Translations under genes and position numbers: made by a program | In this document: positions 1-64,000 of the stretch, piece after piece | Layout: each line of letters starts with the position of its first letter | Numbering within the stretch: position 1 is the first letter of the stretch | The notes under the pieces: generated by a model | Database searches by the model: none | Told to the model about the DNA's origin: nothing | What the model saw: only the letters and a program-made list of their open reading frames with translations | Virus record (IMG/VR): IMGVR_UViG_3300020576_005257 | Location: 160,001 to 224,000 of that record | Direction: 5' to 3' (one strand) | DNA from: a virus | Lineage: Duplodnaviria > Caudoviricetes | DNA: 64,000 nucleotides

Positions 1-2532
1 ACCCGAGTTCTCAAAACCATGTAATCTTAATAAAGAACCAGGAAGCTCTCCCTTTGTATCAGCACTGAAAAATAATCTATCTCCAGCTCCAACCATACCT
101 TCAAGTGAAGTTCCTTGTAAACCTAGTTTATCAGCAATTTTAAAAGCTTGGTGAACTCCTTCTATACCATTTGCTGCTTCTTTTTCTCTGAGTAACATAT
201 TAGCAAGTAAGCTTCTACTCGCATTACCTGCTCTTACTTTACCACTAGCTTGTCCTAAAGTAATAAGGTCATATGACTTCTGGAAATATGCTTTATTGAT
301 TGAGGTTTCTATTTCTGCTAAGGCCTCAGCAGCTGAGAGTTTTTTACCTTCAACGTAAACTGTAGCACCTTTAAAGTCGTATCCTTTAAGAGTCTGTATT
401 CTAGATCTCAAAGCATCAAAATGATAACTAGTTTGGGTTCCTACAGATTCAGCATTATTTAAACTACGTGTTAGGGCAGCTAATGCTCTGACTTCTTCAA
501 TAGGAGTACCACCACTAAATTCTATAACATTCGATATTGCTCCTGTATGATCTCTAAATCCGAGACCCATAGCTGTTATAGCTCCATGGGTTCCATTAAG
601 CTTATCAAACTGAGAGCCAACATCAAGAATTAAGTGACCTCTGCCTCCTTGTTGTATCGCAACAAGACCTCTTTCTAATCCTTCGTTAATGGGGACACTT
701 GTATCAGTACCAACTAATCTAACAGCAGATTTACCTGTGTTGTTCTTAATTAGGGCATAGCCCATTCTACTTTCTTCTCTGACTCTTTCATAAACATCTC
801 CTTGTCTAAGAGCCGTCACTTCTCCAACTAAGTTTGTTCCACCACCAGTTGGTAGAACTACATTCTGGAAAGATACATTTTCTTTTTGTAATAGGTGTCC
901 AGTTAAATCAGAGTCTTCAAGATTTAAACCTAAGTTCGGTGGAACCACAGCTGATTCAAGTGGTACACCAGTTGATCTAGAGTAGTCCTGAGCCTCAGCA
1001 AATTGAGCACCACTAAAATACTTATCTTCTAGTCCACTAGAAACCCTAAATAAAGTATTCTCTCCTCCAGGTATAACAGAAGCTCCACCCTCAGAGATAT
1101 TTAACTCTAATACTGGGTTTTTCTGGAAGGCAGAACTAGTAGTACCAGCCTTACTCTCCAAATAGCTAACAGTACCAGCACCTAAATTATTTGCTACTCT
1201 AGTATGTTCAGTGAGCAGATTACCTAAGTCAACTTCTTTTTGAGTACTAAGTTGTCTGACAGCTTTAGCACTTACTAAAACCTGACCTCTATCAGAACCC
1301 ACTTGTTGTCTAAATAAATCTCGTACAGCCTTATCACTAGCACTTACTTGTTGACCATTAACAGTTAAAGTCTTTCCAGCAAGAACCTCATGAACGAGTG
1401 AATGGCTATTAATGGAGAAGAATCTCTGACTACCATCTGCGTTGATTTCTGCTGGGTTGGCAAGTAAACTACCAATGCTAACAGGTTTACTAATTCTACC
1501 TCTGTATCTAGATTGAGTGGCAGTTCGTTTATTCCATAACTTATTAACTTTTTTATCAGCACCATGTAGTTCTAGGTATCTTAAATAAGAACTAACAAAT
1601 GAACCAGTGCCTTGACTATCTAAAAGACCTTTAATAGCTGCATTACTTTCTTTATAACTACCAAAAGCAAAAGCAGAGGATTCTTTAGAAGTGATTAGCT
1701 TTCTTTCTTTAAGATTCTTGAAAATCTCCTGTGCCCTGTAAGCTTTAGGAATAGGTTTGGTAGTACCATCACCCGTTAAACGAGAAAACTTCCTCATAAC
1801 AGGTTCTAATGCTCCCACTGATTGTGGGTCTTCTCTTTGGAAAAGCTGTTTTCTTAAAAACTTAGTGAACCCAAAATCTCGACCCATTGAATAAGGAAGA
1901 TCGCCAGGACTAGCTCCATTAACTTTTGAGGCCGCATTATTTAATTGTTGATTAAGTGTGGTAATCGTTGATACTTTGACATTTTGCTGTATCTTTTTAT
2001 GTAAGGATTCTGCTAACTGATCAATATGCTCCACAGAGTACATATCAGCATTATCTCCAAGTGCTTTGTGAAGCATGGAAACAATATCTTCTTTTGAGTT
2101 AGTAGAGTTAGAAGAGAAGACTAAATGATCTGCTAGATTCAGCAAGTTTTGCTGAATATGTCCCTCTTCAGAATCTTTAAGAAGTAGAAGCATGTCTCTG
2201 TAGACAGCTGAGTCTCCTTTTTCAATTCTTTGAATAAGTTCTTGATTACCCTTAAAAGCCTTAGATAAATGCTCGGCTCTTTCTCTAATGACATCTTGTG
2301 GAGATAGTTGTTCAACGTTCTTACGAACAATGTACATATCTTCATCATCTAGTTTATGGGCTTTAAACTGAAGGGAAGAGCCGTCTAGTGTTTTGAGCAG
2401 GTAAAAAAGTGTGCCAGCTCCACCAGCTAAAGTAACAGCATTATGAACAACGTAGTCCTGCTTGCTTCCTCTATGTCGAACTGTGTCTCCCGGCTCCGGG
2501 TTGATATTAGTTATCTTGTCTAGCCTGGCCAC
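1..2532 (-). CDS. Giant virion/ejection-type protein, N-terminal 844 aa (runs off window), with a degenerate DEDDh exonuclease-like segment
   Basis: Absent from the ORF track. Manual translation is open from GTG at 2532 to base 1. Contains LILDVG..VGTQTSYHFD..YDLITL..VHQA. Confidence 0.8.
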   Translation of the reverse strand, partial: MARLDKITNINPEPGDTVRHRGSKQDYVVHNAVTLAGGAGTLFYLLKTLDGSSLQFKAHKLDDEDMYIVRKNVEQLSPQDVIRERAEHLSKAFKGNQELIQRIEKGDSAVYRDMLLLLKDSEEGHIQQNLLNLADHLVFSSNSTNSKEDIVSMLHKALGDNADMYSVEHIDQLAESLHKKIQQNVKVSTITTLNQQLNNAASKVNGASPGDLPYSMGRDFGFTKFLRKQLFQREDPQSVGALEPVMRKFSRLTGDGTTKPIPKAYRAQEIFKNLKERKLITSKESSAFAFGSYKESNAAIKGLLDSQGTGSFVSSYLRYLELHGADKKVNKLWNKRTATQSRYRGRISKPVSIGSLLANPAEINADGSQRFFSINSHSLVHEVLAGKTLTVNGQQVSASDKAVRDLFRQQVGSDRGQVLVSAKAVRQLSTQKEVDLGNLLTEHTRVANNLGAGTVSYLESKAGTTSSAFQKNPVLELNISEGGASVIPGGENTLFRVSSGLEDKYFSGAQFAEAQDYSRSTGVPLESAVVPPNLGLNLEDSDLTGHLLQKENVSFQNVVLPTGGGTNLVGEVTALRQGDVYERVREESRMGYALIKNNTGKSAVRLVGTDTSVPINEGLERGLVAIQQGGRGHLILDVGSQFDKLNGTHGAITAMGLGFRDHTGAISNVIEFSGGTPIEEVRALAALTRSLNNAESVGTQTSYHFDALRSRIQTLKGYDFKGATVYVEGKKLSAAEALAEIETSINKAYFQKSYDLITLGQASGKVRAGNASRSLLANMLLREKEAANGIEGVHQAFKIADKLGLQGTSLEGMVGAGDRLFFSADTKGELPGSLLRLHGFENSG

Positions 2533-2541
2533 TTATAACAA

Positions 2542-2568
2542 AAATAGAGCGGAATTTCCGCTCTATTT
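2542..2568 (-). terminator. Intrinsic terminator-like hairpin overlapping a CTCTATT motif
   Basis: AAATAGAGCGG/CCGCTCTATTT inverted repeat with a T run on the minus strand. Confidence 0.55.
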
Positions 2569-2589
2569 CTACTTATATCTCCTATAACC

Positions 2590-2847
2590 TTAGTCTACAA
2601 TCATTGGCCTAAAATTCATTCTCTTTAAACCAGTACCCATATTTTTAAGGTTGCTTCCATATCTAGGAGCAGATCTGAGAGGCAATTTGTTGGTACCAAG
2701 TAAATAGGCAATCTTAGTTACATCCAAATCTTTCCTAAGTTTCTTAGCTTCGCTCTCTGTAATCTCCTCTTTCTTCAAGTTTTCATCAATAGCATCATAC
2801 TCTTTTTCAAAAGTTGGGATTTTAATATCAATTCTTCCGTACTTCAT
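2590..2847 (-). CDS. Hypothetical protein
   Basis: 85-aa ORF packed in the operon. Confidence 0.65.
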   Translation of the reverse strand: MKYGRIDIKIPTFEKEYDAIDENLKKEEITESEAKKLRKDLDVTKIAYLLGTNKLPLRSAPRYGSNLKNMGTGLKRMNFRPMIVD

Positions 2848-2850
2848 ATA

Positions 2851-3993
2851 TTAACCAGTGTAAACTAATTGGGTCTTATTCAAATCAAAACTACCAGTTT
2901 CGTCTCTATACATTTTAACGAAACCTTGGACAGGTGGTTGATACTTACCATGTTGTAAGAATTGGTACTCTTGAGGCTTAGCCATGCAACCAGTATGAAT
3001 AAGCATTCTGCCTGTAGGAGTGTACTCCATAGAAAGCCTATGTACATGCCCCTGGAAGACCGCTCTAGGCGATTCAATCTTCAATACGTGATTCCATTGG
3101 GCAAGCCATGTATCAAGCCTCTTTACAGCATCATCACCACAGAAGCATTCAAAGTGACCAAAAAGACACTCATTCCAAATTCCAGCAAAATCAAGCTTGT
3201 AGTTTTCACCAAATTGGAGAGGTGGCTTAGTATCAGGAATCTCAAGTGACATGAACTCTACGTTATCAAGCCCTTGGGTTAACCAAACTAATGGGTGTAC
3301 AACCATAGGAAGCAAACCAGGTAAAAGATTCTGCATCTTTTTGATTGGCCTATTATCATGATTCCCAGTAATGATCTTAACACTACTATACTTCTTACAA
3401 AGCTCTTCAATAATAGCTCGACCAGTTGCTATCTCAGCCTGATAGGTCACATAGGCATTAGTCTGTCTATGGCTTGAAGCAGAAAGCATATCAAGTACGT
3501 CACCCATAATTACGAGTTCATCTGCGTCTGATCTAAGAAGATAGTCAAGACTTTCTGGGTGGTGGAAGGGGATATGGAAGTCTCCTGCCACATCAACAGA
3601 ACCATCACCTTTCTTTCTCTTATAGTTCTTATTGACTTCACCAATGGGTCCGATTAGTCTCTCCAAACCAGTTCTAGACATTTCAAGAAAACTGTCTGGT
3701 TGAATTACTTTTTGAATTGTATTGGCCTCACTGATTTGTTCAGGTACTTGTACTGTAGTCTTTTCAAGAACTACGCTATTGTTATGAATATAAGACTTCC
3801 AATTCTTCCAGAGCCTAAGCAAAGACCTAGAAGCCTCTATCTCAGAACCAAAGTCTGGAACCATATGTAAAACAAGGTCATAGTAACCTCTACTGGAGGA
3901 TTTTCTGACATAAAAGTCAGATGCGATTGCTGTGTTTATATTTTCTAGTTTAGCTAAATCTAGAAAAGAAACTGGGATGGTTATAGTTTTCAT
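2851..3993 (-). CDS. Calcineurin-like metallophosphoesterase
   Basis: GDFH, GDVLD, GNHD, GH and GHVH motifs in order. Confidence 0.9.
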   Translation of the reverse strand: MKTITIPVSFLDLAKLENINTAIASDFYVRKSSSRGYYDLVLHMVPDFGSEIEASRSLLRLWKNWKSYIHNNSVVLEKTTVQVPEQISEANTIQKVIQPDSFLEMSRTGLERLIGPIGEVNKNYKRKKGDGSVDVAGDFHIPFHHPESLDYLLRSDADELVIMGDVLDMLSASSHRQTNAYVTYQAEIATGRAIIEELCKKYSSVKIITGNHDNRPIKKMQNLLPGLLPMVVHPLVWLTQGLDNVEFMSLEIPDTKPPLQFGENYKLDFAGIWNECLFGHFECFCGDDAVKRLDTWLAQWNHVLKIESPRAVFQGHVHRLSMEYTPTGRMLIHTGCMAKPQEYQFLQHGKYQPPVQGFVKMYRDETGSFDLNKTQLVYTG

Positions 3994-4008
3994 TATTAGG
4001 ATATCCTG

Positions 4009-7000
4009 TTATCTACGTAATTGTTTTTGTTTTTCGCGTTCCACTTCCGCTCGGCGGTCGTGGTTTAGCTGCATATTAATATCTATAACGTTATGAGATG
4101 TAGGTATGGTCTCATAGTTTATTAGAATATTGCCAAATTCGCCGCTACCAGCCAATTTATCAAGTTCTCTTTGGATGTTTTCTTTGGTTCTCTTGTTCAT
4201 TCTAGGTACTTCGACCCCCTCTGAGAAAACTTTAGCCTTAGCTAGTTTTCTTTTACTGGGTCTAGCAATCTTTATGTCTTCATGCTCAGTTGCTCTGAGT
4301 TTAATGTCATCAAGGTCGGTATCTCTTCGCCAGCCACCCCAATCAGATTTAGGTAAATTGTGGTGCTTGAAGTATTCAGTTAGATTGGGTTTAGTTGGAA
4401 GCTTATCTTCTTCAACACCTAAGAACTTGCCAAGTACCCGCTTCTCAGCATTGGGTAATAAGTCATAGTATTCATCTTTCTCTGCCTGAGTAGCAGTAGT
4501 AATTATAGATTCAGCAATTTGTCTATGTCTTCTAGGTAGTGTTGCCAAAGCTTCGTCAAGCGTACCATTTACGACATCAAAACCGTACATAGTTCGTCTT
4601 GCTTTGAATTCGGCGTCACTAGCTAACTTTTCAAACTGCTTAGCTTGTAAAGCAACTTGCTGATGTCCAGTTTTAACTTGACGTTCTCCATTCTTAGCTT
4701 TTAAAGCAGCTTCAGCTATGGTAGATTCTTTGACATAGGTAAGAATATCATAATACTCATCAAAATCGTTTCTTTTTCTAGTTCTTTTTGGTTTCCAAGT
4801 TTCACCAGTTAAAGTTTCATTTAACTCTTTTAATAGAGATAAAGACGCCCCAACTGCCCCAGCAACCATAGCTGCTTTACCTTTCATCTTCTTAGTTCTG
4901 AAAAAGATGCTTGCAACTAAAGCACTTTGAGCACCAGCAACAACTGGATTCTTACTAATTATTGAATTTACAGTGGGTACAACATAATTATCTTTCAAAT
5001 TCTTTAAGGAATATTCGTCAGTTCCGTAAACCTCACCTCTTTTATATTGTTCCAAAGCTGTACGTACACGTAAGAATTTGTTAGAAAACATATTATCACT
5101 GTGTAGAATAGTATCGGTTACACTGGTTCCTAATCCATCTCTTCCAAAAACTTGATTTGCTAATGGATTTCTAGATTTGTAGTCTTCATCTGCATATTCA
5201 GACTCAATCAGTTCATGATTAACGTCCCCAAAAATAGCTTCAAGTACAGTGTTCTTGGTGACATCAGGATTGAATTGCCCTTTAATAAGAGTCACAGAGG
5301 TCTTTTGACCTACATGAATACCATATTGAGCTAATAGGTCAGCAGGATCTTTATAAGCAAAAGCTTGTTGATCATATTTAACACCAGCTAACTTAAACTG
5401 ACCCATTTCAGTTAAAATATCCCCCTCTCCAGTAATAGCCTCAACAACTAAATCCCTAGTTTCAGTGGGAACATTTCTTTTAGGATAAAGATTATAATTC
5501 TCTGTTTTAGCTTTGGCAATTTCTAAAGCAATCTCAAATCTGCGTTGCTCCATACCACCAAACCCACCTTTCTCTTTGGCGAGTTGAACATACTTTCTAA
5601 ATTCACGAGATTCAGGAGCAGCTTTTGCTAATACCTCAATCCTATCAATAAGACCATAAGTTTCATAAGGACTAACTTCCTCATTGTCAATCATCTCCTG
5701 CACACGAGCCCTTGCTCCAGCTACACGATTAAATATAGCATCCATGCGTTTAGGATCATATTTATAGGTAGCTAACCTAACTTCATCAGGGTTATCTCGA
5801 TTAACATGGGCCAAATGGCCTACCTTAGTATCAGTAAGATACATATAATACATAAGTTGATCTATGTATTTTTCATTATCCTCATTGATATTTCCAGAAC
5901 CACGAGTCTTAATTTCAACAACTTCTAAGCCACTCTTACCTCTAACTAAAGTTTCAATAGTAGCAGAACCATTAATTTCATCATCGTAAGCAGCAATTTC
6001 AGCACCAACTAAGATACCTTGCTCCCTCATTTGTCTCATAATTCTCTTATGAGCAAAAGTTCCAAAAGCCATTCTTGTCTCAGAAGCTTCATCTGCCTCT
6101 GATCCAATAGGATCAAGGAACTTCAATACCATTTCATCTTCTGAAAGACCTACCATAGATCCTCTGATTTTTAATGGTTTCACAAATGGGTTAGCTCTTT
6201 CCATCGCGTCGCCTGGAAGGATTAACTCACCGTTAGAAAGCCTAGCATATGGGTCCCCCCGTCGAAACTTATTAGGCAACCAACTAGCTTGGTTGTTTTG
6301 TAGTGGGTTGAAAGCATCTGGATCTTGTCTTTCCTCAGGCATAAATCGTCTGAAGAATTCTCCATACATACCAGGAAAAACTTCACCCATTTTAGCGTTA
6401 TAGAACAAACGAGACTTAGAAAAAGAGACACCTGGGTCTTGAATCTGGAAAGCTTCGTGTTCGTTGCTACCATAAGCTGGTATTTGGTTTACAATACCAC
6501 TATAGATACCAGTAGGCCGAAGTAATTCATCCATTACCTCATGTACTTTATGTGTAAGTTTATGTTTGTGGTACTCATGTTTTGATGCATACTTGTTGTA
6601 CCCATAATTAAAAGCTCTACCATCTTCATCGCCAGGCTCGGCAGACTGTAATGCCTCTTCTAGGCTACCTCCACCTCCCCCATAACCAGAACCACTTCCC
6701 CCTGTGCCTGGGCCAGATCCACCAGGACCAGGCATACCATGCTTCTTATAGCCCCACAGATTAGTCATAGTTTGAATAACCTTACTCATTTTGGTATGGC
6801 TTTTCTCGTATGCGTAACCTACAGAAGGATGTTCATCCAGGTAAGATAACATCTCCTCCTCAGAAGCATAGGGCCTATCTTTTTGAGTTAAGTCTTCTTG
6901 CCAGTGAGGGTGGAAAAGAGCATTAAGAGGTGCGAGTGGATTGGTTATAGTGGGCAGGAAACTATAGTTAGGGTTAGATAGTTGAACATTTCTAGCCTCA

Positions 7001-10000
7001 GTCCAATGTGATTTAAGTCTTCTATAAAGATTAGGTCTGACTGATTCTACACTTCCACCATATGCTGGATTTCTTGATCCAATTAAAAAGCCACGACCCA
7101 TTCTGATTTGTTCGTTACCATATAACAAATCCTCCCTGGTTTCCGCTTCATCCATTGGATTGTAGTACATATCAGCACCTGGAAGGCTATATACTAAGTG
7201 CTTTAATGGGTTAGTAAGCCCAAAACGATCTCTAAATTTAGATGTACTTATTCTTGCATTCCCATAAACATTAGCTGTGAAATCATCTATGCCTTCTTGA
7301 TCTTTGTTATGTAAATCAGCGTTAATATTCTTATACGCTTCCATAGCAATATAAGCCGGAATAATCCGTTTAATCATTAAATTAGTATGTGCTCTACCAA
7401 AAGTAGCTTTATCTGTTTCTGAGATTCCTAATCCTGCTTGATCAAGAACATTAGCTGCACCATGAGAAAGAGCAGTAAGGCTGGTGCTCAAATACCCTTG
7501 AGCAGAATTTGCTGAAAAGAGTCCTTTAGCAAAGTCTACAGTACCAAAGCCTCTTCCTAATTGGGTTTTAAGATGGAAAGCCATGGCCTGAGTATAAGTT
7601 AACCCATTACCAATAATTAATGACCCCATAGATGGGGTAGCAGAGGGTAATACTGTATACCTGGCTACTGCTTCTTCTGGAGCTTCTGGAACAAATGAGG
7701 GTCGTCTGGCTCTAAAGCCACCTTCATCTAATTTATCATGTATACCTAAATTGTTTACTAGTCTGTTTATAACAGAGACACCTTGCTCTTCTTTGTAAAT
7801 GGAAGTAGCAACAAGCATGGTGTCAGACCTAACCCTTTCAGCTGCAATCATTTTAGCTACTGGGTCTTCCATATATCCCGCTAATCTTTCGTGGGAAGAG
7901 AAAGCTGTAACTAATTGACCTATGCTACCTTCTGAGAGAGATCCTTCATCTGGGTTAAAGTTCTTTAAAGCACCTTCAAACAAATAATTAAATTCAGAAT
8001 CAGAACTTACATTTAAATGTTTAGTAAAAATTCCTTTAATTTTGTTTGCGTTTTCTATTTGTGTAGGATCAATTAAAGTTCCCCTTTCTTTTAATAAGTT
8101 TAATGCTATATCTTGATCTAACCCAGTTGCCGCTTTAACCTCTGAGAATAATTCTGATTTAGCAGAAGCTCTGGTAAATTCTTCAATTAGTCCTCGTTGT
8201 AAGTCTTTTTGAATTTTAGATACAGCATCATCTCCAAAGACTTGTTCTTTGGTCGGGGGTGTTAATACTGAATTTAACTCTACCTTGTTCTGTGCGGGGG
8301 CACTAATATCATAAATTCTATTAGGACTTTCTATAAAATCAGATAAGGCTTTTTCTAGTGTGGAGTTTACTTGGTTGTTGGAAAGAGCCTCCAAATCCAT
8401 AGTACCTAAATGATCAGCCAAAGCTTCTGGATTATCAGAAAGCTCCATAAGTCTAATTAAATCCTCACTAAGAGGAATACCATCTTTTCTAGCTTTAGAA
8501 GCTAGCTTCTTTACAGTAGGGGATAAGTCATTAAAATCTAAGTTAGCCATACCCCCAATCATTCTTCTTTGAAGGTCTAGCTCTACATTAGGTGTAATTT
8601 TTCCAGTATTCTCTTTTAAAAACTGGGAGATAAGGGTTGGGTGTATTTGATCAGAAGTAACTGATGTAGCTGTAGGATCCACACCAAGAATCTTCCCAGC
8701 AAGACTGCCCATAATATTTTTCGGAACAAGTTTTAATTCCCCATCATTAACATTAAGATTGAATAATTCTGGTTGGAAGTGATGAAGTAAATTTTCCAGC
8801 ACAGTTTTACTTCCACCTTCTGGACGTTGTAAACTTTCCTTGGCAGCTTTTAGAAATCCTTTAGTTGATACTTGATCTGAGAAATCACTGAAAGCATTGT
8901 CTAATAAATTAGCCCTAGTTCCAGCCATCTCTTTTAATACAGTGCTTCTTTCATTGTTTAAGAAAATAAATCTAGAAGCTTGTTCAGCATTAACTCTGTC
9001 AACTGTAAAATCTGTACCTTGTCTCCCAAAACTAAAAATCTGTTCTCCAATAGATAAGCCAAACTCGTTATCATAGTTTAACCCCATCCTCTTAAGCTCA
9101 CCAAGCTTACTCATTTCTCCAAGAAATTTTACAGGAGTTTTATCAGGAGAATAGGCACCACCTAAAGTGAAGGGGATGTTAAATTTAATAGGTTGGAGAG
9201 GAAACTGTAATGCTTGTTTTGCCCTATTAACGAAAGTTCTTCTGCTGTTACGTGCGTGTACGAGAGATAAAACATCTCCATTTTTATCAACACCAAGACC
9301 ACTAAAACTCTTTAAGTAGGCTTCCCTTAACTCAGCATGCTGCTCTCCACCCAGTTCAATAAGATTACTTTCAATCTTTCCAAAGATTTCATCAGCAGTT
9401 TTCTTGTGCCCAGTATTTCTTAAATATTGATCTACTTTTTCCCGGTGGGACCCAGTTATTTCTTCAATTGTTAGTCCACGATGATTTTTATTATGCAACA
9501 TTCCTTGCAAATCTAAACCAGCTTTCTCACTAGCATTCATTTCTCTGGCATGTTTAGCTAATGCACCAAAGATAACATCCCTATTTTTTGATCCATTCTT
9601 ACCACCAAATAAATTCTTCTCAGTAGATACTTGTCTTCTCTTAGCAAGATCAATGGCATCATCCATACTTTGCTTTACAGAAGCCCTATGCTGTTCCAAT
9701 AAAACAGCAGGTTTGACGTTCTCAGTCATGTAATTGAATCTAACACCTTTAGTAGATTCCATGAAACGTTGCATGGTACTATCACTAAGGAGCTTCCCAG
9801 ACATATGTTCCACCTCACCAGAGAGGAATTCATGGAAAACATCAGTTAGATGGGGTGCTATTTTATCAAAATGTTCAAGACTATCTTCATGAACATTCTT
9901 CCGTAAAGACTCAGTTAGAGCTTCTCTACGAATGTCCCGCATAGCTCCACGAAGAAAACTTCTTCTTACTTGTGGAACACTGTCGGCAAAATAATTAAAA

Positions 10001-10239
10001 GTGTCTGAGAAAAGGGTTTTAGTATCGTGTACACCAACAATAGGACCTAAGATACGTCTTAATGTGCTGCTTTGATCACTTAAAGCATTAGCTGCGTTAG
10101 AACCCAAAGTTCTGGGGGCGAGATAAGCAACCGAGCCCAAACCAACAGCAGCAATACCAGCATATTTAGCCAATGCTGAAATTTTATCAGCAAAGCTATC
10201 ATCATGCTCTTTGTGGTATTGAGAATTGGATCCTAGCAT
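4009..10239 (-). CDS. Tape-measure-position giant virion protein with RecB/Cas4-like PD-(D/E)XK and SNase-like segments
   Basis: 2076 aa, directly after the tail chaperones. Motifs GTFAH..AE..VVEIKT..QLMYY and EGDILT..FKLAGVKYD. Confidence 0.75.
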   Translation of the reverse strand: MLGSNSQYHKEHDDSFADKISALAKYAGIAAVGLGSVAYLAPRTLGSNAANALSDQSSTLRRILGPIVGVHDTKTLFSDTFNYFADSVPQVRRSFLRGAMRDIRREALTESLRKNVHEDSLEHFDKIAPHLTDVFHEFLSGEVEHMSGKLLSDSTMQRFMESTKGVRFNYMTENVKPAVLLEQHRASVKQSMDDAIDLAKRRQVSTEKNLFGGKNGSKNRDVIFGALAKHAREMNASEKAGLDLQGMLHNKNHRGLTIEEITGSHREKVDQYLRNTGHKKTADEIFGKIESNLIELGGEQHAELREAYLKSFSGLGVDKNGDVLSLVHARNSRRTFVNRAKQALQFPLQPIKFNIPFTLGGAYSPDKTPVKFLGEMSKLGELKRMGLNYDNEFGLSIGEQIFSFGRQGTDFTVDRVNAEQASRFIFLNNERSTVLKEMAGTRANLLDNAFSDFSDQVSTKGFLKAAKESLQRPEGGSKTVLENLLHHFQPELFNLNVNDGELKLVPKNIMGSLAGKILGVDPTATSVTSDQIHPTLISQFLKENTGKITPNVELDLQRRMIGGMANLDFNDLSPTVKKLASKARKDGIPLSEDLIRLMELSDNPEALADHLGTMDLEALSNNQVNSTLEKALSDFIESPNRIYDISAPAQNKVELNSVLTPPTKEQVFGDDAVSKIQKDLQRGLIEEFTRASAKSELFSEVKAATGLDQDIALNLLKERGTLIDPTQIENANKIKGIFTKHLNVSSDSEFNYLFEGALKNFNPDEGSLSEGSIGQLVTAFSSHERLAGYMEDPVAKMIAAERVRSDTMLVATSIYKEEQGVSVINRLVNNLGIHDKLDEGGFRARRPSFVPEAPEEAVARYTVLPSATPSMGSLIIGNGLTYTQAMAFHLKTQLGRGFGTVDFAKGLFSANSAQGYLSTSLTALSHGAANVLDQAGLGISETDKATFGRAHTNLMIKRIIPAYIAMEAYKNINADLHNKDQEGIDDFTANVYGNARISTSKFRDRFGLTNPLKHLVYSLPGADMYYNPMDEAETREDLLYGNEQIRMGRGFLIGSRNPAYGGSVESVRPNLYRRLKSHWTEARNVQLSNPNYSFLPTITNPLAPLNALFHPHWQEDLTQKDRPYASEEEMLSYLDEHPSVGYAYEKSHTKMSKVIQTMTNLWGYKKHGMPGPGGSGPGTGGSGSGYGGGGGSLEEALQSAEPGDEDGRAFNYGYNKYASKHEYHKHKLTHKVHEVMDELLRPTGIYSGIVNQIPAYGSNEHEAFQIQDPGVSFSKSRLFYNAKMGEVFPGMYGEFFRRFMPEERQDPDAFNPLQNNQASWLPNKFRRGDPYARLSNGELILPGDAMERANPFVKPLKIRGSMVGLSEDEMVLKFLDPIGSEADEASETRMAFGTFAHKRIMRQMREQGILVGAEIAAYDDEINGSATIETLVRGKSGLEVVEIKTRGSGNINEDNEKYIDQLMYYMYLTDTKVGHLAHVNRDNPDEVRLATYKYDPKRMDAIFNRVAGARARVQEMIDNEEVSPYETYGLIDRIEVLAKAAPESREFRKYVQLAKEKGGFGGMEQRRFEIALEIAKAKTENYNLYPKRNVPTETRDLVVEAITGEGDILTEMGQFKLAGVKYDQQAFAYKDPADLLAQYGIHVGQKTSVTLIKGQFNPDVTKNTVLEAIFGDVNHELIESEYADEDYKSRNPLANQVFGRDGLGTSVTDTILHSDNMFSNKFLRVRTALEQYKRGEVYGTDEYSLKNLKDNYVVPTVNSIISKNPVVAGAQSALVASIFFRTKKMKGKAAMVAGAVGASLSLLKELNETLTGETWKPKRTRKRNDFDEYYDILTYVKESTIAEAALKAKNGERQVKTGHQQVALQAKQFEKLASDAEFKARRTMYGFDVVNGTLDEALATLPRRHRQIAESIITTATQAEKDEYYDLLPNAEKRVLGKFLGVEEDKLPTKPNLTEYFKHHNLPKSDWGGWRRDTDLDDIKLRATEHEDIKIARPSKRKLAKAKVFSEGVEVPRMNKRTKENIQRELDKLAGSGEFGNILINYETIPTSHNVIDINMQLNHDRRAEVEREKQKQLRR

Positions 10240-10817
10240 TAAAAGCCTCTTCTAGAATCGTAGCCCCCATTTTGAGCGTAAAAGACATCATCTCTTCCAC
10301 CTATATGCCCTTTAGCTTGGGCTGCTTCTAAGGCTTGACTCATTTGAGCATCAGGAGCATCTCCCACTGTAACAAAACCCTCTTCAACAGTTTTACCTGT
10401 CATATTTTCAAAGGTAATCTTGCCGACTATCAGACATTTAGCTCGATCTAGAGGATCACAGTTTCTTAGATAGGTTGGATTTAAACCTAATACAGCAATA
10501 CCTACTGCCTCATAAACCCCATCGGGATCTAATATCCAATTCTCAGCTTGGGTTAAAGTTAATTGATCTTCATCATAACCAGAAAGCTTTTTTATGTGAA
10601 AAAGCAGAGTTTGACAAGTGCCCTCTAAATCTACGTCGGGCTGGTAATTTTTAACACACTTCTTTAAGATAAATTCATCAATTTCTGTTTCTGTCTCTCT
10701 TGTTAAAGCAGCATTCCACTCACCCCAAGACAGACATCTAAAATGGTAAGACTTAGGCTTCATATCTGGGCCTTTGAGAGTTACCTCAAACCATCTAAAA
10801 TCTCTTTCAAAATCCAT
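10239..10817 (-). CDS. Putative tail assembly chaperone
   Basis: Between tube genes and tape measure; FRCLSW..KCV..LSGY resembles the repeats of the upstream gene. Confidence 0.6.
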   Translation of the reverse strand: MDFERDFRWFEVTLKGPDMKPKSYHFRCLSWGEWNAALTRETETEIDEFILKKCVKNYQPDVDLEGTCQTLLFHIKKLSGYDEDQLTLTQAENWILDPDGVYEAVGIAVLGLNPTYLRNCDPLDRAKCLIVGKITFENMTGKTVEEGFVTVGDAPDAQMSQALEAAQAKGHIGGRDDVFYAQNGGYDSRRGF

Positions 10818-10886
10818 GTTTATAAATACCTATGGTCATCACGGCGTAACCAATGATGACCATAATAATTGCTAACTACTCCGCAA

Positions 10887-11579
10887 TTAGAGTTCAGAAA
10901 CCAGGGCTTCGCTATCCCAACCGCTTAAGTCAGCTGCTGCTCTGCCAAGTGTTTCAATCCATCCAGCAGGAATAATCTCCCAATCTACTTGTTCGGGCCA
11001 AAGAGTTACCTGTCTAGTTAAAGCCAATCTGTCATCAATAGCTTGAGTGGAGATCTTAATATCTGTCCTAGTCATAGGCCTTAATACAAAGAAACAGCTC
11101 TCAACTTGCACCTTAAATAGAGGAAATTTGGTTGATTTTTGAAGCTCTGCAATCTCTTCCTCTGAAGGCTCTCCCCAAAATGGAAATGGTTGAATAAGAG
11201 TGGTATAAATCTCAGGGGCCAGAATTCTATCAGCAATATCAACATCAAGGAATCCTGATCTTTCTTGTATAACCTTAGATACTGATGGTACTACTCCAAC
11301 TGGAAGATTATATTTTTCTTCTATTGTGAGTTTAGGCCACAAAACACATTGATCAAACACAGCTTGGTGAACTTCATCTAAAGGTAGATGATTCTTACCA
11401 TTGCTTTGCTTGGCAGCACTAACCATCTCCATGATATATGTGTATGTCTCTCTAGAAATGGTCTTAAAGATAACCTGATCTTCTCGTCTTGGCCAATCAT
11501 AGCTAAGAATAGGGATACCAGGATTAAGTGCCTTAATCTCTGCGATTGTCTGTTCGGATGCTTGTCCTTTTCCTATCAT
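10887..11579 (-). CDS. Putative tail assembly chaperone with two internal repeats
   Basis: Repeats FKTISR..VLWP..GVVPSV..SGF and LRPMTR..TLWP..GWIETL..SGW; position. Confidence 0.6.
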   Translation of the reverse strand: MIGKGQASEQTIAEIKALNPGIPILSYDWPRREDQVIFKTISRETYTYIMEMVSAAKQSNGKNHLPLDEVHQAVFDQCVLWPKLTIEEKYNLPVGVVPSVSKVIQERSGFLDVDIADRILAPEIYTTLIQPFPFWGEPSEEEIAELQKSTKFPLFKVQVESCFFVLRPMTRTDIKISTQAIDDRLALTRQVTLWPEQVDWEIIPAGWIETLGRAAADLSGWDSEALVSEL

Positions 11580-11587
11580 AATTTCAC

Positions 11588-12415
11588 TTAATTTTGTAAA
11601 TCTTCAAATTTAATTACTTGAATGTTTCTAGCCTGGAAAGTATAGCTTTCCATAATTGGCCTACCATCATCACCTATGACTTTAGTTACACCACCCAAAC
11701 TAACTCCAATGATTTTAAGGCCAGTTGGAATTTTAGTATTTAATTTGGGTTCATGTGTATTAGTGATGCTCGGTGTCATATTATCTGTACCAGAGAATCG
11801 TAAAACTTGCTCACTTTTTATTTGGGTGCCATAAGTAATATTTAAATCAAAGCCCTCTTCCTTGGTACGGAACATGGGTGCTTCATTCAGAATAATTGGT
11901 GAATAATTACCGCCGCCACTATCCAATAAATCATCATTATATACTTGATCTACGATTTTAGATAGGGTCCTACCCTTATAACTTCCAGACCTGATAGCAT
12001 CAATGGTCGTTTTATCGTATCTAAATAAACCATACTCTGTTCCTACAGCAGGAACAGGGTTATTTGCTTCGTTGTTTCTAGATCCAGTAAGCCAATTTTC
12101 TTCTCGTTTTAGGGCACTTATCAAAGAAAAAATATAACCATCTTTCTTGAAATTAACACTCAGCTCACCAACAATTAATCTCTGACCATGCACCATACGA
12201 TCGGGTACATAGCTAGCATAACCATAAACAGGCCTAATGGGTTCTATAATCTGATAGCTAACCTGTACAGCTTCTTCTAGTCTGATATTGTTAGCATAAA
12301 CTCTAACATCCTGCCCAGACCAATAGGTTGAATCAAATCTATCTACAACCTTCCACTGCTCACCAATTTCATAAGAAGGTGGTCTGTAAGAATTATTATT
12401 TGGTGTTAGTGGCAT
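11588..12415 (-). CDS. Tail tube-like virion protein
   Basis: WSGQDVRVY..PVYGY..GQRLIVGEL, similar to 13899-14675. Confidence 0.7.
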   Translation of the reverse strand: MPLTPNNNSYRPPSYEIGEQWKVVDRFDSTYWSGQDVRVYANNIRLEEAVQVSYQIIEPIRPVYGYASYVPDRMVHGQRLIVGELSVNFKKDGYIFSLISALKREENWLTGSRNNEANNPVPAVGTEYGLFRYDKTTIDAIRSGSYKGRTLSKIVDQVYNDDLLDSGGGNYSPIILNEAPMFRTKEEGFDLNITYGTQIKSEQVLRFSGTDNMTPSITNTHEPKLNTKIPTGLKIIGVSLGGVTKVIGDDGRPIMESYTFQARNIQVIKFEDLQN

Positions 12416-12624
12416 TAACTATCTCCTAAATGAACTGCATCCTGAATTTGAGACAATAAAGAAGATATTGAAATATTCAAAGCAGAAGCATCTCGATTAA
12501 GTAGAGCATAATTTGCTGTAGTTAAAGGAGAACCAGGGATAGTTGATTCCTCATAAACAGAGTTAAATGAAGCTTCATAGGGGTTTATGTTTAAAGATTG
12601 AATTGTAGTAATAATCTGGTTCAT
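12415..12624 (-). CDS. Hypothetical protein
   Basis: TAATG overlap with the next gene; AGGAG upstream. Confidence 0.65.
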   Translation of the reverse strand: MNQIITTIQSLNINPYEASFNSVYEESTIPGSPLTTANYALLNRDASALNISISSLLSQIQDAVHLGDS

Positions 12625-12635
12625 CTTAACTCCTA

Positions 12636-13850
12636 TTAAATTCTAGTAATTGGAATTAAGCTTCCAATAGCTAACAAATTCCCATTACCATCAACCTTCC
12701 ACTTGTTATGGTGCCATACCCCATTACTAAAATATGTATTAGTGGGACCACTTAAAGCTATATTCACAACAGTACCAACCCCAGCTTCTTTTATAGATAA
12801 GATCTCTACTGGGTCCAATCTAATATCAAGTAGTACAGTTTCTAAGGAGAGGTCTGCTGTTATCTGGAAGTTATGGGGGTTTAACGGGTCAATACAGACC
12901 CTGTGGGATGTTGAACAGTAAAAAGTACCTGTCTTGGTTACAACTTCGTATATGGGCTGATTTTCAATAATGTTTTTTGCAATTACTGTTTCCTCTGTTC
13001 CTTTCCAAGAAGTAACCTTATCACCCACAATTAAATCTTCTGCTTTAACCAAAGCGAAAGGTGTGTGAATCTCAGAACCTAACAACAAACACTCCGAAGA
13101 CATCATACCCAAACTACCAGAAGCCGAAACAGAAGTTATGTTGCTAAAAGCTTCCCCTTTACTTGGCAGATTAGTAGTCTGAACATTGGAGGTTAATACA
13201 GCTTTAGGTGGCTCTGGTTGTCTTCTTTCTGGAATTGAAACTAAATTAAATTGGGATAAATCATTTATGTCAGTAAATGATTGTGCCATAAACCCATAAG
13301 AGTCCCCAATATTAGGATCATTGATATTAGCATTTCTACCAGAGTCAGTGATCTCAATACCTTTAATCATCAAAAAGGCATTATCATTAGTTGCATGGAG
13401 ACCTTTAAAGACAACTAATAAATCAAATTTAGGTAATTCGTCTGGAAGAAGTCTTAAAGCATTGTAAGCATTTCCAGACCAGGAAGCAAACTCTCTTAAC
13501 AAAGGGGCGAAGGGGTTTTCATTTATAAACGTAAAACCCAATGATCCAGCGATCATTCTATGCCCCCTAGTGGTTCCCTTGCTACCACGAGAACCTAAAG
13601 AAACAACGGGGTATTTGTCTCTGTGAGTAGAAATAGCTAAAAGAGCTAAATTATAAAGGGGAACTTCAGTTAATTTGCCCTCTTTGCTGTTTAAAGAAAA
13701 AGGAACAAGGGCAGTAACGTGCATATCGGATGGAGAATATACTTTGGCATTTTTATACATGGCTGGGATTTTAGCTCCCGTTGTGTACACATAGCCATCT
13801 AATTCTACATCACCTGCTTGTCTATAGATAGGGTCTCTATATTCTGCCAT
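12636..13850 (-). CDS. Tail tube-like protein with C-terminal Hint domain
   Basis: LGSRGSKGTTRGHRMIAGSL..ELPKFDL tube-like N-part, then CL..STSH..NGVWHHN. Confidence 0.75.
   Translation of the reverse strand: MAEYRDPIYRQAGDVELDGYVYTTGAKIPAMYKNAKVYSPSDMHVTALVPFSLNSKEGKLTEVPLYNLALLAISTHRDKYPVVSLGSRGSKGTTRGHRMIAGSLGFTFINENPFAPLLREFASWSGNAYNALRLLPDELPKFDLLVVFKGLHATNDNAFLMIKGIEITDSGRNANINDPNIGDSYGFMAQSFTDINDLSQFNLVSIPERRQPEPPKAVLTSNVQTTNLPSKGEAFSNITSVSASGSLGMMSSECLLLGSEIHTPFALVKAEDLIVGDKVTSWKGTEETVIAKNIIENQPIYEVVTKTGTFYCSTSHRVCIDPLNPHNFQITADLSLETVLLDIRLDPVEILSIKEAGVGTVVNIALSGPTNTYFSNGVWHHNKWKVDGNGNLLAIGSLIPITRI
12705..13091 (-). other. Hint (intein-like autoprocessing) domain C254-N382
   Basis: Starts CL, has block-B His, ends HN; next residue is Lys. 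Confidence 0.8.
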
Positions 13851-13859
13851 AAAACATAC

Positions 13860-13886
13860 GGTAGCTAGGGCTTAGCCCTAGCTACC
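13860..13886 (-). promoter_or_regulatory. Perfect hairpin after the major tube gene
   Basis: GGTAGCTAGGGC-TTA-GCCCTAGCTACC. Confidence 0.5.
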
Positions 13887-13898
13887 CCTCAGTTGGTA

Positions 13899-14675
13899 TT
13901 AACCAACTGTAAGCGCAGTCCACGGCGAGACTGCAAGAGCAACAAAGGCCATACCCATTTGTCCGCCCATATCTGCCTGACTGATACCACCAGTTTCCTG
14001 GGTAATCTGCACACCAAACAGTGTACATTTTCTAGCTGCTCCTGACTTATTAACACCAACCAACGTGATGTCAAAAGGAGGAATCTGATCTGCGTATTGC
14101 AAAATCACATTCTTCGCAGCAGAAGCAGCATCAATAATTTGCTCCTTCAACTGTGCCTGAAGATCAGTTGCACTAAGTCCACGGAAGTTAGACAATCCAC
14201 CAAGATTGTTAGCATCTGGGCTTTGGTAGGTGAAACCACCACCAAGAGCATTAGAGCCAACTACCTGAGTTGTGTCAAAAGTGCCGTTTGACAAGTTAAG
14301 TCCATTAGTTCCTTGTGAAAGATTCCACAAATCACCAATAACTCCAAGTCTACTTTCATGTAGCCGCCAAATCTCATGTAAGAATGCATGTTGGGCAAAT
14401 TCTTGTAGAACCAGTGAACCAACGACCACCCGTTTGCCTTGGGTAAAGGCAACGGGATCGCGGCGACCCATAACATGGTTACTTACAGTTTCTGTGCTGG
14501 TGGTCCAAGAAATGGCCTCAGCGTTACCCACTTTAGTATCGTTAAAATAGACTTGATGGTCGTGACCCGAGAAAGTCTTGTCAGCATAGTCCGTTACACT
14601 ATAACTAGCCTTTTTAGGCTTATAGTTTGCGGAATATGAAGAGTAGGCTCCTCTTTGAAATGGATTAGTTCTCAT
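13899..14675 (-). CDS. Major tail tube protein
   Basis: Follows sheath; FSGHD..GKRVVVGSL..YADQIPPFDITL. Confidence 0.75.
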   Translation of the reverse strand: MRTNPFQRGAYSSYSANYKPKKASYSVTDYADKTFSGHDHQVYFNDTKVGNAEAISWTTSTETVSNHVMGRRDPVAFTQGKRVVVGSLVLQEFAQHAFLHEIWRLHESRLGVIGDLWNLSQGTNGLNLSNGTFDTTQVVGSNALGGGFTYQSPDANNLGGLSNFRGLSATDLQAQLKEQIIDAASAAKNVILQYADQIPPFDITLVGVNKSGAARKCTLFGVQITQETGGISQADMGGQMGMAFVALAVSPWTALTVG

Positions 14676-14693
14676 TGTGTTAGTTTATCCTTA

Positions 14694-16448
14694 TTAATCA
14701 ACCTGTCTAATCGAAACGACAAGCTTAATCTGTCTGATTGCGTTGGCAAGAGCCAATTCAATAAAGACGGTAACTATTCCAACGTTACCCTCTGTTCCGA
14801 GCATTTCAACTCGATAGTCGTATCCTACGCCTCTACTTCCTCTTAGACCACCACTCATGTTGTAGCCTTCAAGAACATTCTCGATTCGGCTTTCCATAGC
14901 AGCTCTAACATCAAGCCCACTAGCCTGACCCAAGAAGCCGCGAAGCGCGGTTTGAAGGTCTTTCTGGATGGAAGCTGTCATGTGTCTAGCTTGGTAGTTG
15001 CGATAATTTGAGTCTCTCTGACCAGCAGTTACGTCATCATTAACTACAAGGTTGGCTAAAGGATTAACCTGGTCTCTTACTAAGACAACGTAAGCACCTC
15101 CACCACTGATATTGTTATTCATATCAGCACCCACACCATTTTGCAACAATGTCGCATACGTATGGGGGAATGGTCGAGTATAACCCTTAATACCCGGAAT
15201 AGGAGTTTGAGTTGCTGATTGTTCTGGCGGAATCGTAGTTAAGAAAGCGGCATAGGCAACTACAGGAGAAGTTGTATAATCTCCACCCATATCTACGTGG
15301 CTATAAACCACATCAGGACCCGCAACCACGGAAACATTTGTAAATACATCGTTAACAGTACCCCTTGCACCTGCTCGACTTCGACCAGTATAAAGAATAG
15401 GACCTGCTTTAATCCACTTGCTAGCTTGTTTAAAGTAGCCATACGAAGTTGCCAAAAGGTTACTAGTAAGCCAGTTAATGACTTGGTTGTCGTCTCTGGA
15501 AGTGAAGCTTCTTGTACCAATAACACCGTGACACGGCATAATTTCGGCAGACATAGCATCAACCCAATCCGCAAAGTCATTAATGATACTAGTACTAGTA
15601 GCATTACCACCAGCAGTTACCTGATCATCAACATTAATACCAGTCAGACAAATAATATCTGCTCCGTATCGTTGGTTTCTAAGAGATTGGAAAGTTCCTG
15701 TAACCGCTGCTACAAGGCCACCCGCATAACCAAACAAACCTGAACCAGCAGCTGTGAAATGTTCTGGGCCAAAAGTTTCGCCTCTTGCAAAACAACCATT
15801 AGTACCACCACTAAAACTGGCGGTACCAGTAATACTGGCTGTTAAAGAGCTTAACGTGGAAGCAAGGAAAGGATTTAATGCATCAGCAGAGTCATCAATT
15901 TCAACGACTTTATTAGCAAATGCACCATTAACTCGGGTAATAAACTCACCTAAAGTAGTACCACTAGCACTACCTGTAAAACTTAAATTACCGCCCTTAC
16001 TAAGAGGCTGAGTTAGCGTAAAGGTGTAAGTGTCCCCGGAAATACCGAGTGACATGGTTTGTGAATTATAGATTCTGCCAGGATTCTGGGCAGTACCTAC
16101 AAGATAACCACCAGAACCCAATGTTACGGTAGCTTTAGTACCGCTAGCTCTAACGACTGTAATATCCTTACAACCAGCTGAAATAGCCTGAGCAATAGCT
16201 AGAGGAAGAGTAGCACCTGCATACTTCCCTGTCTCGGTTCCAGTAATAGGATCTAGGTAACTATTACTATAATTTGCTGGACCAAACAGCTTTTCAGCTT
16301 GAGTGGCATCATCAATCCGGACGGGCTTATTCAACGGCCCATCTAGAGCCGTACCGATAATAAGTAGGCTGTTAGTTGTGGGACCCTCCACAATTTGTTT
16401 GATTTTACCACCAATTGTGGTAAAGGTAATTCCTGGAATAACTGACAT
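14694..16448 (-). CDS. Tail sheath protein
   Basis: LIIGTALDGPLNKPVRI..AEKLFG N-terminus and sheath-like C-terminus. Confidence 0.85.
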   Translation of the reverse strand: MSVIPGITFTTIGGKIKQIVEGPTTNSLLIIGTALDGPLNKPVRIDDATQAEKLFGPANYSNSYLDPITGTETGKYAGATLPLAIAQAISAGCKDITVVRASGTKATVTLGSGGYLVGTAQNPGRIYNSQTMSLGISGDTYTFTLTQPLSKGGNLSFTGSASGTTLGEFITRVNGAFANKVVEIDDSADALNPFLASTLSSLTASITGTASFSGGTNGCFARGETFGPEHFTAAGSGLFGYAGGLVAAVTGTFQSLRNQRYGADIICLTGINVDDQVTAGGNATSTSIINDFADWVDAMSAEIMPCHGVIGTRSFTSRDDNQVINWLTSNLLATSYGYFKQASKWIKAGPILYTGRSRAGARGTVNDVFTNVSVVAGPDVVYSHVDMGGDYTTSPVVAYAAFLTTIPPEQSATQTPIPGIKGYTRPFPHTYATLLQNGVGADMNNNISGGGAYVVLVRDQVNPLANLVVNDDVTAGQRDSNYRNYQARHMTASIQKDLQTALRGFLGQASGLDVRAAMESRIENVLEGYNMSGGLRGSRGVGYDYRVEMLGTEGNVGIVTVFIELALANAIRQIKLVVSIRQVD

Positions 16449-16510
16449 GCTTATTTATCTCCTAATATAATAGAGTACGTTCTATTCTCGTTCATTTTCT
16501 GTTTATTTTT

Positions 16511-17428
16511 TTAAGAGTCTTCCAATTCGGACTCTGTAATTCTTTCTGGGAAAGTTTCTACTGGTTTTCTAGAACTAAAAGTCGTAACAGTAGGGGCGAA
16601 CAAATACTCAATAACAAAATCTTCTCCTACTTGAGGAGGTGTTCCTGCATCATCTAACCACTTAATTTGGATGGTATTATCATCCATTCTGACTACTTGA
16701 TAATCAATGCCAGCATAAAGGTTACTTAGTTCACTGCTGTTAGATCTGAATTTTACTATGGACTTAATGTCTGTAATAGTAAAAGTTGATTTATTAGGAA
16801 TTGGCACATACAAAGAATTAGAACTTGTTCTAGTTAACCTTTCGGTTACATCTATATAAGATCCAACTCTTGTCTCCACTACGATTTCTCTGAGTTCTGG
16901 AAGGATGACTTTATATCTTACTGGAAGAACTATGGTGTATCTAATTGTTCTCACATTTAGATCATCTTGACTCTTCCAGTCGTAGTTTGAATCCCCCATT
17001 TGTTGCTCAAAAACCAGGACAAGGCCTGGAAATTGAAGCTGGAGTAATCCTTCACAGTCATTTATAGCATTTTCTAGGTCCCAAGCCAGACTATTGACTT
17101 CTGTGTTGGAGGTTCCAAATACAGCAAATTCCAAAGTAATTCGAAATTGTTGTTTGTGAGTTTCAACTAATTGACCAAACTCATCTGTGCCCATAGTCCC
17201 AGAGTAAGATGCCCCTCTAGACTGTGCAATTCCATGCTGTCCACCACCAGGGACTCTACGATAGATTCTCCAGGTGATTGTTGGTTGAGTTACAGCTTCT
17301 TTAGGGTAACTCTCAGAATATGCAAGTTTATACTTGTTGACAAAGAATTCTCCAATAAGGTCATAAATATATGACCCAATTGCATACGGATTCACGTCCG
17401 CTCTTGTGTCAGTTGGTAAAACCGCCAT
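16511..17428 (-). CDS. Putative tail completion/terminator protein
   Basis: Position upstream of sheath; no decisive motif. Confidence 0.45.
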   Translation of the reverse strand: MAVLPTDTRADVNPYAIGSYIYDLIGEFFVNKYKLAYSESYPKEAVTQPTITWRIYRRVPGGGQHGIAQSRGASYSGTMGTDEFGQLVETHKQQFRITLEFAVFGTSNTEVNSLAWDLENAINDCEGLLQLQFPGLVLVFEQQMGDSNYDWKSQDDLNVRTIRYTIVLPVRYKVILPELREIVVETRVGSYIDVTERLTRTSSNSLYVPIPNKSTFTITDIKSIVKFRSNSSELSNLYAGIDYQVVRMDDNTIQIKWLDDAGTPPQVGEDFVIEYLFAPTVTTFSSRKPVETFPERITESELEDS

Positions 17429-17450
17429 AGCTGTCTTACTAAATAGAGGG

Positions 17451-19379
17451 TTAAGCAGTTCTCACATTAAAGGAGATTTTTAGAATTTCTCCATATATAA
17501 GTCCTTCTATAAATACCCTCATTACTCCATCCATATAATCTACTACTACATCTTCGATAGTTACATCTTCAATTACAGCCAACTTAGTTTTCAATTCTGT
17601 GGCTATGTTTTGTTGGTATCCTCTTTGTAACTGGAATCCAATAAATTTACGTAAATAAATTGTAGCTACGCTAGATATTTCTGATAGTCTGGTAGTATAA
17701 GAATAGCTAAAAGTAGTATCTAAACAAACTCCCTTATCCACTGCAATACCAGAACCAATCCACCTTCTGAATAAATTTATGCCGTTTAAATAAGCTAACT
17801 CTAATTCATCTTCTGAGAAGACAGGATCTACTCCTAATACTTTTGCCGATTTATTAGTAAGTAAACCATTATTTTGTAAAGTAACTAGTGCAGCAGCAAG
17901 AACTGTGGGCTTTTTGTAAGATTGGGCTCCAATTTGTAAGAAACAATCTCCACCAAACAAAGCCACCATAGGGTGTTTTATTTGAGATCCTCTTATATAA
18001 GCTAGTACATCGTCTAAGTTATTACCACTCCCAGCAGCAGTTACAACACCTATATAAACATCATCCAGAGTTACTCTACTCGGAATAGCTCCTTGGATGC
18101 CACTAAGTGTAACCTTGGTAGCAGGTTTCTTAAACTGAAGACCCATAAAATGAGCTGTACCAGAAGCTACACCAGTCAAGCTATCAGCGTAGAACATAAC
18201 CTCATTCCCAGAGTAAGCCTTAACTCTTAACCTGTACTCGCCAGACCCCAACCAAAAACCTAGACTATTTATCTTATATCCTGTTGAAGGGGGTGTTAAA
18301 GTAATTGTAGTAAACGTATTATTAGGAAAGAGTTGTAAGCCTTTGGTTCCCCCGTGAACTCTGTTATTACCATAACCAGACTGTGTACGATCAATTACCA
18401 ACCCAGTAGGAGAAACAGAGCAGCTTTGAAGTACTGAGAGGGATGTATTATGAGTGAACCCCTCAAAACTCTGAGAACCAACCCCAGGATTCTGTAGTTT
18501 AAAAGCTGTTTCCGCTGTATTGGCCCCATAATAAGGATAAGCACCATCTAAAGAGGGAGCTTGGAAACCCCAAATTCTAAGTTGATAGGTTTGCTCTAGG
18601 AAAGAACTATTAAGCAAATCTAAAATATTACTGTCTACAGGACCAAGCACAAATACATGAGTGACATCTGGGGGTATGGTGGATGAATTAATGAACTCAT
18701 TTACAGCATTATAATCAATCACCCCGTTAAGACCACCTGTCATACTAACAGATGTAAATATGGTGGGTGTTTGTGTAGATTCTGCTATATAGAAAGGAAT
18801 GATGCCCAAACTAGAATCAGAATTTATGTTTTTTACCATATCCTCCACTTCACCTGTATAGGTTCTGGTAGGAAATTGTTGAAAGGCATCAACTATAATA
18901 CTAGTAGCTGTAGTTGTTAATGTAATATCATTAAACTGGAGTCCTTTATAGTTGGACATAAAACTCCAACCATCACGAACAATCGAGGCATAACTACCAC
19001 CAATACGACATACATAAAACCCAGCCGCACCATTATCTAGTAAATAATTACTAGCATTTAGAAGATCTGCATCTCCTAAGTATGGGGTGTAAGTAAAATC
19101 CATAACATCCCCAGTACCACCGATGGATCCGAAATACATAGTGCTTTCTTGAACAGTAGGCCTATATAAAACTCCTGTTCTACCATCAGAACTTTCGTTT
19201 TTTACTGAAGATTGGTTTGGGTAATCTAAAACAACAGAACTGGCCGTCGCTGTGATAAATTCAGTTTGAACATAATCACCACCAAAAATTTGTTTAAGTT
19301 TCGCTAAGTTGTCTACCCTTGTTACTAAGTTACAAGGTCCATTAGTTGCTGTGCCCACAATAAGACAATTAGTCGCCAT
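17451..19379 (-). CDS. Second, divergent sheath-like protein with an inserted beta-rich domain
   Basis: LIVGTATNGPCNLVTRV..KQIFG parallels the sheath N-terminus. Confidence 0.65.
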   Translation of the reverse strand: MATNCLIVGTATNGPCNLVTRVDNLAKLKQIFGGDYVQTEFITATASSVVLDYPNQSSVKNESSDGRTGVLYRPTVQESTMYFGSIGGTGDVMDFTYTPYLGDADLLNASNYLLDNGAAGFYVCRIGGSYASIVRDGWSFMSNYKGLQFNDITLTTTATSIIVDAFQQFPTRTYTGEVEDMVKNINSDSSLGIIPFYIAESTQTPTIFTSVSMTGGLNGVIDYNAVNEFINSSTIPPDVTHVFVLGPVDSNILDLLNSSFLEQTYQLRIWGFQAPSLDGAYPYYGANTAETAFKLQNPGVGSQSFEGFTHNTSLSVLQSCSVSPTGLVIDRTQSGYGNNRVHGGTKGLQLFPNNTFTTITLTPPSTGYKINSLGFWLGSGEYRLRVKAYSGNEVMFYADSLTGVASGTAHFMGLQFKKPATKVTLSGIQGAIPSRVTLDDVYIGVVTAAGSGNNLDDVLAYIRGSQIKHPMVALFGGDCFLQIGAQSYKKPTVLAAALVTLQNNGLLTNKSAKVLGVDPVFSEDELELAYLNGINLFRRWIGSGIAVDKGVCLDTTFSYSYTTRLSEISSVATIYLRKFIGFQLQRGYQQNIATELKTKLAVIEDVTIEDVVVDYMDGVMRVFIEGLIYGEILKISFNVRTA

Positions 19380-19416
19380 GTTATCTATTCCTTATATCCT
19401 AAGGGAAAAAATTGAT

Positions 19417-20031
19417 TTACCAATAGGTAGTTCTGTTCCAATCTTCTAATTGGAAGACTGGGATATTAAGCATTAGTGGTAGGTTTCTACCTAAAATGCT
19501 GTGTTCTATATTATATGAACGGAGATCTACTGCCATAAATGCTACTTCTTTCTCAAATCTATCAATAGTAGCTTTAATTTGTACGACATCTGTTACACTT
19601 ACAATTCTTCTTCGTTGATCTGTTGGAACTGACCATACAGGAACATTCCACTCTACAAAAAAGATTATATCTTCGTAGGTAGGTTTAATTTTTCTGGGAA
19701 GGTATCCTACAAAATCCCAATTTTCAGTGTAACCTGGTTCGGTTTTGTTTACATTCATCCCCATAGCGTGACCTTGGAAGATTCTAATGGGAACAATTAA
19801 TGGTATTACCTTTTTACCAGTCCCCCAACAAATAGGACAAGGCTCACCCTCTAATCTTAATCCGTTCTCAGAGCCAGTAGCGTAGTCATAGTGTATTGGG
19901 CATGGGTCATTTTGTCTCTTTCTTAGATAAACCACATAGTCGGGGTTTTCAAATATGAATCCCTCAGCAGCCTTACCTAAAGGCTTAGAAATCTTCCAGC
20001 TACCTTTATCTTGATTCCACTCTGAACTCAT
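19417..20031 (-). CDS. Putative neck/head-closure protein with Cys cluster
   Basis: CPIH..CPICWGTG; position. Confidence 0.5.
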   Translation of the reverse strand: MSSEWNQDKGSWKISKPLGKAAEGFIFENPDYVVYLRKRQNDPCPIHYDYATGSENGLRLEGEPCPICWGTGKKVIPLIVPIRIFQGHAMGMNVNKTEPGYTENWDFVGYLPRKIKPTYEDIIFFVEWNVPVWSVPTDQRRRIVSVTDVVQIKATIDRFEKEVAFMAVDLRSYNIEHSILGRNLPLMLNIPVFQLEDWNRTTYW

Positions 20032-21656
20032 TAAAAGTTTCTACCTCTGTTAATTTCTCCCCAATCTAAAGAAACATCAAAATAGTTGGTCATATCTAAA
20101 TTAACATCTGACATTCTAGTAGCATATCCAATATGACCGCTTGGGGTTAAATAAACTTCCCATTTTATCATTTCGTCAGCTGCTGCTTGTTTGGCATCTT
20201 TAATACCAGCAAGAAAATCGTCTGTTAAAGCTTCTTCATAATCACCAAGTCTTCGTCGTCTACCAACGTTTCTAAGCTCATCAACCAGTATTGAAGCATA
20301 TAGTTGTACTAAAGTATAAGCTTCAACCCACTTAAGAACCCCAAATCCTTTAAGATTATTGGTATCACGAACATAGGTTTCTAATAGTGAATCTCCAAAT
20401 GTTCCTACTGATCCACCTAAAATCCATGCAGAGAATTTAGCTTTAGCTTCTAATGATGCTAAATATATGTAGTAATTAATCAAATCATCTGGCATCGTAG
20501 ATGCTTCTGATCGTAATCTAGCTTTAATAACTCGTATATCTACATAGTAAGGATCATAAAGACTGGAGAATTGATAGGAGAAATTTTCCCCTAAGGTTTG
20601 ACTGCCATTGTAGCTAGATAATCCTTTTCTAACTGAGACGGTGTATCTCATATTAGAATAAAATGTTTCACTAGGGGTGAAAGTAGCTACTGTACCACCA
20701 ACACTCCAACTCCCAGAGACAGTAGACTCCAAATAGGAGGCAGGAATATCGTTTCTAGGCAACTGATCTTTTCTTACGACTGAGAAATAAGAATTTAGGC
20801 CACCTGTAACTATAGGCTGAGTAAAAGTTAAACTTATTACTGGAAAAGCAACCTGATTGGTGGATAGGTGCTCGGGGGTAACGCTATCAACTACTAATGG
20901 TACAGGGTAACTGTATTCCTCAAAATCGTAGACCCTTGAAGAAGATGGGTCTGCTGGGGTACTTATCTGTGACCCAGTATCAAACAGAATACTCCATCTA
21001 GCAGAAGGTGCAGTATAGTAAACAGTACCAGAAGAGTATCCAAAATTAGTTCTGGTAACTACCTCCCAACTTAAAGTTCTACCTTGTAAAGATCCTAAAG
21101 TAGCTTCATAACTACCATCAGCTAAAACTAATTCGGTACCAACTGAGGTAAAGGTTCCTATGTTAATTCCGTTTTCATAGAAATTAACATCATAAGCTAA
21201 GCCAACTACACCTGTGGTAGAAGTAGTGGGGTTCCAAGTAAAAACATATGGACTCTCTAAGAGGCTGCTTCCATTAGTTGGAGAAAGCAGAGATACCGCT
21301 GTGAGCCCTATAGAGGCCGTTGTGAAGGATATCGTGTAATCTTGTCGGGTCTTTCTTCCATTTGCGTCCTGAAAGCCACTACGGACGATTAAACGGTATT
21401 TAGTAGAGCTGCGAAGAACACTGGCAGGTCTTAAAGTTAATCTCTTATCAGATGCCTCATAAGAAACATAGGTAAGAGCAATAACTGCATTAGTTTCTTC
21501 GTCAAAGAGAACGAATCTCTTAGCTAGTTCATTGGCATCAGTAACCTGAGACAACGAAATATCAATGGACCAATCTAATGTAAAATCAGTGTTTACTGAA
21601 ATACTGGTAGATCCATTAACGGGGTAATTATAGACTAGCTCAGGATAGCCGACCAT
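20031..21656 (-). CDS. Ig-like domain virion protein, putative head-tail adaptor
   Basis: Big_5-like repeats (LTLRPASVLRSSTKYRL, TFTPSETFYSNMRYTV) and a helical C-terminus. Confidence 0.65.
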   Translation of the reverse strand: MVGYPELVYNYPVNGSTSISVNTDFTLDWSIDISLSQVTDANELAKRFVLFDEETNAVIALTYVSYEASDKRLTLRPASVLRSSTKYRLIVRSGFQDANGRKTRQDYTISFTTASIGLTAVSLLSPTNGSSLLESPYVFTWNPTTSTTGVVGLAYDVNFYENGINIGTFTSVGTELVLADGSYEATLGSLQGRTLSWEVVTRTNFGYSSGTVYYTAPSARWSILFDTGSQISTPADPSSSRVYDFEEYSYPVPLVVDSVTPEHLSTNQVAFPVISLTFTQPIVTGGLNSYFSVVRKDQLPRNDIPASYLESTVSGSWSVGGTVATFTPSETFYSNMRYTVSVRKGLSSYNGSQTLGENFSYQFSSLYDPYYVDIRVIKARLRSEASTMPDDLINYYIYLASLEAKAKFSAWILGGSVGTFGDSLLETYVRDTNNLKGFGVLKWVEAYTLVQLYASILVDELRNVGRRRRLGDYEEALTDDFLAGIKDAKQAAADEMIKWEVYLTPSGHIGYATRMSDVNLDMTNYFDVSLDWGEINRGRNF

Positions 21657-21667
21657 ATCATAATAAA

Positions 21668-21732
21668 TAGAGGTTCCCCCGTTAGGAAGAACCTCTAAGA
21701 ATAAGTCTTCGGCCCCATTTTAACTAGGGGCC
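21668..21732 (-). terminator. Tandem hairpins after the capsid gene
   Basis: TAGAGGTTC/GAACCTCTA and GGCCCC/GGGGCC. Confidence 0.5.
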
Positions 21733-21738
21733 AGAAAC

Positions 21739-22968
21739 TTAGACGGTATTTCGAACCGTAAACAGAGGAGCGAAGTTATCAACAACTCTGATATTTCGAG
21801 CAGCCGCCATACCCTTTCCAGCATCCATAGCCGACACGTTGAAGTATCGTCTGGCCTTGAGGGTCGTTGCATCATGATACCAATCTTCCATGCTATCGAA
21901 CTCGTTATCACCACGATTCATAAGAACCATTGAGTTGGCCGAGTCAATCACGTACACATCCGTCAGAAGTGCAGCAGCATAGCCTGAACCAGGAGCATTA
22001 ACCATGACACCTGACTCGTTGTAAGGCAGAGCATAGTAGGGGACATACGACAAGCCGAATGGCATATTCTGGCTTTGATCGAAATTAGGTCCCTGCTTGT
22101 GAATGGTCCCACCAAGTTGTCCCTGATGGAAGAACGTACCTCGAATAAGGGGATCTTGGAAGATCACCGGATAGGCGAGAGGATGAATCAAGAGGTGAGA
22201 TGGGTTATAGCGATTGCCAACCACAACACCTGCGAGGGTCAAGATGTCTCGAAGTGACAATGATGCGTTAGCAGCCTGGCTGACATCAACACCCGTGGTG
22301 CGATCAGCAGCAATGCTGTTATCATTATCAAAGACTGTAATGGCCTTCTGAACGAGGGCTGTATACAGGAACTCTTCAACTCGACGATTAAGACCGTTTG
22401 CCATGAGTTCCAAGTGCAAGGAAATCAACGGGTAGATAGAATGTTGCTCAACTTCCTCAGAAAGGGAAGCCATAACACCATACTTCTTCAATCGAAGACT
22501 TGCAATGTGCTCTTGGAAGGTGAGAGCCTGGGGCTTGTATTCACCACCCTCAGCAACTTCGTATGCTTGGTAAGCACCGACAGTTGGGAAGGTAACGGTA
22601 AGAGGAGCACTGGCATCAAGCGTAATCTTCTTAGCAACGTTGTTGGTCAGCCAAGCCGAGGGTTCGGTGGGCTTAACAAGAATTTCGCTAATGACACGCT
22701 TAAAGATGACCGAAGAGTCCGAAGAAGCCATCATTTCACTGATGGGGATGTTCGGGACTACGAGCCTATCACCGTCAAGATTCTCTCGGCGGAACATAGC
22801 GTAGACATACTCTTCTGCTTCCTTCATTTGGGCAGCAACTTTCTTAGGAGTAGTTTGTCCTTCTTCGGTACCAAAGACCATTCCATTAGCCTTGGTGAAT
22901 TCCCGAATTTCAGATTCAACCGACTTCGACGTTGCCTCACTGATTAGTTTAAGGATACTGTTATTCAT
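21739..22968 (-). CDS. Major capsid protein (HK97 fold)
   Basis: EVAEGGEY..LKKYGVMASLSEE..PSHLLIHP; size, position, biased codon use. Confidence 0.9.
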   Translation of the reverse strand: MNNSILKLISEATSKSVESEIREFTKANGMVFGTEEGQTTPKKVAAQMKEAEEYVYAMFRRENLDGDRLVVPNIPISEMMASSDSSVIFKRVISEILVKPTEPSAWLTNNVAKKITLDASAPLTVTFPTVGAYQAYEVAEGGEYKPQALTFQEHIASLRLKKYGVMASLSEEVEQHSIYPLISLHLELMANGLNRRVEEFLYTALVQKAITVFDNDNSIAADRTTGVDVSQAANASLSLRDILTLAGVVVGNRYNPSHLLIHPLAYPVIFQDPLIRGTFFHQGQLGGTIHKQGPNFDQSQNMPFGLSYVPYYALPYNESGVMVNAPGSGYAAALLTDVYVIDSANSMVLMNRGDNEFDSMEDWYHDATTLKARRYFNVSAMDAGKGMAAARNIRVVDNFAPLFTVRNTV

Positions 22969-23021
22969 AGTTTTTTTCTCTTAATTTGTCTGCTGGGGCC
23001 AGTTACTGGCCCCATTAAACC

Positions 23022-24488
23022 TTAGTTTTTCACCAAGAATCTCATTTCTCCTACAACGTCTGCGAAGTTCAAGTGGGCTGGAATACCTGCTCTAGCAGAA
23101 GGCACCATACCAGTAGCCGAACCAGTTCCAGCAGTCACATAACGACCGTCGGTAAGACCTTCGATACCACCACCCCAAAGAACAGCACCATCAACTGACG
23201 AAACTGAAGAGTAGGTGACTCGAACCGCAGTTGCAGTAATATTCACTGCCAGTTCAATCACGCCAGTTCTCCAGTTAAGAGAATGGTATGGTCCATTAAG
23301 AGTAGCAACCAAGGACAAGGACGGACCAGAAGGAAGAGTGTACCAGTTAGCACCAGAGTAGGTGACAGACACACCCGTTGACGGGTCAATGATGGTTCCC
23401 TGAATCTCGATAATCACATTATGATTAACCGATACGGGGGCATACACAACTCGATAGACAGAACCTGCGACCACAGCGGTTGCTGATTCAGCACTTCGAT
23501 TAGTGACAGCTTGTCGTTGAGTCATAGGCGGGTAGTTAAGATAGTCTGCACGAGCCACTTCAACAAACTTGAACAGCTCCTCTCGACTCTTAACATCCGT
23601 CAAGGATTGAATTCTAACTACCTCACCACCTCTTTGATCGGCAGTATGACCATATTCGTACCAAATCTGAGTACAAGTAGCTGGCAGTGTTGCCACCCAG
23701 TTCGTACCATTAAAGGCAAGGGTCGTAGTACCAGTCACAGGAGTGCTAGAGTTAAGCAATGCAACAACTCGCGGCAACAGACCAGGATAGATAGCCTCGG
23801 TAAGGGTAACTGTCGAATTAGCTGCGAACACTTGGTATCGCATACTCAAAGCAGTCCACTTAACTGGCTTACCTCGATGGATCCAACCAATTGCAGAAGT
23901 GCTAGAAGTACTTCCCCAATAACCAGTTAACTGATCACCAGCAGTCAAAGCACCCTGTGCGTTGTTCACTTGAAGAACGAACGGCACGGAAGCAAGGAAG
24001 CCTCGGCGGAACTTAACATCAGTAGCACTCATACCAGAATCCTGGTTGAAGGTGTTACCAGTGGTCCAATAAGAAGCACCAGTGGTCGTATTAGTATTAC
24101 CACTAGTCATCTGTCCACTACCCTTGAAGATGTTGTTAACCGAAAGACCCACCGGAGTGAGATTTCGACCATCATGAAGGGTCAGCGTGGTCTTACCACG
24201 ATCTGTTTGACCAACTCTGTAAGCACTTACAGAAGCAGCCACACCAGCATTGTCGTAGCTAGCCATTGTCTGGGTAGACGAATAGCCAACAGAAACGAAT
24301 CGACCAGCCGGAATGACAATGCCACCAGCCGGATCATAGGGGTCAGCAAACTGAGCAGGAAGAAATGGGTCTACTCGCATTTCCTCCGGCGGAGTTTGGC
24401 CTACAGTAGGATTCGAGAGTTCTGTAAAACCCCCTAGCCATCTCTTAGTCGGCTGAATAGCAGAGCCGTACATATCACCGATACTCAT
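23022..24488 (-). CDS. Putative head decoration/structural protein
   Basis: Directly upstream of the capsid gene; G/S/T/V-rich; same codon bias. Confidence 0.6.
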   Translation of the reverse strand: MSIGDMYGSAIQPTKRWLGGFTELSNPTVGQTPPEEMRVDPFLPAQFADPYDPAGGIVIPAGRFVSVGYSSTQTMASYDNAGVAASVSAYRVGQTDRGKTTLTLHDGRNLTPVGLSVNNIFKGSGQMTSGNTNTTTGASYWTTGNTFNQDSGMSATDVKFRRGFLASVPFVLQVNNAQGALTAGDQLTGYWGSTSSTSAIGWIHRGKPVKWTALSMRYQVFAANSTVTLTEAIYPGLLPRVVALLNSSTPVTGTTTLAFNGTNWVATLPATCTQIWYEYGHTADQRGGEVVRIQSLTDVKSREELFKFVEVARADYLNYPPMTQRQAVTNRSAESATAVVAGSVYRVVYAPVSVNHNVIIEIQGTIIDPSTGVSVTYSGANWYTLPSGPSLSLVATLNGPYHSLNWRTGVIELAVNITATAVRVTYSSVSSVDGAVLWGGGIEGLTDGRYVTAGTGSATGMVPSARAGIPAHLNFADVVGEMRFLVKN

Positions 24489-25774
24489 TATTTATTATCT
24501 CCTTTGTTTCTTCCTTTTTTATTTGTTGGTTTGGTATTCATTTCCATAAACAATCCAAGACCAGAAGTGTTTGAATCATCTTCAACATCTTTGTCTTCTT
24601 CTTCAGAAGTCTCTTTGACTTTACCTTCCACTGGACTAGTGACTGGATCAACCTTAGTGGCATTACTGCCTTCGTCAGTGGGAGTTTGTTTGGGGGCTTC
24701 TGTCAGAAGTTTCCTTAAAACTGTAGCACCGAAAACCGTGTAAGGTTTGCCGCACTCCTCCAGCTTCTCTAAAGTCAATCCTTCTTTTCTAATAAGTCCA
24801 ACCAATTTGGCTAACATAGCCTGTTCATCGTTCTTATATTCGTGACGAGTAAAGTACGCCATAAGAAATTCGTTGCCAAGTTCAATCGGCTTAGAAAGTT
24901 CCTTTTCACTTTGTAATAGAGGGATAAATTCTTCGGTCTTGAAAAGAGATTTTTCATTTTCGACTAATTCTGTCAAGAAAGTCTCTACGCTGGTTTTAGC
25001 AGCGTCTGTTAAACCATAAGTCTTACAAAGTAAGGGCAGGTTCTCCAGAGCATTCTTGGCATCCTCTACAGTCTCAATCAGAAGAGGAGTATATTGCAAA
25101 CTCTCCTTCTTATCATTTACGGTATCAATGAAAATCGGAGCATGAGCAAAGGAGCCGTCCTTTTCTACCAATCCAAATTGCTTGCTCTTTTCAAAGATAG
25201 CTTCTTTAATGGGTTTTGCAGTTTCCTCTGTTTGCTTTTCGAGCATCTCTAACGCCTGAACAGCAGATAGTTTATTGATAACTGGAAAAGACTTGTTTGG
25301 GCCACAGAATGCTTCTGTGGTTAAAGCTTGTCTCTGCTTTACCGTAAACTCTGCTTCAGTGTTGAATGATTCATCTGTAGAAGCAAGATTATAAAGCTCA
25401 CCAAAAGTCAGCTTCTTGTTTGCTTCCTCTTCTGAGGATTCTAGTACCCCGCCATTCTTTAGATAGGATGCCACCGCTAGTTTAGCAGTGTCAGCATTCC
25501 ATTCTCCTTCCATCGCATCCATAGCCTCATCCTGGCACTTGATCATAAGATCAGGGTCCATAATTTTGGCTTCAGTAGATTCTTCTGTTTTAGCTAAAGC
25601 ATCAATGACACTTTGTGTAGATTTCTCCACACAGAACTCATTAACTTTTGCATTAAAAGCGGTTTCAAATTGGGTAAGGATTTCTTTTCCTTCCTTTTCT
25701 AGACCTGCCTTAACACCCTTAAGCTTATCTAAAGAGCCTACACAATCTTCAATCAGATTAGTTAGTTTTTCCAT
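24488..25774 (-). CDS. Putative scaffold protein
   Basis: Acidic and helical; between protease and head genes; QRQALTTEAFCGPNKSFPV motif. Confidence 0.55.
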   Translation of the reverse strand: MEKLTNLIEDCVGSLDKLKGVKAGLEKEGKEILTQFETAFNAKVNEFCVEKSTQSVIDALAKTEESTEAKIMDPDLMIKCQDEAMDAMEGEWNADTAKLAVASYLKNGGVLESSEEEANKKLTFGELYNLASTDESFNTEAEFTVKQRQALTTEAFCGPNKSFPVINKLSAVQALEMLEKQTEETAKPIKEAIFEKSKQFGLVEKDGSFAHAPIFIDTVNDKKESLQYTPLLIETVEDAKNALENLPLLCKTYGLTDAAKTSVETFLTELVENEKSLFKTEEFIPLLQSEKELSKPIELGNEFLMAYFTRHEYKNDEQAMLAKLVGLIRKEGLTLEKLEECGKPYTVFGATVLRKLLTEAPKQTPTDEGSNATKVDPVTSPVEGKVKETSEEEDKDVEDDSNTSGLGLFMEMNTKPTNKKGRNKGDNK

Positions 25775-27209
25775 TCTTTAGTTCCTTAGTGATTATTGTT
25801 ACCATCTTATCAATGGTTTCAGATTCGATAGGCGAAGACTTATCTACACCCCAATTCCTCATTGTTTCCGGCTGAGAACAAGTGTCATAGACTTTTTTGA
25901 AGACTTTAGCCCAAGAATAATCACCTTCTGACCACTCTTTCTTCTCACTTAAAGATAATAGAGGCTCAGCATAAAGGGATTTTTCCTTGAAACTAGCCCC
26001 TGGTTTAAAATTCTCAATAAAAAATGATTTAAGTTTTGCGTTTACGTTATCTTGTGTTTCCTGTGTTTCACATAAAGTAAGTTTTTTCTTATCTACTTTT
26101 CTCATTTCTGGGGTTAATTTATAGCTTTCTGTAAGAACTAATCTCACTAAAACATCATTCTCATTAACCTTTAAAATCTGTCCTGCGTGACCTTCAAAAT
26201 TTACCAATTGCTTAGCCGCAAACTCAATTGGCGTAACCACCTTAGTATCTTCCTCTTCAGGGGTTTTGTACGACTCCGTTGCATAACTTTTATCCGGAAT
26301 ATTCAGGAAGAAGTATTCAGGGATCTTCACAGAATCAATTAATTCTAAGTTTGGAGCAAAAGCACTATGCTCTTCCTCTGATAAGTCAAAAAGCTTCTCC
26401 AAAGTAAGTGCATCGTAAAATGCGAATTCCTTAGATCCAACCTTTTTCTCTCCTAACAGGAGTTTAAGACCATCTACACCAATGTCAGGATCTTCGTTGA
26501 AAGCTTCTGTATCACTGGGAACATTAACGTAGCTGACCTCAAGGCCCATCATATCATACATGGACCAATAGCATAGTCGTTTCTGGCCATCAATCTCAAC
26601 AAAGTCACCTTTATTGTAAGGAGGTAGTTCTTTTCCAGCACGAGACAATGCAACTAAGTCAGCACCAGAGATGGATTCAATAATCTTCCCAACTCTAGAG
26701 CCAACCGAAACTGTGTGATAGGCTCCACCAAGAACCTTAGGAACTGCTTCCTGATCGGAAATACAAGCCACAAAGCTCATACAACCATCTCCAGAAAGGA
26801 AACCAGGCATTCCCTTTGGAGCCGCAATTACTTTCTTTGAGTCCTTTTCTGCTTTGTAGGTAGCATATAGGATTCTTCCCATTGGCTTGTCTGCTTGAGT
26901 AAAAAACCCATCTTGAAGAGCATGGTTAGTAATGACAGGCTTAGGGTGCGGGATTACATAACTAGCATAACCAGTAGGCTGTAATTTATTCTTTTTCCCA
27001 ATGAGAGTTTCTCTCGGGTAGTAAGTATTGTTCCGGGTAAGCTTCTCAGAGTTCAAAGCTCTAATAAGAGGATAAACAGCATTAAGATCTTTGACCTTAA
27101 TATCTGCTACTGAGGCTTCAAGAATTGGCCTACCAGGATCTGTGTTTATGGGATTCTCAGTCTTGAGATTGAAATGTTCCCTGATTAAACTAATATCTTG
27201 ATTATTCAT
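25758..27209 (-). CDS. Prohead maturation protease
   Basis: KPVITNH..PMGRI..TVSVG..EVSYVNVPSD. Confidence 0.8.
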   Translation of the reverse strand: MNNQDISLIREHFNLKTENPINTDPGRPILEASVADIKVKDLNAVYPLIRALNSEKLTRNNTYYPRETLIGKKNKLQPTGYASYVIPHPKPVITNHALQDGFFTQADKPMGRILYATYKAEKDSKKVIAAPKGMPGFLSGDGCMSFVACISDQEAVPKVLGGAYHTVSVGSRVGKIIESISGADLVALSRAGKELPPYNKGDFVEIDGQKRLCYWSMYDMMGLEVSYVNVPSDTEAFNEDPDIGVDGLKLLLGEKKVGSKEFAFYDALTLEKLFDLSEEEHSAFAPNLELIDSVKIPEYFFLNIPDKSYATESYKTPEEEDTKVVTPIEFAAKQLVNFEGHAGQILKVNENDVLVRLVLTESYKLTPEMRKVDKKKLTLCETQETQDNVNAKLKSFFIENFKPGASFKEKSLYAEPLLSLSEKKEWSEGDYSWAKVFKKVYDTCSQPETMRNWGVDKSSPIESETIDKMVTIITKELKNGKTN

Positions 27210-27212
27210 TTA

Positions 27213-27569
27213 TTATAACCTAAATTTGCCGAATCTACCACTCATAGCTCTAGTGCCTAGACGACTAGTTGTACGTAAATGGTTTTGAATAGCATTTTTG
27301 TTAAACATAGCATGCCCAGCTCCCACCATAGAAACTGCCGATAACCCACCATATAAAGCAGCGGCACCGTTGTTTTGATTGACTCTAGCATCGGCGGATT
27401 TTTTAGCCAAAAGACCAGAAGTACCTGCCATAATACCAGCTCCGATTTGCTGGGAATATTTATGTCCTCCAAGATTTGGGAGATTAATAAGCCCACGGCT
27501 TAAACCTTGTCCCATACGACTACCACCAAAAGTGTTAAGCCCGCCTCTTAGCATTGATCTAAAATTCAT
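27213..27569 (-). CDS. Small Gly/Arg-rich protein, possibly internal virion
   Basis: Composition and operon position. Confidence 0.55.
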   Translation of the reverse strand: MNFRSMLRGGLNTFGGSRMGQGLSRGLINLPNLGGHKYSQQIGAGIMAGTSGLLAKKSADARVNQNNGAAALYGGLSAVSMVGAGHAMFNKNAIQNHLRTTSRLGTRAMSGRFGKFRL

Positions 27570-27578
27570 GATTCTCCT

Positions 27579-27803
27579 TTACACACTTAAATCTTCGTCG
27601 CCAACTTCCGATTTCTCTTGAACGGGTGGTTTAAGCAACCAAAACAAAGAACCATCAAAAGCGGGCCATACAATCATAGAAATAGCTTTCAAGCCTGGTC
27701 CCCAACTAAAGGGAAGTGGTTGTTCTGAGAAAGCTAAACCCTTAAAGATTAACCCCCCAAATAACAAAAACGCTTTGGGCATAGCCCATTCAACTTTAGA
27801 CAT
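27579..27803 (-). CDS. Small membrane protein
   Basis: Two hydrophobic stretches; overlaps the holin-like gene. Confidence 0.55.
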   Translation of the reverse strand: MSKVEWAMPKAFLLFGGLIFKGLAFSEQPLPFSWGPGLKAISMIVWPAFDGSLFWLLKPPVQEKSEVGDEDLSV

Positions 27804-28071
27804 GATGGTCTCTATTCTCCTTTTCCAAAAATTCTAGTCTGGATTCAAACTTATCTTGCCTTTGTGCATTCTCTTCCAGGTCCTCTAGTCTGTCAGTTAA
27901 TTTATCTACCGCAGTTTTCAAAGAGTCAATTGAAGCTCTGAATTCTTGCATCAATGTATACATCATCTGTCTATCAGTAGTAGATTGCTTAACAATCCAA
28001 GCAACCAATAGAAAAGTAATTAGTGCCCAGGGTCCTTCTTTTGCGAATGCAGTTAAAAGTTGACTTTCCAT
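27796..28071 (-). CDS. BhlA/UviB-like holin
   Basis: KEGPWALITFLLVAWIVK single TM plus coiled coil. Confidence 0.65.
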   Translation of the reverse strand: MESQLLTAFAKEGPWALITFLLVAWIVKQSTTDRQMMYTLMQEFRASIDSLKTAVDKLTDRLEDLEENAQRQDKFESRLEFLEKENRDHHV

Positions 28072-28077
28072 ATCTTG

Positions 28078-29715
28078 TTATTCCTTATATGCCTCATCAA
28101 TTAATAAGTGCAGATACAGTAAGACAGCTTCGGGATCATGAGCCAGATTTGTCAATCCTTCTATGGTCTCGTCAATGTTCACATCAAAAGCTCTATTGAA
28201 CTCATCTACGAACTCGTCTAATCTGATTTTCCCAAAATTCTCTACAAAGAATGATTCCACTTTCTTTTTAGTTGGCTTTGGAGGTTTTGTTGTTGTATCT
28301 GGTGCCGCTGCTGCCTTTGCTTCAGCTTTCGCCTTTTCAATAGGAATTGTGACACGATTATAATAGAGGTCCTCAAAGTTAACTTTTTCTAGGTAACCCA
28401 TCTCTCTTCTACCTTCTTCAAAGGTAATTGAGTTTTTAGTAATCATATCAGTGAAATGGGCTCTAAGCTTAATAAGTCTAGCTTCATCCATTTCTTTGAA
28501 AATCAATTTAACTTGATCTTCTTCCTTATTGTAAGGATCAAATCCACCTTCCCACAATAACTCATTAAGAAGGAACATTTCCAGATTCGTTGCCAATTCT
28601 TGCTGGCAGAATCTAATCCTGTTCATTAAAAGTTCGATTGCTGCTTCAGCAGTACCAATCGTACCAGGCTCAAATCCCATTAAAAATGGTGAAACACCAA
28701 GACCAGCAAAAGCCCTATAAGCACCATATTTAAGATAGCCCTCTGTTCTAAGTACTTGACTCTCAGAACCTAAAATCTTTAACTCATGTGTACCAGGAGT
28801 AACAATAACTCCCGCTTGACTCATGTTTCTATGGCTAGCTAAAGCATTTCTCATCTCCAGCTCTGAATCACCACCAGGAGTTGATGGTCTTAGGATTCTA
28901 TGCCACAATACAGGAATCGTGTTTTTCTTTAAAGCAATAGCAGTAGTTTGTTCTTGGTTTCTAAGTAAACTAACATCTTCAAGAGCTGCAAAGGTTAAAC
29001 CAAAACCATAATGACAATCAGAAGGTCTTTTATAAGGGGTGTGAATAAGATCCACACCATTCTTAAAAACAGTCTCCTTCCCAGTGTATCTAAGACCCCT
29101 AGAAATTAAGGCTTGATTGGATGGAAGAGGTTCGCCTGAAACAGTAGAAATCTTCTCTTGCGCGTGAGCTTTATTAAACTTCCAGCCATAGTAAACAGAA
29201 TCCTTTACAAATGGCTCAAAGGAGAGTGGGTGTACAATGAAAATACCTGAAATTGCATAGGGCTTTTCTTCGTATAGGGGTCGTTTTACATTAACATCCC
29301 CACCCTTAGTTCCTCTGGTTTTTAGGAAGAATGGGTTACCATGCTTAAAATATTCGTGAACATAACGAGTGATAATTAACTGCCAAGGTTCACCTACTTT
29401 CAAGCTGATAAGATTTAATCTTCTTTTAAGATAATCTACTGCCTCTTTTCTACCACCTAAATCAAAGTCCTTAAATAGCTCAGCATGACGATCAACAGCC
29501 ATTCTGACAAAACCATCTACAACATAGGCCTTACAGCCTCTGGCAATGGTTTTTTGGGCATTTTGACCATTAAAACTAGATGCCTTATCAATTAGATCCC
29601 AACTATTTCCACCAGTTGTTAAGGGGTCCTCAATGAGTTTAATACCTTCTTGTCTAAGAGAAGGTGCTTGGAGGCTATATTCGAATCCTACGTTATTTGT
29701 AAATCTACGCTCCAT
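28078..29715 (-). CDS. Portal protein
   Basis: 545 aa between terminase and protease; HGNPFF, YGFG, AGLGVSPFLMG, ITFEEGRREMG. Confidence 0.85.
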   Translation of the reverse strand: MERRFTNNVGFEYSLQAPSLRQEGIKLIEDPLTTGGNSWDLIDKASSFNGQNAQKTIARGCKAYVVDGFVRMAVDRHAELFKDFDLGGRKEAVDYLKRRLNLISLKVGEPWQLIITRYVHEYFKHGNPFFLKTRGTKGGDVNVKRPLYEEKPYAISGIFIVHPLSFEPFVKDSVYYGWKFNKAHAQEKISTVSGEPLPSNQALISRGLRYTGKETVFKNGVDLIHTPYKRPSDCHYGFGLTFAALEDVSLLRNQEQTTAIALKKNTIPVLWHRILRPSTPGGDSELEMRNALASHRNMSQAGVIVTPGTHELKILGSESQVLRTEGYLKYGAYRAFAGLGVSPFLMGFEPGTIGTAEAAIELLMNRIRFCQQELATNLEMFLLNELLWEGGFDPYNKEEDQVKLIFKEMDEARLIKLRAHFTDMITKNSITFEEGRREMGYLEKVNFEDLYYNRVTIPIEKAKAEAKAAAAPDTTTKPPKPTKKKVESFFVENFGKIRLDEFVDEFNRAFDVNIDETIEGLTNLAHDPEAVLLYLHLLIDEAYKE

Positions 29716-30241
29716 TCAAAGCCTCATAAATTCTTTTAGCTACTGATTGTTGTGTACAGGGGTCTTCCCAATTAAATACCAGTAACTTAGGTTTCTGTTT
29801 TCCGCTTACAGAAGCTAGTTTAGGTACCATAACCTCTAAAGCAGCAATATCAGATAATTCTAAATCTCTTTCTTGTTTACTAATGCCATACCTCTTAGCA
29901 ACTTCATAAGATGCTGATGCAGGACTACCTATATAAATATAGAGTGCTAATTTTGGACAAAAGAAGTGAAAATGTGGTACTTTGCTACTGGGGAGGGGGA
30001 AATAGTTATAGGTACCACCTTCGATTACATTTAGTGGTTCTAAATCTAAATCTTCTAAACCACGATCTTTTTGTTGACTAATAAATAGATCATTTAGGAA
30101 TGTGTGAATAACATTACCTATAATTTCAGCTTTTTCTTTCTGAATTTTGGAGAGATCATTTTTCTCCAACTTCCATAAAATACTAAGTAACAATTTAATA
30201 AACTTCTGTTTAAGTTTTTCTATCAAAATTTTAGGCTCCAA
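29705..30241 (-). CDS. Hypothetical protein, possibly a degenerate Vsr/DUF559-like nuclease fold
   Basis: FHFFCPKLALYIYIG..RDLE..LLVFNWED pattern without catalytic acids. Confidence 0.5.
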   Translation of the reverse strand: MEPKILIEKLKQKFIKLLLSILWKLEKNDLSKIQKEKAEIIGNVIHTFLNDLFISQQKDRGLEDLDLEPLNVIEGGTYNYFPLPSSKVPHFHFFCPKLALYIYIGSPASASYEVAKRYGISKQERDLELSDIAALEVMVPKLASVSGKQKPKLLVFNWEDPCTQQSVAKRIYEALNGA

Positions 30242-31473
30242 TTCTTTAACATCTGGGCCGCTTGTAAGGCTTTCATACTAGGATCTATGGGAGGGAATTT
30301 CTCAAAATCACTGCTCTTGATTCTTAGTGTATTTTTAACAGTCTCAAATAACACCTGTGGGTCTTTTAAAGATGATAAGTTTCTTTCTAATTGCCCCAAT
30401 ACATCAACAGCCTGAACAAATAATTTAGCATTGACATTCTGTTTAAGGTTATCAAATATTAAAGTTCTAGCTTCTGTGGACTGATAAAATTGTTGGTCAG
30501 TTCTGGAAATTTCTGATTCTATTTTTGTTAAAGACCTAAATAAAGCATTATCTAACATTCTTCTAAACTGGTAAATATGTGGATCAGGGGTCAGGATATT
30601 GTTAGAAGTCTCCATATCCTCAGTCCTATCTAACATTCCTTGGGTAAAGCCAAACAAAACTCCAAGATTTTGACTGTTAGTATTCTTAGCATACGATAAC
30701 ATACTAATTTGACCTATAACAGAATCAAGTGAATTTTCTAGGAGTTTAAACTGGTCAAATAAACTATCGATCTCTGTGGTAATTAAATAATTGGCTTGAT
30801 TGGAAAATTTCCTAATAAAATCAGGGTATTTTGTACTAAAATCACCAATACTATCAAAAAAACCATCCCCCAAAGAGAAGTTCTTAAAAGAATTGATGTC
30901 AGATAAGAAAGTTTGTAAGTGTCGTATAATGTTTTGATCTTTATACAACATTAAAGACAATAATTGAGAAGTAGATACCTGTTCAAAAAACCCAGTGTTC
31001 TGGTTAATAATGGGCAGATAGCTGCTTTGATAAGAGTGTTCGATTACTGCCACCTGTGCTCTTGCACGATAGGCATCTTTAATCAGAATAATTCTAGGAT
31101 CTTTTTGTCTTCTATAAACATCTCTTTCTACAATCTTCTGTATATTGTCTGGTGGGACTGGATTAGATTTATATGGTCCATCAAGAGGGGTAGTAAATTG
31201 GGTTCTTGCTGAGGAAAAGAAGGCATCAAAAACAATATCAGATTGATATTGTTTGGTAATATCATTTAAAAAACGATCATATTCTTCTCTTACAGCTTTG
31301 GCAGTATTAAAGACATCTAGTGCTAGTTGATTAGGAGGGGTTTCTTGTATAGTTCTAACAAAATCAACCTCAGTGCCCGCAATTGGTCCAACTTTATTAG
31401 AAATTTCAGATACAAGCTGATCAACTTTCTTCTCAATTGTTTTTGTATCTATGAATTTACCAAATGCACTCAT
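30223..31473 (-). CDS. Hypothetical protein
   Basis: 416-aa ORF overlapping neighbours. Confidence 0.7.
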   Translation of the reverse strand: MSAFGKFIDTKTIEKKVDQLVSEISNKVGPIAGTEVDFVRTIQETPPNQLALDVFNTAKAVREEYDRFLNDITKQYQSDIVFDAFFSSARTQFTTPLDGPYKSNPVPPDNIQKIVERDVYRRQKDPRIILIKDAYRARAQVAVIEHSYQSSYLPIINQNTGFFEQVSTSQLLSLMLYKDQNIIRHLQTFLSDINSFKNFSLGDGFFDSIGDFSTKYPDFIRKFSNQANYLITTEIDSLFDQFKLLENSLDSVIGQISMLSYAKNTNSQNLGVLFGFTQGMLDRTEDMETSNNILTPDPHIYQFRRMLDNALFRSLTKIESEISRTDQQFYQSTEARTLIFDNLKQNVNAKLFVQAVDVLGQLERNLSSLKDPQVLFETVKNTLRIKSSDFEKFPPIDPSMKALQAAQMLKNWSLKF

Positions 31474-33854
31474 TAAAAATTACTCCTGTTGTACCCAAAT
31501 GTATTAGTATCTAGTTCTGATCTATCGAAATAGAAACTGCTACCATCTCTGTCTTCTTTATCTTGAAGCATCAGTGTTTTCATTGTAGATCTGAACATAT
31601 CTTCATCATTAGGAACCTGAATGACCCCCAATCTCTCAAAAGTCTTATTATTTTCAGGGTAAGGGTTTTCGTAATACTGGAAAATGGCCCACATAGTCAT
31701 TAACCAGTTATCTATATAGTGTTCTTCCCCACCAGAATATTTAGTAGTTCTCTTGGTTTCTCCTTTGATTTTGAAGTTAACAAACTGTTTTTTGTAATCT
31801 TCTCTGTGTAAAGGAATCCTAATTAAATCTTTTTGGAACTTGTTTTTAAGCATATCAACAAGATATGGCTTAACCTGAATTGAAATATCCTCTTCAGTTA
31901 TGGGATCAGGGACTTTAATTGATTTATTAAACGGCAGTTGTAAAAGTTTTGAATGAAGTTGTAGATCAGTTCTTCGATTAGCCACAGTAATTAGATCTTC
32001 CCATTGCTTCATTCCAGACCCAAGATCCACTACAATAAGTTCTGGGTCAAAAACCTCTACTAGTTTTTCAATTTCCTCAATAGCAAAGGTATAAGTCATT
32101 TCGCTGGGCGGAACTTCTACATGATAAAGATGTCTGGCAGTTTTATTAATAGGATCATATTGGGCAAGTAAAATATTTGTACCTGCTTGAACTTTATCCC
32201 AGTCAACTGTTAAGAAGACAGGTAAATTTGGATTTCTATACTTAGAACTTGGCTCCCAATCTTCTGAGAACACACTTTCAATATCTTCTAACCTGAAAAC
32301 ACAATTATCAGCCTGAGTGACTTGCAGTAAATACTCAGTCTTCCAGATCTCGTCTGGAACTGATAACCTCTCCTCCTCAACCATTTCCTCAGTATAATCT
32401 GGGTTTTGATCAATTGGGACTTTTATTACGGTCTCTTTTTTAGTGGGCTCTAGAAGATCAATTTTCTTGTAATAATAACCATCTGCTCGGTTCAGAGTTC
32501 CTGCAATATAGCATCTAATCTTATCTCTACGAGTAAGGTCACCTCGCATAATAGGAATAAGAACTCGCCAATCTTCGTCAGAGAATCCCTGAGACTCGTC
32601 CAAAATACAAATATCAGCTGTGATACCTCTTAATTTATCAGGAGCAACACCATTGACACCAAGAATATGTCCCTCAATAAATGATCCAGTAATAAAAGAT
32701 CTAAGTGGAGGTGTTGTTGTATTTCCTACAGGACTCTTGAAACCTTGTAGAAGAGGATTAGCCGCAATCCAGTCATCTAAAACATCAAAGAACTCTGTAA
32801 TTTGAACAGATGATGGTGCAAAGAGATGTATTTTTTTATTTTGTTGCGTTACAGCATGCCACAACGCAATAACAATAAAGGAGAAACTATTGTGAATTAT
32901 GGTATTATTGGCAACAAAATTAGTGTCTGGGTGCCCTACACATAACTCATAAACATCTTTGAGTCCTGCGTCTTTCTTATTTACAACTAAATCCCATCTA
33001 CGACTACTTTTAGTTTCAAATACTTCTACATCTGCATCTAGGATAACACCCAGAAAAAGATTACGCTCTAACTCTTCATCTATGCGTAAAATCCCATCTT
33101 TTGTAACTCTGGAATATATTTCAAAACGATATAAAAGATGTTGAACATCAAATGCGAGATTTTTGTTAAAAAATGATAAAGTAATATTCTGATTTTTATG
33201 GTCAAATCTACCATAATAAGAGAATAAAGCCTTTAAATAAAGATGTAAACAATAGTTATTGTAGTTAAAAATTTCATCAGGAATTCTGCTTTTATTAATT
33301 GTAGCTTCATAAGTTTGAAGGATTGTTTCCTCACTTACTTCGTTATCCCCCTCTGGAAATTTACTGGCTGCAAGTAATTCTTGTCCAATTCGTACATCCC
33401 CAGCAGGAATCCACCCCATTTTCCTTTCCAACACCATATGGTCTGTAGAAAGGGTTAAAGCTACCCCCGATTCAAGTCGAATACTAACACACAGTTTCTT
33501 TCCAGAATACTCCCACTCAGCAATACTGGACTCTACAATATTTTTCTCAAAATCAAAACAATATGTATTCTTTACTTTAGCAGCTTGATCTATACGAAGA
33601 GGTCTGCGGGTAGTAGAATCTATAACGTATGAGTTCCCTGCTGCTGACTTACCTCCACGACGATGTACACATACCCAAGTATCTCTCTTCTTGGAAGAAA
33701 GAACTATTCTTTGAGGATAATTGGCCTTAAATGCAGTAAAAGGAGGCCCAGGGTTGGGGCTCTTTAAAAATTGCTCAGCAAAACTAAGAGGACTACTCCT
33801 AGCTTTGATTAGCCTTTCTTTATCTTCTGGAGAAAGCTTATCAAACTCAAACAT
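31473..33854 (-). CDS. terL: Terminase large subunit with intein
   Basis: YPQ, RRGGK/S Walker A, LRG..ILDE Walker B, TVDWD nuclease motif. Confidence 0.93.
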   Translation of the reverse strand: MFEFDKLSPEDKERLIKARSSPLSFAEQFLKSPNPGPPFTAFKANYPQRIVLSSKKRDTWVCVHRRGGKSAAGNSYVIDSTTRRPLRIDQAAKVKNTYCFDFEKNIVESSIAEWEYSGKKLCVSIRLESGVALTLSTDHMVLERKMGWIPAGDVRIGQELLAASKFPEGDNEVSEETILQTYEATINKSRIPDEIFNYNNYCLHLYLKALFSYYGRFDHKNQNITLSFFNKNLAFDVQHLLYRFEIYSRVTKDGILRIDEELERNLFLGVILDADVEVFETKSSRRWDLVVNKKDAGLKDVYELCVGHPDTNFVANNTIIHNSFSFIVIALWHAVTQQNKKIHLFAPSSVQITEFFDVLDDWIAANPLLQGFKSPVGNTTTPPLRSFITGSFIEGHILGVNGVAPDKLRGITADICILDESQGFSDEDWRVLIPIMRGDLTRRDKIRCYIAGTLNRADGYYYKKIDLLEPTKKETVIKVPIDQNPDYTEEMVEEERLSVPDEIWKTEYLLQVTQADNCVFRLEDIESVFSEDWEPSSKYRNPNLPVFLTVDWDKVQAGTNILLAQYDPINKTARHLYHVEVPPSEMTYTFAIEEIEKLVEVFDPELIVVDLGSGMKQWEDLITVANRRTDLQLHSKLLQLPFNKSIKVPDPITEEDISIQVKPYLVDMLKNKFQKDLIRIPLHREDYKKQFVNFKIKGETKRTTKYSGGEEHYIDNWLMTMWAIFQYYENPYPENNKTFERLGVIQVPNDEDMFRSTMKTLMLQDKEDRDGSSFYFDRSELDTNTFGYNRSNF
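32889..33647 (-). mobile_element. Intein S70-N322 in terminase Walker A, with a degenerate LAGLIDADG remnant
   Basis: GK|SAAG..STDH..VYEL..NFVANNTIIHN|S; removal restores RRGGKSFSF. Confidence 0.9.
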
Positions 33855-33857
33855 AAT

Positions 33858-34349
33858 TTATCTACGGAGGTACCGACCAGCCATTACGCTAGCCTCACTT
33901 CCAATCATTCCACTATTATTGTTCATAGTATTTTTAGCCATTTGAAAAGAATAATTTGCTAATTCCATCCCCTGACTAGAATAACTAAAAGGCACAGCAG
34001 CCATGGTTCTGCTACTATACTCCGATCTTATTGATGCCCCTACTTTCTTGGTGTAATCTCCAGCATGAAATGCCGCATTAATAAGAGCACCACCAAAGAA
34101 CTGACCAAAAAATCCAAAACCCATAAAGAGATAGGAAGAAGCAATAGTTCCCGCTGTATCCCTTAATTTTGTCTCTTGCGGGGCAAACATATAAGTTAAA
34201 CCCCCGGCAATTAAAGTGTTTTGAGCTAAAGCCCATACAGGATTCCCAGAAAATCTGGATCCTGCTTTTAAGGCACCCATAGATAAAAATCTACTGCTAC
34301 CTTTTCCTAATACTGCCTTAGTCCCAGCATTTAGGAGTCTTCCCCACAT
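33858..34349 (-). CDS. Gly/Ala-rich hypothetical virion protein
   Basis: Coupled ORF with hydrophobic segments. Confidence 0.6.
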   Translation of the reverse strand: MWGRLLNAGTKAVLGKGSSRFLSMGALKAGSRFSGNPVWALAQNTLIAGGLTYMFAPQETKLRDTAGTIASSYLFMGFGFFGQFFGGALINAAFHAGDYTKKVGASIRSEYSSRTMAAVPFSYSSQGMELANYSFQMAKNTMNNNSGMIGSEASVMAGRYLRR

Positions 34350-34999
34350 TACCGTCTCCTACCCATGACAGCCTGACCATATCTGGCGTTAGCTCCCATA
34401 TCATTAATTTGACGGATATTTGTACCATCATAATAAACTGTTGGATCAGATGGCTGGTAACCGATGCCTTGCACTAATCCTTTGGAACTAGAGTATACAG
34501 TTGCACCAATAGCTACATTTCTAACTATATTAGCATTTAAAGCAAACTTCCGTTCGTCAGCAACAGTCTCCATTACAACTCTTCGAGCACCGCCACCAAC
34601 TCCCACATGACCTAATTTCATGCCAGATAGCTTCTTTTTAGCATCTCTGTTTACAGCATTCTGCATCAAATCATCCATACTAATGTCGTGATGAGTAAAG
34701 GCAGGGCCGTGTCCCTTCATACCAGATCCTTTAAATCCATTTTTCTCTAAGAAGTCTGGTTTAACAAGTTTAGATAGATTCCCATGATTAACAGCCCTAT
34801 CAACAGTGCTGTTAAAATGAGGAAAAATTTTCTTTAATGCTTCTTGACCAGTTTTAGCCCTTTTACTGAAGGGAAGCAGTAGATTAGATGCAAAAGTTAA
34901 TGCTCCTTCACTACCTCTAGCAGCAGATCCTGCAATATTAGCTCCGACTGCACCAGTAGTAGCTAACTTAGAAAATATCTTGGCGAAAACATTAAACAT
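34349..34999 (-). CDS. Gly/Ala-rich basic hypothetical virion protein
   Basis: TAATG-coupled ORF. Confidence 0.6.
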   Translation of the reverse strand: MFNVFAKIFSKLATTGAVGANIAGSAARGSEGALTFASNLLLPFSKRAKTGQEALKKIFPHFNSTVDRAVNHGNLSKLVKPDFLEKNGFKGSGMKGHGPAFTHHDISMDDLMQNAVNRDAKKKLSGMKLGHVGVGGGARRVVMETVADERKFALNANIVRNVAIGATVYSSSKGLVQGIGYQPSDPTVYYDGTNIRQINDMGANARYGQAVMGRRR

Positions 35000-35754
35000 T
35001 ATTCTTCAGGTTCTTCAGTAGGATCAACAGGAGGCAAAGCTTCTGGTTCTTCGTCAACATTAAAGTTGAAAATAGAGAGCAAAGCTTCTTTTTCCTTGCC
35101 AAATTGTGCAGCAGCTTGCAGCCTGTCTTTTCTGGATGCAACCAAGGATTTTTGAGCCTTGTCAATCATACTATCAATTCTTTCTGCTGTCTTTAATAGG
35201 GGATGTTCTTTTATTTCACCGAACTTCTCATTTGTTTTTCTATCTACATCAACAGCGGCAAGAACAGTCAACCCTTCCAAAGCGATTTGCCAGTCTACTC
35301 GTCTGCGATAAATCATCCACCTGACAAGGTTAGCAACGTTAATAATGTCAACAGTCTGATTTGGTTCAATATTAAGGTCTTTAACGAGTGAAGTAAAGTG
35401 TTGTACCCCTAAAATCCGATCTGCTCTACATTGTGACCCTATCATAGATCCAACGTCCTTTTCCTTCATAATAGCAATGACTGGACACAGCTGAGCATAT
35501 TTGCAATTATGTCCCATACAATACATCGGTACGTCTGAGATAATAGGAATCTTTTTAGGAATACGTACTTGCTTGGTGGGGTCCCAGCTAGTACCAAACA
35601 ACATATAGGTGCCTAATTTTTGTAAGGCATCTGTAAACTCTTCTTCAGTAATTGGGGCTGCTAAATTAAACTTTTTAGCATCCTCAGCAATAAGTGCCTT
35701 ATCTACCGAACTTAGAGGGGTTAAGATATTGTCTATTGAGTTGTCTGAGATCAT
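34999..35754 (-). CDS. Candidate terminase small subunit with Cys cluster
   Basis: Upstream of terL; CxxxxCxxxxxC..C, IKEHPLLK, ASRKDR. Confidence 0.45.
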   Translation of the reverse strand: MISDNSIDNILTPLSSVDKALIAEDAKKFNLAAPITEEEFTDALQKLGTYMLFGTSWDPTKQVRIPKKIPIISDVPMYCMGHNCKYAQLCPVIAIMKEKDVGSMIGSQCRADRILGVQHFTSLVKDLNIEPNQTVDIINVANLVRWMIYRRRVDWQIALEGLTVLAAVDVDRKTNEKFGEIKEHPLLKTAERIDSMIDKAQKSLVASRKDRLQAAAQFGKEKEALLSIFNFNVDEEPEALPPVDPTEEPEE

Positions 35755-36130
35755 GTTTGACCTTTTCTAGGCAAAAAACTTTTACTGGTGTAGAAGGTTT
35801 GATTTTAGGGTGAACCTCTAGAAATGTTTCTATGTCCTGCGGTCCCCACATTAATTGCCATTCTGGACGAAGGATATCTTTAAGTCTAGTATCCCTTATA
35901 TAGCGAACATCATAAAATTGAGTGCTTTTGACTGGTTGATTAGGTTCTACCTCTCTTTCAAAAAAATTCTCATCTTCATAAACTTGAAGTTGTATTGATG
36001 TCTCCAATTGAGTAGTTTTACAAAATGGATTTTCAGGATCTGCAAGTATACAGAAAACCTTATAACGACCAAATATCTGATAATCAGACTCAGGAACAGG
36101 CAATTCACTGTGAAACATGTTTGCACCCAT
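35699..36130 (-). CDS. Hypothetical protein
   Basis: First ORF of the operon. Confidence 0.6.
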   Translation of the reverse strand: MGANMFHSELPVPESDYQIFGRYKVFCILADPENPFCKTTQLETSIQLQVYEDENFFEREVEPNQPVKSTQFYDVRYIRDTRLKDILRPEWQLMWGPQDIETFLEVHPKIKPSTPVKVFCLEKVKHDLRQLNRQYLNPSKFGR

Positions 36131-36231
36131 TAATAATTAGTGTATACTTTACAGACCTCTATTTATTCCTTTAAATATGTTTTTATACAAAGAAATAGAG
36201 GCTAAATGAACCCTATTTATGGTAGACATCT

Positions 36232-39200
36232 ATGAATCCCCTAGATAATGGTATAGAAAATATAGATGATTTAGATTTAGGACAAGCCGCCCCCAGCCTA
36301 AATGTTATCAAAAACGTCCCAGTTAATGGGCAAGACACCAATGTCTTTTTCCGTGATATTGGTGGTAAAACTCCAGAAGTAGCTTCTAAGTTAATTGAGC
36401 TTGTTAATAGGAATAAGCTCTCTGGTGGCAAACAATCTCAACTTATTGCTGCTCATTTAGCTGAGAATGAGAAGTTCTTTGAAAGGGCTTTACTTCTTAA
36501 TTCTGTTGAGGCTGGAAGGATTGATGTTGGAGCAGCATTAAAATCTTTCTTTGCCAGTAAATTTACTGTAGCAGATGCCCAGAGAAGACATGGGTACGAA
36601 ATTGAAATACTCAGAGCTAAGGTTATTGCCTCAACAACAGGCATACCTCTCCATAAAAAAGCATTACAACAACACCAAGCATATTTAGCTGGAAATGGAC
36701 AACATCCTTTAGGAGAATTACGCAAATCACCCATTGACCCATATAAAAATACTAAGGGTTATTATCATATTGAAAGAGATAAAAATGGTAACAACGTCAT
36801 TTACCTTAACGATATCCAAGCTGGTGCTATGGTTGTTGATATGGACGGTGACGAACTTACTGCTACCATAGCTCGTAAGAGAGATAAAAGCGGGAATATC
36901 ATAGAAGAGTTTATGATTCCTGTTAAAGAACCATTACTTCAAAATCTACCTGTTTTTCGTAATATTAACTACGAAAAAGGTGTTAATTTTGATAAAACCA
37001 AGCTATTTGGTAAGTTTACAGGCTTAAATTTCGGAGATCTGGGTGATAGGTTAGATCCAGACAGCATTAAATCAGCCTTTAGTAATGAGCTTTCTTCCAG
37101 AAAATACTCGGTTGTAGGTGATTTTTTAAGGGCTTATGATAAGCCAGAGTCCAGAGCAGGGTTTGGTGGGGTTCGTAATTTAGATTCAGTAAGAAAATAT
37201 ATAGCGGAAAAATCATTAGCAGCAAATGAAACTGGTATTTTCACTATAGCTCACGACCAAAGAGCTATAATTACCAACCTATATGAGTTGCATAGAATGA
37301 GAGAGGCTGAGCCTAATAAGTATTTAAGTATGCTTAAAGAGCAGCAAGAAGCAGCCAGAGCACAGCTAGAAATTCTAAGACGAGAACCAAATAAAACTGC
37401 TAAAGTAATTGGTGGTAAAGCTTTTGGTGTATATAATGCTCAAGGTGAGTTAATTCAAGCAAATGAAGAAACATTTTTAGAAAGTATGCTTCATTTTAGT
37501 GATGACCCCACTAAAAACCTTAATTTACGCAGAAAAACTGAAATTGACTACATATCCAAACATATGCTTGACGACCCAGAGCGATTAGACGATATTGAAG
37601 TCAGATCGTTGAAAGTTGGACGTAATGCTAATGCAATTTCTAGGTCCGATGCTTTAAGTATTGTTGACACCTTCAAAGAATATGTAAATGATCCTTTGTT
37701 AATGAGAGTTAAAACAATTACTCAGCTTAATGATAGAATTCACGCCTCATTAATTAGTTCTTTAGTATCAAAAACTGATGATGAAACCTTCTTTGATGTA
37801 ACTAACAGAGCTTTCTTAAATGTCAACATAGATGATATTCAGACTAGAAAAGGGGATATTGAACCACGTTCTCCTATTAATTATGGGGATTATTCTGGAA
37901 GAAGACAAGGAACCACTTTAGGTAGGTTATCACAGGTGCCTGTGGTTGATAATAAACCACTTATTCAATTCCAAGAACTCAATGGTTTTGAGGGTATTGT
38001 TACAGCTGATCATCTAAAAGATAATATTAACTATCGGCCAGCACCTTTAGCTATCACCATTAGAAATGCTCAAGGTCAAGTTGTAGCCCCTCAAATTGGC
38101 GGTAGTAATGGTAATGATATTACCCAAGTTAGTTTATTTGGTAATATAGCTAGCCCCTCAAATGGTGGTGTTGCTCTTCATAATCGCAGAGAATACCTAG
38201 CTACAGAGCTAGAAAGAAGACTCCAAGAACAGTATGGTAATACTAGACAATTTGGTGATACTTCTGGTGAACTTGAATTTCATACTATTCTACAAAGATT
38301 AACTCAAGATAGTGATACTAAACGACAAATTGCTTCTTCTTACGGTATTGATCCTAACAACATAGATCAGGTCAATTCGTTTAGCAGAACCATGCGTCAA
38401 AAGCTAGAAACTGCTGGTGCTGGAAGTGCTTTACACCAAGAAATAGCCTTAAAATACGATGTTACTCATAGGGGAGCTATGCTTACCACTATTCAGAAGC
38501 ATCTTAATGATATTATAAGCCATGCTAACGGTTTAACTGATGCAGCTGTAGAAATTGATCCTAATACAGGGTATATTAAGGCTGCTAATCCTCTTGATGT
38601 TCGCAGAGTATCAGCAAGATATGGTCTTGATGTAAGAGGACAAAACCTCTCTCCAGAGGTAAAAACCGACACCATTATGCAAGCTCTGCACAGTTTTGGT
38701 GGTTTTATTAGTAAAAATACATCTAGTGGTTCTGATAGATATATGCAGATGGCTTTTGGATCTGCTCCCGGTGATATTAGAACCGTTGGAATGGATCTAA
38801 GATATTTTACACCTTTAGAGCAAGCTAAACGACAAACAGACATTCAAAGACAAATGGCTGGGGGTATTAGGCTTGGTAAAGCTCGTATGGTGTTGGCTGA
38901 TACTGAAATTCCTTTAGAATATTTCAGAATGACTGATCCAAATGCTTCTATGGGTCTAAAAAGACCTGATGAAGGTGTGATTTTAATGTCTCGTAGTTTT
39001 AGAGACAGATCTATTGAGCAGATTAAAACTAAACTACAAATAGGTCCCACTTTGACCCAAGATAAATTAGGTGGGTCTATGGAAGATTATGTTGCCTATA
39101 TGTTAGGTGACAGACAGCTTGCTAATGGAAGAAGATTAACTAGACTGGAAGAACAACATCTTCGTACTAAATTCCAAAAAGAATTTATGGGTATGTGGGA

Positions 39201-40014
39201 TAAGAAGCAGATAGGTGGTAATACTATTTATCATCTTAACGAAAAGGGCATGGATACTACTTTAAACAGAGTATTTAAAATGGGTTCTCTTTTCGGTGAT
39301 AAAGCAGTTGTTCACACAGTAGATGATATGAGAGATGCAGAAGGCAAATTAATTGATGTCTTGATGCATATTAACCAATCTAGATCGCGTGGTAATGAAA
39401 TTCCCAGATATCAACAGGTACTCCAAACAGCTATTAATGAAGGAAGACTTAGTATTGATGATTTGGGAGAAGAATTTAGAGCTGGAGCCAGAGGTGGTCT
39501 TATTAATTTTGAAGAGGTCTTTGAAAAACACGGACACGACCAAGATACCTTTCTTTCCAGAATTAAAACAGGCTTTATTGATCCACTAGAAAAAGTTCAA
39601 CAAAATATTACGTTAACTGATCGTGGGGCAACTCAGGCTTTTAGTGGTTTAGTGGCAGAAACAGATGATCTATTTGCTGCTGGTAACTACGGTGATGTTT
39701 ATAAGAGCTTTAAGGAAACTAATTTAACTAGTAGAACTCTCGGTAGACCCAAATTGCTTGGTAAAATTGCTAATGCGTTAGACGATGAATTTGGCAATAA
39801 TATTGCTGGTATAGGGGCACAGTTTATTTTCCATGCCATGGGTTCTTTTGCCAAACAAATGTCAGAAGCTAATGTGGTTGGTGCAGGAATTAAAGAAAGT
39901 TTTAGTGCTGCTGAAATAATAAACTCTTCCAAGCAAGTTGTCCGTGGTGGACGAGAAGCTGGAAGAGCTTTACAGGATAGCCTAATGAATGAGGCTGGGA
40001 TACCTAAACTTTAA
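36232..40014 (+). CDS. Single-chain two-barrel (DPBB) RNA polymerase with permuted domain order, probably virion-packaged
   Basis: IYLNDIQAGAMVVDMDGD (D203-D207); PDEGVILMSRS (913); FKMGSLFGDKAVV (K1016, K1024); EGKLIDVLMHINQSRSRGN. Confidence 0.8.
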   Translation: MNPLDNGIENIDDLDLGQAAPSLNVIKNVPVNGQDTNVFFRDIGGKTPEVASKLIELVNRNKLSGGKQSQLIAAHLAENEKFFERALLLNSVEAGRIDVGAALKSFFASKFTVADAQRRHGYEIEILRAKVIASTTGIPLHKKALQQHQAYLAGNGQHPLGELRKSPIDPYKNTKGYYHIERDKNGNNVIYLNDIQAGAMVVDMDGDELTATIARKRDKSGNIIEEFMIPVKEPLLQNLPVFRNINYEKGVNFDKTKLFGKFTGLNFGDLGDRLDPDSIKSAFSNELSSRKYSVVGDFLRAYDKPESRAGFGGVRNLDSVRKYIAEKSLAANETGIFTIAHDQRAIITNLYELHRMREAEPNKYLSMLKEQQEAARAQLEILRREPNKTAKVIGGKAFGVYNAQGELIQANEETFLESMLHFSDDPTKNLNLRRKTEIDYISKHMLDDPERLDDIEVRSLKVGRNANAISRSDALSIVDTFKEYVNDPLLMRVKTITQLNDRIHASLISSLVSKTDDETFFDVTNRAFLNVNIDDIQTRKGDIEPRSPINYGDYSGRRQGTTLGRLSQVPVVDNKPLIQFQELNGFEGIVTADHLKDNINYRPAPLAITIRNAQGQVVAPQIGGSNGNDITQVSLFGNIASPSNGGVALHNRREYLATELERRLQEQYGNTRQFGDTSGELEFHTILQRLTQDSDTKRQIASSYGIDPNNIDQVNSFSRTMRQKLETAGAGSALHQEIALKYDVTHRGAMLTTIQKHLNDIISHANGLTDAAVEIDPNTGYIKAANPLDVRRVSARYGLDVRGQNLSPEVKTDTIMQALHSFGGFISKNTSSGSDRYMQMAFGSAPGDIRTVGMDLRYFTPLEQAKRQTDIQRQMAGGIRLGKARMVLADTEIPLEYFRMTDPNASMGLKRPDEGVILMSRSFRDRSIEQIKTKLQIGPTLTQDKLGGSMEDYVAYMLGDRQLANGRRLTRLEEQHLRTKFQKEFMGMWDKKQIGGNTIYHLNEKGMDTTLNRVFKMGSLFGDKAVVHTVDDMRDAEGKLIDVLMHINQSRSRGNEIPRYQQVLQTAINEGRLSIDDLGEEFRAGARGGLINFEEVFEKHGHDQDTFLSRIKTGFIDPLEKVQQNITLTDRGATQAFSGLVAETDDLFAAGNYGDVYKSFKETNLTSRTLGRPKLLGKIANALDDEFGNNIAGIGAQFIFHAMGSFAKQMSEANVVGAGIKESFSAAEIINSSKQVVRGGREAGRALQDSLMNEAGIPKL

Positions 40015-40367
40015 TCTTCTATTTTACATGTGACTTCATACCAAATAGGAGGACTACCAGGTCTTGGTATGCCTCTATCTTTTTCCCAGGGATATGGGTT
40101 TAAGGGATTATAAGGAGTAGGTCTTGGGTTGGTAATTGGTTGGGGTAGAGGTGGTAATGTGGGAATATCTAATCCCGCATAAATAATCACTAAATCAGAA
40201 ATAGCCACTAATTTCTTTAAAGAATTATTAAGGTTATTTATTTTGGTAGAATAAGTTTTAACAAGTGCCTGTGTGTCAACAGAAATTTCTATTAACTCTT
40301 GCTCAATACAAGCTACAATTTCTATAAAATTGGCTTTAGTTGTAAATTTGATATTATAAACTGACAT
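40011..40367 (-). CDS. Hypothetical protein with Pro-rich C-terminus
   Basis: Shares TTAA stop overlap with the convergent RNAP gene. Confidence 0.5.
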   Translation of the reverse strand: MSVYNIKFTTKANFIEIVACIEQELIEISVDTQALVKTYSTKINNLNNSLKKLVAISDLVIIYAGLDIPTLPPLPQPITNPRPTPYNPLNPYPWEKDRGIPRPGSPPIWYEVTCKIED

Positions 40368-41424
40368 TACTATCGTCTCCTAGTACGAAAACCTTGAATT
40401 GTTTAGCTTGATCTTCATTTTTTGGTTCTTCTTCTAAGTATACGTTCCTACCAATTAAAGAGTTTCTACAAGCTTTGATTGAATATAGTGAGGATCCATC
40501 CATTACAATTGAATTTTCAATATGAGTATTCTCAATAAACACATTATTTCCAATTGAAGTAAATGCTCCCACATAACTATTGGCTATCACTGTATTTTCT
40601 CCAATAATAGCTGGTCCTTCAATTAGTGAATTGATAACTTTAGCTGTTTTATGTAAAATTACGTGGTCTGTAACGACACTATCATAAATTTCACCTGCTA
40701 AATCTTCTGAAATAGACGATAAAACCACCTCATTTGCCTCAATTAGAGCCTCACTACTGCCTGTATCTTTCCACCAAGCCTCATTAATGGTGTGATGAAG
40801 TACAGTGTGCTTGTAGTCCAAGAGTGTCTGTATAGCCTCAGTAATTTCGTATTCTCCTCTTTTTGAGGGCAATAATTTCTCAATTGCGGCATGAATGATA
40901 GGAGAAAAAAGATAAATACCCACCAAAGCGAGATCGGATTTGGGTTCTACAGGCTTCTCTACGAGATTCACAACAACATCCCCCTCAATTTCTGCTACTC
41001 CGAATTGGCTGGGATTTTCTACTTGCTTTAAAAGGATTGTAGCAGCTGGATTTTGTAGTTTAAATTCTTGTATAACTGGAGATATATCTGCATTTATGAG
41101 GTTATCCCCTAAATACATTACAAATGGATCGTCCATCAAGAAAGGATGGGCAGTTTTAACAGCGTGTGCGAGTCCTAGAGGCTCATCTTGTACAATATAG
41201 GTAAAAGTACACCCCCATCTCTCTCCATCGCCACAGGAGCCAATTATAGGGCTATCATGTTCCGATATAATAATGCCAATATTAGTAATTCCAGCCTTTA
41301 CAAGGGCTTCAATCCCATATTCCACCACAGGTTTATTAGCAATAGGTATAAGTTGCTTAGAAATCGAGTAGGTAAGGGGTCTAAGCCTTGTTCCTTTACC
41401 ACCTGCAAGTATTAATCCTTTCAA
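40354..41424 (-). CDS. rfbA: Glucose-1-phosphate thymidylyltransferase, long form
   Basis: LAGGKGTRLRPLT, KQLIP, LGDN, EKP, RGEYEIT, WWKDTG. Confidence 0.95.
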   Translation of the reverse strand: MKGLILAGGKGTRLRPLTYSISKQLIPIANKPVVEYGIEALVKAGITNIGIIISEHDSPIIGSCGDGERWGCTFTYIVQDEPLGLAHAVKTAHPFLMDDPFVMYLGDNLINADISPVIQEFKLQNPAATILLKQVENPSQFGVAEIEGDVVVNLVEKPVEPKSDLALVGIYLFSPIIHAAIEKLLPSKRGEYEITEAIQTLLDYKHTVLHHTINEAWWKDTGSSEALIEANEVVLSSISEDLAGEIYDSVVTDHVILHKTAKVINSLIEGPAIIGENTVIANSYVGAFTSIGNNVFIENTHIENSIVMDGSSLYSIKACRNSLIGRNVYLEEEPKNEDQAKQFKVFVLGDDSNVSL

Positions 41425-42458
41425 AGGTCTTCTCCTAAACTTTTAGAGTAAAACTGAGTGACAAAGTTCCTATAATCATCAGTTTCCTGAATTTCTTTCC
41501 ACCAATTCTCGTTTTCTTTGTACCAATTGATGGTTTCTTTAAGTCCATCATCAAAATTTTTCTTAGCTTTCCAGCCTAATTCTGTTTCAATCTTATCAGT
41601 ACAGAGAGAATACCTCATATCGTGGGCATTTTTTCTCGGATCTTCAATGTATTTAATCAAATCCTCCCCCTTTTCAGTCTCAGCAAGAAGAATTTGTACA
41701 ATTTCCATATTGTTCCTTTCATTTACATCACCAATATTGTAAATTTCCCCAATTTTCCCTCTCTCCAAAACTGAAAGTACACCTTCTGCGTGATCTTCAG
41801 CATGAATCCATTCTCTTACAGCCGATCCATTACCATAAACAGGAATTTTTTTGTTTTCTAGAAGCCTGGTAAGGAAAAAAGGAATCAGTTTTTCTGGGTA
41901 TTGGTTAGGACCATAGGTGTTTCCCCCTCTCGTAATACAAACAGGGGTCCCAAATGTATTATGGTGGGCTAGTGCGATTAATTCACCCCCAGCCTTAGCT
42001 GCTGAGTAAGGAGTATTAGGATGAATAGGATCAGTTTCCTTAAAACTACCGTTCTTAATACTACCATATGATTCATCAGTAGATACATGAACTAGCTTCT
42101 TAACAGAAAATTTATTGGCTAAATCACAAAGAACTCCAACTCCTTCCACATTTGTCTCAATAAAAGATGTAGGATTAGTTAGTGATCTATCATTATGGGT
42201 CTCAGCCGCAAAGTTTACAATATAATCAGGAACTTCTTTTTCAAACCAGGAAGATAAAAGAATTCTATCTTGAATTAATCCTTTTACCAAAGGAATATTT
42301 GGAGGTAAGTTATGAGGATTACCAGCATAGGTAAGGGCATCATAAACAACAATGCTGGCTTCTGGATACTTTTGTTTAACTAACTTAGCAAAAGTAGAAC
42401 CAATGAAACCAGCACCACCGCAAACCAATATAGAAGATTTAGTTAAATCTACTTTCAT
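41421..42458 (-). CDS. rfbB: dTDP-glucose 4,6-dehydratase
   Basis: GGAGFIGS, LTYAGN, AAETHNDRS, STDE, YSAAK, YPEKLIP; start moved to 42458 because the upstream part is tRNA. Confidence 0.95.
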   Translation of the reverse strand: MKVDLTKSSILVCGGAGFIGSTFAKLVKQKYPEASIVVYDALTYAGNPHNLPPNIPLVKGLIQDRILLSSWFEKEVPDYIVNFAAETHNDRSLTNPTSFIETNVEGVGVLCDLANKFSVKKLVHVSTDESYGSIKNGSFKETDPIHPNTPYSAAKAGGELIALAHHNTFGTPVCITRGGNTYGPNQYPEKLIPFFLTRLLENKKIPVYGNGSAVREWIHAEDHAEGVLSVLERGKIGEIYNIGDVNERNNMEIVQILLAETEKGEDLIKYIEDPRKNAHDMRYSLCTDKIETELGWKAKKNFDDGLKETINWYKENENWWKEIQETDDYRNFVTQFYSKSLGEDL

Positions 42459-42472
42459 TACAGAAGTAGTGT

Positions 42473-42549
42473 TGGAGGACCAAGAGGGAATCGAACCCCC
42501 GAAAATCACCAGGTTGCAACTGGTTGCCTTACCATTTGGCTATTGGTCC
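42473..42549 (-). tRNA. tRNA-Cys(GCA)
   Basis: GGACCAA/TTGGTCC acceptor, ACCAG-TTGCAAC-CTGGT, U73, encoded CCA. Confidence 0.9.
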
Positions 42550-42557
42550 CATTAAAA

Positions 42558-42643
42558 TGGAGGAAGACCGAGGAATCGAACCCCAACCCTTGTAGGTCGT
42601 TCTGTTTTCAAGACAGCCCCCAGCCCAGCCAGGGTGATCTTCC
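42558..42643 (-). tRNA. tRNA-Ser(TGA), atypical
   Basis: Loop CTTGAAA, long variable arm, GGTTCGATTCC, encoded CCA. Confidence 0.8.
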
Positions 42644-42651
42644 TTAAATCA

Positions 42652-43153
42652 TGGTGATAGCTGTAGGATTCGAACCTACGCGCTTTTTACAGACTAAGAT
42701 TCCCAAAAATCTAAAGAACCAACAATGAGTTTATATTTCTCTTTATCTTTTCCTAAAGATATTGCAGTAGAACCACATATTGATGAAGGTAATAAATATG
42801 TCTCCCCTTCATTTGTTAGAACAAAAACAAAATCTACAAATGATGGATCGAATTTCTTAATGGTAGATCTAGATTTATTTCCACCACAGACTTTTAAACA
42901 AACTACAAAAATATCGTATCTAGGTTTTGATGTTGTAGTTTTTACTTGAATTTTTTTTAATCCATTCAAGTCAACTACTAAGTCATAATCTTGGCTATCT
43001 GTTAAGGGAATACAGACAGTCAAACCCTTAGAAGTAAAATAACTAATCGCACTACCAAGACCGACATCCCCTTGTTTTTTACTGTTTTGTTGGGTTAGCA
43101 TATTAGATAGTGTTGTCAAAGCCTCGTGCAATCGTCCACTCTGCCAAACTATC
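42652..43153 (-). tRNA. Split class-II-like tRNA with a ~410-nt insert; identity uncertain
   Basis: 5' part 43153-43115 (GATAGTT, D arm, CGAGG-CTTTGAC); 3' part 42701-42652 (T arm, AGCTATC-A-CCA); acceptor strands pair. Confidence 0.7.
42694..43101 (-). CDS. PD-(D/E)XK homing-type endonuclease (I-Ssp6803I-like) inside the tRNA
   Basis: KQGDVG..YDLVVD..KIQVKT..VDFVFV. Confidence 0.85.
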   Translation of the reverse strand: MLTQQNSKKQGDVGLGSAISYFTSKGLTVCIPLTDSQDYDLVVDLNGLKKIQVKTTTSKPRYDIFVVCLKVCGGNKSRSTIKKFDPSFVDFVFVLTNEGETYLLPSSICGSTAISLGKDKEKYKLIVGSLDFWES

Positions 43154-43165
43154 ACTTAAAATTAC

Positions 43166-43813
43166 TTAAACAGTGTCGTGTGTTCTACCAATATTTGCAG
43201 TCACAAGATCCTGATCTACAGCATCCACTTCCTCTGAGTTATCCAAATCTGCATACCTTCCAGCAGTACTCCAAGTAGGATCACTAGGAGTAGCACCAAG
43301 TACACTGATTGCATAATCTACGTCAGCAGCATCAACTACACCATCACCATTACAATCACCAGTATAGATAGTTGTAGTCACAGGTGTAGCAGTTCCAGTT
43401 TTAGTAAAAACCACATTTCTAACTACTCGATTCAATCTTGGCCTACCAGCTTTAATTAGAACAGAATAAGTGCCCACAGGCAAACCAGTAATTGAAGAAG
43501 AATAAACTTCACCCATATCAACTGAAACATTTTTAGTATTACAAAGCTTACCTTGTTTCCAGAATTCAAAAGTTACAGTAATCGGGCTTTGTACGGCAGC
43601 ATCAGCAAAAGTGAGTGTACCACCAAATGTTTTAGCTGGTGTTAGTTGTCCTGTAGTACTAAAAGTAATAGAGTCAGCAGGTAGTAATAGTTCAGGAAGC
43701 TGTGTATCCCCTTCCCCAAACGTATCAAATGAACGTCCAAGTGTTACATCATAAGGAATACCATCATCACTGATAATAAGGCCTGGCGTAATCATACCAT
43801 CTTGATTAATCAT
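43166..43813 (-). CDS. Dockerin-like (paired Ca-binding loop) protein
   Basis: GDCNGDGVVDAAD and ADLDNSEEVDAVD. Confidence 0.8.
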   Translation of the reverse strand: MINQDGMITPGLIISDDGIPYDVTLGRSFDTFGEGDTQLPELLLPADSITFSTTGQLTPAKTFGGTLTFADAAVQSPITVTFEFWKQGKLCNTKNVSVDMGEVYSSSITGLPVGTYSVLIKAGRPRLNRVVRNVVFTKTGTATPVTTTIYTGDCNGDGVVDAADVDYAISVLGATPSDPTWSTAGRYADLDNSEEVDAVDQDLVTANIGRTHDTV

Positions 43814-44067
43814 TAAAATTGCTCCCTTGCTGCTCTAAGAACATCCTCAGTCATAGTAGCCTTAGCAGTGGCACCAGGGTACCTAGTAAGAACTGTACCA
43901 GATGCAGAAAGACCAGAGGTATCAGCTATAGTGACACCAGTAACACCTAAACTAAAAACAGAATTAGCAAACTCTGAGAAAGGTCCAGGTAAAGTGGGGT
44001 TATCTAAAGCTAGGTTAATAAATGTACCTAAGCTTGTTTCAGTTAATCGTTTCCCAGAAAGTATCAT
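43813..44067 (-). CDS. Hypothetical protein
   Basis: AGGAG upstream; coupled to the next ORF. Confidence 0.6.
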   Translation of the reverse strand: MILSGKRLTETSLGTFINLALDNPTLPGPFSEFANSVFSLGVTGVTIADTSGLSASGTVLTRYPGATAKATMTEDVLRAAREQF

Positions 44068-44104
44068 AATGATAGGTGTCTCCTATCCTATAATAGAGGA
44101 AAAA

Positions 44105-44302
44105 TTAAGAATACTTTTTATGTTGTGAGTTTCTAGTGGGGGTTGGATGGATTTTCATGTGTCGATAATGTCTAACTATCAAAAAGAATAAAATGGCTCC
44201 TGTTAAAAGTTTGATAGCTAAAATAATATCATACTGAAAAAATAAAATAGATGCAAACAATAAAGCCATCAATTCGAAGTAGGGATAAGATGGTTTATTC
44301 AT
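44105..44302 (-). CDS. Small membrane protein
   Basis: Two hydrophobic segments. Confidence 0.5.
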   Translation of the reverse strand: MNKPSYPYFELMALLFASILFFQYDIILAIKLLTGAILFFLIVRHYRHMKIHPTPTRNSQHKKYS

Positions 44303-44394
44303 AGACTAAGCCTCTCATTAAGAATAGAGGAAAAAATAATAAAAGAATAATAAAAAAAGAAGCAGATGGCTAGTCTACTTCTTTACATTTAAAT

Positions 44395-44870
44395 TCAGCT
44401 TCGCAACATCATGGCTAGGCCTCCTAGGTAATTTCGGGGACCACGTTATCAACGGAGTCCGTGCTGCTTCTACACATGGCAGACCAGCTTATTAATTTCA
44501 GAGTTGTCGTTAATTCGACTCAATTCCACATTTGGGAAGCCAACCCACCCTATTTTCAGGAATTGTATTAGGGCCACTCGCCTGTATACAGGCCACTCCG
44601 AAACTAAACTTAAAATAAGAACCTTTTCTGGTTCCTACAGCGAAAGTAGCAGATTGTGTCGCTAAGGACACCGCCGTCTACCGGGTTATTCTTCCCCACT
44701 AATCTACCCATTTATCAAGAAAATATCAAAAACTAATAAATGAAAAATCTACGTACTAAACGTAAACCTCCGACTTCGCAGGGAAAACTGATATACACAG
44801 GGAGGGCGGGTCGCGTCGGGCGGCCCGTGGCTTAGCAACTAAAGGAAGAAGCCCCCTCCCATGTGTGCGG
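44395..44870. ncRNA. Cluster of four candidate structured RNA modules
   Basis: ORF-free, GC-enriched, nested stems. Confidence 0.5.
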
Positions 44871-45060
44871 TATGTTCTACTAACTCTATTAATTTTTCTC
44901 CCCACTCAAATAAGAGTTACTCAGAGTAGAACTAAATTGATTTATTCGTACTATACCAAACGATCTATTAAGTTTTCAATTTACTAATCACTATACTAGA
45001 CGCATTTAGTGTCTAAAAAGTTTCAACAATTTTATATAGAGGGGAAAAATTTATTAAATT

Positions 45061-45339
45061 TTACTCTTTATATCCCATATGGAAGTCTAAAGCTTCAACT
45101 TGATCCCAGAAAATGGCTTGGTATCCACCTTCTCGATCAGTATAAATAATATGAGACTCGTCCACGTATCCACTGTCACCCAAATGTATTGAGTGAATAA
45201 CACCAGAAGCCAATTTTACTTGTGCTTCACCATGATTAGTTAAAATACTCAGAAACACCAGAGCCTTAGAGTTATTAACTTCTTCTCCCAAGAGTTCCTT
45301 GAAAGGTTTAAGCGTTGATTTTAATCCATTATTTGCCAT
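45061..45339 (-). CDS. Hypothetical protein
   Basis: 92-aa ORF. Confidence 0.65.
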   Translation of the reverse strand: MANNGLKSTLKPFKELLGEEVNNSKALVFLSILTNHGEAQVKLASGVIHSIHLGDSGYVDESHIIYTDREGGYQAIFWDQVEALDFHMGYKE

Positions 45340-45345
45340 TTTATT

Positions 45346-46110
45346 TTATTCCTCATCCTCACACAATCTAAACCACATAACTGTATCGTCAGTCTTAGTG
45401 TAAAATCTATCATAAATGTAACTAAGATCATCCACCAATCCTTCCTCTCCTCCAGTTAAATCAAAGTCAGTAATATTATCTGCATCTTCAATACAGAAAG
45501 TAACGTAACCATGCCCAGGCTCAGAGAAGAAATCCATCATCATAGAGGTAAAAGTAACGAGATCTTCCTCTGTCTTAATATATACAGCATCTTCTGGTGT
45601 TCCTTCTAAGTCTTCATGTAAATCCCAGTTATACTCTTCTACTGGATATTCAAGTTCTTGGTCCATTAATCCAGTTAACCCCTCTGGGTTAGAATTGACT
45701 GGAAATCTATTGCTGTAAGCTCTCTCTACGTTAGCTTTAATTGCTGCTGGGCAGTTATCTAGTCCAAAGAATCTCTCAAATTCTTCGCCCCCGTGGAAAC
45801 TAATAGTTTCTTCAATACTGGAGGAATTGACATGTCCTGTTAGCTTAAACTCCTTCATTCTTAATACAGGGTAATGGAATACTTCATATACATCTTTACC
45901 GTGATTAATTACTACCCATAATTTATATTTCAAACCATGTATCTTAGAGTCTTTATACACAGTATACAAATCAAATTGATCAGTCTTAAGAAAGCTTAGG
46001 ATAGGTTCATGAGGATTTAAAACAATCCCCTGTAAAAAATCCAACTGCTTAATAGGTTCATGCTCCAATTGTAGGTAAGTACTTACGTTTTCCGTTGTTG
46101 AGATTATCAT
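45346..46110 (-). CDS. Acidic hypothetical protein
   Basis: 254-aa ORF. Confidence 0.7.
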   Translation of the reverse strand: MIISTTENVSTYLQLEHEPIKQLDFLQGIVLNPHEPILSFLKTDQFDLYTVYKDSKIHGLKYKLWVVINHGKDVYEVFHYPVLRMKEFKLTGHVNSSSIEETISFHGGEEFERFFGLDNCPAAIKANVERAYSNRFPVNSNPEGLTGLMDQELEYPVEEYNWDLHEDLEGTPEDAVYIKTEEDLVTFTSMMMDFFSEPGHGYVTFCIEDADNITDFDLTGGEEGLVDDLSYIYDRFYTKTDDTVMWFRLCEDEE

Positions 46111-46202
46111 TCTTTATTTATTTCCGTAGTGTTGTTCTAGGTTTAAACCTGTATGGGGTACAGTGTGTTCCTTAGTATAGTTGTCCGTAGGCATCGTTAT
46201 GT

Positions 46203-46847
46203 TTAACCCACATTTTCTTCCAATATGTTATTTAAGTTGCTTGGGGTATGGATCCAAATTACATCAGTATGAATAGATTTAAAAATTTCTCTTGCTTTTA
46301 TATAATCTTTCTCTGAGAGTTCGTCACAAATGACGTATGCATAAGGATCCTTAATTGCAGTTATAAACTCTAGTTTTCTATCATTAATAGATAAAAAATC
46401 TAAATGTGTTTGCTTTCCAAAAAATTTCTGTAAATTTCTTTGTGTTGTCTTTCCCATACTTTGATTAGGACTCAAAACTAATATGGGCAGTAAGAACTGA
46501 TTGGCTAAGTATCCAGCAATCGTTGACTTACCAGACCTTCTCACCATTGTTATCTCATTCACTCTTGCCTTTCTATGTGAAATTAAAGATAACACAGTTT
46601 CTTGGGTCTCTGTCGGTTCTTTGCAAGATGGTTTATTAGTAATGTTTGCTAAACTTAATTTAAGGTGTAGATCATCAAAAGGAAAATTTATTGAAACCCA
46701 CCCAGGAATTCTAATTAGTGGAAATAGTTTGTTTAAATCTTCAAGCTTTATATAGGGGTCATTAAAACACATTCCACTAGATCTAGGAGTAAATGCTACA
46801 TGGTCTCTTTTGTTACTAAAAAGTTTTTTTAAGAAATTCTTTTTCAT
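46203..46847 (-). CDS. Short P-loop NTPase-like protein (terminase/helicase-like)
   Basis: RRSGKST and YVICDE. Confidence 0.6.
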   Translation of the reverse strand: MKKNFLKKLFSNKRDHVAFTPRSSGMCFNDPYIKLEDLNKLFPLIRIPGWVSINFPFDDLHLKLSLANITNKPSCKEPTETQETVLSLISHRKARVNEITMVRRSGKSTIAGYLANQFLLPILVLSPNQSMGKTTQRNLQKFFGKQTHLDFLSINDRKLEFITAIKDPYAYVICDELSEKDYIKAREIFKSIHTDVIWIHTPSNLNNILEENVG

Positions 46848-46940
46848 TCCTTATATAGTGTAACAACAGAATCGTACAGTAAACCCCTTCACCTTCTACA
46901 TGAAGGTGAACTTCGTTTCCATCCAAGTGTTACATCAAAA

Positions 46941-47399
46941 TCATTTTGAATGATTTTGTGCAGTTTGGGTTTTCCAACCCAAACTGACATCATTTGCTTT
47001 CCAGATTGGAAGCAAATTAGTATACAGAGTACAATCAAAAGGAGGATTCCCATAGACTAAAGCATCTACACAATCACCATGTACACATACTACAATAGCC
47101 TTATATACCTGGGGGTTTCTATTGATCTTCTTACCCTTATTGGAAATAGCCTTAGGAGGTTCATGTACCTCAATTTCAGCTCCAATAGATACTGCTGGAA
47201 TAGGGTTATCTAGGAGCATAGCAATTTCTTGCTCAGCTTCTAACAGTGTGTCAAATGATTTCATTTTACTGTTAGAGATTGCATCCCATACCTGATACTG
47301 CTTACTAAAGTAAGTAATATAGGGTTTGATATCATCTTTCTTTTTTTCCATAGAACTACCCTTTCCTGGGAAACCTATACACATGAGGTTTGTCTTCAA
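46941..47399 (-). CDS. Hypothetical protein, start uncertain
   Basis: ORF track. Confidence 0.55.
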   Translation of the reverse strand: MKTNLMCIGFPGKGSSMEKKKDDIKPYITYFSKQYQVWDAISNSKMKSFDTLLEAEQEIAMLLDNPIPAVSIGAEIEVHEPPKAISNKGKKINRNPQVYKAIVVCVHGDCVDALVYGNPPFDCTLYTNLLPIWKANDVSLGWKTQTAQNHSK

Positions 47400-47525
47400 T
47401 ACTGGAAATATACTATTCTACTTTTATTTATGGTCCTTAACCTAAAAAGTTTCATCTTCCAGATTTTGGTTTTATATTTTTTCTATGTACAGCAGAAATA
47501 GAGTAAAAGGGAAACTGGAAATTAT

Positions 47526-47710
47526 ACCCCCACCCCTTTTATATAAAGGTTTAACTATGCTCCTTCTTACTTGTGAATAGTAGGTCTTAGGTCCTAGACA
47601 AATAATAACCATTAAAACTTCACTGTTAGCTCATCAAAGATAAAATCATTACAAACTCATATATGTATATGAATGGGGGGTACCTACTATTTAAGACCCC
47701 CACCCCTTTT
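47526..47710. repeat. 15-nt direct repeat ACCCCCACCCCTTTT at the strand switch
   Basis: Copies at 47526-47540 and 47696-47710. Confidence 0.75.
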
Positions 47711-47797
47711 TCCAGGATTTGTGGTGATCGCCATTCATATTACATTCTTCAGAATTTACGGAGAGTTATGGATGCATCAAGCATTCGAAAGGTTAAC

Positions 47798-48028
47798 ATG
47801 AAAATCTCACCTATCGTTCTCATCATCACAGCATGTGTCATCATGGTCGGCTCTTGGACTATATTGAAACTTCAGTATCAGGTATACGAAAAGACTGCCT
47901 ACACAGAAGGCTACACACAAGCACTCAAGGACATCCGCTCGTCATTCAAAGGATCTGTCCCTGCTGAGGTGGAGTACAAAGGCAAAGCATTATTAGCTGG
48001 TGCTGATGCTACCAAACTCGCTCTCTAG
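47798..48028 (+). CDS. Small membrane-anchored protein
   Basis: MKISPIVLIITACVIM; start reassigned. Confidence 0.6.
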   Translation: MKISPIVLIITACVIMVGSWTILKLQYQVYEKTAYTEGYTQALKDIRSSFKGSVPAEVEYKGKALLAGADATKLAL

Positions 48029-48056
48029 TCTCTCGTCACACACATAGGTAACTACT

Positions 48057-48191
48057 ATGAAATTCGCTCGTAACAAAACCAAGTCTCGTAATGCTCGCCG
48101 CTACTACCGTGGTGAAACGACCGCTCGTAATCACAAGCCTATCCGCAAGGACAGACTTCACAACCACAACACAGGAGTCTGCACAGCATGA
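48057..48191 (+). CDS. 44-aa Arg/Lys-rich peptide
   Basis: MKFARNKTKSRNARRYYRG..; ATGA overlap with the next ORF; not in the ORF track. Confidence 0.5.
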   Translation: MKFARNKTKSRNARRYYRGETTARNHKPIRKDRLHNHNTGVCTA

Positions 48192-48394
48192 TGTCCTGGC
48201 TCTATGACCAAGCATCTCCAACTACATCCAACCTTTTAAAGGCTGGGTACACGTTGGCAGAAGTCAACAAAATCAGATGCAGTGAAGGTCGCACCTGTAC
48301 GGGGTGTAATCAACCCATTCACTGGTCTCGGTACAACGAAACGTTGTGTCCCAACTGTCTCTCTGAGGAATACGCACAGCAATGCTCGGCGTAG
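48188..48394 (+). CDS. Small zinc-ribbon protein
   Basis: CTGC..CPNC. Confidence 0.6.
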   Translation: MMSWLYDQASPTTSNLLKAGYTLAEVNKIRCSEGRTCTGCNQPIHWSRYNETLCPNCLSEEYAQQCSA

Positions 48395-48455
48395 CTCTCA
48401 TCGCCATCGGACTCCTCTTCGGAGGGGTCTACTACTCTTGTCTCGGTAAACACTC

Positions 48456-48713
48456 ATGAAAGTTCCCGCATTCTTCGGCTCAGCACTACGTGCTCCTTCC
48501 CACATCATCTCCACACTTGCTATCAAGCAACAGGAGATCAAGTCTCAACCAAGCCAAACAGCAATGGCTCTCGACCGCATGGAGAAACTCCAAGCAAGGG
48601 TCAACGAAACCAAGCTCACTCTGGATGAAGCCAAGGACGCAGTTACTCGTGCTCAACTGAGTTACGATACGGCTGTCCAAAACCTGGCTATCTTCCGGAA
48701 TTCGATCCGCTAA
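48456..48713 (+). CDS. Coiled-coil hypothetical protein
   Basis: Followed by a terminator. Confidence 0.65.
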   Translation: MKVPAFFGSALRAPSHIISTLAIKQQEIKSQPSQTAMALDRMEKLQARVNETKLTLDEAKDAVTRAQLSYDTAVQNLAIFRNSIR

Positions 48714-48719
48714 CAAAAT

Positions 48720-48760
48720 CCTACTACCTGGTACTAACTGGGTAGTAGGTAAAATTTTTT
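48720..48760 (+). terminator. Intrinsic terminator
   Basis: CCTACTACCTGGT/ACTGGGTAGTAGG followed by a T run. Confidence 0.65.
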
Positions 48761-48933
48761 CTCGTCCGACCGATATGTGGCATACCTCTCCGTAAAGGGG
48801 AGGATGGATGGTATGACCTACAAGCTGAAGCTACTCGCTTCGCTCGTCGGAGACCTGCGGTAGGTTGGGGGAGAGGGGAGTCTTGGACCTACCATTAGAC
48901 TCTCCCTTAGTCTAAAATCAATCATGGGTATTT

Positions 48934-49026
48934 ATGCAACTAATCCTGCTGTTCCTAATCTTCGTCGTCGTTCCGGCTTTACTGATCGGACTCGTCGTCC
49001 ATCTACTGGACAAATGGCAGATCTAG
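48934..49026 (+). CDS. 30-aa single-TM peptide
   Basis: MQLILLFLIFVVVPALLIGLVVHLLDKWQI; not in the ORF track. Confidence 0.55.
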   Translation: MQLILLFLIFVVVPALLIGLVVHLLDKWQI

Positions 49027-49688
49027 ATCTGCCAGGAGCCACCTTGTTCACCAAGGTTCCCCCGAAGGGGGTGGCTCGGGGCCACGAAGTGGCCCACATA
49101 AAGAACAGCACACTTGCTTTCTTTACTCTCTTATTCTATACAGGGAGTTTCTTTACTTCACCTATGGGTGAGTCAATTACTGCTCCTTCAGGAGATGTTA
49201 ATTGTTACTCATGGTCGAAAACCTCTGGTTTTCTAGACCTTTCCCATTCTGAGACTTCACTAAAAAATCCCTCTGTCTAAAATAATTTATTTGAGCCTAG
49301 GGGTCTATGTTAAGTCTCTCTCATGTAACCCTTAATAGCCCCCAATCCGGGGGGTGTTAATTGTTACAACACTTGAAAAAGTACCTTTTTCACCTAGTTT
49401 GACTCATCAACTAGGCTTTTTGCTCTCTCTGTACTAGTCTTCTGGTTTACCCATAGATCAATTACTCCTCCCATGGGGGGGATAAAAACAATGATCTCTT
49501 CCAGAATACAAGTACAAACTCTACCTATGTGCAACCTTTAGGTTGCACGAGAAAGAACTAACCACGTATGTGAGTTGGTAACTTCACTAAGTTAGCTTTC
49601 TTTCTCCCTACTGGAAATATAGACTTCATGTCTTGTTTCCCTCTACACACTCTATTCTATTCTCTCTCTTCTCTTTCTCCTTTCATCT

Positions 49689-50075
49689 ATGCCCCGTATC
49701 TACTGGGCTACCTATTCCAAACTCTCTCACAAAACTATGAAATACTCTGATCTCCGTCCTGGTGATACTCTCACCTATGCTACCTACGTCTCTCGTGTTG
49801 ATTACCTCGACATCCCCAAGTATTGGATGGAGTCTTCAACACTTCGAACTACCAACCTATGGGGTAGTATGGTCAGCACTACATATATTGAAGTTGCTGA
49901 TAACCTTCCTTCTGACATTCTCATGGTTCGTCGTAATGACAAACCAATCTATGTCAAGGGTCTACCTTATCCACTTCCCATTCCCAAACCTAAAGGTGAC
50001 ATCCGCAAACGGCTTGATGCTCACCGTGTCCTTAAGTCTTCTTCTACAAAGACAAAGGGATACTGGCATCTATGA
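49689..50075 (+). CDS. Hypothetical protein
   Basis: ORF with regional codon style. Confidence 0.6.
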   Translation: MPRIYWATYSKLSHKTMKYSDLRPGDTLTYATYVSRVDYLDIPKYWMESSTLRTTNLWGSMVSTTYIEVADNLPSDILMVRRNDKPIYVKGLPYPLPIPKPKGDIRKRLDAHRVLKSSSTKTKGYWHL

Positions 50076-50273
50076 AGTACTCTTCCAATTCTTTGGATTA
50101 GTCTTCAACAACATAGTGAAAAAAATCAACTATGGGTATATTTCAGACCCATAGCTTTTCACTATTTCTCATCCTTCCAGGTTGTGCATTACAAATGCTT
50201 CTACAACCACTCTCTCTAGGTCACGGAGGTACCTTTACTTGGGGCTAGGTTCCACTTAGCCCCACTCTCACTC

Positions 50274-50609
50274 ATGTACAACTTTGGTCAATTCATGGGG
50301 CACCTTGGTGTCCTCATCTCTCGTATTTTCACCGAAGCATATCGCCAATCTCAGTTCACTGAATTGGAGGATGCTGTTACTGGTAGAAAACCCAAACCTA
50401 CCCTTCAGGTAGTTAACACTGACTACGGCACTATCACCGTTAAATACGGCGATGAGCAAGTAGTCCTTGAACGTGTACGTCGTACTGACTCTTGGCAACC
50501 CATCGGGATGTTCCAAGGGGAAGTAGGCTACCTACGACCTGGCAAACTACCAATCCCTGGAAGGGATGCTGCCATCTGCTGGGCTAAATCCTACTTAGGT
50601 GCAGCCTAG
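50274..50609 (+). CDS. Hypothetical protein
   Basis: ORF with regional codon style. Confidence 0.65.
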   Translation: MYNFGQFMGHLGVLISRIFTEAYRQSQFTELEDAVTGRKPKPTLQVVNTDYGTITVKYGDEQVVLERVRRTDSWQPIGMFQGEVGYLRPGKLPIPGRDAAICWAKSYLGAA

Positions 50610-50631
50610 TCTCACCTGGAGTCTCACACCT

Positions 50632-50856
50632 ATGATGTTCCTCATCTCACTCATGCCATTCTTGGCAATCAACTTCTTCACTGTACTCTGTCTCATGACA
50701 GGGGACTACTCATCTGCAAGGGGTTATTTCATGACCTCCTTGCCATTCCTCTCCTTCGTTATCTTGGTTCCATTCTTCCACACCTTGTGGAGACGGAACC
50801 TTAAGCTCCTCAAAGAGCTTAAAGTCAAACAAGGAGGAGATAATGATCTCCTCTAA
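50632..50856 (+). CDS. Two-TM membrane protein
   Basis: Hydrophobic; GGAG upstream of ATG 50632. Confidence 0.6.
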   Translation: MMFLISLMPFLAINFFTVLCLMTGDYSSARGYFMTSLPFLSFVILVPFFHTLWRRNLKLLKELKVKQGGDNDLL

Positions 50857-51424
50857 CAGCACTGAATCTCTCTTCCCAGAGGACTTCCCTAATGTGTATC
50901 GCATTGGCATCACTGGACACCGACCACGGGGGTTACTTTCAGTACCCAACCATGGTTATGTGGACTATGCCTACTGCAATACCAAACTCCTTGAGTTCAT
51001 GCGGTCAACTATGTTCCCCATGATACTCAACAAATACCCAGATCCTGTCTGTATCTCAGGCATGGCTCTGGGTGCTGATCAAGCTTACATGCAAGTTGCT
51101 CAAGAGCTAGGATTCAAGACTGTTGCTGTTGTACCCTACCCGGAACAACCCAACATCTGGCCTAAAGCTGCCCAGGAACACTATCACCAACTGTGTGCTA
51201 ATGCCACAGAAGTGATTACAGTGTTTCCTTCAGGCGAAGCTGGCCTTCTTGATTTCCGTCAAATGCTCTTTATACGCGACAACCGTCTTGTTGACCGATG
51301 CACCAATATGGTTGCACTACACAATGGCCTACCTTCTGGTACTGGTCATACTGTAGGCTATGCTCACCAACAAGGCAAACCTGTCGCCAACTTCTGGAAG
51401 CTATGGAGACAATATCTCAAATGA
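50843..51424 (+). CDS. YspA/DUF1273 SLOG-family protein
   Basis: ITGHRP, ISGMALGADQ, RDNRLVD, SGTGHTV. Confidence 0.85.
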   Translation: MISSNSTESLFPEDFPNVYRIGITGHRPRGLLSVPNHGYVDYAYCNTKLLEFMRSTMFPMILNKYPDPVCISGMALGADQAYMQVAQELGFKTVAVVPYPEQPNIWPKAAQEHYHQLCANATEVITVFPSGEAGLLDFRQMLFIRDNRLVDRCTNMVALHNGLPSGTGHTVGYAHQQGKPVANFWKLWRQYLK

Positions 51425-51744
51425 AGAAAACTCACCCTACTCTTACCAGTCACCTCAAAGATTTTGAAGTCAATATCAAAACTTTTGAGGAGGCAGTCGG
51501 TACGTCTGCCGATATCACTGGTTATACGCTCAAAATGCGTACCCATTTTCACACTCTGCATGAGAAGGGCTTTATAAGCCCTGAACTTTATGCCAAGTTC
51601 AACAAGCATCTTGATTCCATCAATGATACTCTCCATGATCTTGGTCACGAAGCCTTCATCGTTTACGATTCTCTCACTGAGGAACAACTGTTCCTTGTAC
51701 AACTCACTCAGAACTCAGTTCCACCTGAGTTCATTGATCGTTAG
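51421..51744 (+). CDS. Hypothetical protein
   Basis: ATGA overlap with the SLOG gene. Confidence 0.65.
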   Translation: MKKTHPTLTSHLKDFEVNIKTFEEAVGTSADITGYTLKMRTHFHTLHEKGFISPELYAKFNKHLDSINDTLHDLGHEAFIVYDSLTEEQLFLVQLTQNSVPPEFIDR

Positions 51745-51826
51745 CAAGCATTCGCTTGCCATGTCCTAGCACTCCAAAGGAAGTGCTTACCCTAGCTATG
51801 CTAGGGGTTGTCTCACTAGTAACATG
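51735..51826 (+). promoter_or_regulatory. Three-hairpin leader, copy A
   Basis: TGATCGTT..3 hairpins..ACTAGTAACATG. Confidence 0.55.
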
Positions 51827-52465
51827 CAACACGTTCGATATGGTACAGCTCTGCTGACCCTTCCTACAATTCCTGCTCCCACTTCTGGTGGTGAGCCTCT
51901 ACAACATCCTGTCGTTCGGCATCTTCTTGCCGGACGTATTGACGATGCAATCGTTGGTATTCGAGAGCTGGGTCTTACCCAAGCTCGCCATGCTAATGGT
52001 ACCACTGTGTACTCTGGTGAAGGAATTGAAATCCTTCACACCACAATTGCATTGTCAGCTGAACTCAAACCTGACACATTCTCCCTAGACATCAACGACC
52101 GCTGTGTCATTAATGACAAACAGGGACGGTCTATGGACTGGGACTGCGATGGTGATCCCATTCAACTTATCCTCTTCAAGGAATTAGTTGATGGGGAAAT
52201 TATCACCAAAGCTATTCACGTCAAATTTCCAGCCCCCAAACTTCCACCTGTGTGGAAGATGGTTCCTCTGCCAGAACCTGTTCTCAAAGGTCTTTCCAAA
52301 GCCAAGGCAACTTCATTGATTAATGAAGGTCCTCCAGTTCCTGACTGGATTGCTGCTATGAAAAAGACTTTTACTCCACAGCCTATTGGCACCGTCACCA
52401 TTAGATGGTGGAACCATATCATGTCTCTTTATCATCAAGCATTTCTTAATGCTTCTAACAACTGA
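51824..52465 (+). CDS. Split two-barrel RNA polymerase, DxDGD-containing subunit
   Basis: VINDKQGRSMDWDCDGD (D107-D111)..GEII..VKFP..PIGTVTI aligns with the 36232 protein. Confidence 0.75.
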   Translation: MQHVRYGTALLTLPTIPAPTSGGEPLQHPVVRHLLAGRIDDAIVGIRELGLTQARHANGTTVYSGEGIEILHTTIALSAELKPDTFSLDINDRCVINDKQGRSMDWDCDGDPIQLILFKELVDGEIITKAIHVKFPAPKLPPVWKMVPLPEPVLKGLSKAKATSLINEGPPVPDWIAAMKKTFTPQPIGTVTIRWWNHIMSLYHQAFLNASNN

Positions 52466-52563
52466 TCGTTGCTCTCTTAGAGCACTATTCAAAAGCTCCA
52501 ACGTCGGTTGGACTTCCCGTCGGATGCTAGTCCGATAACTCACGCCTGGTTACTAATAACATG
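52463..52563 (+). promoter_or_regulatory. Three-hairpin leader, copy B
   Basis: TGATCGTT..3 hairpins..ACTAATAACATG. Confidence 0.55.
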
Positions 52564-54342
52564 AACCTCAGTCTGTTCAAATCAATTGTTTCTCCTTTGT
52601 CACAGGCTTTCCGTGACGACCTTGAAGGTCGCACTATGAAAGCCGCCCGTAAGGGCGAAGGAGCTGAACGTCCTCTCATCTTCGACCTCCCAGTCGAATC
52701 AATGGATCCAATTACTGCCGTATTCTATGGTAGTCGTGGAGCCATCTCCCAATCTGCCAATCTTGGCTATTCCTGGGATGAGGTGGAACTTGCGGCCAAC
52801 GGCCATATGCAATTCACCGAAGCCCGTAAACACAAAGATCCTAATCCAACCCGTCAGGCTTGGACTGATGATCCTGTTCAGAGTGATTATTCACTCGTTG
52901 CTTGGCTCATCAAAGGGGGCTACTTGCAAGTTCAAGAACTTGCTGCCACCCGTAAAGGTGTTCCACCTGCTATCTCTGTGTCTCTCTTCAATCCAGCTAC
53001 TGGAAAACATTCGGCATTCGTCTGGAAGAAGGATATGGGTGGTGATCACGTCGGTTTCTCAACCGTTCTGTATCCCGCCTATGTCTACGAACCTTCCACT
53101 GGAGAAGGCCGTGTAATGAGTCCTCTCGAACACTTGTCACTTTACGTGACTCGTCACTATGGTTGCTCTTGCAACATCACTACTCTGGGCTATGTCTCAG
53201 CCATCTTCAAAGGTGGCGGAGCTTATGCCCTTGAGTCATGCCTCAAGAAGTTCGTTGAACTTTTTGGCGATGTTGTCCCATCTACCATCACAGATGGTAG
53301 GCACACACCCTACAAGAATGCGAAGTTCTTCGCTTCTCGTACTGTTGTTGTGGACCATAGCTCCTTCCCCAGTTTCATGGGTAAGGAAACCAGCATTGAT
53401 GTAATGATGCGTATTACCGCCCAAGCTTCCAAAGCTTTTGGTGGTATCCATTATCCATCAACTGGTAGTCGTCCTTCTCTCCGCAAGCATTTCCTTGCTG
53501 GCGAGAATCGTTTCCCAGAGTTCTGCTCTGGTATGAGCGAAGCTCATCGACCTGGCCGCAATCGTTCTCTGCTTGTTCGCACTCTGCGTACCAGCAATAT
53601 GAAGGTTGCACTTGTGGTCACTGATTCCCTTCAGTGCTACATCACTCCCACAGGTATCGAGAAATCAAAACCTGAAATTGATACCTTCCTTCCACAGGTA
53701 TCATTCGAGCCAGTTGAAAACTGGCCTATGCTTGAACTCTCCAGTTGGTCTGGTAAGACCACTACTGTTTGGGTTTCTCCAAACCCTAAACAAGAGTCCA
53801 AGCGTGTTGGCAAGCTCCTTGACCAAGAGGGGTCTCGTTTCGAGCCCCGTGAGGTTGGACAATGGACTACTGAAGATGGTACTCCCATCGACGTTCTCTA
53901 CTCCACTGCTGAAGCTGAAGACAAAAAGCTCATGGCTTTCTTTCTCAGCAAAGCCACACCTCAGACCATCATTGGTCCAAAGGGTGAACAGATCAAAACT
54001 TATGTTTTTGATCATCACCTATTCCGTTCCGGTGTCGCATCCGAAAACATTCAACCACGTTTCTTGAAACAGTGGACTGTTGAAAGTTTCACAGGCAAGC
54101 TCCTTGCTTGTGTACTTCAGGATGAAGACCTTCGTTTCACAACCCGGAACAACTTCCAGATGCTAAGAGCTAAAGCTCTTTATGAGTCAGCAGAACTGCT
54201 TGCTCATCAACCAGAGGGTACTGAAGTGGAGCTTCTCAAAGAACTCCCATCTGACTTGTCAGATGAACAACTTCAAGATGAAGACACTCACGAAGCACTT
54301 ACTGTGCCAATCGGTGAGATTGTCGGCATCGAAGTCCTCTGA
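52561..54342 (+). CDS. Split two-barrel RNA polymerase, beta-like subunit
   Basis: DDLEGRTMKAARKG; RVGKLLDQEGSR (K418, R426); EDGTPIDVLY. Confidence 0.7.
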   Translation: MNLSLFKSIVSPLSQAFRDDLEGRTMKAARKGEGAERPLIFDLPVESMDPITAVFYGSRGAISQSANLGYSWDEVELAANGHMQFTEARKHKDPNPTRQAWTDDPVQSDYSLVAWLIKGGYLQVQELAATRKGVPPAISVSLFNPATGKHSAFVWKKDMGGDHVGFSTVLYPAYVYEPSTGEGRVMSPLEHLSLYVTRHYGCSCNITTLGYVSAIFKGGGAYALESCLKKFVELFGDVVPSTITDGRHTPYKNAKFFASRTVVVDHSSFPSFMGKETSIDVMMRITAQASKAFGGIHYPSTGSRPSLRKHFLAGENRFPEFCSGMSEAHRPGRNRSLLVRTLRTSNMKVALVVTDSLQCYITPTGIEKSKPEIDTFLPQVSFEPVENWPMLELSSWSGKTTTVWVSPNPKQESKRVGKLLDQEGSRFEPREVGQWTTEDGTPIDVLYSTAEAEDKKLMAFFLSKATPQTIIGPKGEQIKTYVFDHHLFRSGVASENIQPRFLKQWTVESFTGKLLACVLQDEDLRFTTRNNFQMLRAKALYESAELLAHQPEGTEVELLKELPSDLSDEQLQDEDTHEALTVPIGEIVGIEVL

Positions 54343-54356
54343 CATCTGTCACAATT

Positions 54357-54395
54357 ACCCCCGTAGGTGCAAGCCTACGGGGGTGTACATTTTTT
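54357..54395 (+). terminator. Intrinsic terminator
   Basis: ACCCCCGTAGG/CCTACGGGGGT followed by a T run. Confidence 0.7.
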
Positions 54396-54690
54396 CTTGA
54401 AACTATTCACGGTCCTTCTGGCATTCGCCTCCAGGAACATTCATAGTTTCACTAGGTTAGACTTCTAACATTTAAAATGTTTTAGACTTCTTGGAATACT
54501 GTTTCCTAGAGGTAGAAAAATCAATTTTGGGTAACAGCCTGAGCTATGCTCTCGTCACTTACCAATACTTTTTTTTGGCTAGCCCTACCACTGGGTGTAG
54601 ACAATCTCAAGTACTGGTATAGACTACGAGTAAAATCAATCTCGGGTTCTGTGAAACCCAAATTCAAAACAGAGGTCTAACTTCAAAACA

Positions 54691-55563
54691 ATGATTACCA
54701 AATCACCTTCCGCCACTCTCAATCTGAGTGCTCTCCGTACTGCTAACGAAGCAGTCGTTCTGGAGAACTTCACGATTGACCTTACTCTCTCCACTCCTGA
54801 GCCAATCGCAGAAGGTCCATTCAAGGGCCTTCCTCAAGTCGTTGGCGAAGGCATCTCCTTCCGGGGCACCGGAGGCGTCGAAAACCGTGTGTATCCCACA
54901 CGCATCGAAGTCCGAGCAGTCGAGTCTTCCAAGAATCTTCTTGAAGAAGACGAAGACGCTGAGGACCTCATCGGCTTCATCGGTCAACGAGTGACCACAG
55001 TTCATTCTGTCCTCTTCGGACGCAAGATGATCCCCGATCCCGATGCCAAGGTTGGCAAGCCCAAGATGATCTTGAGCCCTGACGAAGTGGAACTCCAGAC
55101 CATGCGTACTGGTCTTTCGTTCAACAAGAACTCGGCCAATCCCAACATGCGTTCTGTGTCTTTCATGCGAAAGAACACCAACTTGTTCATCCCACCAGGT
55201 GACAAGGCCGCAGCTGCTGAAGCAGCCGACTCCGAATCCAAGGCTTCTGCTACTAGCGAAGTTGGTAAGCGAGTCCTCAATGCGTTCAATGCAATTGAGC
55301 GAGCTGTTCGTGACTCCTTTGAGGGCATTGACCTCAAACGATTCGAACAGGGCGGCGATCTCGCTCATCTCAGCAAGGAAGTCAAGGACGAATTCCGTGC
55401 TTACGACACAGCTGTTCGCAAAGTCGCAGCTCATCTCAAGAATTGGAAGCGTCCTTCAACTGATGCCAAGCCGAGTGTCACAAACACTCCAGCTCAGGCT
55501 AAGGTTGAAAAGACCGAGCCAATGTCCATTGACGATCTGGAGGCAGAAGTTAAGTCTTCTTGA
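54691..55563 (+). CDS. Hypothetical protein, probably highly expressed
   Basis: 290 aa, strongly biased codons, followed by a hairpin at ~55577-55607. Confidence 0.8.
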   Translation: MITKSPSATLNLSALRTANEAVVLENFTIDLTLSTPEPIAEGPFKGLPQVVGEGISFRGTGGVENRVYPTRIEVRAVESSKNLLEEDEDAEDLIGFIGQRVTTVHSVLFGRKMIPDPDAKVGKPKMILSPDEVELQTMRTGLSFNKNSANPNMRSVSFMRKNTNLFIPPGDKAAAAEAADSESKASATSEVGKRVLNAFNAIERAVRDSFEGIDLKRFEQGGDLAHLSKEVKDEFRAYDTAVRKVAAHLKNWKRPSTDAKPSVTNTPAQAKVEKTEPMSIDDLEAEVKSS

Positions 55564-55630
55564 TTCCAGCTTCATCATCCCCCTAGGTGTAACAGCCTAG
55601 GGGGTATCAGATAAGCAACCGGAGAAAACT

Positions 55631-56080
55631 ATGAGTTTCTTTATGCTCCTAGTCGCCACTACGCTGGCGATCTTCATCCTTATGGCTTCCATCAAAGCCA
55701 TCCTTACCGCTGTCAGAATGTGGCGTAATGGGGCACAAGTGTCCTCGACTGCCATGTTTATGTCAGCAGCAGCTGGAATCCTTCTGGTTTCCATGATGTT
55801 TACCAACCCAGTAACCTGGGCTGTACTCGGTATCACCGCGATGTACACCATTGCAATCGACATCTGTCGTGGCATTCTGTACAACCTCGCTGAATGGGAA
55901 ACTGAGTATGCTGCTGCTCCAATCACCTCGACTTTCGTAGGTCTTTGGAACAAAGGCAAGACTTGGAACGCAGACCGTAAGGTCAAACGTGCCGAGAAGC
56001 TTCCCAACACCGAGTATCAACAGGATCCTGGTGTTCCAGGTGCTGTCATCCAAGGTACTCCAGAACCTGTAGGAGCGTAA
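55631..56080 (+). CDS. Membrane protein
   Basis: GGAG SD; about 3 TM segments. Confidence 0.7.
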   Translation: MSFFMLLVATTLAIFILMASIKAILTAVRMWRNGAQVSSTAMFMSAAAGILLVSMMFTNPVTWAVLGITAMYTIAIDICRGILYNLAEWETEYAAAPITSTFVGLWNKGKTWNADRKVKRAEKLPNTEYQQDPGVPGAVIQGTPEPVGA

Positions 56081-56086
56081 TCTTAA

Positions 56087-56482
56087 TTGATTACACTCTT
56101 CCTCTTCATCAATGCCCTTGCACTTTTAACTATTGCGTATAACGCAGCAGTGTGCATGGTCTTCTCTGCCAAACAACAAGACTTGGTAGGAGCCCTTATT
56201 CAAGGTCTCGTATCAGCCTTCTCTCTCCTGCTTGCAGGATGTTGGATTATGCTAATGTTTGCTGGTCTTACATACCTGTTGCCTGGCGACTTTCTGCTAC
56301 TTGGAGTCAACATTGTGTTGGCTATCTGGTATTCAATAATCGCCAGCTCTGTCAAGGAGGAGATGGGGTATTCTGCCCCAATTTGTGCATTCGTCACAAA
56401 TAAAGTACTGCCTGGTATAGCCAGCTGGGGTGACAAACGTCGCACCACTAAGGCAATCTCAGCCGACCCTGTTGCAGTTTAA
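56087..56482 (+). CDS. Membrane protein, possibly a paralogue of the upstream gene
   Basis: About 3 TM; YSAPICAFV vs YAAAPITSTFV; ends DPVAV vs EPVGA. Confidence 0.7.
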   Translation: MITLFLFINALALLTIAYNAAVCMVFSAKQQDLVGALIQGLVSAFSLLLAGCWIMLMFAGLTYLLPGDFLLLGVNIVLAIWYSIIASSVKEEMGYSAPICAFVTNKVLPGIASWGDKRRTTKAISADPVAV

Positions 56483-56547
56483 TCTGCAACCAAAAATCAG
56501 CTGTGGGTGTAACAACCCACAGCTCTACTCAAACGGAGTCTCACCAA

Positions 56548-56832
56548 ATGTTTGTTTACATCATCATCGGCCTTGCTACAGTTAGTGTAGCATTCGAGCT
56601 ATTCTTGTTCTCCAAGTTCCCAGCTCTTCTCAAATTTTGCAAGCAGTTCCCACTTGTAGGTATTGGCTTGTCCATGTTCCTCAGTGTATTCCTAGCTGGA
56701 TTGTTCCATGCTGGAGGAATGGCAGTGGCTGCTGCTGCTATCATTTCCACTCTTGCAACCGCTATCTATTACTCGGTTGCTAATGGTTGCCGTGCAATCA
56801 TGGATCGTTTTTTCTCTTGGCGTGAGTGCTGA
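56548..56832 (+). CDS. Membrane protein
   Basis: GGAG upstream of ATG 56548; hydrophobic. Confidence 0.7.
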   Translation: MFVYIIIGLATVSVAFELFLFSKFPALLKFCKQFPLVGIGLSMFLSVFLAGLFHAGGMAVAAAAIISTLATAIYYSVANGCRAIMDRFFSWREC

Positions 56833-56868
56833 TAAGCACCATGGCTCATGGCCATGTGTGTAAAACAA

Positions 56869-56901
56869 CGGGGTCCCTTTGAAACTTGGGACCCCTATTT
56901 T
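56869..56901 (+). terminator. Intrinsic terminator
   Basis: GGGGTCCC/GGGACCCC followed by TATTTT. Confidence 0.6.
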
Positions 56902-57928
56902 CCCCCGCCCCACTCACGTCCAACCCCAATTAACTGGGGTTATTTCCCGGCCACCACCGGGAATGTTCCTGAGTTGGCTAAGGCAGCTAAGTGAGACTCG
57001 CTGCTGAAAGCCAACTTTGGATAACTTAAATCAATTTCGGGTTCTACCAATTACTGGAAATATCTGGTATTATGGCCCGACTGACGGAGGATGATTAACT
57101 ATCATGAAGCTCACCTAAGACCACCCGTAAATGAGAAAAAACCGTTAAGAGCGGTATGATATACTGAGATTTTTTGTAGTCTACCTCATAGGTGTTAAAA
57201 GCATCTATGGGGTAATTCCCAATTTGACCGACTGACATTAGTTTCCTTGATGCTACTTGTTAGTGGTTAAAAACCAAAAATGGGTTGAACAACAACAGGG
57301 TTAAACCTGGTTCAAACCAAACAACACAAACATGCAGATCTTCCAGAATTTCTGCATCATAGTGGATAAGAGGGGATCACTCACCTCAAAAGAGAACACC
57401 AAATAAGAACCAGCAAAATACTGGTTCGCTAATTCGACAGTTAAGTCCAACATGAAAATCGGAGTTTCATCCATTCTCCTTCTCGCCATGTATAAACTTT
57501 GTCGAATATAAGCAAATCTCAATCACGATCTATCTGGTATGATCGGTGAAAGAAAAACCCCAGGGTGACGATCAGCAATGGTTGTCACCCCTAAACACAT
57601 GAAGGGATTCTGTATAAGAATAACCTATGGCTAAGGCCTTCAAAGCCCGAATAATGAGTGAGTAGGAGAAACCCCTACTCCTTTCACCTAAAGTTTTTCA
57701 GCCCGAGTAATGGTACAATCTCGGGTTCTGTTAATAAAAGTTGGGAAGCAATTCTTAACAAAATAGGACGGAGTAAATGAAAGAGCGAAATAGGGTCAAA
57801 CCTAATAGTAACTCAAATGCAACAAGGAATATAGCTGGATTACAAGGCATTCCTGTACCAATTGATATGAGCAATTATGTCAATTAGCAAACAGTGTTTA
57901 CATTGTTTTACTTGTAGTCCACCAATGT

Positions 57929-58009
57929 GTGAGGGTACCTCAGCGGTCAGAGGACCATCTCCGTCAAACGAGAAGGAAGTCATAGGTTCGAATCCTATTC
58001 CTTGCACCA
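57929..58009 (+). tRNA. tRNA-like gene with an enlarged anticodon arm
   Basis: GTGAGGG/TCCTTGC, CCTC/GAGG D arm, ATAGG-TTCGAAT-CCTAT, ACCA. Confidence 0.7.
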
Positions 58010-58044
58010 ATCTCCTTGCTTTCCTTTTAAGGAATCAAAACGTC

Positions 58045-58443
58045 ATGCTACAACTTACAGCTCAGAATGTTGAAAATATCTTTCTTGATTGTTTGTTCAA
58101 GGAAAATGAACCAACCGATGGTTACACCTTAGCTCAAGGTATCATGACTAATGTAGGATTCCATCCTGAAAGATTGAAGTCTCATCGTAATGAGATTGCT
58201 CAACTTTTCTCTCAACTACCTGACGAATTCATGCATGATAAAGGAAAAGGAATGTCATTCCTTAATGCCTGTAATACTAAGGATGATGTCCAATGGGGAG
58301 AACACCAAGATATGGAACAATTGTTCCTACTTGGTTTAGCTTCTAACCTTGTAACTCAACCATTTCCACGAGAACAATGGCATATGCTTCCTGGTAACGT
58401 TCCATACTACGTTGTGGATATATCCAGTGAGCTTGTCTCTTAA
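58045..58443 (+). CDS. Phage hypothetical protein
   Basis: AAGGA upstream of ATG 58045; MSFLNAC..QWGEH..MEQL. Confidence 0.75.
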   Translation: MLQLTAQNVENIFLDCLFKENEPTDGYTLAQGIMTNVGFHPERLKSHRNEIAQLFSQLPDEFMHDKGKGMSFLNACNTKDDVQWGEHQDMEQLFLLGLASNLVTQPFPREQWHMLPGNVPYYVVDISSELVS

Positions 58444-58451
58444 CTAATTTT

Positions 58452-58526
58452 CAGGAGATAGCTCAGCGGTAGAGCAGCTCATTTCAATCGAGCGGGTCGG
58501 TGATTCGAATTCATCTCTCCTGACCA
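58452..58526 (+). tRNA. tRNA with TCA anticodon (candidate UGA suppressor)
   Basis: CAGGAGA/TCTCCTG, GCTC/GAGC D arm, loop TTTCAAT, short variable loop, ACCA. Confidence 0.75.
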
Positions 58527-58530
58527 ATTT

Positions 58531-58876
58531 CAGACCACTACTAGTGTAATTGTGTCAGCAAGAACACTAGGTAAAGGATGTCTCTCACAAGGCAACCGAA
58601 ATCACTGTGACTCAACCTGATAAGTTGATGCTCACGGTGGCGGTCGCAGTTTAAAAATGTAGCCCAGCAGAAAGCTACTGATGGTTTCCTGTTCCACCCT
58701 AGTCGTAAAACAGGATACAATTTCTAGGTACTAAGTGGCCGCAAGCCATGATAAAGGATCGCAAGTCCTTTTGAAAAGCTTGGTTAAAATAACATCAATA
58801 AGGAAGGGCACATGCGTGGAGTTCCTGACCAATCCGGAATGGTCCAGCCCTAAGCAGGAGTTGCTGTTAACCTAGA
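58531..58876 (+). ncRNA. Two tandem candidate structured RNAs
   Basis: Multi-branch stems, GCAA-containing loops, CAATTT linkers. Confidence 0.55.
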
Positions 58877-58895
58877 TCAAAAAATAGGAGCACCA

Positions 58896-59213
58896 ATGAA
58901 CATCACAACTAACATTGAAGAACAGATATCTCGCATAATTCTGGAAGATGGACAATCTTCTCAATATGGTGTTCAGTATCTTAACTGTGATTCTGCTGAG
59001 ACTCACACAAAAATGTTTAATAGCAAGGAAGAAGCTGTTAAAATCTTCTTGGCTTGTTCCGAATTATTAATGATCTGTTCCCCATCAGTGTTATCCAACA
59101 ATGGGTTTATCTATGATCATCTTTTCCTTCTCAAAAAAGACTTCGTTAACCACAGGTTAACACCCATAGATGAGTTTCCAGATCTTAATAGAGATCTAAG
59201 TGAGCTAACTTGA
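58896..59213 (+). CDS. Hypothetical protein
   Basis: AGGAG SD. Confidence 0.7.
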   Translation: MNITTNIEEQISRIILEDGQSSQYGVQYLNCDSAETHTKMFNSKEEAVKIFLACSELLMICSPSVLSNNGFIYDHLFLLKKDFVNHRLTPIDEFPDLNRDLSELT

Positions 59214-59218
59214 CAATT

Positions 59219-59378
59219 TCTAGCAGCCCTGTCAAGAAACGGGTATCTGACTATTTAGAAAACGTGACAACTTCTTGGTAGCTCCTTGAAGCTCTAAACC
59301 GACTACTAGATAGTATTTACTATGTAAGTGATCATAGCATAGTAGGTTGTTGGTTCGAATCCAACCAGGGTTGCTAGA
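59219..59378 (+). ncRNA. 160-nt tRNA-like RNA
   Basis: 13-bp terminal stem plus T arm GTTGG-TTCGAAT-CCAAC. Confidence 0.6.
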
Positions 59379-59494
59379 CTCCGTAAACCCGTAAAGGGTT
59401 CTGACGAAGACGAATGGTAAGGTTGTACAGCCTCTGGTAGTCGAATAGTGGTGGGTTCTGGGACTACGACAGCACCAATCGGAGACTTAAAACT

Positions 59495-59806
59495 ATGAAA
59501 CAATTCTTGAAAATTCAAACTCAGTTTGGTGAACTGATAGTTCATGAAAATGAAAATGGCTTAGATATACATCTTCCAAAATGTATTCTTACAGAAGAAT
59601 CTAAGCTCATGACTATTTCAATTCCACAATGTGATGTACCAGGGATTCAAAGCAATTACCAACTTTCTCTATATCACTTCTCTGAACATGAGAAACAAGA
59701 AGCAATATCTTTAGCCAATTTCCCGGAAGGGAAACCCAGTCACCATGTCATGGTGACTGGGTTAAAATTTGATAGAACATTAAAGCCGCCTGAGGCAGGA
59801 TCCTAG
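59495..59806 (+). CDS. Hypothetical protein
   Basis: GGAG SD. Confidence 0.65.
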   Translation: MKQFLKIQTQFGELIVHENENGLDIHLPKCILTEESKLMTISIPQCDVPGIQSNYQLSLYHFSEHEKQEAISLANFPEGKPSHHVMVTGLKFDRTLKPPEAGS

Positions 59807-59814
59807 GTGAGAAA

Positions 59815-60174
59815 GTGAAATATCTTTCACCTGCTGTGGCGGCTCTAAGAAAGTTTGAGGTAAGATCTATGATAACAGCAAACGAAGCAAGAAACCAGAA
59901 TCCAAAATATGAGGTAAATCCTGAGTTGTTTAAGATTGCTACTCTTCCTGCTGAATTCATTTCTCTTATTGAGGCAATTATTCAACTAGAGATAGATAAG
60001 AATCCTACTTACCCCGAAGTTGTGTTTAACTGTGAAGATACTAAGATGATGTACAATGATTGTGGCATACAGAAGTTTAGCCATATAGGAAAACATGTAC
60101 ATGAGATTCTTACTAATAATGGTTACATTGTTGACATGATAGAACATCAACATAAACTAATTGTGAGATGGTAA
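59815..60174 (+). CDS. Hypothetical protein
   Basis: ORF in cluster. Confidence 0.6.
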   Translation: MKYLSPAVAALRKFEVRSMITANEARNQNPKYEVNPELFKIATLPAEFISLIEAIIQLEIDKNPTYPEVVFNCEDTKMMYNDCGIQKFSHIGKHVHEILTNNGYIVDMIEHQHKLIVRW

Positions 60175-60186
60175 GTTAATCCAATT

Positions 60187-60654
60187 TGAGTCTTCGGACT
60201 CAGAACTTCCCAAACTAGTGCAAGTCAGATGTTGGGCAAGGTTTATTGACTTGCTAAAGTGTAGGTGTATAAAGAAACTTACGGTGATGAAATCTACTTT
60301 AACCGTTTAACCAGGACGAAAGTATCCACGTTGTGGAAAACTTAATAGTATTAAAAGAAATAAGAAACCTTCTTAACAATTTTGCTTGGGAAAATGAGGT
60401 GGATCCCTCCTCTAAAGTTCGCACAAGACATCAGTAAAGGTACCCTAGATTACTGATTGAGTGAGTGGTTGGAAGTTGAGAAACAATATGATAGCTACAT
60501 GTCTCATATTAATCTCCACTGTCATCGGACAATGCAATCAGGGCAGTTGATTGTCATAACCAAGCATTACAATTTAGAGCAACTAGTGGGAGTTATCCTA
60601 GGTAAAAAGGGAAAAGTACTTGTTGCTATCCTGTCTTCTGCTGGTTGCTTTAAA
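60187..60654 (+). ncRNA. Candidate large structured RNA(s)
   Basis: UUCG hairpin, nested long-range stems, 20-bp G.U-rich hairpin. Confidence 0.5.
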
Positions 60655-60682
60655 ACAATTTCAATAAACAGGAAAGAGTCTC

Positions 60683-61357
60683 ATGGTAAAACAGGTAGCA
60701 AACATTGAATTTCCCGAGTTCTCAGGCATTAGGTGCTTGATGATGCCTTACATCCAAGGTGATGTTACTTCATTACCAAAAGAATACAAACCTTATTTTT
60801 CTATCTTAGAATTACTAATTCTGGAAGAAGGGAAGATTGGCTTCCTTACCATTGATGAATCTCCAGTTAAAGCAGGACTTCCTCATAGAGGAACAAGAGC
60901 TAAGTATGATAGAGCACTTCATACAGAAGTTGGTAGAAACTCTTTAAAGGCTTACCGATGGGGTGATGGTGGCTCATGGGGAGACAGCAAACCCGAACCA
61001 GGTGGCAGATGGGGTGGAGATACTGGTGGTAGATGGGGAAGTAGTAATGAAGTTGAACTTGATTACGATGTTCAAATTCTCTTAGCTAATAACCTTAATT
61101 TAAGCTGTGCTATTTGGGATACTGAACACCCTAACACAACTTCAGATGGAGATCTAGGAGAGTTTAGTCATCTTTACCCATATGAAGAGGCTATTTTTAC
61201 CAAGTCTGGTGAGGTATGGCAAATTGGAATCCTTACTCCTCATGAGAGTATTCCAGTTAAGGAAGACTTTAATCGACAATTCATCAGAATTATTTCCTCT
61301 GGTGTTCATGGTAGAGAACCTTACTTTACTGAGAATCCCTTGGTACCTTACAACTAA
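60683..61357 (+). CDS. Putative 2OG-Fe(II) oxygenase-like protein
   Basis: LHTE..PHES..RQFIR. Confidence 0.55.
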   Translation: MVKQVANIEFPEFSGIRCLMMPYIQGDVTSLPKEYKPYFSILELLILEEGKIGFLTIDESPVKAGLPHRGTRAKYDRALHTEVGRNSLKAYRWGDGGSWGDSKPEPGGRWGGDTGGRWGSSNEVELDYDVQILLANNLNLSCAIWDTEHPNTTSDGDLGEFSHLYPYEEAIFTKSGEVWQIGILTPHESIPVKEDFNRQFIRIISSGVHGREPYFTENPLVPYN

Positions 61358-61365
61358 ACCGCATC

Positions 61366-61554
61366 ATGAAACAAACCTTTCTCAATTACATTCTTCCATG
61401 TTTGTTGTTTTGTATTATTACTACTATTGTAGTAATGCAGTTTAATCAAATAGTTGCAACTGGAAAAGCTAATGGACAACTAGCCTTGCTTGGTGTTGTT
61501 CTCTGCATTTCTTACAAGCTTATTCACAATCGTCTTGACTTAACATGGAGATAA
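61366..61554 (+). CDS. Two-TM small protein
   Basis: Hydrophobic. Confidence 0.55.
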   Translation: MKQTFLNYILPCLLFCIITTIVVMQFNQIVATGKANGQLALLGVVLCISYKLIHNRLDLTWR

Positions 61555-61560
61555 TAATAC

Positions 61561-61896
61561 ATGCCACAAGAACTCAAAATAGAAGTACTCTCACCAAGCG
61601 AAATCCAACTTGATTCTAACATGTTCTGTGGTAGTGATTTTGGTAAGTCTGAATTTGAGCAAATGGCTTACAACCTTGTAGTAATCTTTAGAAACAACCA
61701 AGATTTCTGGTTTCCTTTTACCTATGATCAATATGCTTTTATGGTTAACCACAAGATTCCAGATACTCCTGGACATTCCAAAGACCGACGGATTTTGGAT
61801 GAGATGGTAGATAATGGTTTCCTCACTCTTGATAAAAGTGAGTATGAGTGTACCCAAAAGTTTCACAATGCTTTGAGAAAGTACGCAATTAAGTAG
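61561..61896 (+). CDS. Hypothetical protein
   Basis: GGAG SD. Confidence 0.65.
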   Translation: MPQELKIEVLSPSEIQLDSNMFCGSDFGKSEFEQMAYNLVVIFRNNQDFWFPFTYDQYAFMVNHKIPDTPGHSKDRRILDEMVDNGFLTLDKSEYECTQKFHNALRKYAIK

Positions 61897-61900
61897 ACTT

Positions 61901-62146
61901 ATGACTGTACAAGAACTAAGAGTTGGAGACTATATACAACTTGGCACAGTTAAAGTCAGAGTTTTAACTAGACCTAACACTGATAAGAATGGTTCAGTGT
62001 TAGTAACTGTCAATGACCCCATAGTTCCAGTTTGGTGTATCTCTTGGAAAACTTTGAATGCTGGTAAAAAGTTCAGATCTGATCTCTCAGTATTTAGAAA
62101 AGGAAGATTACTACACCCAGTAATCAAATCAAAAACAGGTAAGTAA
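61901..62146 (+). CDS. Hypothetical protein
   Basis: Packed ORF. Confidence 0.6.
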   Translation: MTVQELRVGDYIQLGTVKVRVLTRPNTDKNGSVLVTVNDPIVPVWCISWKTLNAGKKFRSDLSVFRKGRLLHPVIKSKTGK

Positions 62147-62149
62147 AGT

Positions 62150-62467
62150 ATGGGAATGTTAACTGTTGTTGTTATTCATCACGACTACGTAAATCAGATT
62201 GAAACAGATCCATCTGAGTTTACTTCTGAGTTGCTAAATGCAATTAGATCTAATACTCAACATCCTCTTGATCTTCCTAGTTTTTCGGGTGCCTTCATCA
62301 TGCCTTGCCACCATTCACAGGATAGTGTGCTTTATTTGATGGCTGGTAACACTTTGGTTGAGTGTCATTCTGGTCTTCTTAGAGATACTAATAACTTTCA
62401 AAAGTTTTTCAAATCAGCTTTGGAAGCTATGGGTATTACTTGGAGACCCAAATGGGCTAAAAAATAA
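62150..62467 (+). CDS. Hypothetical protein
   Basis: Packed ORF. Confidence 0.65.
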   Translation: MGMLTVVVIHHDYVNQIETDPSEFTSELLNAIRSNTQHPLDLPSFSGAFIMPCHHSQDSVLYLMAGNTLVECHSGLLRDTNNFQKFFKSALEAMGITWRPKWAKK

Positions 62468-62794
62468 AACAATTTCTTGGGCAGTTCTTGAAGAATACTT
62501 CACGATAAAAGCCCTAAACTTACTGGTATTCCAGTAAGGCAGTCAAGCAGAAAAGCTATCTTTATTCGAGCTGGGTCAGGCCAGCAGGATAGTGCTACTA
62601 CGTTCGCAAGACAGGTAGATCTGACGAAGCAAGTTGGTTGACAGGGTAGGACTATCTAGCACTTTTAAGTGACTATATAAAGAGCCGACCACACTCCTGT
62701 TTAACTATGTATCCCTACAGTAGAAAGTGTGGATAAGAGGAGTAATTACCCTTTCAACGGATGGCTCTAAACAATTTTTGTGAGACCCATAAAC

Positions 62795-63187
62795 ATGTCT
62801 AATGTAAGTAAATACGAATGGAGCAGACAGGAACAAGCTAGATATAATCTTGCACAAGAAGTCAACGAAGCTGCCAAACGTGGATGCTTTACGAAAGGTA
62901 CAGAAGAGTATCGAGCACTTGTAGCTCCTTGTATGCAATCTATACCTGAAGGCTTACATCACCTATGGTTTTCACCTACTCACCAAGAACATCTTCATGA
63001 TTGTGATGCTTGGGAAGGTCATCCTTATCATGAAGTTATTTACCAACTGGAGGATGGTAGTTTGGTTGCCATTACTGAAGCCACTAAACCAGGTGTTCCG
63101 CCCTCTGTACCAAAGACTGATTTAAAGTATCTTGGTGCAGGGAAGTTTCATTCTATGAAGAATCTAGGAGTGAGACAGACCTTGTAA
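62795..63187 (+). CDS. Hypothetical protein
   Basis: ORF followed by a terminator. Confidence 0.65.
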   Translation: MSNVSKYEWSRQEQARYNLAQEVNEAAKRGCFTKGTEEYRALVAPCMQSIPEGLHHLWFSPTHQEHLHDCDAWEGHPYHEVIYQLEDGSLVAITEATKPGVPPSVPKTDLKYLGAGKFHSMKNLGVRQTL

Positions 63188-63222
63188 AAAACTATTGACT
63201 TAAAAAATCAATAGTTTTTTTT
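63186..63222 (+). terminator. AT-rich bidirectional terminator-like hairpin
   Basis: AAAAAACTATTGA/TCAATAGTTTTTTTT. Confidence 0.55.
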
Positions 63223-63280
63223 AACCTTAGACAACTAATTACATAGTTTAATAGCATCCAATATCAACTATGGGAGTAAC

Positions 63281-63637
63281 ATGAATACACTTCAACAACC
63301 ACAAACTCAGGAATACAACTTTCGAGATCTTTTAGAGTCTACTGTAATCAAATATGGTATTGATTCTGAAATTGTTTCTAAAACTCCTAGCTTGCAATTA
63401 ATAAACTTACTGGAAAAGTTTAATCCTTCTAAGTTTCAAACTATTAACACAGTGATTTGTGAGTTTTTGTCTGAACTTGAAATCTTTGATGTTTTAGAAT
63501 TCTCTGAAACTGTTTGGGTGAGAAAAGATTCTAAAGGTTTTTACCTGAACTATAAACAAGGATATATTCACTTTCTTGATGAAAAGATTGGTAAGCTTGC
63601 TTACTTACTAAAAGAGGAGTTTCTAGCTTCACAATGA
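63281..63637 (+). CDS. Hypothetical protein
   Basis: GGGAG SD. Confidence 0.65.
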   Translation: MNTLQQPQTQEYNFRDLLESTVIKYGIDSEIVSKTPSLQLINLLEKFNPSKFQTINTVICEFLSELEIFDVLEFSETVWVRKDSKGFYLNYKQGYIHFLDEKIGKLAYLLKEEFLASQ

Positions 63638-64000
63638 GCAGATTAGCAGCTATAGGTGATATTCATGGAGACCATGATAGATTCTTAGAACTTTTAGTTC
63701 AACACAACTTTACTACTACCAATGGTAATTGGATTGCTGGAAGCGATACTCTTGTTTGTACTGGTGATTTGACTGATAGAGGTACTCAAGACCTTGAAGT
63801 TTTAAGACTTTGTGAGGACCTACAAATTCAGGCCCAACAAGCAGGTGGTGATTTCATATCACTTATGGGTAATCATGATGCCATGTTTATTTCTATTGCT
63901 TTGGACTATTCAAACAAAACGGTACCTAGCACTGGTAATAGTTACTTTTTTAGAATTAATGGTGGTAATCAGCAAGCAGCTGAAAATTGTCCTAACCACC
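63634..64000 (+). CDS. PPP-family (Shewanella-like) metallophosphatase, 3' end outside window
   Basis: Manual translation: GDIHG, GDLTDRG, GNHD. Confidence 0.9.
   Translation, partial: MSRLAAIGDIHGDHDRFLELLVQHNFTTTNGNWIAGSDTLVCTGDLTDRGTQDLEVLRLCEDLQIQAQQAGGDFISLMGNHDAMFISIALDYSNKTVPSTGNSYFFRINGGNQQAAENCPNH

Follow-up and report, generated by a model that had tools for sequence, protein, structure and literature searches.

The 64,000-nucleotide stretch of DNA analysed here (the window) belongs to the 235-kb genome of an uncultured phage of river origin and carries, on the + strand, a single open frame of 1260 amino acids that we consider a candidate single-chain two-barrel RNA polymerase (P0001). 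Phage DNA is contained in public sequencing runs from two studies, one of which labels its runs as riverine metagenome; no RNA runs are listed among these public runs. The gene and its features, with the inverted repeat that precedes it, are as follows.

36156..36201, no strand assigned: inverted repeat, CCTCTATTT ... AAATAGAGG, lying ahead of the polymerase gene in the divergent intergenic region.
36232..40014, + strand: the whole gene, candidate single-chain two-barrel RNA polymerase, one open frame of 1260 aa.
36592..36966, + strand: β-rich domain, the proposed β′-type barrel, aa 121-245, with the same secondary structure in both models.
36838..36852, + strand: DMDGD, candidate Mg-binding Asp triad, aa 203-207; D203, M204, D205 and D207 invariant (9/9).
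36925..36942, + strand: KEPLLQ, aa 232-237, with K232, P234 and Q237 invariant.
37033..37890, + strand: helical region, aa 268-553, containing a pair of long helices (about 317-384); its structural matches were generic helical hairpins only.
37891..39705, + strand: miniature, collinear RNA polymerase β/Rpb2-like module, aa 554-1158.
38959..38976, + strand: KRPDEG, β-type acidic motif, aa 910-915, with K910, R911, E914 and G915 invariant.
39277..39303, + strand: K-x7-K, aa 1016-1024, candidate counterpart of E. coli β K1065/K1073 in the hhalign alignment; both lysines invariant.
39340..39396, + strand: EGKLIDVLMHINQSRSRGN, aa 1037-1055, aligned by hhalign to a segment of E. coli β.
39706..40011, + strand: helical, Gly-rich, low-confidence tail, aa 1159-1260.

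An earlier note on this DNA had described the gene as the sole + strand gene of the late region, and it is indeed the only convincing + strand gene between positions 1 and 47,400 of the window; the sign of the GC skew is reversed precisely over its length. The gene is divergent and heads the portal–terminase module, an arrangement kept in relatives at 26-54% identity, and the module itself is homologous to its counterpart in Bacillus phage 0305phi8-36. The position of the gene beside this module suggests that it may be expressed late and its product packaged into virions. A late promoter had also been read into the motif CTCTATT, a reading that did not survive counting: the 22 occurrences compare with 14.5 expected, 22 was reached in 4 of 100 shuffles, and the copies frequently form the 3′ arm of hairpins. 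Scans for sigma-70 promoters and terminators gave background levels only. The inverted repeat upstream of the gene has a predicted RNA fold of -12.1 kcal/mol (z -2.8).

The protein belongs to a tiny, metagenome-only family: 1.84 billion proteins yielded about 11 representatives, with identity falling to 23%. A search of IMG/VR for relatives returned two loci and a word-index search one extra family protein, while JGI metagenome contigs held no further relatives. All homologues not cut by a contig end measure 1181-1318 aa, and both halves are fused in every full-length one; P0013, considered as a split form, was rejected because a contig end cuts its sequence. Pfam, PHROGs and PDB sequences were searched with the protein itself, with its family profile and with each family member, and gave no matches; neither blastn/tblastn against 50,697 phage records nor ESM Atlas feature searches (with the whole protein and with aa 110-320) returned anything useful.

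Within this divergent family, the motifs on which the polymerase assignment was first based are all present (I190-D207, PDEGVILMSRS at 912-922, K1016-x7-K1024 and EGKLIDVLMHINQSRSRGN at 1037-1055) and are conserved above chance, being invariant across nine full-length homologues of which the most distant share 23% identity. Only 45 columns in total are invariant in the alignment of these nine sequences, in which relatives stand at 23-54% identity; they include D203, M204, D205, D207, K910, R911, E914, G915, K1016, G1022 and K1024. The β acidic motif is thereby retained, with a change of residue: the invariant acid is E914, not D913, which is Asp in 6 of 10 sequences and Asn or Gly in the rest.

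The β part of the assignment is firm. In an unbiased fold search with the C-terminal half, nine RNA polymerase β families rank first with a clear gap beneath them, and the structural neighbours are exclusively β subunits of DNA-dependent multisubunit RNA polymerases and their phage or viral derivatives. The predicted structure has the fold of the second-largest subunit (β/Rpb2), including the fold of the β C-terminal half that is common to the cellular β and the phiKZ/AR9 type. Profile comparison points the same way: against the whole 1342-aa E. coli β, the only hhalign match is K1065...SRMN (E 0.04), and against an alignment of 65 proteobacterial β sequences the match extends over 156 columns at E 0.0096, a marginal value that nevertheless beats all reversed controls. 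The basic pair of the second barrel, Rpb2 K979/K987 or E. coli K1065/K1073, is here K1016/K1024, and the conserved β acid is Glu (E914) in place of the usual Asp (Rpb2 D837). Beyond the module, the tail is lengthened in distant homologues by a hydrophobic, seemingly membrane-spanning segment.

In the N-terminal half, the invariant DMDGD sits in a strand–helix–loop–strand setting, as in the β′ NADFDGD loop, and hhalign aligns D203/D205/D207 to E. coli β′ D460-D464. The predicted order across aa 121-245 is a strand (122-134), the invariant I138-P139, a helix (142-152), a variable loop, two strands (175-182 and 188-192), a helix (194-203), DMDGD and two further strands (208-217 and 223-229), with pLDDT of about 70-80 in this domain. 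The order strand, strand, helix, DxDGD, strand around the triad is, we take it, that of the β′ barrel. Downstream, KEPLLQ is possibly the counterpart of the β′ GEP...QD or RxP motifs, as judged from the sequence. After the helical region, aa about 455-545 are poorly conserved and of low confidence, and look like a joint between two modules.

When the N-terminal profile was compared with the whole 1407-aa E. coli β′, its only match was the NADFDGD segment (446-470; E 0.06), and against a 71-sequence proteobacterial β′ alignment it scored E 0.1, no better than reversed-sequence controls at 0.07-0.5. No β′ or double-psi barrel appeared among the structural matches in Foldseek PDB, BFVD, VIA, VIA-wide or ESM Atlas, for which the models were weak (mean pLDDT 64.6 and 55.6); the queries were made with a model of aa 80-560 that combined the β-rich and helical regions, and the matches returned were generic helical hairpins. 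Of the proposed correspondence with the β′ NADFDGD region, the motif, its invariance and its context stand; a barrel fold is not established by these weak models and control-level profile scores, and the β′ fold of the domain is putative. Eight residues are described as universal in two-barrel polymerases, among them the Arg of an R-x-P motif before the triad, which in Rpb1 is R446/P448 (PMC2919709). The family alignment has no conserved Arg-x-Pro upstream of the triad; invariant prolines lie at P139 (in GIP) and, downstream of the triad, at P234 (in K-E-P), and one of them may be a counterpart.

The two halves are predicted to dock. Modelled as two chains with Mg, aa 105-400 and aa 790-1160 gave an ipSAE of 0.82 (runs 0.79, 0.83 and 0.82), whereas the best control scored 0.00. 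Of 80 solved complexes, 58 attained that mark, as did 2 of 110 pairs that were mismatched; the runs agreed to 55% or more, and partner pLDDT was no lower than 59. The score expresses how confident the model itself is about two portions of a single chain and is not a measurement. The predicted interface comprises residues 204-207, 911-916, 1016 and 1024-1026. An Asp triad lying far from the lysines would have told against a shared active centre; in the predicted interface the Asp loop instead adjoins D913/E914, K1016 and K1024.

These data are best read as pointing to a β′-first, single-chain two-barrel RNA polymerase, an interpretation that we consider probable, because the invariant motifs, the β-like fold and the predicted docking all favour it despite the unconfirmed N-terminal fold. 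In mechanistic terms, a heavily reduced β′-like module at the N terminus (about aa 120-550) would supply the Mg-binding D203/D205/D207, and a reduced, collinear β-like module at the C terminus (aa 554-1158) would supply E914 (with D913), K1016 and K1024. Packing of the modules would bring the triad, E914 and the lysines into one active centre, which would extend RNA at its 3′ end, nucleotide by nucleotide, with DNA as the template. The protein is thus a putative enzyme, putatively dependent on DNA, and may serve as an early polymerase carried in the virion.

The failure of the N-terminal part to match β′ structurally, its control-level profile signal and the presence of stand-alone DxDGD proteins in the genome would each suit a protein of which only the C-terminal half is polymerase-derived, that is, a β-type subunit carrying an unrelated N-terminal domain, with its β′-like partner encoded separately (the 419-aa or the 213-aa protein). 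We regard this as unlikely, given that DMDGD is invariant family-wide in its β′-like context and is predicted to share an interface with three residues of its own chain (E914, K1016 and K1024), that the full-length homologues are all fused, and that the stand-alone proteins have adjacent β-like partners of their own. That the motifs match by chance and the protein has nothing to do with polymerases, as the empty Pfam, PHROG and PDB sequence searches might suggest, is hardly credible beside the lead of nine RNA polymerase β families in the unbiased fold search, the invariance of the motifs and the independent choice of the catalytic segments by hhalign.

Were the protein polymerase-derived but inactive, retaining only the fold and acting, say, as an internal or ejection protein of the virion or as a factor that binds nucleic acid, its position beside the structural module, the missing R-x-P Arg, the replacement of the β Asp by Glu and the hydrophobic, seemingly membrane-spanning end of distant homologues would all be in keeping. 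Dead enzymes usually shed their catalytic residues, however, and in this family the triad, E914 and the two lysines all belong to the mere 45 columns that stay invariant at 23% identity, which makes inactivity very unlikely in our judgement. It is also highly improbable that this is an active two-barrel enzyme with another job, such as a QDE-1-like RNA-dependent RNA polymerase, a primase or a PolD-like DNA polymerase. The superfamily does include such enzymes (PMC2919709, PMC7281927, PMC10770324) and the motifs do not reveal the choice of substrate, but the structural neighbours are multisubunit RNA polymerase β and its derivatives; no QDE-1, crAss gp66, P23-45 or PolD chain is among the best 50 rows of the unbiased fold search, an absence compatible with similarity to QDE-1, gp66 and gp64.

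The β′-first polymerase that we favour differs from its known relatives in the order of its parts. As the earlier note had proposed, the domain order is inverted: the triad at 203-207 precedes the lysines at 1016 and 1024, opposite to published single-chain and fused forms. In every natural fusion that we have found described, the lysine (β) barrel comes before the Asp (β′) barrel, and the order here, β′ then β, is the reverse of them all. The yeast killer-plasmid Orf6 (Rpb2::Rpb1) and C. glutamicum NCgl1702, which are natural β::β′ fusions, likewise unite the two largest subunits of a cell-type polymerase in a single chain and have shed many domains outside the core; they place β (Rpb2) first and β′ (Rpb1) second (PMC2919709). 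YonO of SPbeta and YonO-like enzymes, including that of 0305phi8-36, are, like the present protein, phage-encoded two-barrel RNA polymerases made as a single chain, with masses of about 100-140 kDa, and the Asp triad of YonO is experimentally essential (PMC5467207). In the YonO/QDE-1 type the lysine barrel lies ahead of the DxDGD barrel (PMC2919709); here that order is reversed, in the unbiased fold search the β-like half matches a whole multisubunit β rather than the QDE-1 clade, and no sequence match to YonO-like enzymes was obtained. The phage analysed here has its terminase, portal, protease and capsid in common with 0305phi8-36.

The 2180-aa gp66 of crAss-like phage phi14:2 is packaged and injected, the same role that we propose for the present protein. 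Both gp66 and Neurospora QDE-1 (PDB 6VR4, 2J7N) are likewise single-chain two-barrel enzymes, each larger than the one here. With P23-45, they have DPBB-B followed by DPBB-A (PMC10770324), an order that sets the YonO/QDE-1/gp66/P23-45 clade apart from this protein. The non-virion RNA polymerases of phiKZ and AR9 (PDB 7OGR/7OGP/8QUE, 7S00) consist of four or five polypeptides with β and β′ each split into separate chains, in contrast to the single 1260-aa open reading frame here, and no sequence similarity to them was detected.

A Pfam search of the genome found no canonical RNA polymerase family. The genome does contain two further candidate split pairs of miniature polymerase genes, with the β′-like gene first in each; the stand-alone DxDGD proteins (419 aa and 213 aa) each have a β-like neighbour (476 aa and 593 aa, respectively). 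With hhalign, the family profile showed no similarity to the 419-aa and 476-aa mini-subunits. In the incomplete records of two distant relatives, single-sequence queries found no counterparts of these further genes, an outcome that carries no information either way. Thermus phage P23-45 similarly encodes more than one highly divergent enzyme of the two-barrel type, and these split the work between virion and non-virion roles (PMC10770324): gp96 is a virion RNA polymerase fused to the tape measure and gp64 a non-virion one. The phage described here resembles it in carrying several candidate polymerase sets. The simplest origin of the long chain would be fusion of two neighbouring genes already ordered β′ then β. 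A fuller proposal, which we hold tentatively and rate somewhat short of an even chance, is that of a new architecture class: a ~140-kDa chain of the cellular β/β′ lineage, β′ first, fused from phage mini-genes in that order and delivered in the virion as the early polymerase, in a jumbo-phage lineage equipped with as many as three independent, miniature enzymes of the two-barrel kind.

Every cellular genome is transcribed by an RNA polymerase of the two-barrel type, and the limits to which such enzymes can be stripped and rearranged bear on their origin. If our reading is correct, a working enzyme of the opposite order would mean that chain connectivity is free and that fusions have independent origins; structural studies and engineering would gain a cellular-type polymerase that is compact and encoded by one gene. 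The result also hints at a jumbo-phage lineage, a distant relation of 0305phi8-36, in which several miniature polymerases, unseen by annotation pipelines, may carry out the entire transcription programme.

The polymerase candidate P0001 is encoded in a 234,927-bp genome, represented by a single IMG/VR virus record with a completeness of about 95% (CheckV), and we therefore regard its source as a jumbo phage. From position 1 to about 47,400 of the window, all convincing genes except that of P0001 lie on the minus strand, in agreement with the earlier note's description of a sole plus-strand gene in the late region, and the sign change of the GC skew coincides exactly with this gene. Its surroundings are as follows.

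36232–40014, plus strand: P0001 gene, a single open frame of 1260 codons
Just upstream of it, minus strand: head module with terminase large subunit (weak intein signal), portal, protease/scaffold and major capsid protein
40354–42509, minus strand, directly downstream: sugar-1-phosphate nucleotidyltransferase (hexapeptide-repeat tail) and nucleotide-sugar epimerase

The head module is homologous to that of Bacillus phage 0305phi8-36 (phmmer E values: terminase, 5e-27; portal, 4e-30; protease, 5e-9; capsid protein, 1e-33). The P0001 gene heads this structural module in divergent orientation, an arrangement kept in relatives at 54%, 38% and 26% identity. The downstream sugar genes suggest sugar-nucleotide synthesis directed by the phage. 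At 40011–40014, the stop codon of the P0001 gene overlaps that of a convergent minus-strand gene of 118 codons, leaving no space for a terminator between them; the downstream gene likewise abuts the polymerase-gene stop in the closest relative checked (L001), and starts 49 to about 600 bases beyond it in three other relatives' loci (L003, L004 and L089). The 793-aa terminase (31473–33854, minus strand) carries sub-threshold intein-splicing and LAGLIDADG signals at residues 106–322, the place at which relatives' terminases have larger inteins (1,079 aa in L004). Elsewhere on the minus strand, a 2,076-aa open reading frame (4009–10239) lacks a Pfam match, and the 380-aa protein encoded after it scores close to the threshold as a calcineurin-like phosphoesterase. 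The source DNA is present in sequencing runs of two studies, one of them with runs labelled riverine metagenome; no RNA runs are listed among them.

Searches of Pfam, PHROGs, PDB sequences and deposited phages gave no match to P0001. When 1.84 billion representative proteins were searched exhaustively with a profile, only 11 relatives emerged; word-index searches contributed another, and all those not cut by contig ends are 1,181–1,318 aa long. Every string quoted in the earlier note was found at its residues in P0001, and in an alignment of nine full-length members (23–54% identity to P0001) both the aspartate triad (D203, D205 and D207) and the lysine pair (K1016 and K1024) are among the only 45 invariant columns, which include the following.

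N-terminal half: I138, P139; Y177, Y178; D203, M204, D205, D207; K232, P234, Q237; R300
C-terminal half: K910, R911, E914, G915; K1016, G1022, K1024

Because they are invariant among so few columns at such divergence, the motifs are, as judged from this alignment, real and strongly constrained. The acidic motif (KRPDEG, residues 910–915) is present as described, with the correction that its invariant acid is E914, position 913 being D, N or G. The three most distant members (P0007, P0008 and P0009) have C termini longer by 50–100 residues, ending in a Gly/Ala/Val-rich, membrane-spanning-looking hydrophobic segment followed by basic residues, an extension that P0001 lacks.

An AlphaFold2 model of residues 50–1240 (no templates, 12-row alignment) has a mean pLDDT of 64.6, with values of 75–90 across most of residues 550–1150. 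The best 50 Foldseek matches in the PDB are all RNA polymerase β chains (best E of 6e-4), and the β C-terminal subunit of the phiKZ non-virion polymerase aligns structurally with an rmsd of 4.0 across 190 residues. No QDE-1, crAss gp66, P23-45 or PolD chain is among these 50 listed matches, which argues for an affinity to the cellular/multisubunit clade. Using hhalign, the family profile gave a single match to E. coli β (E of 0.04), pairing K1016/K1024 with K1065/K1073 and EGKLIDVL...SRGN with a stretch ending in SRMN; against a 65-sequence β alignment, the match (E of 0.0096, 156 columns) beats every reversed-query control. On this modelling the C-terminal half is a miniature β subunit, through which P0001 very probably belongs to the two-barrel polymerase superfamily.

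The N-terminal half is the weak point of the polymerase reading. Both structure models are poor here, the second (residues 80–560) having a mean pLDDT of 55.6; a β-rich domain at residues 120–245 reaches 70–82, and the order of elements agrees in both models.

Predicted elements: strand 122–134; invariant I138-P139; helix 142–152; variable-length loop; strands 175–182 and 188–192; helix 194–203; DMDGD; strands 208–217 and 223–229

The order around the triad is that of the β′ barrel, namely strand, strand, helix, NADFDGD and strand. Against the full 1,407-aa E. coli β′, the N-terminal profile gave one match (E of 0.06), exactly to residues 446–470, the segment around NADFDGD; against a 71-sequence β′ alignment (57 columns), an E of 0.1 was no better than reversed controls (0.07–0.5). 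In five fold searches, the model of residues 80–560 matched only generic helical hairpins, leaving the putative β′-type fold unconfirmed. The family alignment contains no conserved counterpart of the arginine of the R-x-P motif, which is universal in two-barrel polymerases (PMC2919709).

Complex prediction with residues 105–400 (partner) and 790–1160, each with its family alignment, plus Mg, docked the halves with an ipSAE of 0.82 (runs of 0.79, 0.83 and 0.82; best of three controls, 0.00). In the tool's calibration, 58 of 80 solved complexes attained this mark, as did 2 of 110 mismatched pairs. The score is not a measurement; it expresses how confident the model is about two segments of a single polypeptide. 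The runs share at least 55% of contacts, with a partner pLDDT of at least 59. The confident predicted interface sets the Asp loop (204–207) against residues 911–916 (R-P-D-E-G-V), K1016 and 1024–1026, thus placing the triad and lysine pair together as the earlier reading required. Roughly one-quarter of the residues of chain 1 and one-fifth of those of chain 2 are counted as interface; by our rough estimate, chance would bring all four catalytic elements there a few times per thousand. Sequence comparison detects no comparable complex.

The β or lysine part comes first in QDE-1, in which the lysine barrel (D709, R738 and K743) lies N-terminal to the Asp barrel (R962, P964 and D1007–1011), in YonO-type proteins with the same bipartite domain, in the yeast killer-plasmid Orf6 (Rpb2::Rpb1) and in NCgl1702 (a β::β′ fusion) (PMC2919709), whereas in P0001 the β′-like part comes first. 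We found no description of this reverse order in the literature searched. Residues ~455–545, which are poorly conserved and modelled with low confidence, look like a fusion joint. On the strength of its invariant motifs, a secondary structure that fits and the docking prediction, the best reading is that P0001 is probably a complete β′-first single-chain polymerase, with the N-terminal fold as the reservation.

The argument from CTCTATT fails: its 22 copies compare with 14.5 expected, a count attained in 4 of 100 shuffles, and in many cases the motif is the 3′ arm of a hairpin, one such hairpin being the inverted repeat upstream of the P0001 gene. Such hairpins, with arms AAATAGAG(G/C) and (G/C)CTCTATTT, recur between genes.

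2543–2567: intergenic hairpin
21650–21690: intergenic hairpin
36156–36201: intergenic hairpin, upstream of the P0001 gene

Instead of promoters, they may be shared terminators or stem-loops with a regulatory role. Canonical RNA polymerase families are undetectable in the 234,927-bp genome. In jumbo phages that have two sets of polymerases, one set is usually packaged (PMC7824862, PMC7598289); packaging into virions, also proposed earlier, is therefore a reasonable guess, if somewhat less likely than not, and P0001 would then be a virion-carried early polymerase.

Two split candidate pairs in the same genome bear on origin.

Genome 50556–53469 (1057–3973 of record L006), outside the window: genes for 419-aa and 476-aa proteins, β′-like gene first
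Window 51824–52465 and 52561–54342, plus strand: adjacent genes for 213-aa and 593-aa proteins, β′-like gene first

The 419-aa protein contains TRFPNLG and GDGDGD, and its pair shows no profile similarity to P0001. With hhalign (E of 0.0019), the 213-aa protein, which contains DWDCDGD, could be aligned to the P0001 barrel over a stretch that runs from the IND motif past DxDGD as far as K-x-P. The 593-aa protein contains K-x7-R and EDGTPIDVL, the latter resembling an E. coli β segment, and aligns weakly with P0001 residues 757–894 (E of 0.023). Neither has a Pfam match, and the two genes resemble a smaller paralogue of P0001 in split form. They lie among the plus-strand genes of a GC island (48001–56000; GC of 0.46–0.48 versus 0.33–0.43 elsewhere, bar a 0.475 bin at 22–24 kb) that may be foreign DNA or a separate expression class. 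The β′-then-β gene order is thus recurrent in this phage, and we infer that the 1260-aa form would most economically have arisen by simple fusion of genes already in that order. We regard P0001 as a new family, with a new connectivity, inside the known two-barrel superfamily.

Follow-up and report, generated by a model that had tools for sequence, protein, structure and literature searches.

Can a tRNA still be made from a tRNA gene that is interrupted at its anticodon loop by a homing endonuclease gene, when the interruption consists almost entirely of coding sequence? The question is raised by a locus on the minus strand of a phage record of 234,927 bp (G+C 36%, estimated completeness 95%). 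Bases 160001–224000 of this record make up the window, i.e. the whole stretch of 64,000 nucleotides that was analyzed, and the positions given below are those of the window unless they are marked as genome positions. The locus heads a small tRNA array, in which an intact tRNA-Ser(UGA) (42558–42643, minus strand) and an intact tRNA-Cys(GCA) (42473–42549, minus strand) were identified by both ARAGORN and Rfam.

The outer parts of a resident class II tRNA gene

The 5′ part of the interrupted gene is located at 43120..43153 on the minus strand. It was read directly from the sequence and corresponds to the 5′ exon proposed by ARAGORN in intron mode. It comprises the 7-nt acceptor strand (43153–43147), U8-G9, the D arm (43144–43128), A26, the 5′ strand of the anticodon stem (CGAGG, 43126–43122), and C32-U33 (43121–43120); the resident tRNA sequence thus ends at about U33. 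Comparison with class II tRNAs identified the D arm as class-II-like. The 3′ part, also read directly, is located at 42652..42679 on the same strand and contains a perfect T arm (42679–42663), an acceptor strand (42662–42656) that pairs with 43153–43147, A73 (42655), and the CCA end (42654–42652), which is encoded in most tRNAs of this phage. The two acceptor strands form seven of seven base pairs, one of them G.U, and two further pairs are possible beyond them (7–9 bp).

The initial annotation had described matched, complementary tRNA halves around an insert at the anticodon. The acceptor pairing and the arms bear out the match, but the halves are incomplete. No proper complement of CGAGG, i.e. 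no 3′ strand of the anticodon stem, is present anywhere in the 3′ region, and the same region contains no credible long variable arm. In an alignment with a class II tRNA, the missing stretch corresponds to the entire variable arm and two bases of the 3′ stem strand. By similarity, the isotype of the resident tRNA resolves to "class II" only, with a tRNA-Ser from locus L002 as best match; the resident tRNA was probably a tRNA-Tyr.

Exact-pattern scans of IMG/VR, run separately with either half and with the neighboring tRNA-Ser, gave no match at all, and the sole match in a scan of one metagenome was due to chance and lay in GC-rich bacterial DNA without a tRNA. Relatives of the flanking 215-aa protein were likewise absent from IMG/VR, and no insert-free allele was thus found. 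Since no allele free of the endonuclease was available for comparison, we infer the target and the original tRNA from the present arrangement; the order of events at the locus is inferred as well.

An intact endonuclease gene of the I-Ssp6803I family

The insert contains an intact gene for a PD-(D/E)XK homing endonuclease of 135 aa (42694..43101, minus strand; ATG at 43101, TAG at 42696–42694). The deduced product matched PF11645 (PD-(D/E)XK_5 / I-Ssp6803I family) with 55.9 bits versus a cut-off of 26.1 (E = 6e-15), the I-Ssp6803I structure 2OST (E = 2e-4), and phrog_5018, and 367 homologs were retrieved from the databases. The residues D35, D40, D44, Q52, and K54, which are invariant in the family alignment (A2) and align with the D...D...QVK stretch of 2OST, are all retained, and the enzyme is predicted to be active. 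According to the same alignment, family homology ends near position 42721; the usual stop codon has been lost, and the last nine codons run on as a C-terminal extension into a tRNA-like piece described below. The initial assignment of the gene to the I-Ssp6803I family is thus confirmed by the PF11645 and 2OST matches, as is its location at the anticodon loop of a tRNA gene by the direct reading of the matched outer parts. Its start codon indeed lies 13 nt past the heptamer that had been taken for that loop.

The same arrangement was found, base for base, in a second strain (L022), an independent JGI contig with 96.7% identity over 5.8 kb; it is therefore not an assembly artifact. The 195 differences between the two strains over the 5.8 kb are very unevenly spread. 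None of them falls into the 660 bp from 42532 to 43191, a tract that spans the cassette, the tRNA parts, the tRNA-Ser, and the first 18 nt of the tRNA-Cys, whereas the adjoining 220 bp upstream contain 13 of them. The tract could result from gene conversion and fits, without proving it, recent homing with co-conversion. The comparison is limited to these two copies of the locus, which are identical.

Ribozyme and splicing analyses

The initial annotation had pointed out that the insert leaves no room for a group I ribozyme, and our analysis agrees with this view. Only 13 nt precede the ATG and approximately 30 nt follow the conserved C-terminus, and about 200 nt are needed for a group I core. 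A cmscan search with the Rfam models, including RF00028, gave no match to a group I core at E ≤ 10 on either 3 kb or 531 nt of sequence around the locus. As a positive control, RF00028 scored 96 bits on an intron located elsewhere in the phage genome, in the tRNA-Arg(UCU) gene (genome 29534–29809, outside the window). The latter intron is 202 nt long and contains no ORF. According to a review of 2014, every phage intron known at that time was located in a protein-coding gene (PMC3984707), and a group I intron in a phage tRNA gene may be unusual. The 502-nt stretch of the interrupted gene is not unusually structured (fold z-score of −1.76, with 5 of 100 shuffled sequences being as stable). Of the features that characterize a group I intron (a core, a tRNA restored on removal, and enough RNA), none of the three was found.

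In intron mode, ARAGORN called a tRNA-Gln(UUG) with a 406-nt intron at this locus. The underlying model pairs CGAGG with TTTTG, involving three G.U pairs, and contains a 24-nt variable arm that barely pairs. Every 5′ cut (24–59 nt) was therefore combined in silico with every 3′ cut (28–109 nt), and the 2,952 resulting products were submitted to ARAGORN at rising thresholds, which yielded 252, 21, and 0 calls at 100, 110, and 115%, respectively. Control sets, in which the inner sequence was shuffled 30 times with the acceptor, D, and T arms kept, matched or exceeded these numbers, and calls at 115% were obtained with several of them. Because shuffled inner sequence does as well or better, the ARAGORN call rests on good outer arms and chance; given the three G.U pairs in the stem and the poor variable arm, it was dropped. 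A canonical tRNA cannot be obtained from this locus by any excision, trans-splicing, or two-piece assembly.

These results bear directly on the idea of a ribozyme-less intron or split tRNA, in which phage or host enzymes, e.g. a phage RNA ligase, would cut out the parts and join them in trans to give a working tRNA. The matched ends retain their CCA, as would be expected for such a tRNA, and the phage encodes a single RNA ligase domain of the PF09414 type (E = 2e-12; genome 6075–6440, locus L021), approximately 500 bp upstream of a normal tRNA-Gln(UUG) gene. Nevertheless, rejoining is highly improbable. The anticodon stem or variable arm is no better than chance in any join, and neither RtcB nor a tRNA splicing endonuclease (PF01974) is encoded in the phage genome. 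Moreover, the apparent TTG anticodon is part of a motif of the cassette (see below), and a tRNA-Gln(UUG) would only duplicate the one that the phage already has. The intron removed in trans and the two-piece tRNA, both considered in the initial annotation, thus find no support: no join surpassed the shuffled controls, and no rejoining of the flanks provides both an anticodon stem and a variable arm. An archaeal-type (bulge-helix-bulge) intron or split tRNA is not indicated either, as the anticodon stem cannot form and both enzymes are missing from the phage. A plain pseudogene, the outcome that the initial annotation had named beforehand as speaking against its own readings, fits best.

A gene-start motif at the left junction

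The supposed anticodon loop overlaps a promoter- or translation-start-like motif, GACAACACTAT (43107..43117, minus strand), that forms the left end of the cassette. The 10-mer starting at 43116 occurs only twice in the genome, each time between a tRNA break and the start of a homing endonuclease gene; the other copy separates the 5′ half of a broken tRNA-Leu gene from the start of an HNH gene. For its 7-mer core, an ORF-opening ATG was found within 30 nt in 12 of 44 occurrences, compared with a mean of 7% and a maximum of 14% for permuted 7-mers. The core is also present at the junctions of two more tRNA-splitting HNH cassettes, as well as a short distance upstream of ordinary gene starts, e.g. 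those of a 2,683-aa ORF and of a sugar dehydratase-like gene that follows right after the tRNA-Cys. In the form (G)ACAACACTA, the motif was detected at 43117–43107 and 42474–42467 of the window and at about ten other sites of the genome, where it precedes, by 0–22 nt, the start codons of several genes as well as four endonuclease cassettes. Judged by this placement and by its enrichment in front of ORF-opening ATGs, it is probably a promoter or start signal and perhaps serves a phage-encoded RNA polymerase. The motif belongs to the cassette and to the gene signals of the phage rather than to the tRNA, and the "TTG anticodon" is therefore a junction artifact. The Gln-like TTG on a body of the long-variable-arm type, which had appeared odd initially, finds its explanation in this overlap with a motif that also precedes other genes and HNH cassettes.

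A tRNA-like piece, probably a decayed inner tRNA, at the right junction

The 3′ end of the endonuclease gene runs into what is probably the decayed 5′ portion of an inner, cassette-borne tRNA (42682..42720, minus strand). This piece consists of an acceptor-like strand, a D arm with the stem AGAT/ATCT and a GG-containing loop, and the Tyr-type loop CTGTAAA at 42692–42686; the heptamer could be a chance occurrence (roughly 1 in 100). The Rfam tRNA model aligned end to end with 42655–42720 at 22.1 bits (E = 0.039 on 531 nt), a score that is below the gathering score because the anticodon stem and the variable arm are truncated. The inner piece begins at 42720, directly where family homology ends (42721), which matches the position at which the ORFs of relatives end and the abutting tRNAs begin.

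Related loci in other phages

Among the 367 homologs, 23 other loci with endonucleases of 39–72% identity were read, comprising 19 from IMG/VR, L023, L025, L026, and the second strain L022. In all informative loci, the endonuclease gene is free-standing inside a phage tRNA array. The same applies to the locus studied here, where the gene forms its own ORF among tRNA genes, outside any intron or intein, as is the case for SegB. In 14 of 18 distinct loci, the stop codon falls between 17 nt inside the following tRNA and 6 nt before its 5′ end (−17 to +6 nt). This tRNA is frequently a tRNA-Tyr with the loop CTGTAAA; in the nearest clade (L023, L025, L005, L006, and L004), it is a tRNA-Tyr(GUA), or Tyr-like in L004, with this very loop. 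Apart from L022, which has the same arrangement, none of the related loci read has matched outer tRNA halves, and no group I intron was found in the 15 related loci that were scanned with Rfam. A homologous relic of a 5′ half upstream of the endonuclease gene was considered for L025, L023, and L005 and was rejected, as the local alignments were no better than those of shuffled sequences.

An alternative origin of the locus is a group I intron that carried the endonuclease gene in a tRNA gene, as in Synechocystis tRNA-fMet, and the core of which was later deleted, with the tRNA being killed in the process. The endonuclease family and the kind of site, an anticodon loop, are the same as for I-Ssp6803I, and the phage does hold a group I intron in its tRNA-Arg. 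This origin is nevertheless improbable in view of the sequences at and around the gene. No trace of any group I element is left at the locus, and none of the 15 relatives scanned has such an intron. Furthermore, the 13 nt in front of the ATG are taken up by the gene-start motif of the phage, and the sequence past the conserved C-terminus resembles the 5′ end of a tRNA, not the helices of an intron.

The related loci also allowed the evaluation of a third possibility, also considered in the initial annotation, in which the matched ends are kept as a frame for RNA processing or stability. The acceptor stem and T arm would then form across the 450-nt insert and, with the CCA, present a substrate for RNase P and 3′-end processing, bracketing and protecting the mRNA of the endonuclease. 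The end complementarity of 7–9 bp, the perfect T arm, and the encoded CCA are in line with this proposal, as is the zero divergence over 660 bp between the two strains. In addition, the relatives are always located between tRNAs, and their mRNAs must derive from tRNA precursor transcripts. On the other hand, the 5′ acceptor strand is predicted to pair locally with the region before the ATG in the minimum-energy fold, not with the 3′ end, and the related loci other than L022 have no matched halves. Recent homing would account for the tract of zero divergence equally well, as would the low divergence that other segments of the alignment display locally. Taken together, a frame of this kind is unlikely. 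Somewhat less likely still is the stronger version that the ends have been kept functional, with a tRNA-like top half that makes the mRNA an RNase P/3′-end substrate and shields it from exonucleases, possibly as a general property of the endonuclease-split tRNAs of this phage. The pristine state of the outer parts (T loop, D arm, end complementarity, and CCA) could mean selection rather than a recent event. If true, the locus would provide a natural "tRNA scaffold" for a mobile gene.

Several further observations were made at the related loci. The endonuclease stop codon lies inside the next tRNA, or at most 6 nt from its 5′ end, in L002, L004, L005, L025, L026, and others (ORF end near locus position 3378). 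RNase P cleavage of such precursors would remove or abut the stop codon, and tRNA processing and translation of the endonuclease may thus compete. Rfam tRNA matches of 111–125 nt were obtained at L011 (4074–4196), L012 (3774–3890), L015 (4098–4222), L016 (4022–4132), and L020 (3983–4094), which are phage contigs from one metagenome; they represent tRNA genes with inserts of approximately 40–50 nt in arrays that also hold the endonuclease family. The phage tRNA array of L005 gave two sub-threshold matches to the bacterial class A RNase P RNA (59.8 bits at 5855–6123 and 36.4 bits at 5369–5453; gathering score, 100). In L006, a strong match to the RAGATH-34 RNA (119.8 bits, 411–518) was found about 2.5 kb upstream of the endonuclease homolog.

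HNH cassettes in other tRNA genes of the same phage

Four other tRNA genes of the phage are split at the anticodon by HNH cassettes; in two of these, the HNH stop codon is directly followed by an intact replacement tRNA. In the cassette at genome 651–1569, an intact tRNA-Ile(UAU) and an antisense HNH gene lie between outer halves in which all stems can still be formed. At genome 9731–10345, the order is a 5′ half of tRNA-Leu, the motif, an HNH gene, an intact tRNA-Leu(UAA) located 5 nt past the stop codon, and an outer 3′ remnant with CCA. The other two HNH cassettes split tRNA genes at genome 26349–27138 and 29810–30389. The outer halves at the HNH-split loci keep their CCA. The endonuclease locus is the fifth insertion into a tRNA gene in one phage. 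It differs from the other four in its nuclease family, and none of them is decayed to the same extent.

The tRNA complement of the phage further includes tRNAs of the opal (anticodon UCA) and amber (anticodon CUA) suppressor types, encoded at 58452–58526 of the window and at genome 21181–21260. Genome-wide recoding of stop codons, considered as an explanation of these suppressor tRNAs and of the TAG stop, found no support, as ORFs of ≥100 aa in the standard code already account for 88.6% of the genome.

Discussion

In our view, the locus is likely to have arisen when a cassette of a free-standing endonuclease gene and a replacement tRNA was inserted into a resident class II tRNA gene and an internal deletion subsequently left a dead tRNA. 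A phage relative of I-Ssp6803I, travelling with its own copy of tRNA-Tyr, would have cut the resident gene in the anticodon loop, and the cassette, including the promoter-like motif of the phage itself, would have been copied into the cut site. The tRNA that immediately follows the endonuclease gene in other phages would serve as a replacement for the target or as a cleavage-resistant copy of it. In the same repair event, or in a later illegitimate repair or deletion, the inner tRNA may have been fused, just past its anticodon loop, to the T arm and 3′ acceptor strand of the resident gene. This fusion would have eliminated the variable arm together with the 3′ strand of the anticodon stem, leaving the replacement tRNA as a stump of acceptor strand, D arm, and CTGTAAA loop. 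No working tRNA-Tyr is encoded in the phage genome, and the event thus appears to have cost the phage its tRNA-Tyr. In general, phages can do without their tRNAs. With the 3′ stem strand, half of a presumed palindromic target would also have disappeared, rendering the locus immune to re-cutting; the target of I-Ssp6803I comprises 23 bp and is pseudo-palindromic (PMC3384342).

A ribozyme-free tRNA intron in a bacterial virus was a tempting reading of this locus, but it is wrong and has now been removed. The case also contains a warning for annotation, as intron-aware tRNA finders will report broken genes of this kind as tRNAs with an intron. Taken together, the locus and the HNH cassettes suggest that phage tRNA genes are a hot target for cassettes that combine an endonuclease with a replacement tRNA. 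Phage tRNA-Tyr has been described as a counter-defense gene (PMC13096335), which makes the targeting by such cassettes relevant to the turnover of phage tRNA arrays.

Among the closest parallels are the two HNH cassettes with replacement tRNAs of the same phage (genome 651–1569 and 9731–10345). They likewise occupy an anticodon loop, are enclosed by matched outer halves with CCA, and have the order endonuclease, then tRNA; the junction motif is common to the locus described here, the cassette at 9731–10345 (not that at 651–1569), and two further HNH cassettes. They differ in the endonuclease family and in their intact inner tRNA, whereas here the inner tRNA is joined to the resident 3′ half, both of them in truncated form. 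An intron-less endonuclease gene inside a host gene, with two pieces left, is also represented by mobE, which Friedrich et al. reportedly described in 2007 as splitting nrdA in Aeromonas phage Aeh1. The two protein pieces are said to still cooperate in that system, whereas the RNA pieces of the present locus are devoid of essential parts. In archaea, split tRNAs and bulge-helix-bulge introns are protein-dependent, ribozyme-free interruptions, some of which hold homing endonuclease genes. In contrast to these, the phage locus has no anticodon stem from which the motif could be built, and the phage has no splicing endonuclease. Moreover, group I introns were not found in archaeal genomes according to a 2014 review (PMC3984707), whereas one is present in this phage.

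SegB, a GIY-YIG endonuclease of T4/T6-like phages, is similar in being free-standing in a phage tRNA array and in adjoining a tRNA-Tyr (PMC13096335). In T6, recombination between short homologies of the tRNA-Tyr and the end of the endonuclease gene reshapes the locus (PMC13096335). However, SegB has another nuclease fold and is located between intact tRNA genes, whereas the cassette described here lies inside a broken one.

I-Ssp6803I itself, encoded in the group I intron of Synechocystis tRNA-fMet, resembles the phage enzyme in its PF11645 domain, the similarity to 2OST, and the location in the anticodon loop of a tRNA gene. That its target is located in the anticodon region of the tRNA gene is stated by Bonocora and Shub (2001) in their title (cited in PMC3984707), and its close homologs are generally cyanobacterial (PMC3384342). 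In contrast, the gene described here is phage-borne, it is not surrounded by a ribozyme, no tRNA can be formed from its flanks, and its relatives occur as free-standing genes within tRNA arrays. The family, described as an intron passenger mainly of cyanobacteria, thus has a large phage branch of free-standing genes, which are welded to the 5′ ends of tRNAs, often tRNA-Tyr, and can also insert into the anticodon loop of a resident tRNA. What is new here is the lifestyle of the I-Ssp6803I family in phages, not a new splicing mechanism.

Follow-up and report, generated by a model that had tools for sequence, protein, structure and literature searches.

Two neighbouring, previously unannotated genes in the 235-kb genome of an uncultured giant phage probably encode a compact two-barrel nucleotide polymerase of about 800 aa, most likely a DNA-dependent RNA polymerase (RNAP) made after infection. 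The 64,000-nt stretch of this genome that was analysed is referred to as the window, and positions are those of the window unless genome positions are named. In the mechanism we propose, the first protein (213 aa) would supply the Mg-binding DxDGD loop on what is probably a minimal beta'-type barrel with a bridge-helix-like helix after it, and the second (593 aa) would supply a trimmed beta-type module whose barrel bears Lys418 and Arg426. The two chains would pack with the DxDGD loop and the beta-type barrel facing each other, forming one active site. The enzyme would belong to an unannotated phage family, mostly of single chains, that has its beta'-like core ahead of its beta-like core.

The gene pair and its flanking signals

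The small-subunit gene (51824..52465, plus strand) and the large-subunit gene (52561..54342, plus strand) are present as originally predicted and encode 806 aa combined. Since the two ORFs lie in different frames and an in-frame stop at 52528 precedes the second ATG, they are two genes, and a read-through or frameshift product joining them is ruled out. The 213-aa protein is modelled (pLDDT 89) as a putative metal-binding barrel followed by helices, the last of them a long helix at residues 188-211. Its DxDGD motif occupies residues 107-111 (nt 52142-52156) within the stretch DWDCDGD (residues 105-111). The 593-aa protein starts with a helix that carries the invariant E22 (DLEG..MK..RKG) and continues into the trimmed RNAP-beta-like module, in which K418-x7-R426 and DGTPIDVL span residues 415-446 (nt 53803-53898, plus strand) and FRSGVASEN lies at residues 488-496.

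Both genes are preceded by predicted RNA structure. The leader of the first gene (51735..51823, plus strand) consists of TGATCGTT, three hairpins and ACTAGTAAC ahead of the ATG, with a fold z-score of -2.9 and no Shine-Dalgarno sequence. The 95-nt spacer between the genes (52466..52560, plus strand) has the same layout, with TGATCGTT, three hairpins and ACTAATAAC ahead of the ATG, a fold z-score of -2.2 and ends in common with the leader. The spacer is absent between the two genes in the relatives L001 and L007, and an Rfam search of 47.4-58 kb of the window gave no match at the leaders. A strong intrinsic-terminator-like hairpin (54356..54395, plus strand; 13-bp stem with 8 GC pairs and a T run) follows 14 nt past the large-subunit stop. 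The motif AAAATCAAYYNYGGGT occurs five times in the 235-kb genome, always on the plus strand and always within 48.9-57.0 kb. Its nearest upstream copy (50124..50139, plus strand) is a candidate promoter that may define a transcription unit from 50124 to 54395. Sigma-70-like promoters show no enrichment over the region (24 found, 29 expected).

Similarity to the 1260-aa protein

The pair has a distant paralogue in a 1260-aa protein (36232..40014, plus strand), which carries DMDGD at residues 203-207, K1016-x7-K1024 and EGKLIDVL in the same order as the corresponding motifs of the gene pair. Pairwise similarity is minimal. By BLASTP the 213-aa ORF matches the 1260-aa ORF in the DxDGD stretch alone (E 0.008, single comparison) and the 593-aa ORF gives nothing significant. 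A profile of 7 sequences was too shallow to recover the 1260-aa protein (E 0.013, probability 3%). When the profile was built from 98 family sequences and aligned by hhalign with a 3-sequence profile of the 1260-aa family, the relationship became significant, at a probability of 97.2%, an E value of 3.7e-11 and a score of 99.6, against scores of 17-28 for reversed or block-shuffled controls.

The profile-profile alignment bears out the collinearity on which the original prediction was built. In its extended form it is collinear with the 1260-aa protein over the full length and pairs every block that had been proposed: DxDGD, VG..T, DLEG with DIEV, K-x7-K/R with IDVL, and FRSG with FAAG. The alteration suspected in the beta acidic motif is also real, as DEGVILMS of the 1260-aa protein aligns to SLQCYITP of the 593-aa protein, where the acidic pair is missing. 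These sequence comparisons support distant homology between the 213-aa and 593-aa pair and the 1260-aa protein.

An unannotated family of mostly single-chain proteins

Searching 1.8 billion representatives yielded 113 metagenomic family members, mostly 750-1000 aa long. Most of them are encoded by a single fused gene (~780-1000 aa); relatives of 787 aa and 866 aa hold both ORFs in order. The three split forms make up one clade (support 96/94) nested among the fused forms. L001 and L007 are split at the same place, at ~40% identity, and both halves are intact. In silico, these data support that an enzyme made elsewhere as one chain is here truly encoded by two genes; in one subclade, this phage included, it would have been divided once, at the junction of two long helices. 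In L007 the small-subunit gene is itself interrupted, exactly at DWDCDG|DP, by a ~900-nt insert with a LAGLIDADG gene, a position typical of a homing site in an essential catalytic motif. Frame restoration alone suggests that the insert is an intron, and no group I or II intron model of Rfam matched it.

No functional name is attached to the family (at least 113 clusters) in the sources checked, and it is unannotated and undescribed. Pfam and PHROGs returned nothing meaningful for the 213-aa, 593-aa and 1260-aa proteins, Pfam Rpb1 and Rpb2 matched neither the proteins nor the genome, and Pfam searches of all 95 N-terminal segments produced scattered chance matches only. There was no tblastn match among GenBank phages, and no further relatives of the locus were found in IMG/VR or prokaryote genomes. 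A sequence search of the PDB with the family returned only non-significant matches, the best of them to gp96 of Thermus phage P23-45 at DFDGD (E 0.17), and no solved structure of the family was found.

Conservation of the putative catalytic motifs

In the small part, D107, D109, D111 and P136 do not vary among 95 relatives and G110 hardly does; K134 is also among the invariant or near-invariant positions. In the large part these are E22, K418, K455, R489, E495 and N496. DWDCDGD conforms to the DxDGD/DxDxD metal-binding loop of the two-barrel superfamily, and the second barrel (DPBB-B, the beta hybrid-binding domain with two basic residues) is represented by the invariant K418 and by position 426. 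The latter is Lys in most of the family and Arg throughout a nine-member subclade, fused forms included, so the replacement of the second Lys by Arg noted originally corresponds to Arg426.

The same motifs are picked out in comparison with Escherichia coli RNAP. Family profiles were not significantly similar to E. coli beta or beta' by hhalign, and the best matches lay at the motifs. Against the single E. coli sequences, residues 91-119 of the small subunit fell on beta' 444-472, the NADFDGD stretch (E 0.016), and residues 402-449 of the large subunit on beta 1051-1100 (E 0.047). This equates D107, D109 and D111 with D460, D462 and D464 of beta', and K418 and R426 with K1065 and K1073 of beta.

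Predicted fold and heterodimer

In fold searches, residues ~330-717 of a model of a fused homologue matched RNAP beta/Rpb2 chains only. All strong matches are beta subunits of DNA-dependent RNAPs, including the fork and anchor parts (Rpb2_3, Rpb2_7), and not QDE-1 or PolD. The structural models thus support a beta-subunit-like fold in the gene pair, combined with the invariant DxDGD loop. The small subunit is less distinctive. Its fold matches to beta'-type barrels are weak; on its own it matched nothing in the PDB at E <=0.001 by Foldseek, a wide VIA search found no polymerase, and a protein-atlas feature search was uninformative (top score 0.81). A beta'-type barrel in this chain is putative.

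A heterodimer had been proposed, and complex prediction of the 213-aa and 593-aa proteins agrees, with an ipSAE of 0.85 compared with 0.00 for the best control. Of 80 solved complexes 58 attained this mark, as did 2 of 110 mismatched pairs. At least 84% of contacts recur between runs, and partner pLDDT is at least 84. Such a pass is expected because the chains are the halves of a split gene. The predicted interface includes residues 104-110 of the small chain and residues 358, 414-418 and 426-432 of the large chain. The helices flanking the split (small-chain residues 188-211 and the large-chain N-terminus with E22) are candidates for the bridge helix and trigger loop, consistent with a weak alignment to archaeal Rpo1N.

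The permuted order anticipated for the enzyme is also found. In the fused forms the DxDGD loop is found near residue 110, with the beta-like module at ~330-720. The beta-type module is ~400 residues long, and the beta'-type part, reduced to ~300 residues, comes first. That the DxDGD part precedes the beta-like part is supported, and this inverts the DPBB-B to DPBB-A order described for structurally characterised single-chain enzymes.

Comparison with known RNA polymerases

For the known single-chain two-barrel RNAPs (YonO, QDE-1, crAss gp66, and gp64 and gp96 of P23-45) the described order is DPBB-B to DPBB-A (PMC10770324). Thermus phage P23-45 carries a tape-measure-fused virion RNAP, gp96, and a non-virion RNAP, gp64 (PDB 8H2M/8H2N; Chaban et al. 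2024, PMC10770324). It resembles the phage described here in that a pair of strongly diverged two-barrel polymerases, each the closest relative of the other, occurs in one phage, that both show almost no sequence similarity to other RNAPs past the DxDGD loop, and that small enzymes occur in both (gp64 has 616 aa). However, gp64 and gp96 are single chains running from DPBB-B to DPBB-A, whereas here the DxDGD part comes first and there are two chains. Family profiles aligned with gp64 and gp96(1-1200) over 28-30 columns at the motif only, which is not significant (E 0.0013-0.1). The pair thus departs from single-chain two-barrel RNAPs in barrel order and in the lack of profile similarity beyond the DxDGD loop (sequence comparison with gp64 and gp96 only), and its beta-like module resembles the beta of multisubunit enzymes, not the YonO/QDE-1 clade.

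Nor does the pair resemble the multisubunit enzymes of jumbo phages. The non-virion RNAPs of phiKZ and AR9 (PDB 7OGP, 7S00) have four or five subunits, well over 2000 aa and recognisable beta and beta' segments, whereas here there are two subunits, 806 aa and no Pfam Rpb1/Rpb2 signal. Compared with E. coli RpoB/RpoC, the gene pair is about a quarter of the combined size, its beta'-like part of ~300 residues lies at the front, the ED acidic pair is lacking and Arg takes the place of the second Lys. In archaea the largest RNAP subunit is split into Rpo1N (A') and Rpo1C (A''). The alignment with Rpo1N is weak (rmsd 6.5 A), and what follows in the downstream chain of the phage enzyme is the beta-like module, not the rest of beta'.

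Genomic context and probable role

The gene pair lies in a plus-strand block of small genes and adjoins a SLOG/DprA-like gene; relatives carry Macro, NADAR and DUF4326 genes at the locus. The block has its own terminator, a region-specific motif and no structural genes. The heptamer CTCTATT, which precedes late structural genes, does not occur upstream of the pair. Overall it is only weakly enriched (22 found, 14.5 expected). Such surroundings hint at a block of early or counter-defence genes. The genome also holds a third, more canonical small beta'/beta-like pair (419 and 476 aa; genome 50556-53469), which hhalign did not relate significantly to the family (best E 0.005, at the lysine motif) and which makes a picture with only two polymerases incomplete.

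The SLOG neighbour here, and Macro and NADAR in relatives, would also suit an active two-barrel polymerase that does not transcribe genes and serves instead as a replication primase, an RNA-dependent RNA polymerase (RdRP) or an enzyme that makes one particular non-coding or anti-defence RNA. RdRPs and PolD belong to the two-barrel superfamily, the 593-aa protein lacks the acidic beta motif, and three transcriptases, counting the third pair and the 1260-aa paralogue, may be more than the phage needs. We consider such a role unlikely, as the strong fold matches are to beta subunits of DNA-dependent RNAPs with their Rpb2_3 and Rpb2_7 parts and not to QDE-1 or PolD, and the phage-encoded two-barrel enzymes described in the cited literature are DNA-dependent RNAPs.

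By profile comparison (E 3.7e-11) the 1260-aa and split-enzyme families, both encoded in this genome, are each other's nearest relatives, as expected of the paralogous polymerase pair originally proposed; gp64, gp96, E. coli beta/beta' and the third pair gave no significant relation. The gene for the 1260-aa protein stands beside the terminase/portal block in three genomes, this one and two others that share the synteny, with CTCTATT 75 nt upstream, and in a second genome it co-occurs with the split-pair genes ~16-20 kb away. The 1260-aa protein belongs, distantly, to the lineage of the split enzyme and could be the packaged counterpart of that enzyme. A cascade like that of P23-45, as originally proposed, with the pair expressed early and the 1260-aa protein in the virion, may be read from gene neighbourhood and motif distribution. 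The assignment of roles rests on gene position, and the roles might be reversed or shared, with the split enzyme packaged in the virion, or with both enzymes non-virion and the 1260-aa protein doing something else. We judge this improbable, given the packaging neighbours and late-type heptamer of the 1260-aa gene and the block without structural genes around the split pair. That the pair is an inactive relic, or a non-catalytic beta-like scaffold or decoy, is very improbable: the split gene, the Lys to Arg change, the missing acidic motif and the putative N-terminal barrel fold would fit it, but in ~95 sequences of 15-40% identity neither the DxDGD aspartates nor K418 ever change, all nine members of the subclade have Arg426, the fused forms among them, the split is old with both halves intact in three lineages, and in L007 the DxDGD codons are the target of a homing-endonuclease insert.

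The preferred reading is thus a post-infection RNAP formed by the two chains. More tentatively, the phage may represent a jumbo myophage clade in which three two-barrel polymerases make transcription independent of the host. The 1260-aa protein and the 213-aa and 593-aa pair would then form an undescribed lineage with the beta'-type catalytic core ahead of a trimmed beta-type core in one reading direction, in effect a circular permutation of the beta-beta' arrangement, and this copy would have been divided again at the bridge-helix/trigger-loop junction, in the manner of archaeal A'/A''. We regard this wider scenario as possible but somewhat doubtful.

Significance

Two-barrel RNA polymerases are the universal transcription enzymes of cells, and it is still being worked out how they evolved early on and what their minimal functional core is. 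The family described here is found naturally as a single chain and also divided into two chains, with the domain order reversed, and offers a small, expressible system that could show which parts of beta' catalysis truly needs and how the order of domains and the breaks between subunits change in evolution. Its profile could be used to annotate proteins now labelled hypothetical. Besides P23-45, this would be another phage whose RNAP has been duplicated into a highly diverged pair, and it points to transcription programmes with several polymerases in jumbo phages of an unstudied group.

Gene organization and genome context

The virus record (234,927 bp, 95% complete by CheckV), of which the window spans bases 160001-224000, is that of a myovirus; its tail-sheath, major-head, portal and terminase genes are all encoded by the minus strand. 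An identical 30-nt string, CTCTATTAATATTGGATAAAAAGAATGAAG, occurs on the minus strand at genome positions 629 and 234927, about 630 nt from the start and at the contig end; it may reflect a repeat at the termini or an overlap left by assembly, in a record classed as linear without end repeats. The two putative polymerase ORFs of the original prediction are present exactly as described: P0001, the small subunit (51824-52465, plus strand, 213 aa), and P0002, the large subunit (52561-54342, plus strand, 593 aa). They are two genes, because they lie in different frames across a 95-nt gap and an in-frame stop at 52528 precedes the P0002 ATG; a single frameshifted gene was rejected on the same grounds. 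A terminator-like hairpin with a 13-bp stem (54356-54385) lies 3' of the P0002 gene. The leader (51735-51826) and the spacer between the genes (52463-52563) share a common layout of TGATCGTT, three hairpins, ACTA(G/A)TAAC and then ATG, with fold z-scores of -2.9 and -2.2, respectively. Both lack a Shine-Dalgarno sequence, and their end motifs are restricted to these two places in the whole window. The relatives have no spacer between the small- and large-subunit genes.

Fused and split relatives

A word-indexed search recovered five P0002 relatives. In two of them, of 787 and 866 aa, the P0002-like part is preceded in the same chain by an N-terminus resembling P0001 (BLASTP E 4e-29 and 1e-27). 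Run against 1.8 billion cluster representatives, a family profile (HMMER) recovered 113 family proteins, 102 of them at E ≤1e-10. Single chains of 750-1000 aa predominate, and the names looked up were either absent or 'hypothetical protein'. Two other genomes carry the gene in two parts broken at the same point as here: in L001 a 249-aa gene abuts a 601-aa gene, and in L007 the N-terminal gene overlaps a 573-aa gene. In the maximum-likelihood tree the three split forms group together as a single clade (support 96/94) inside the fused forms; the gene split therefore arose once and was retained at about 40% protein identity. By sequence and model, P0001 and P0002 are thus predicted to be one functional unit.

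The small-subunit gene of L007 also contains an insert of about 900 nt (L007:2714-3623) with a gene for a 201-aa LAGLIDADG endonuclease. Its position is precisely at the DWDCDG/DP junction, and after it the frame resumes as DPIHV. Homing elements are usually located in essential catalytic codons. No intron model of Rfam matched the insert, which is probably a self-splicing intron in the catalytic motif.

Catalytic signatures and fold

Across about 95 sequences at 15-40% identity, D107, D109 and D111 of the DxDGD loop, G110, K134 and P136 are invariant or nearly so in P0001, as are E22, K418, K455, R489, E495 and N496 in P0002. The family consensus G-K-L-x-D-x-x-G-x-K-F has the K-x7-K spacing; the second basic residue, which had been read as Arg in place of Lys, is indeed a fixed Arg (R426) throughout the nine-member subclade containing this phage. 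Compared by hhalign with single E. coli sequences, the N-terminal profile matches beta' best at 444-472 around NADFDGD (E 0.016) and the C-terminal profile matches beta best at 1051-1100 (E 0.047); each E value is weak alone, and in both cases the match is in the anticipated subunit, at the anticipated motif. The equivalences to beta are K418 with K1065, R426 with K1073, and DGTPIDVL with NGTPVDIVL. The altered acidic motif of the beta part was likewise borne out, Q358 of P0002 occupying the place of the acidic DE pair of the 1260-aa protein.

With a 98-sequence alignment as input, AlphaFold2 modelled the 787-aa fused relative at a mean pLDDT of 91.7 and a pTM of 0.91. Every library searched paired residues ~330-720 of this model exclusively with second-largest subunits of multisubunit RNA polymerases: 18 PDB matches by Foldseek at E ≤0.001, all RNAP chain B (best, vaccinia Rpo132, E 3.8e-5); poxvirus, baculovirus and giant virus RNAP beta homologues in BFVD; and clusters bearing Rpb2_6, Rpb2_3 and Rpb2_7 in the ESM Atlas, over ~395 aligned residues. 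These matches mark P0002, on the model, as a heavily trimmed beta-type subunit. The N-terminal candidate barrel runs strand, strand, strand, short helix, DxDGD loop, strand, which is the element order of the beta' barrel, with a hairpin inserted after the DxDGD loop. The long helices flanking the split may be the bridge helix and the start of the trigger loop, judging from a weak Rpo1N alignment and motif resemblance; if so, the split would be analogous to the archaeal A'/A'' break.

Prediction of the P0001-P0002 heterodimer gave an ipSAE of 0.85 versus 0.00 for the best control. Of 80 solved complexes 58 attain this mark, as do 2 of 110 mismatched pairs. Contact agreement among runs was at least 84%, and partner pLDDT was at least 84. 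The result supports the proposed binding as modelled, although a pass is expected for the halves of a split gene and indicates consistency, not affinity. Residues 104-110 (the DxDGD loop), Q358 and the segment with K418 and R426 all fall within the predicted interface.

Relation to the 1260-aa protein and domain order

The 1260-aa protein (36232-40014) had been proposed as a paralogue. By BLASTP it matches P0001 in the DxDGD stretch only (E 0.008) and shows nothing significant with P0002, and HMMER with the split-enzyme family profile did not recover its gene from the genome. Profile-profile alignment of the two families bears out the proposal, giving a probability of 97.2%, E 3.7e-11 and a score of 99.6 over 488 columns, versus 17-28 for reversed or block-shuffled target alignments. 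With permissive extension the alignment is collinear end to end and pairs all the motif blocks originally listed. A 245-kb relative carries homologues of both genes on one scaffold, ~20 kb apart, and the 1260-aa gene invariably lies divergently beside the terminase cluster. The 789-aa terminase homologue of that relative (L009:150-2519) has a Pfam intein-splicing match, and the terminase ORF of the window (31473-33854), similar in length at 793 aa, may hold an intein too.

P23-45 gp64 and gp96 show no significant similarity to either of the two families beyond the motif. The same genome holds a third polymerase-like pair outside the window (genome 50556-51812 and 52036-53469; 419 and ~476 aa), with the more canonical beta' motifs RFPNLGP and HPDILKDCLQGDGDGD, and no significant similarity of this pair to either family was found.

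In the fused forms the DxDGD loop lies at about residue 110, ahead of the beta-like module at ~330-720. This supports the permuted order originally claimed, which is opposite to that of the structurally characterised single-chain enzymes QDE-1, crAss gp66 and P23-45 gp64/gp96, where the beta-like barrel comes first (DPBB-B, connector, DPBB-A; PMC10770324). A survey of jumbo phages describes only YonO-like and phiKZ-like types (PMC7824862), and a non-exhaustive search of the literature turned up neither a beta'-first single-chain enzyme nor the split-enzyme family. The structural reading, a distant, compact, heterodimeric paralogue of the 1260-aa protein in reversed order, is supported in silico. 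The functional reading, with early expression and a virion/non-virion pair acting in a cascade, is hypothetical. We conclude that this is an undescribed reversed-order family within the two-barrel RNAP superfamily, here as a natural two-gene split.

Neighbourhood and proposed role in transcription

Small unknown genes with long intergenic regions make up the plus-strand block (47.6-64 kb) that contains the split genes. Together with their neighbours, the split genes fall in an island at 48-57 kb of 46-48% GC, versus 36-40% elsewhere, in which many genes (48000-57000) have C/T-rich leaders without a Shine-Dalgarno sequence. Further along, a tRNA-like match at 57929-58000 (Rfam RF00005, 30.4 bits), truncated by the limit of the sequence searched, falls within the listed ORF at 57877-58443. 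Upstream in the block is a SLOG/DprA-like gene (50843-51424; Pfam DNA_processg_A, E 1.3e-11), and the equivalent site in relatives is occupied by Macro, NADAR and DUF4326 genes, a set typical of early counter-defence regions. These neighbours suggest a counter-defence neighbourhood.

The sequence AAAATCAAYYNYGGGT has five copies in the whole 235-kb genome, all on the plus strand and within ~8 kb (48.9-57.0 kb), at 48916, 50124 (upstream of the split genes), 54519, 54634 and 57029; it may act as a class-specific promoter or as a regulatory site for the 48-57 kb block. CTCTATT(T/A), a candidate late promoter, occurs at 2549, 16475, 17448, 21672, 36157, 47503 and elsewhere in the genome. Many large structural genes have CTCTATT 10-30 nt before their starts and the 1260-aa gene has a copy 75 nt upstream, but none was found ahead of the split genes; the motif is modestly enriched overall (22 found versus 14.5 expected). 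From gene context and motif distribution we infer a scheme in which late synthesis, and perhaps packaging, would apply to the 1260-aa enzyme and early synthesis to the split enzyme. Because the third polymerase-like pair exists, the real transcription programme may have three enzymes.
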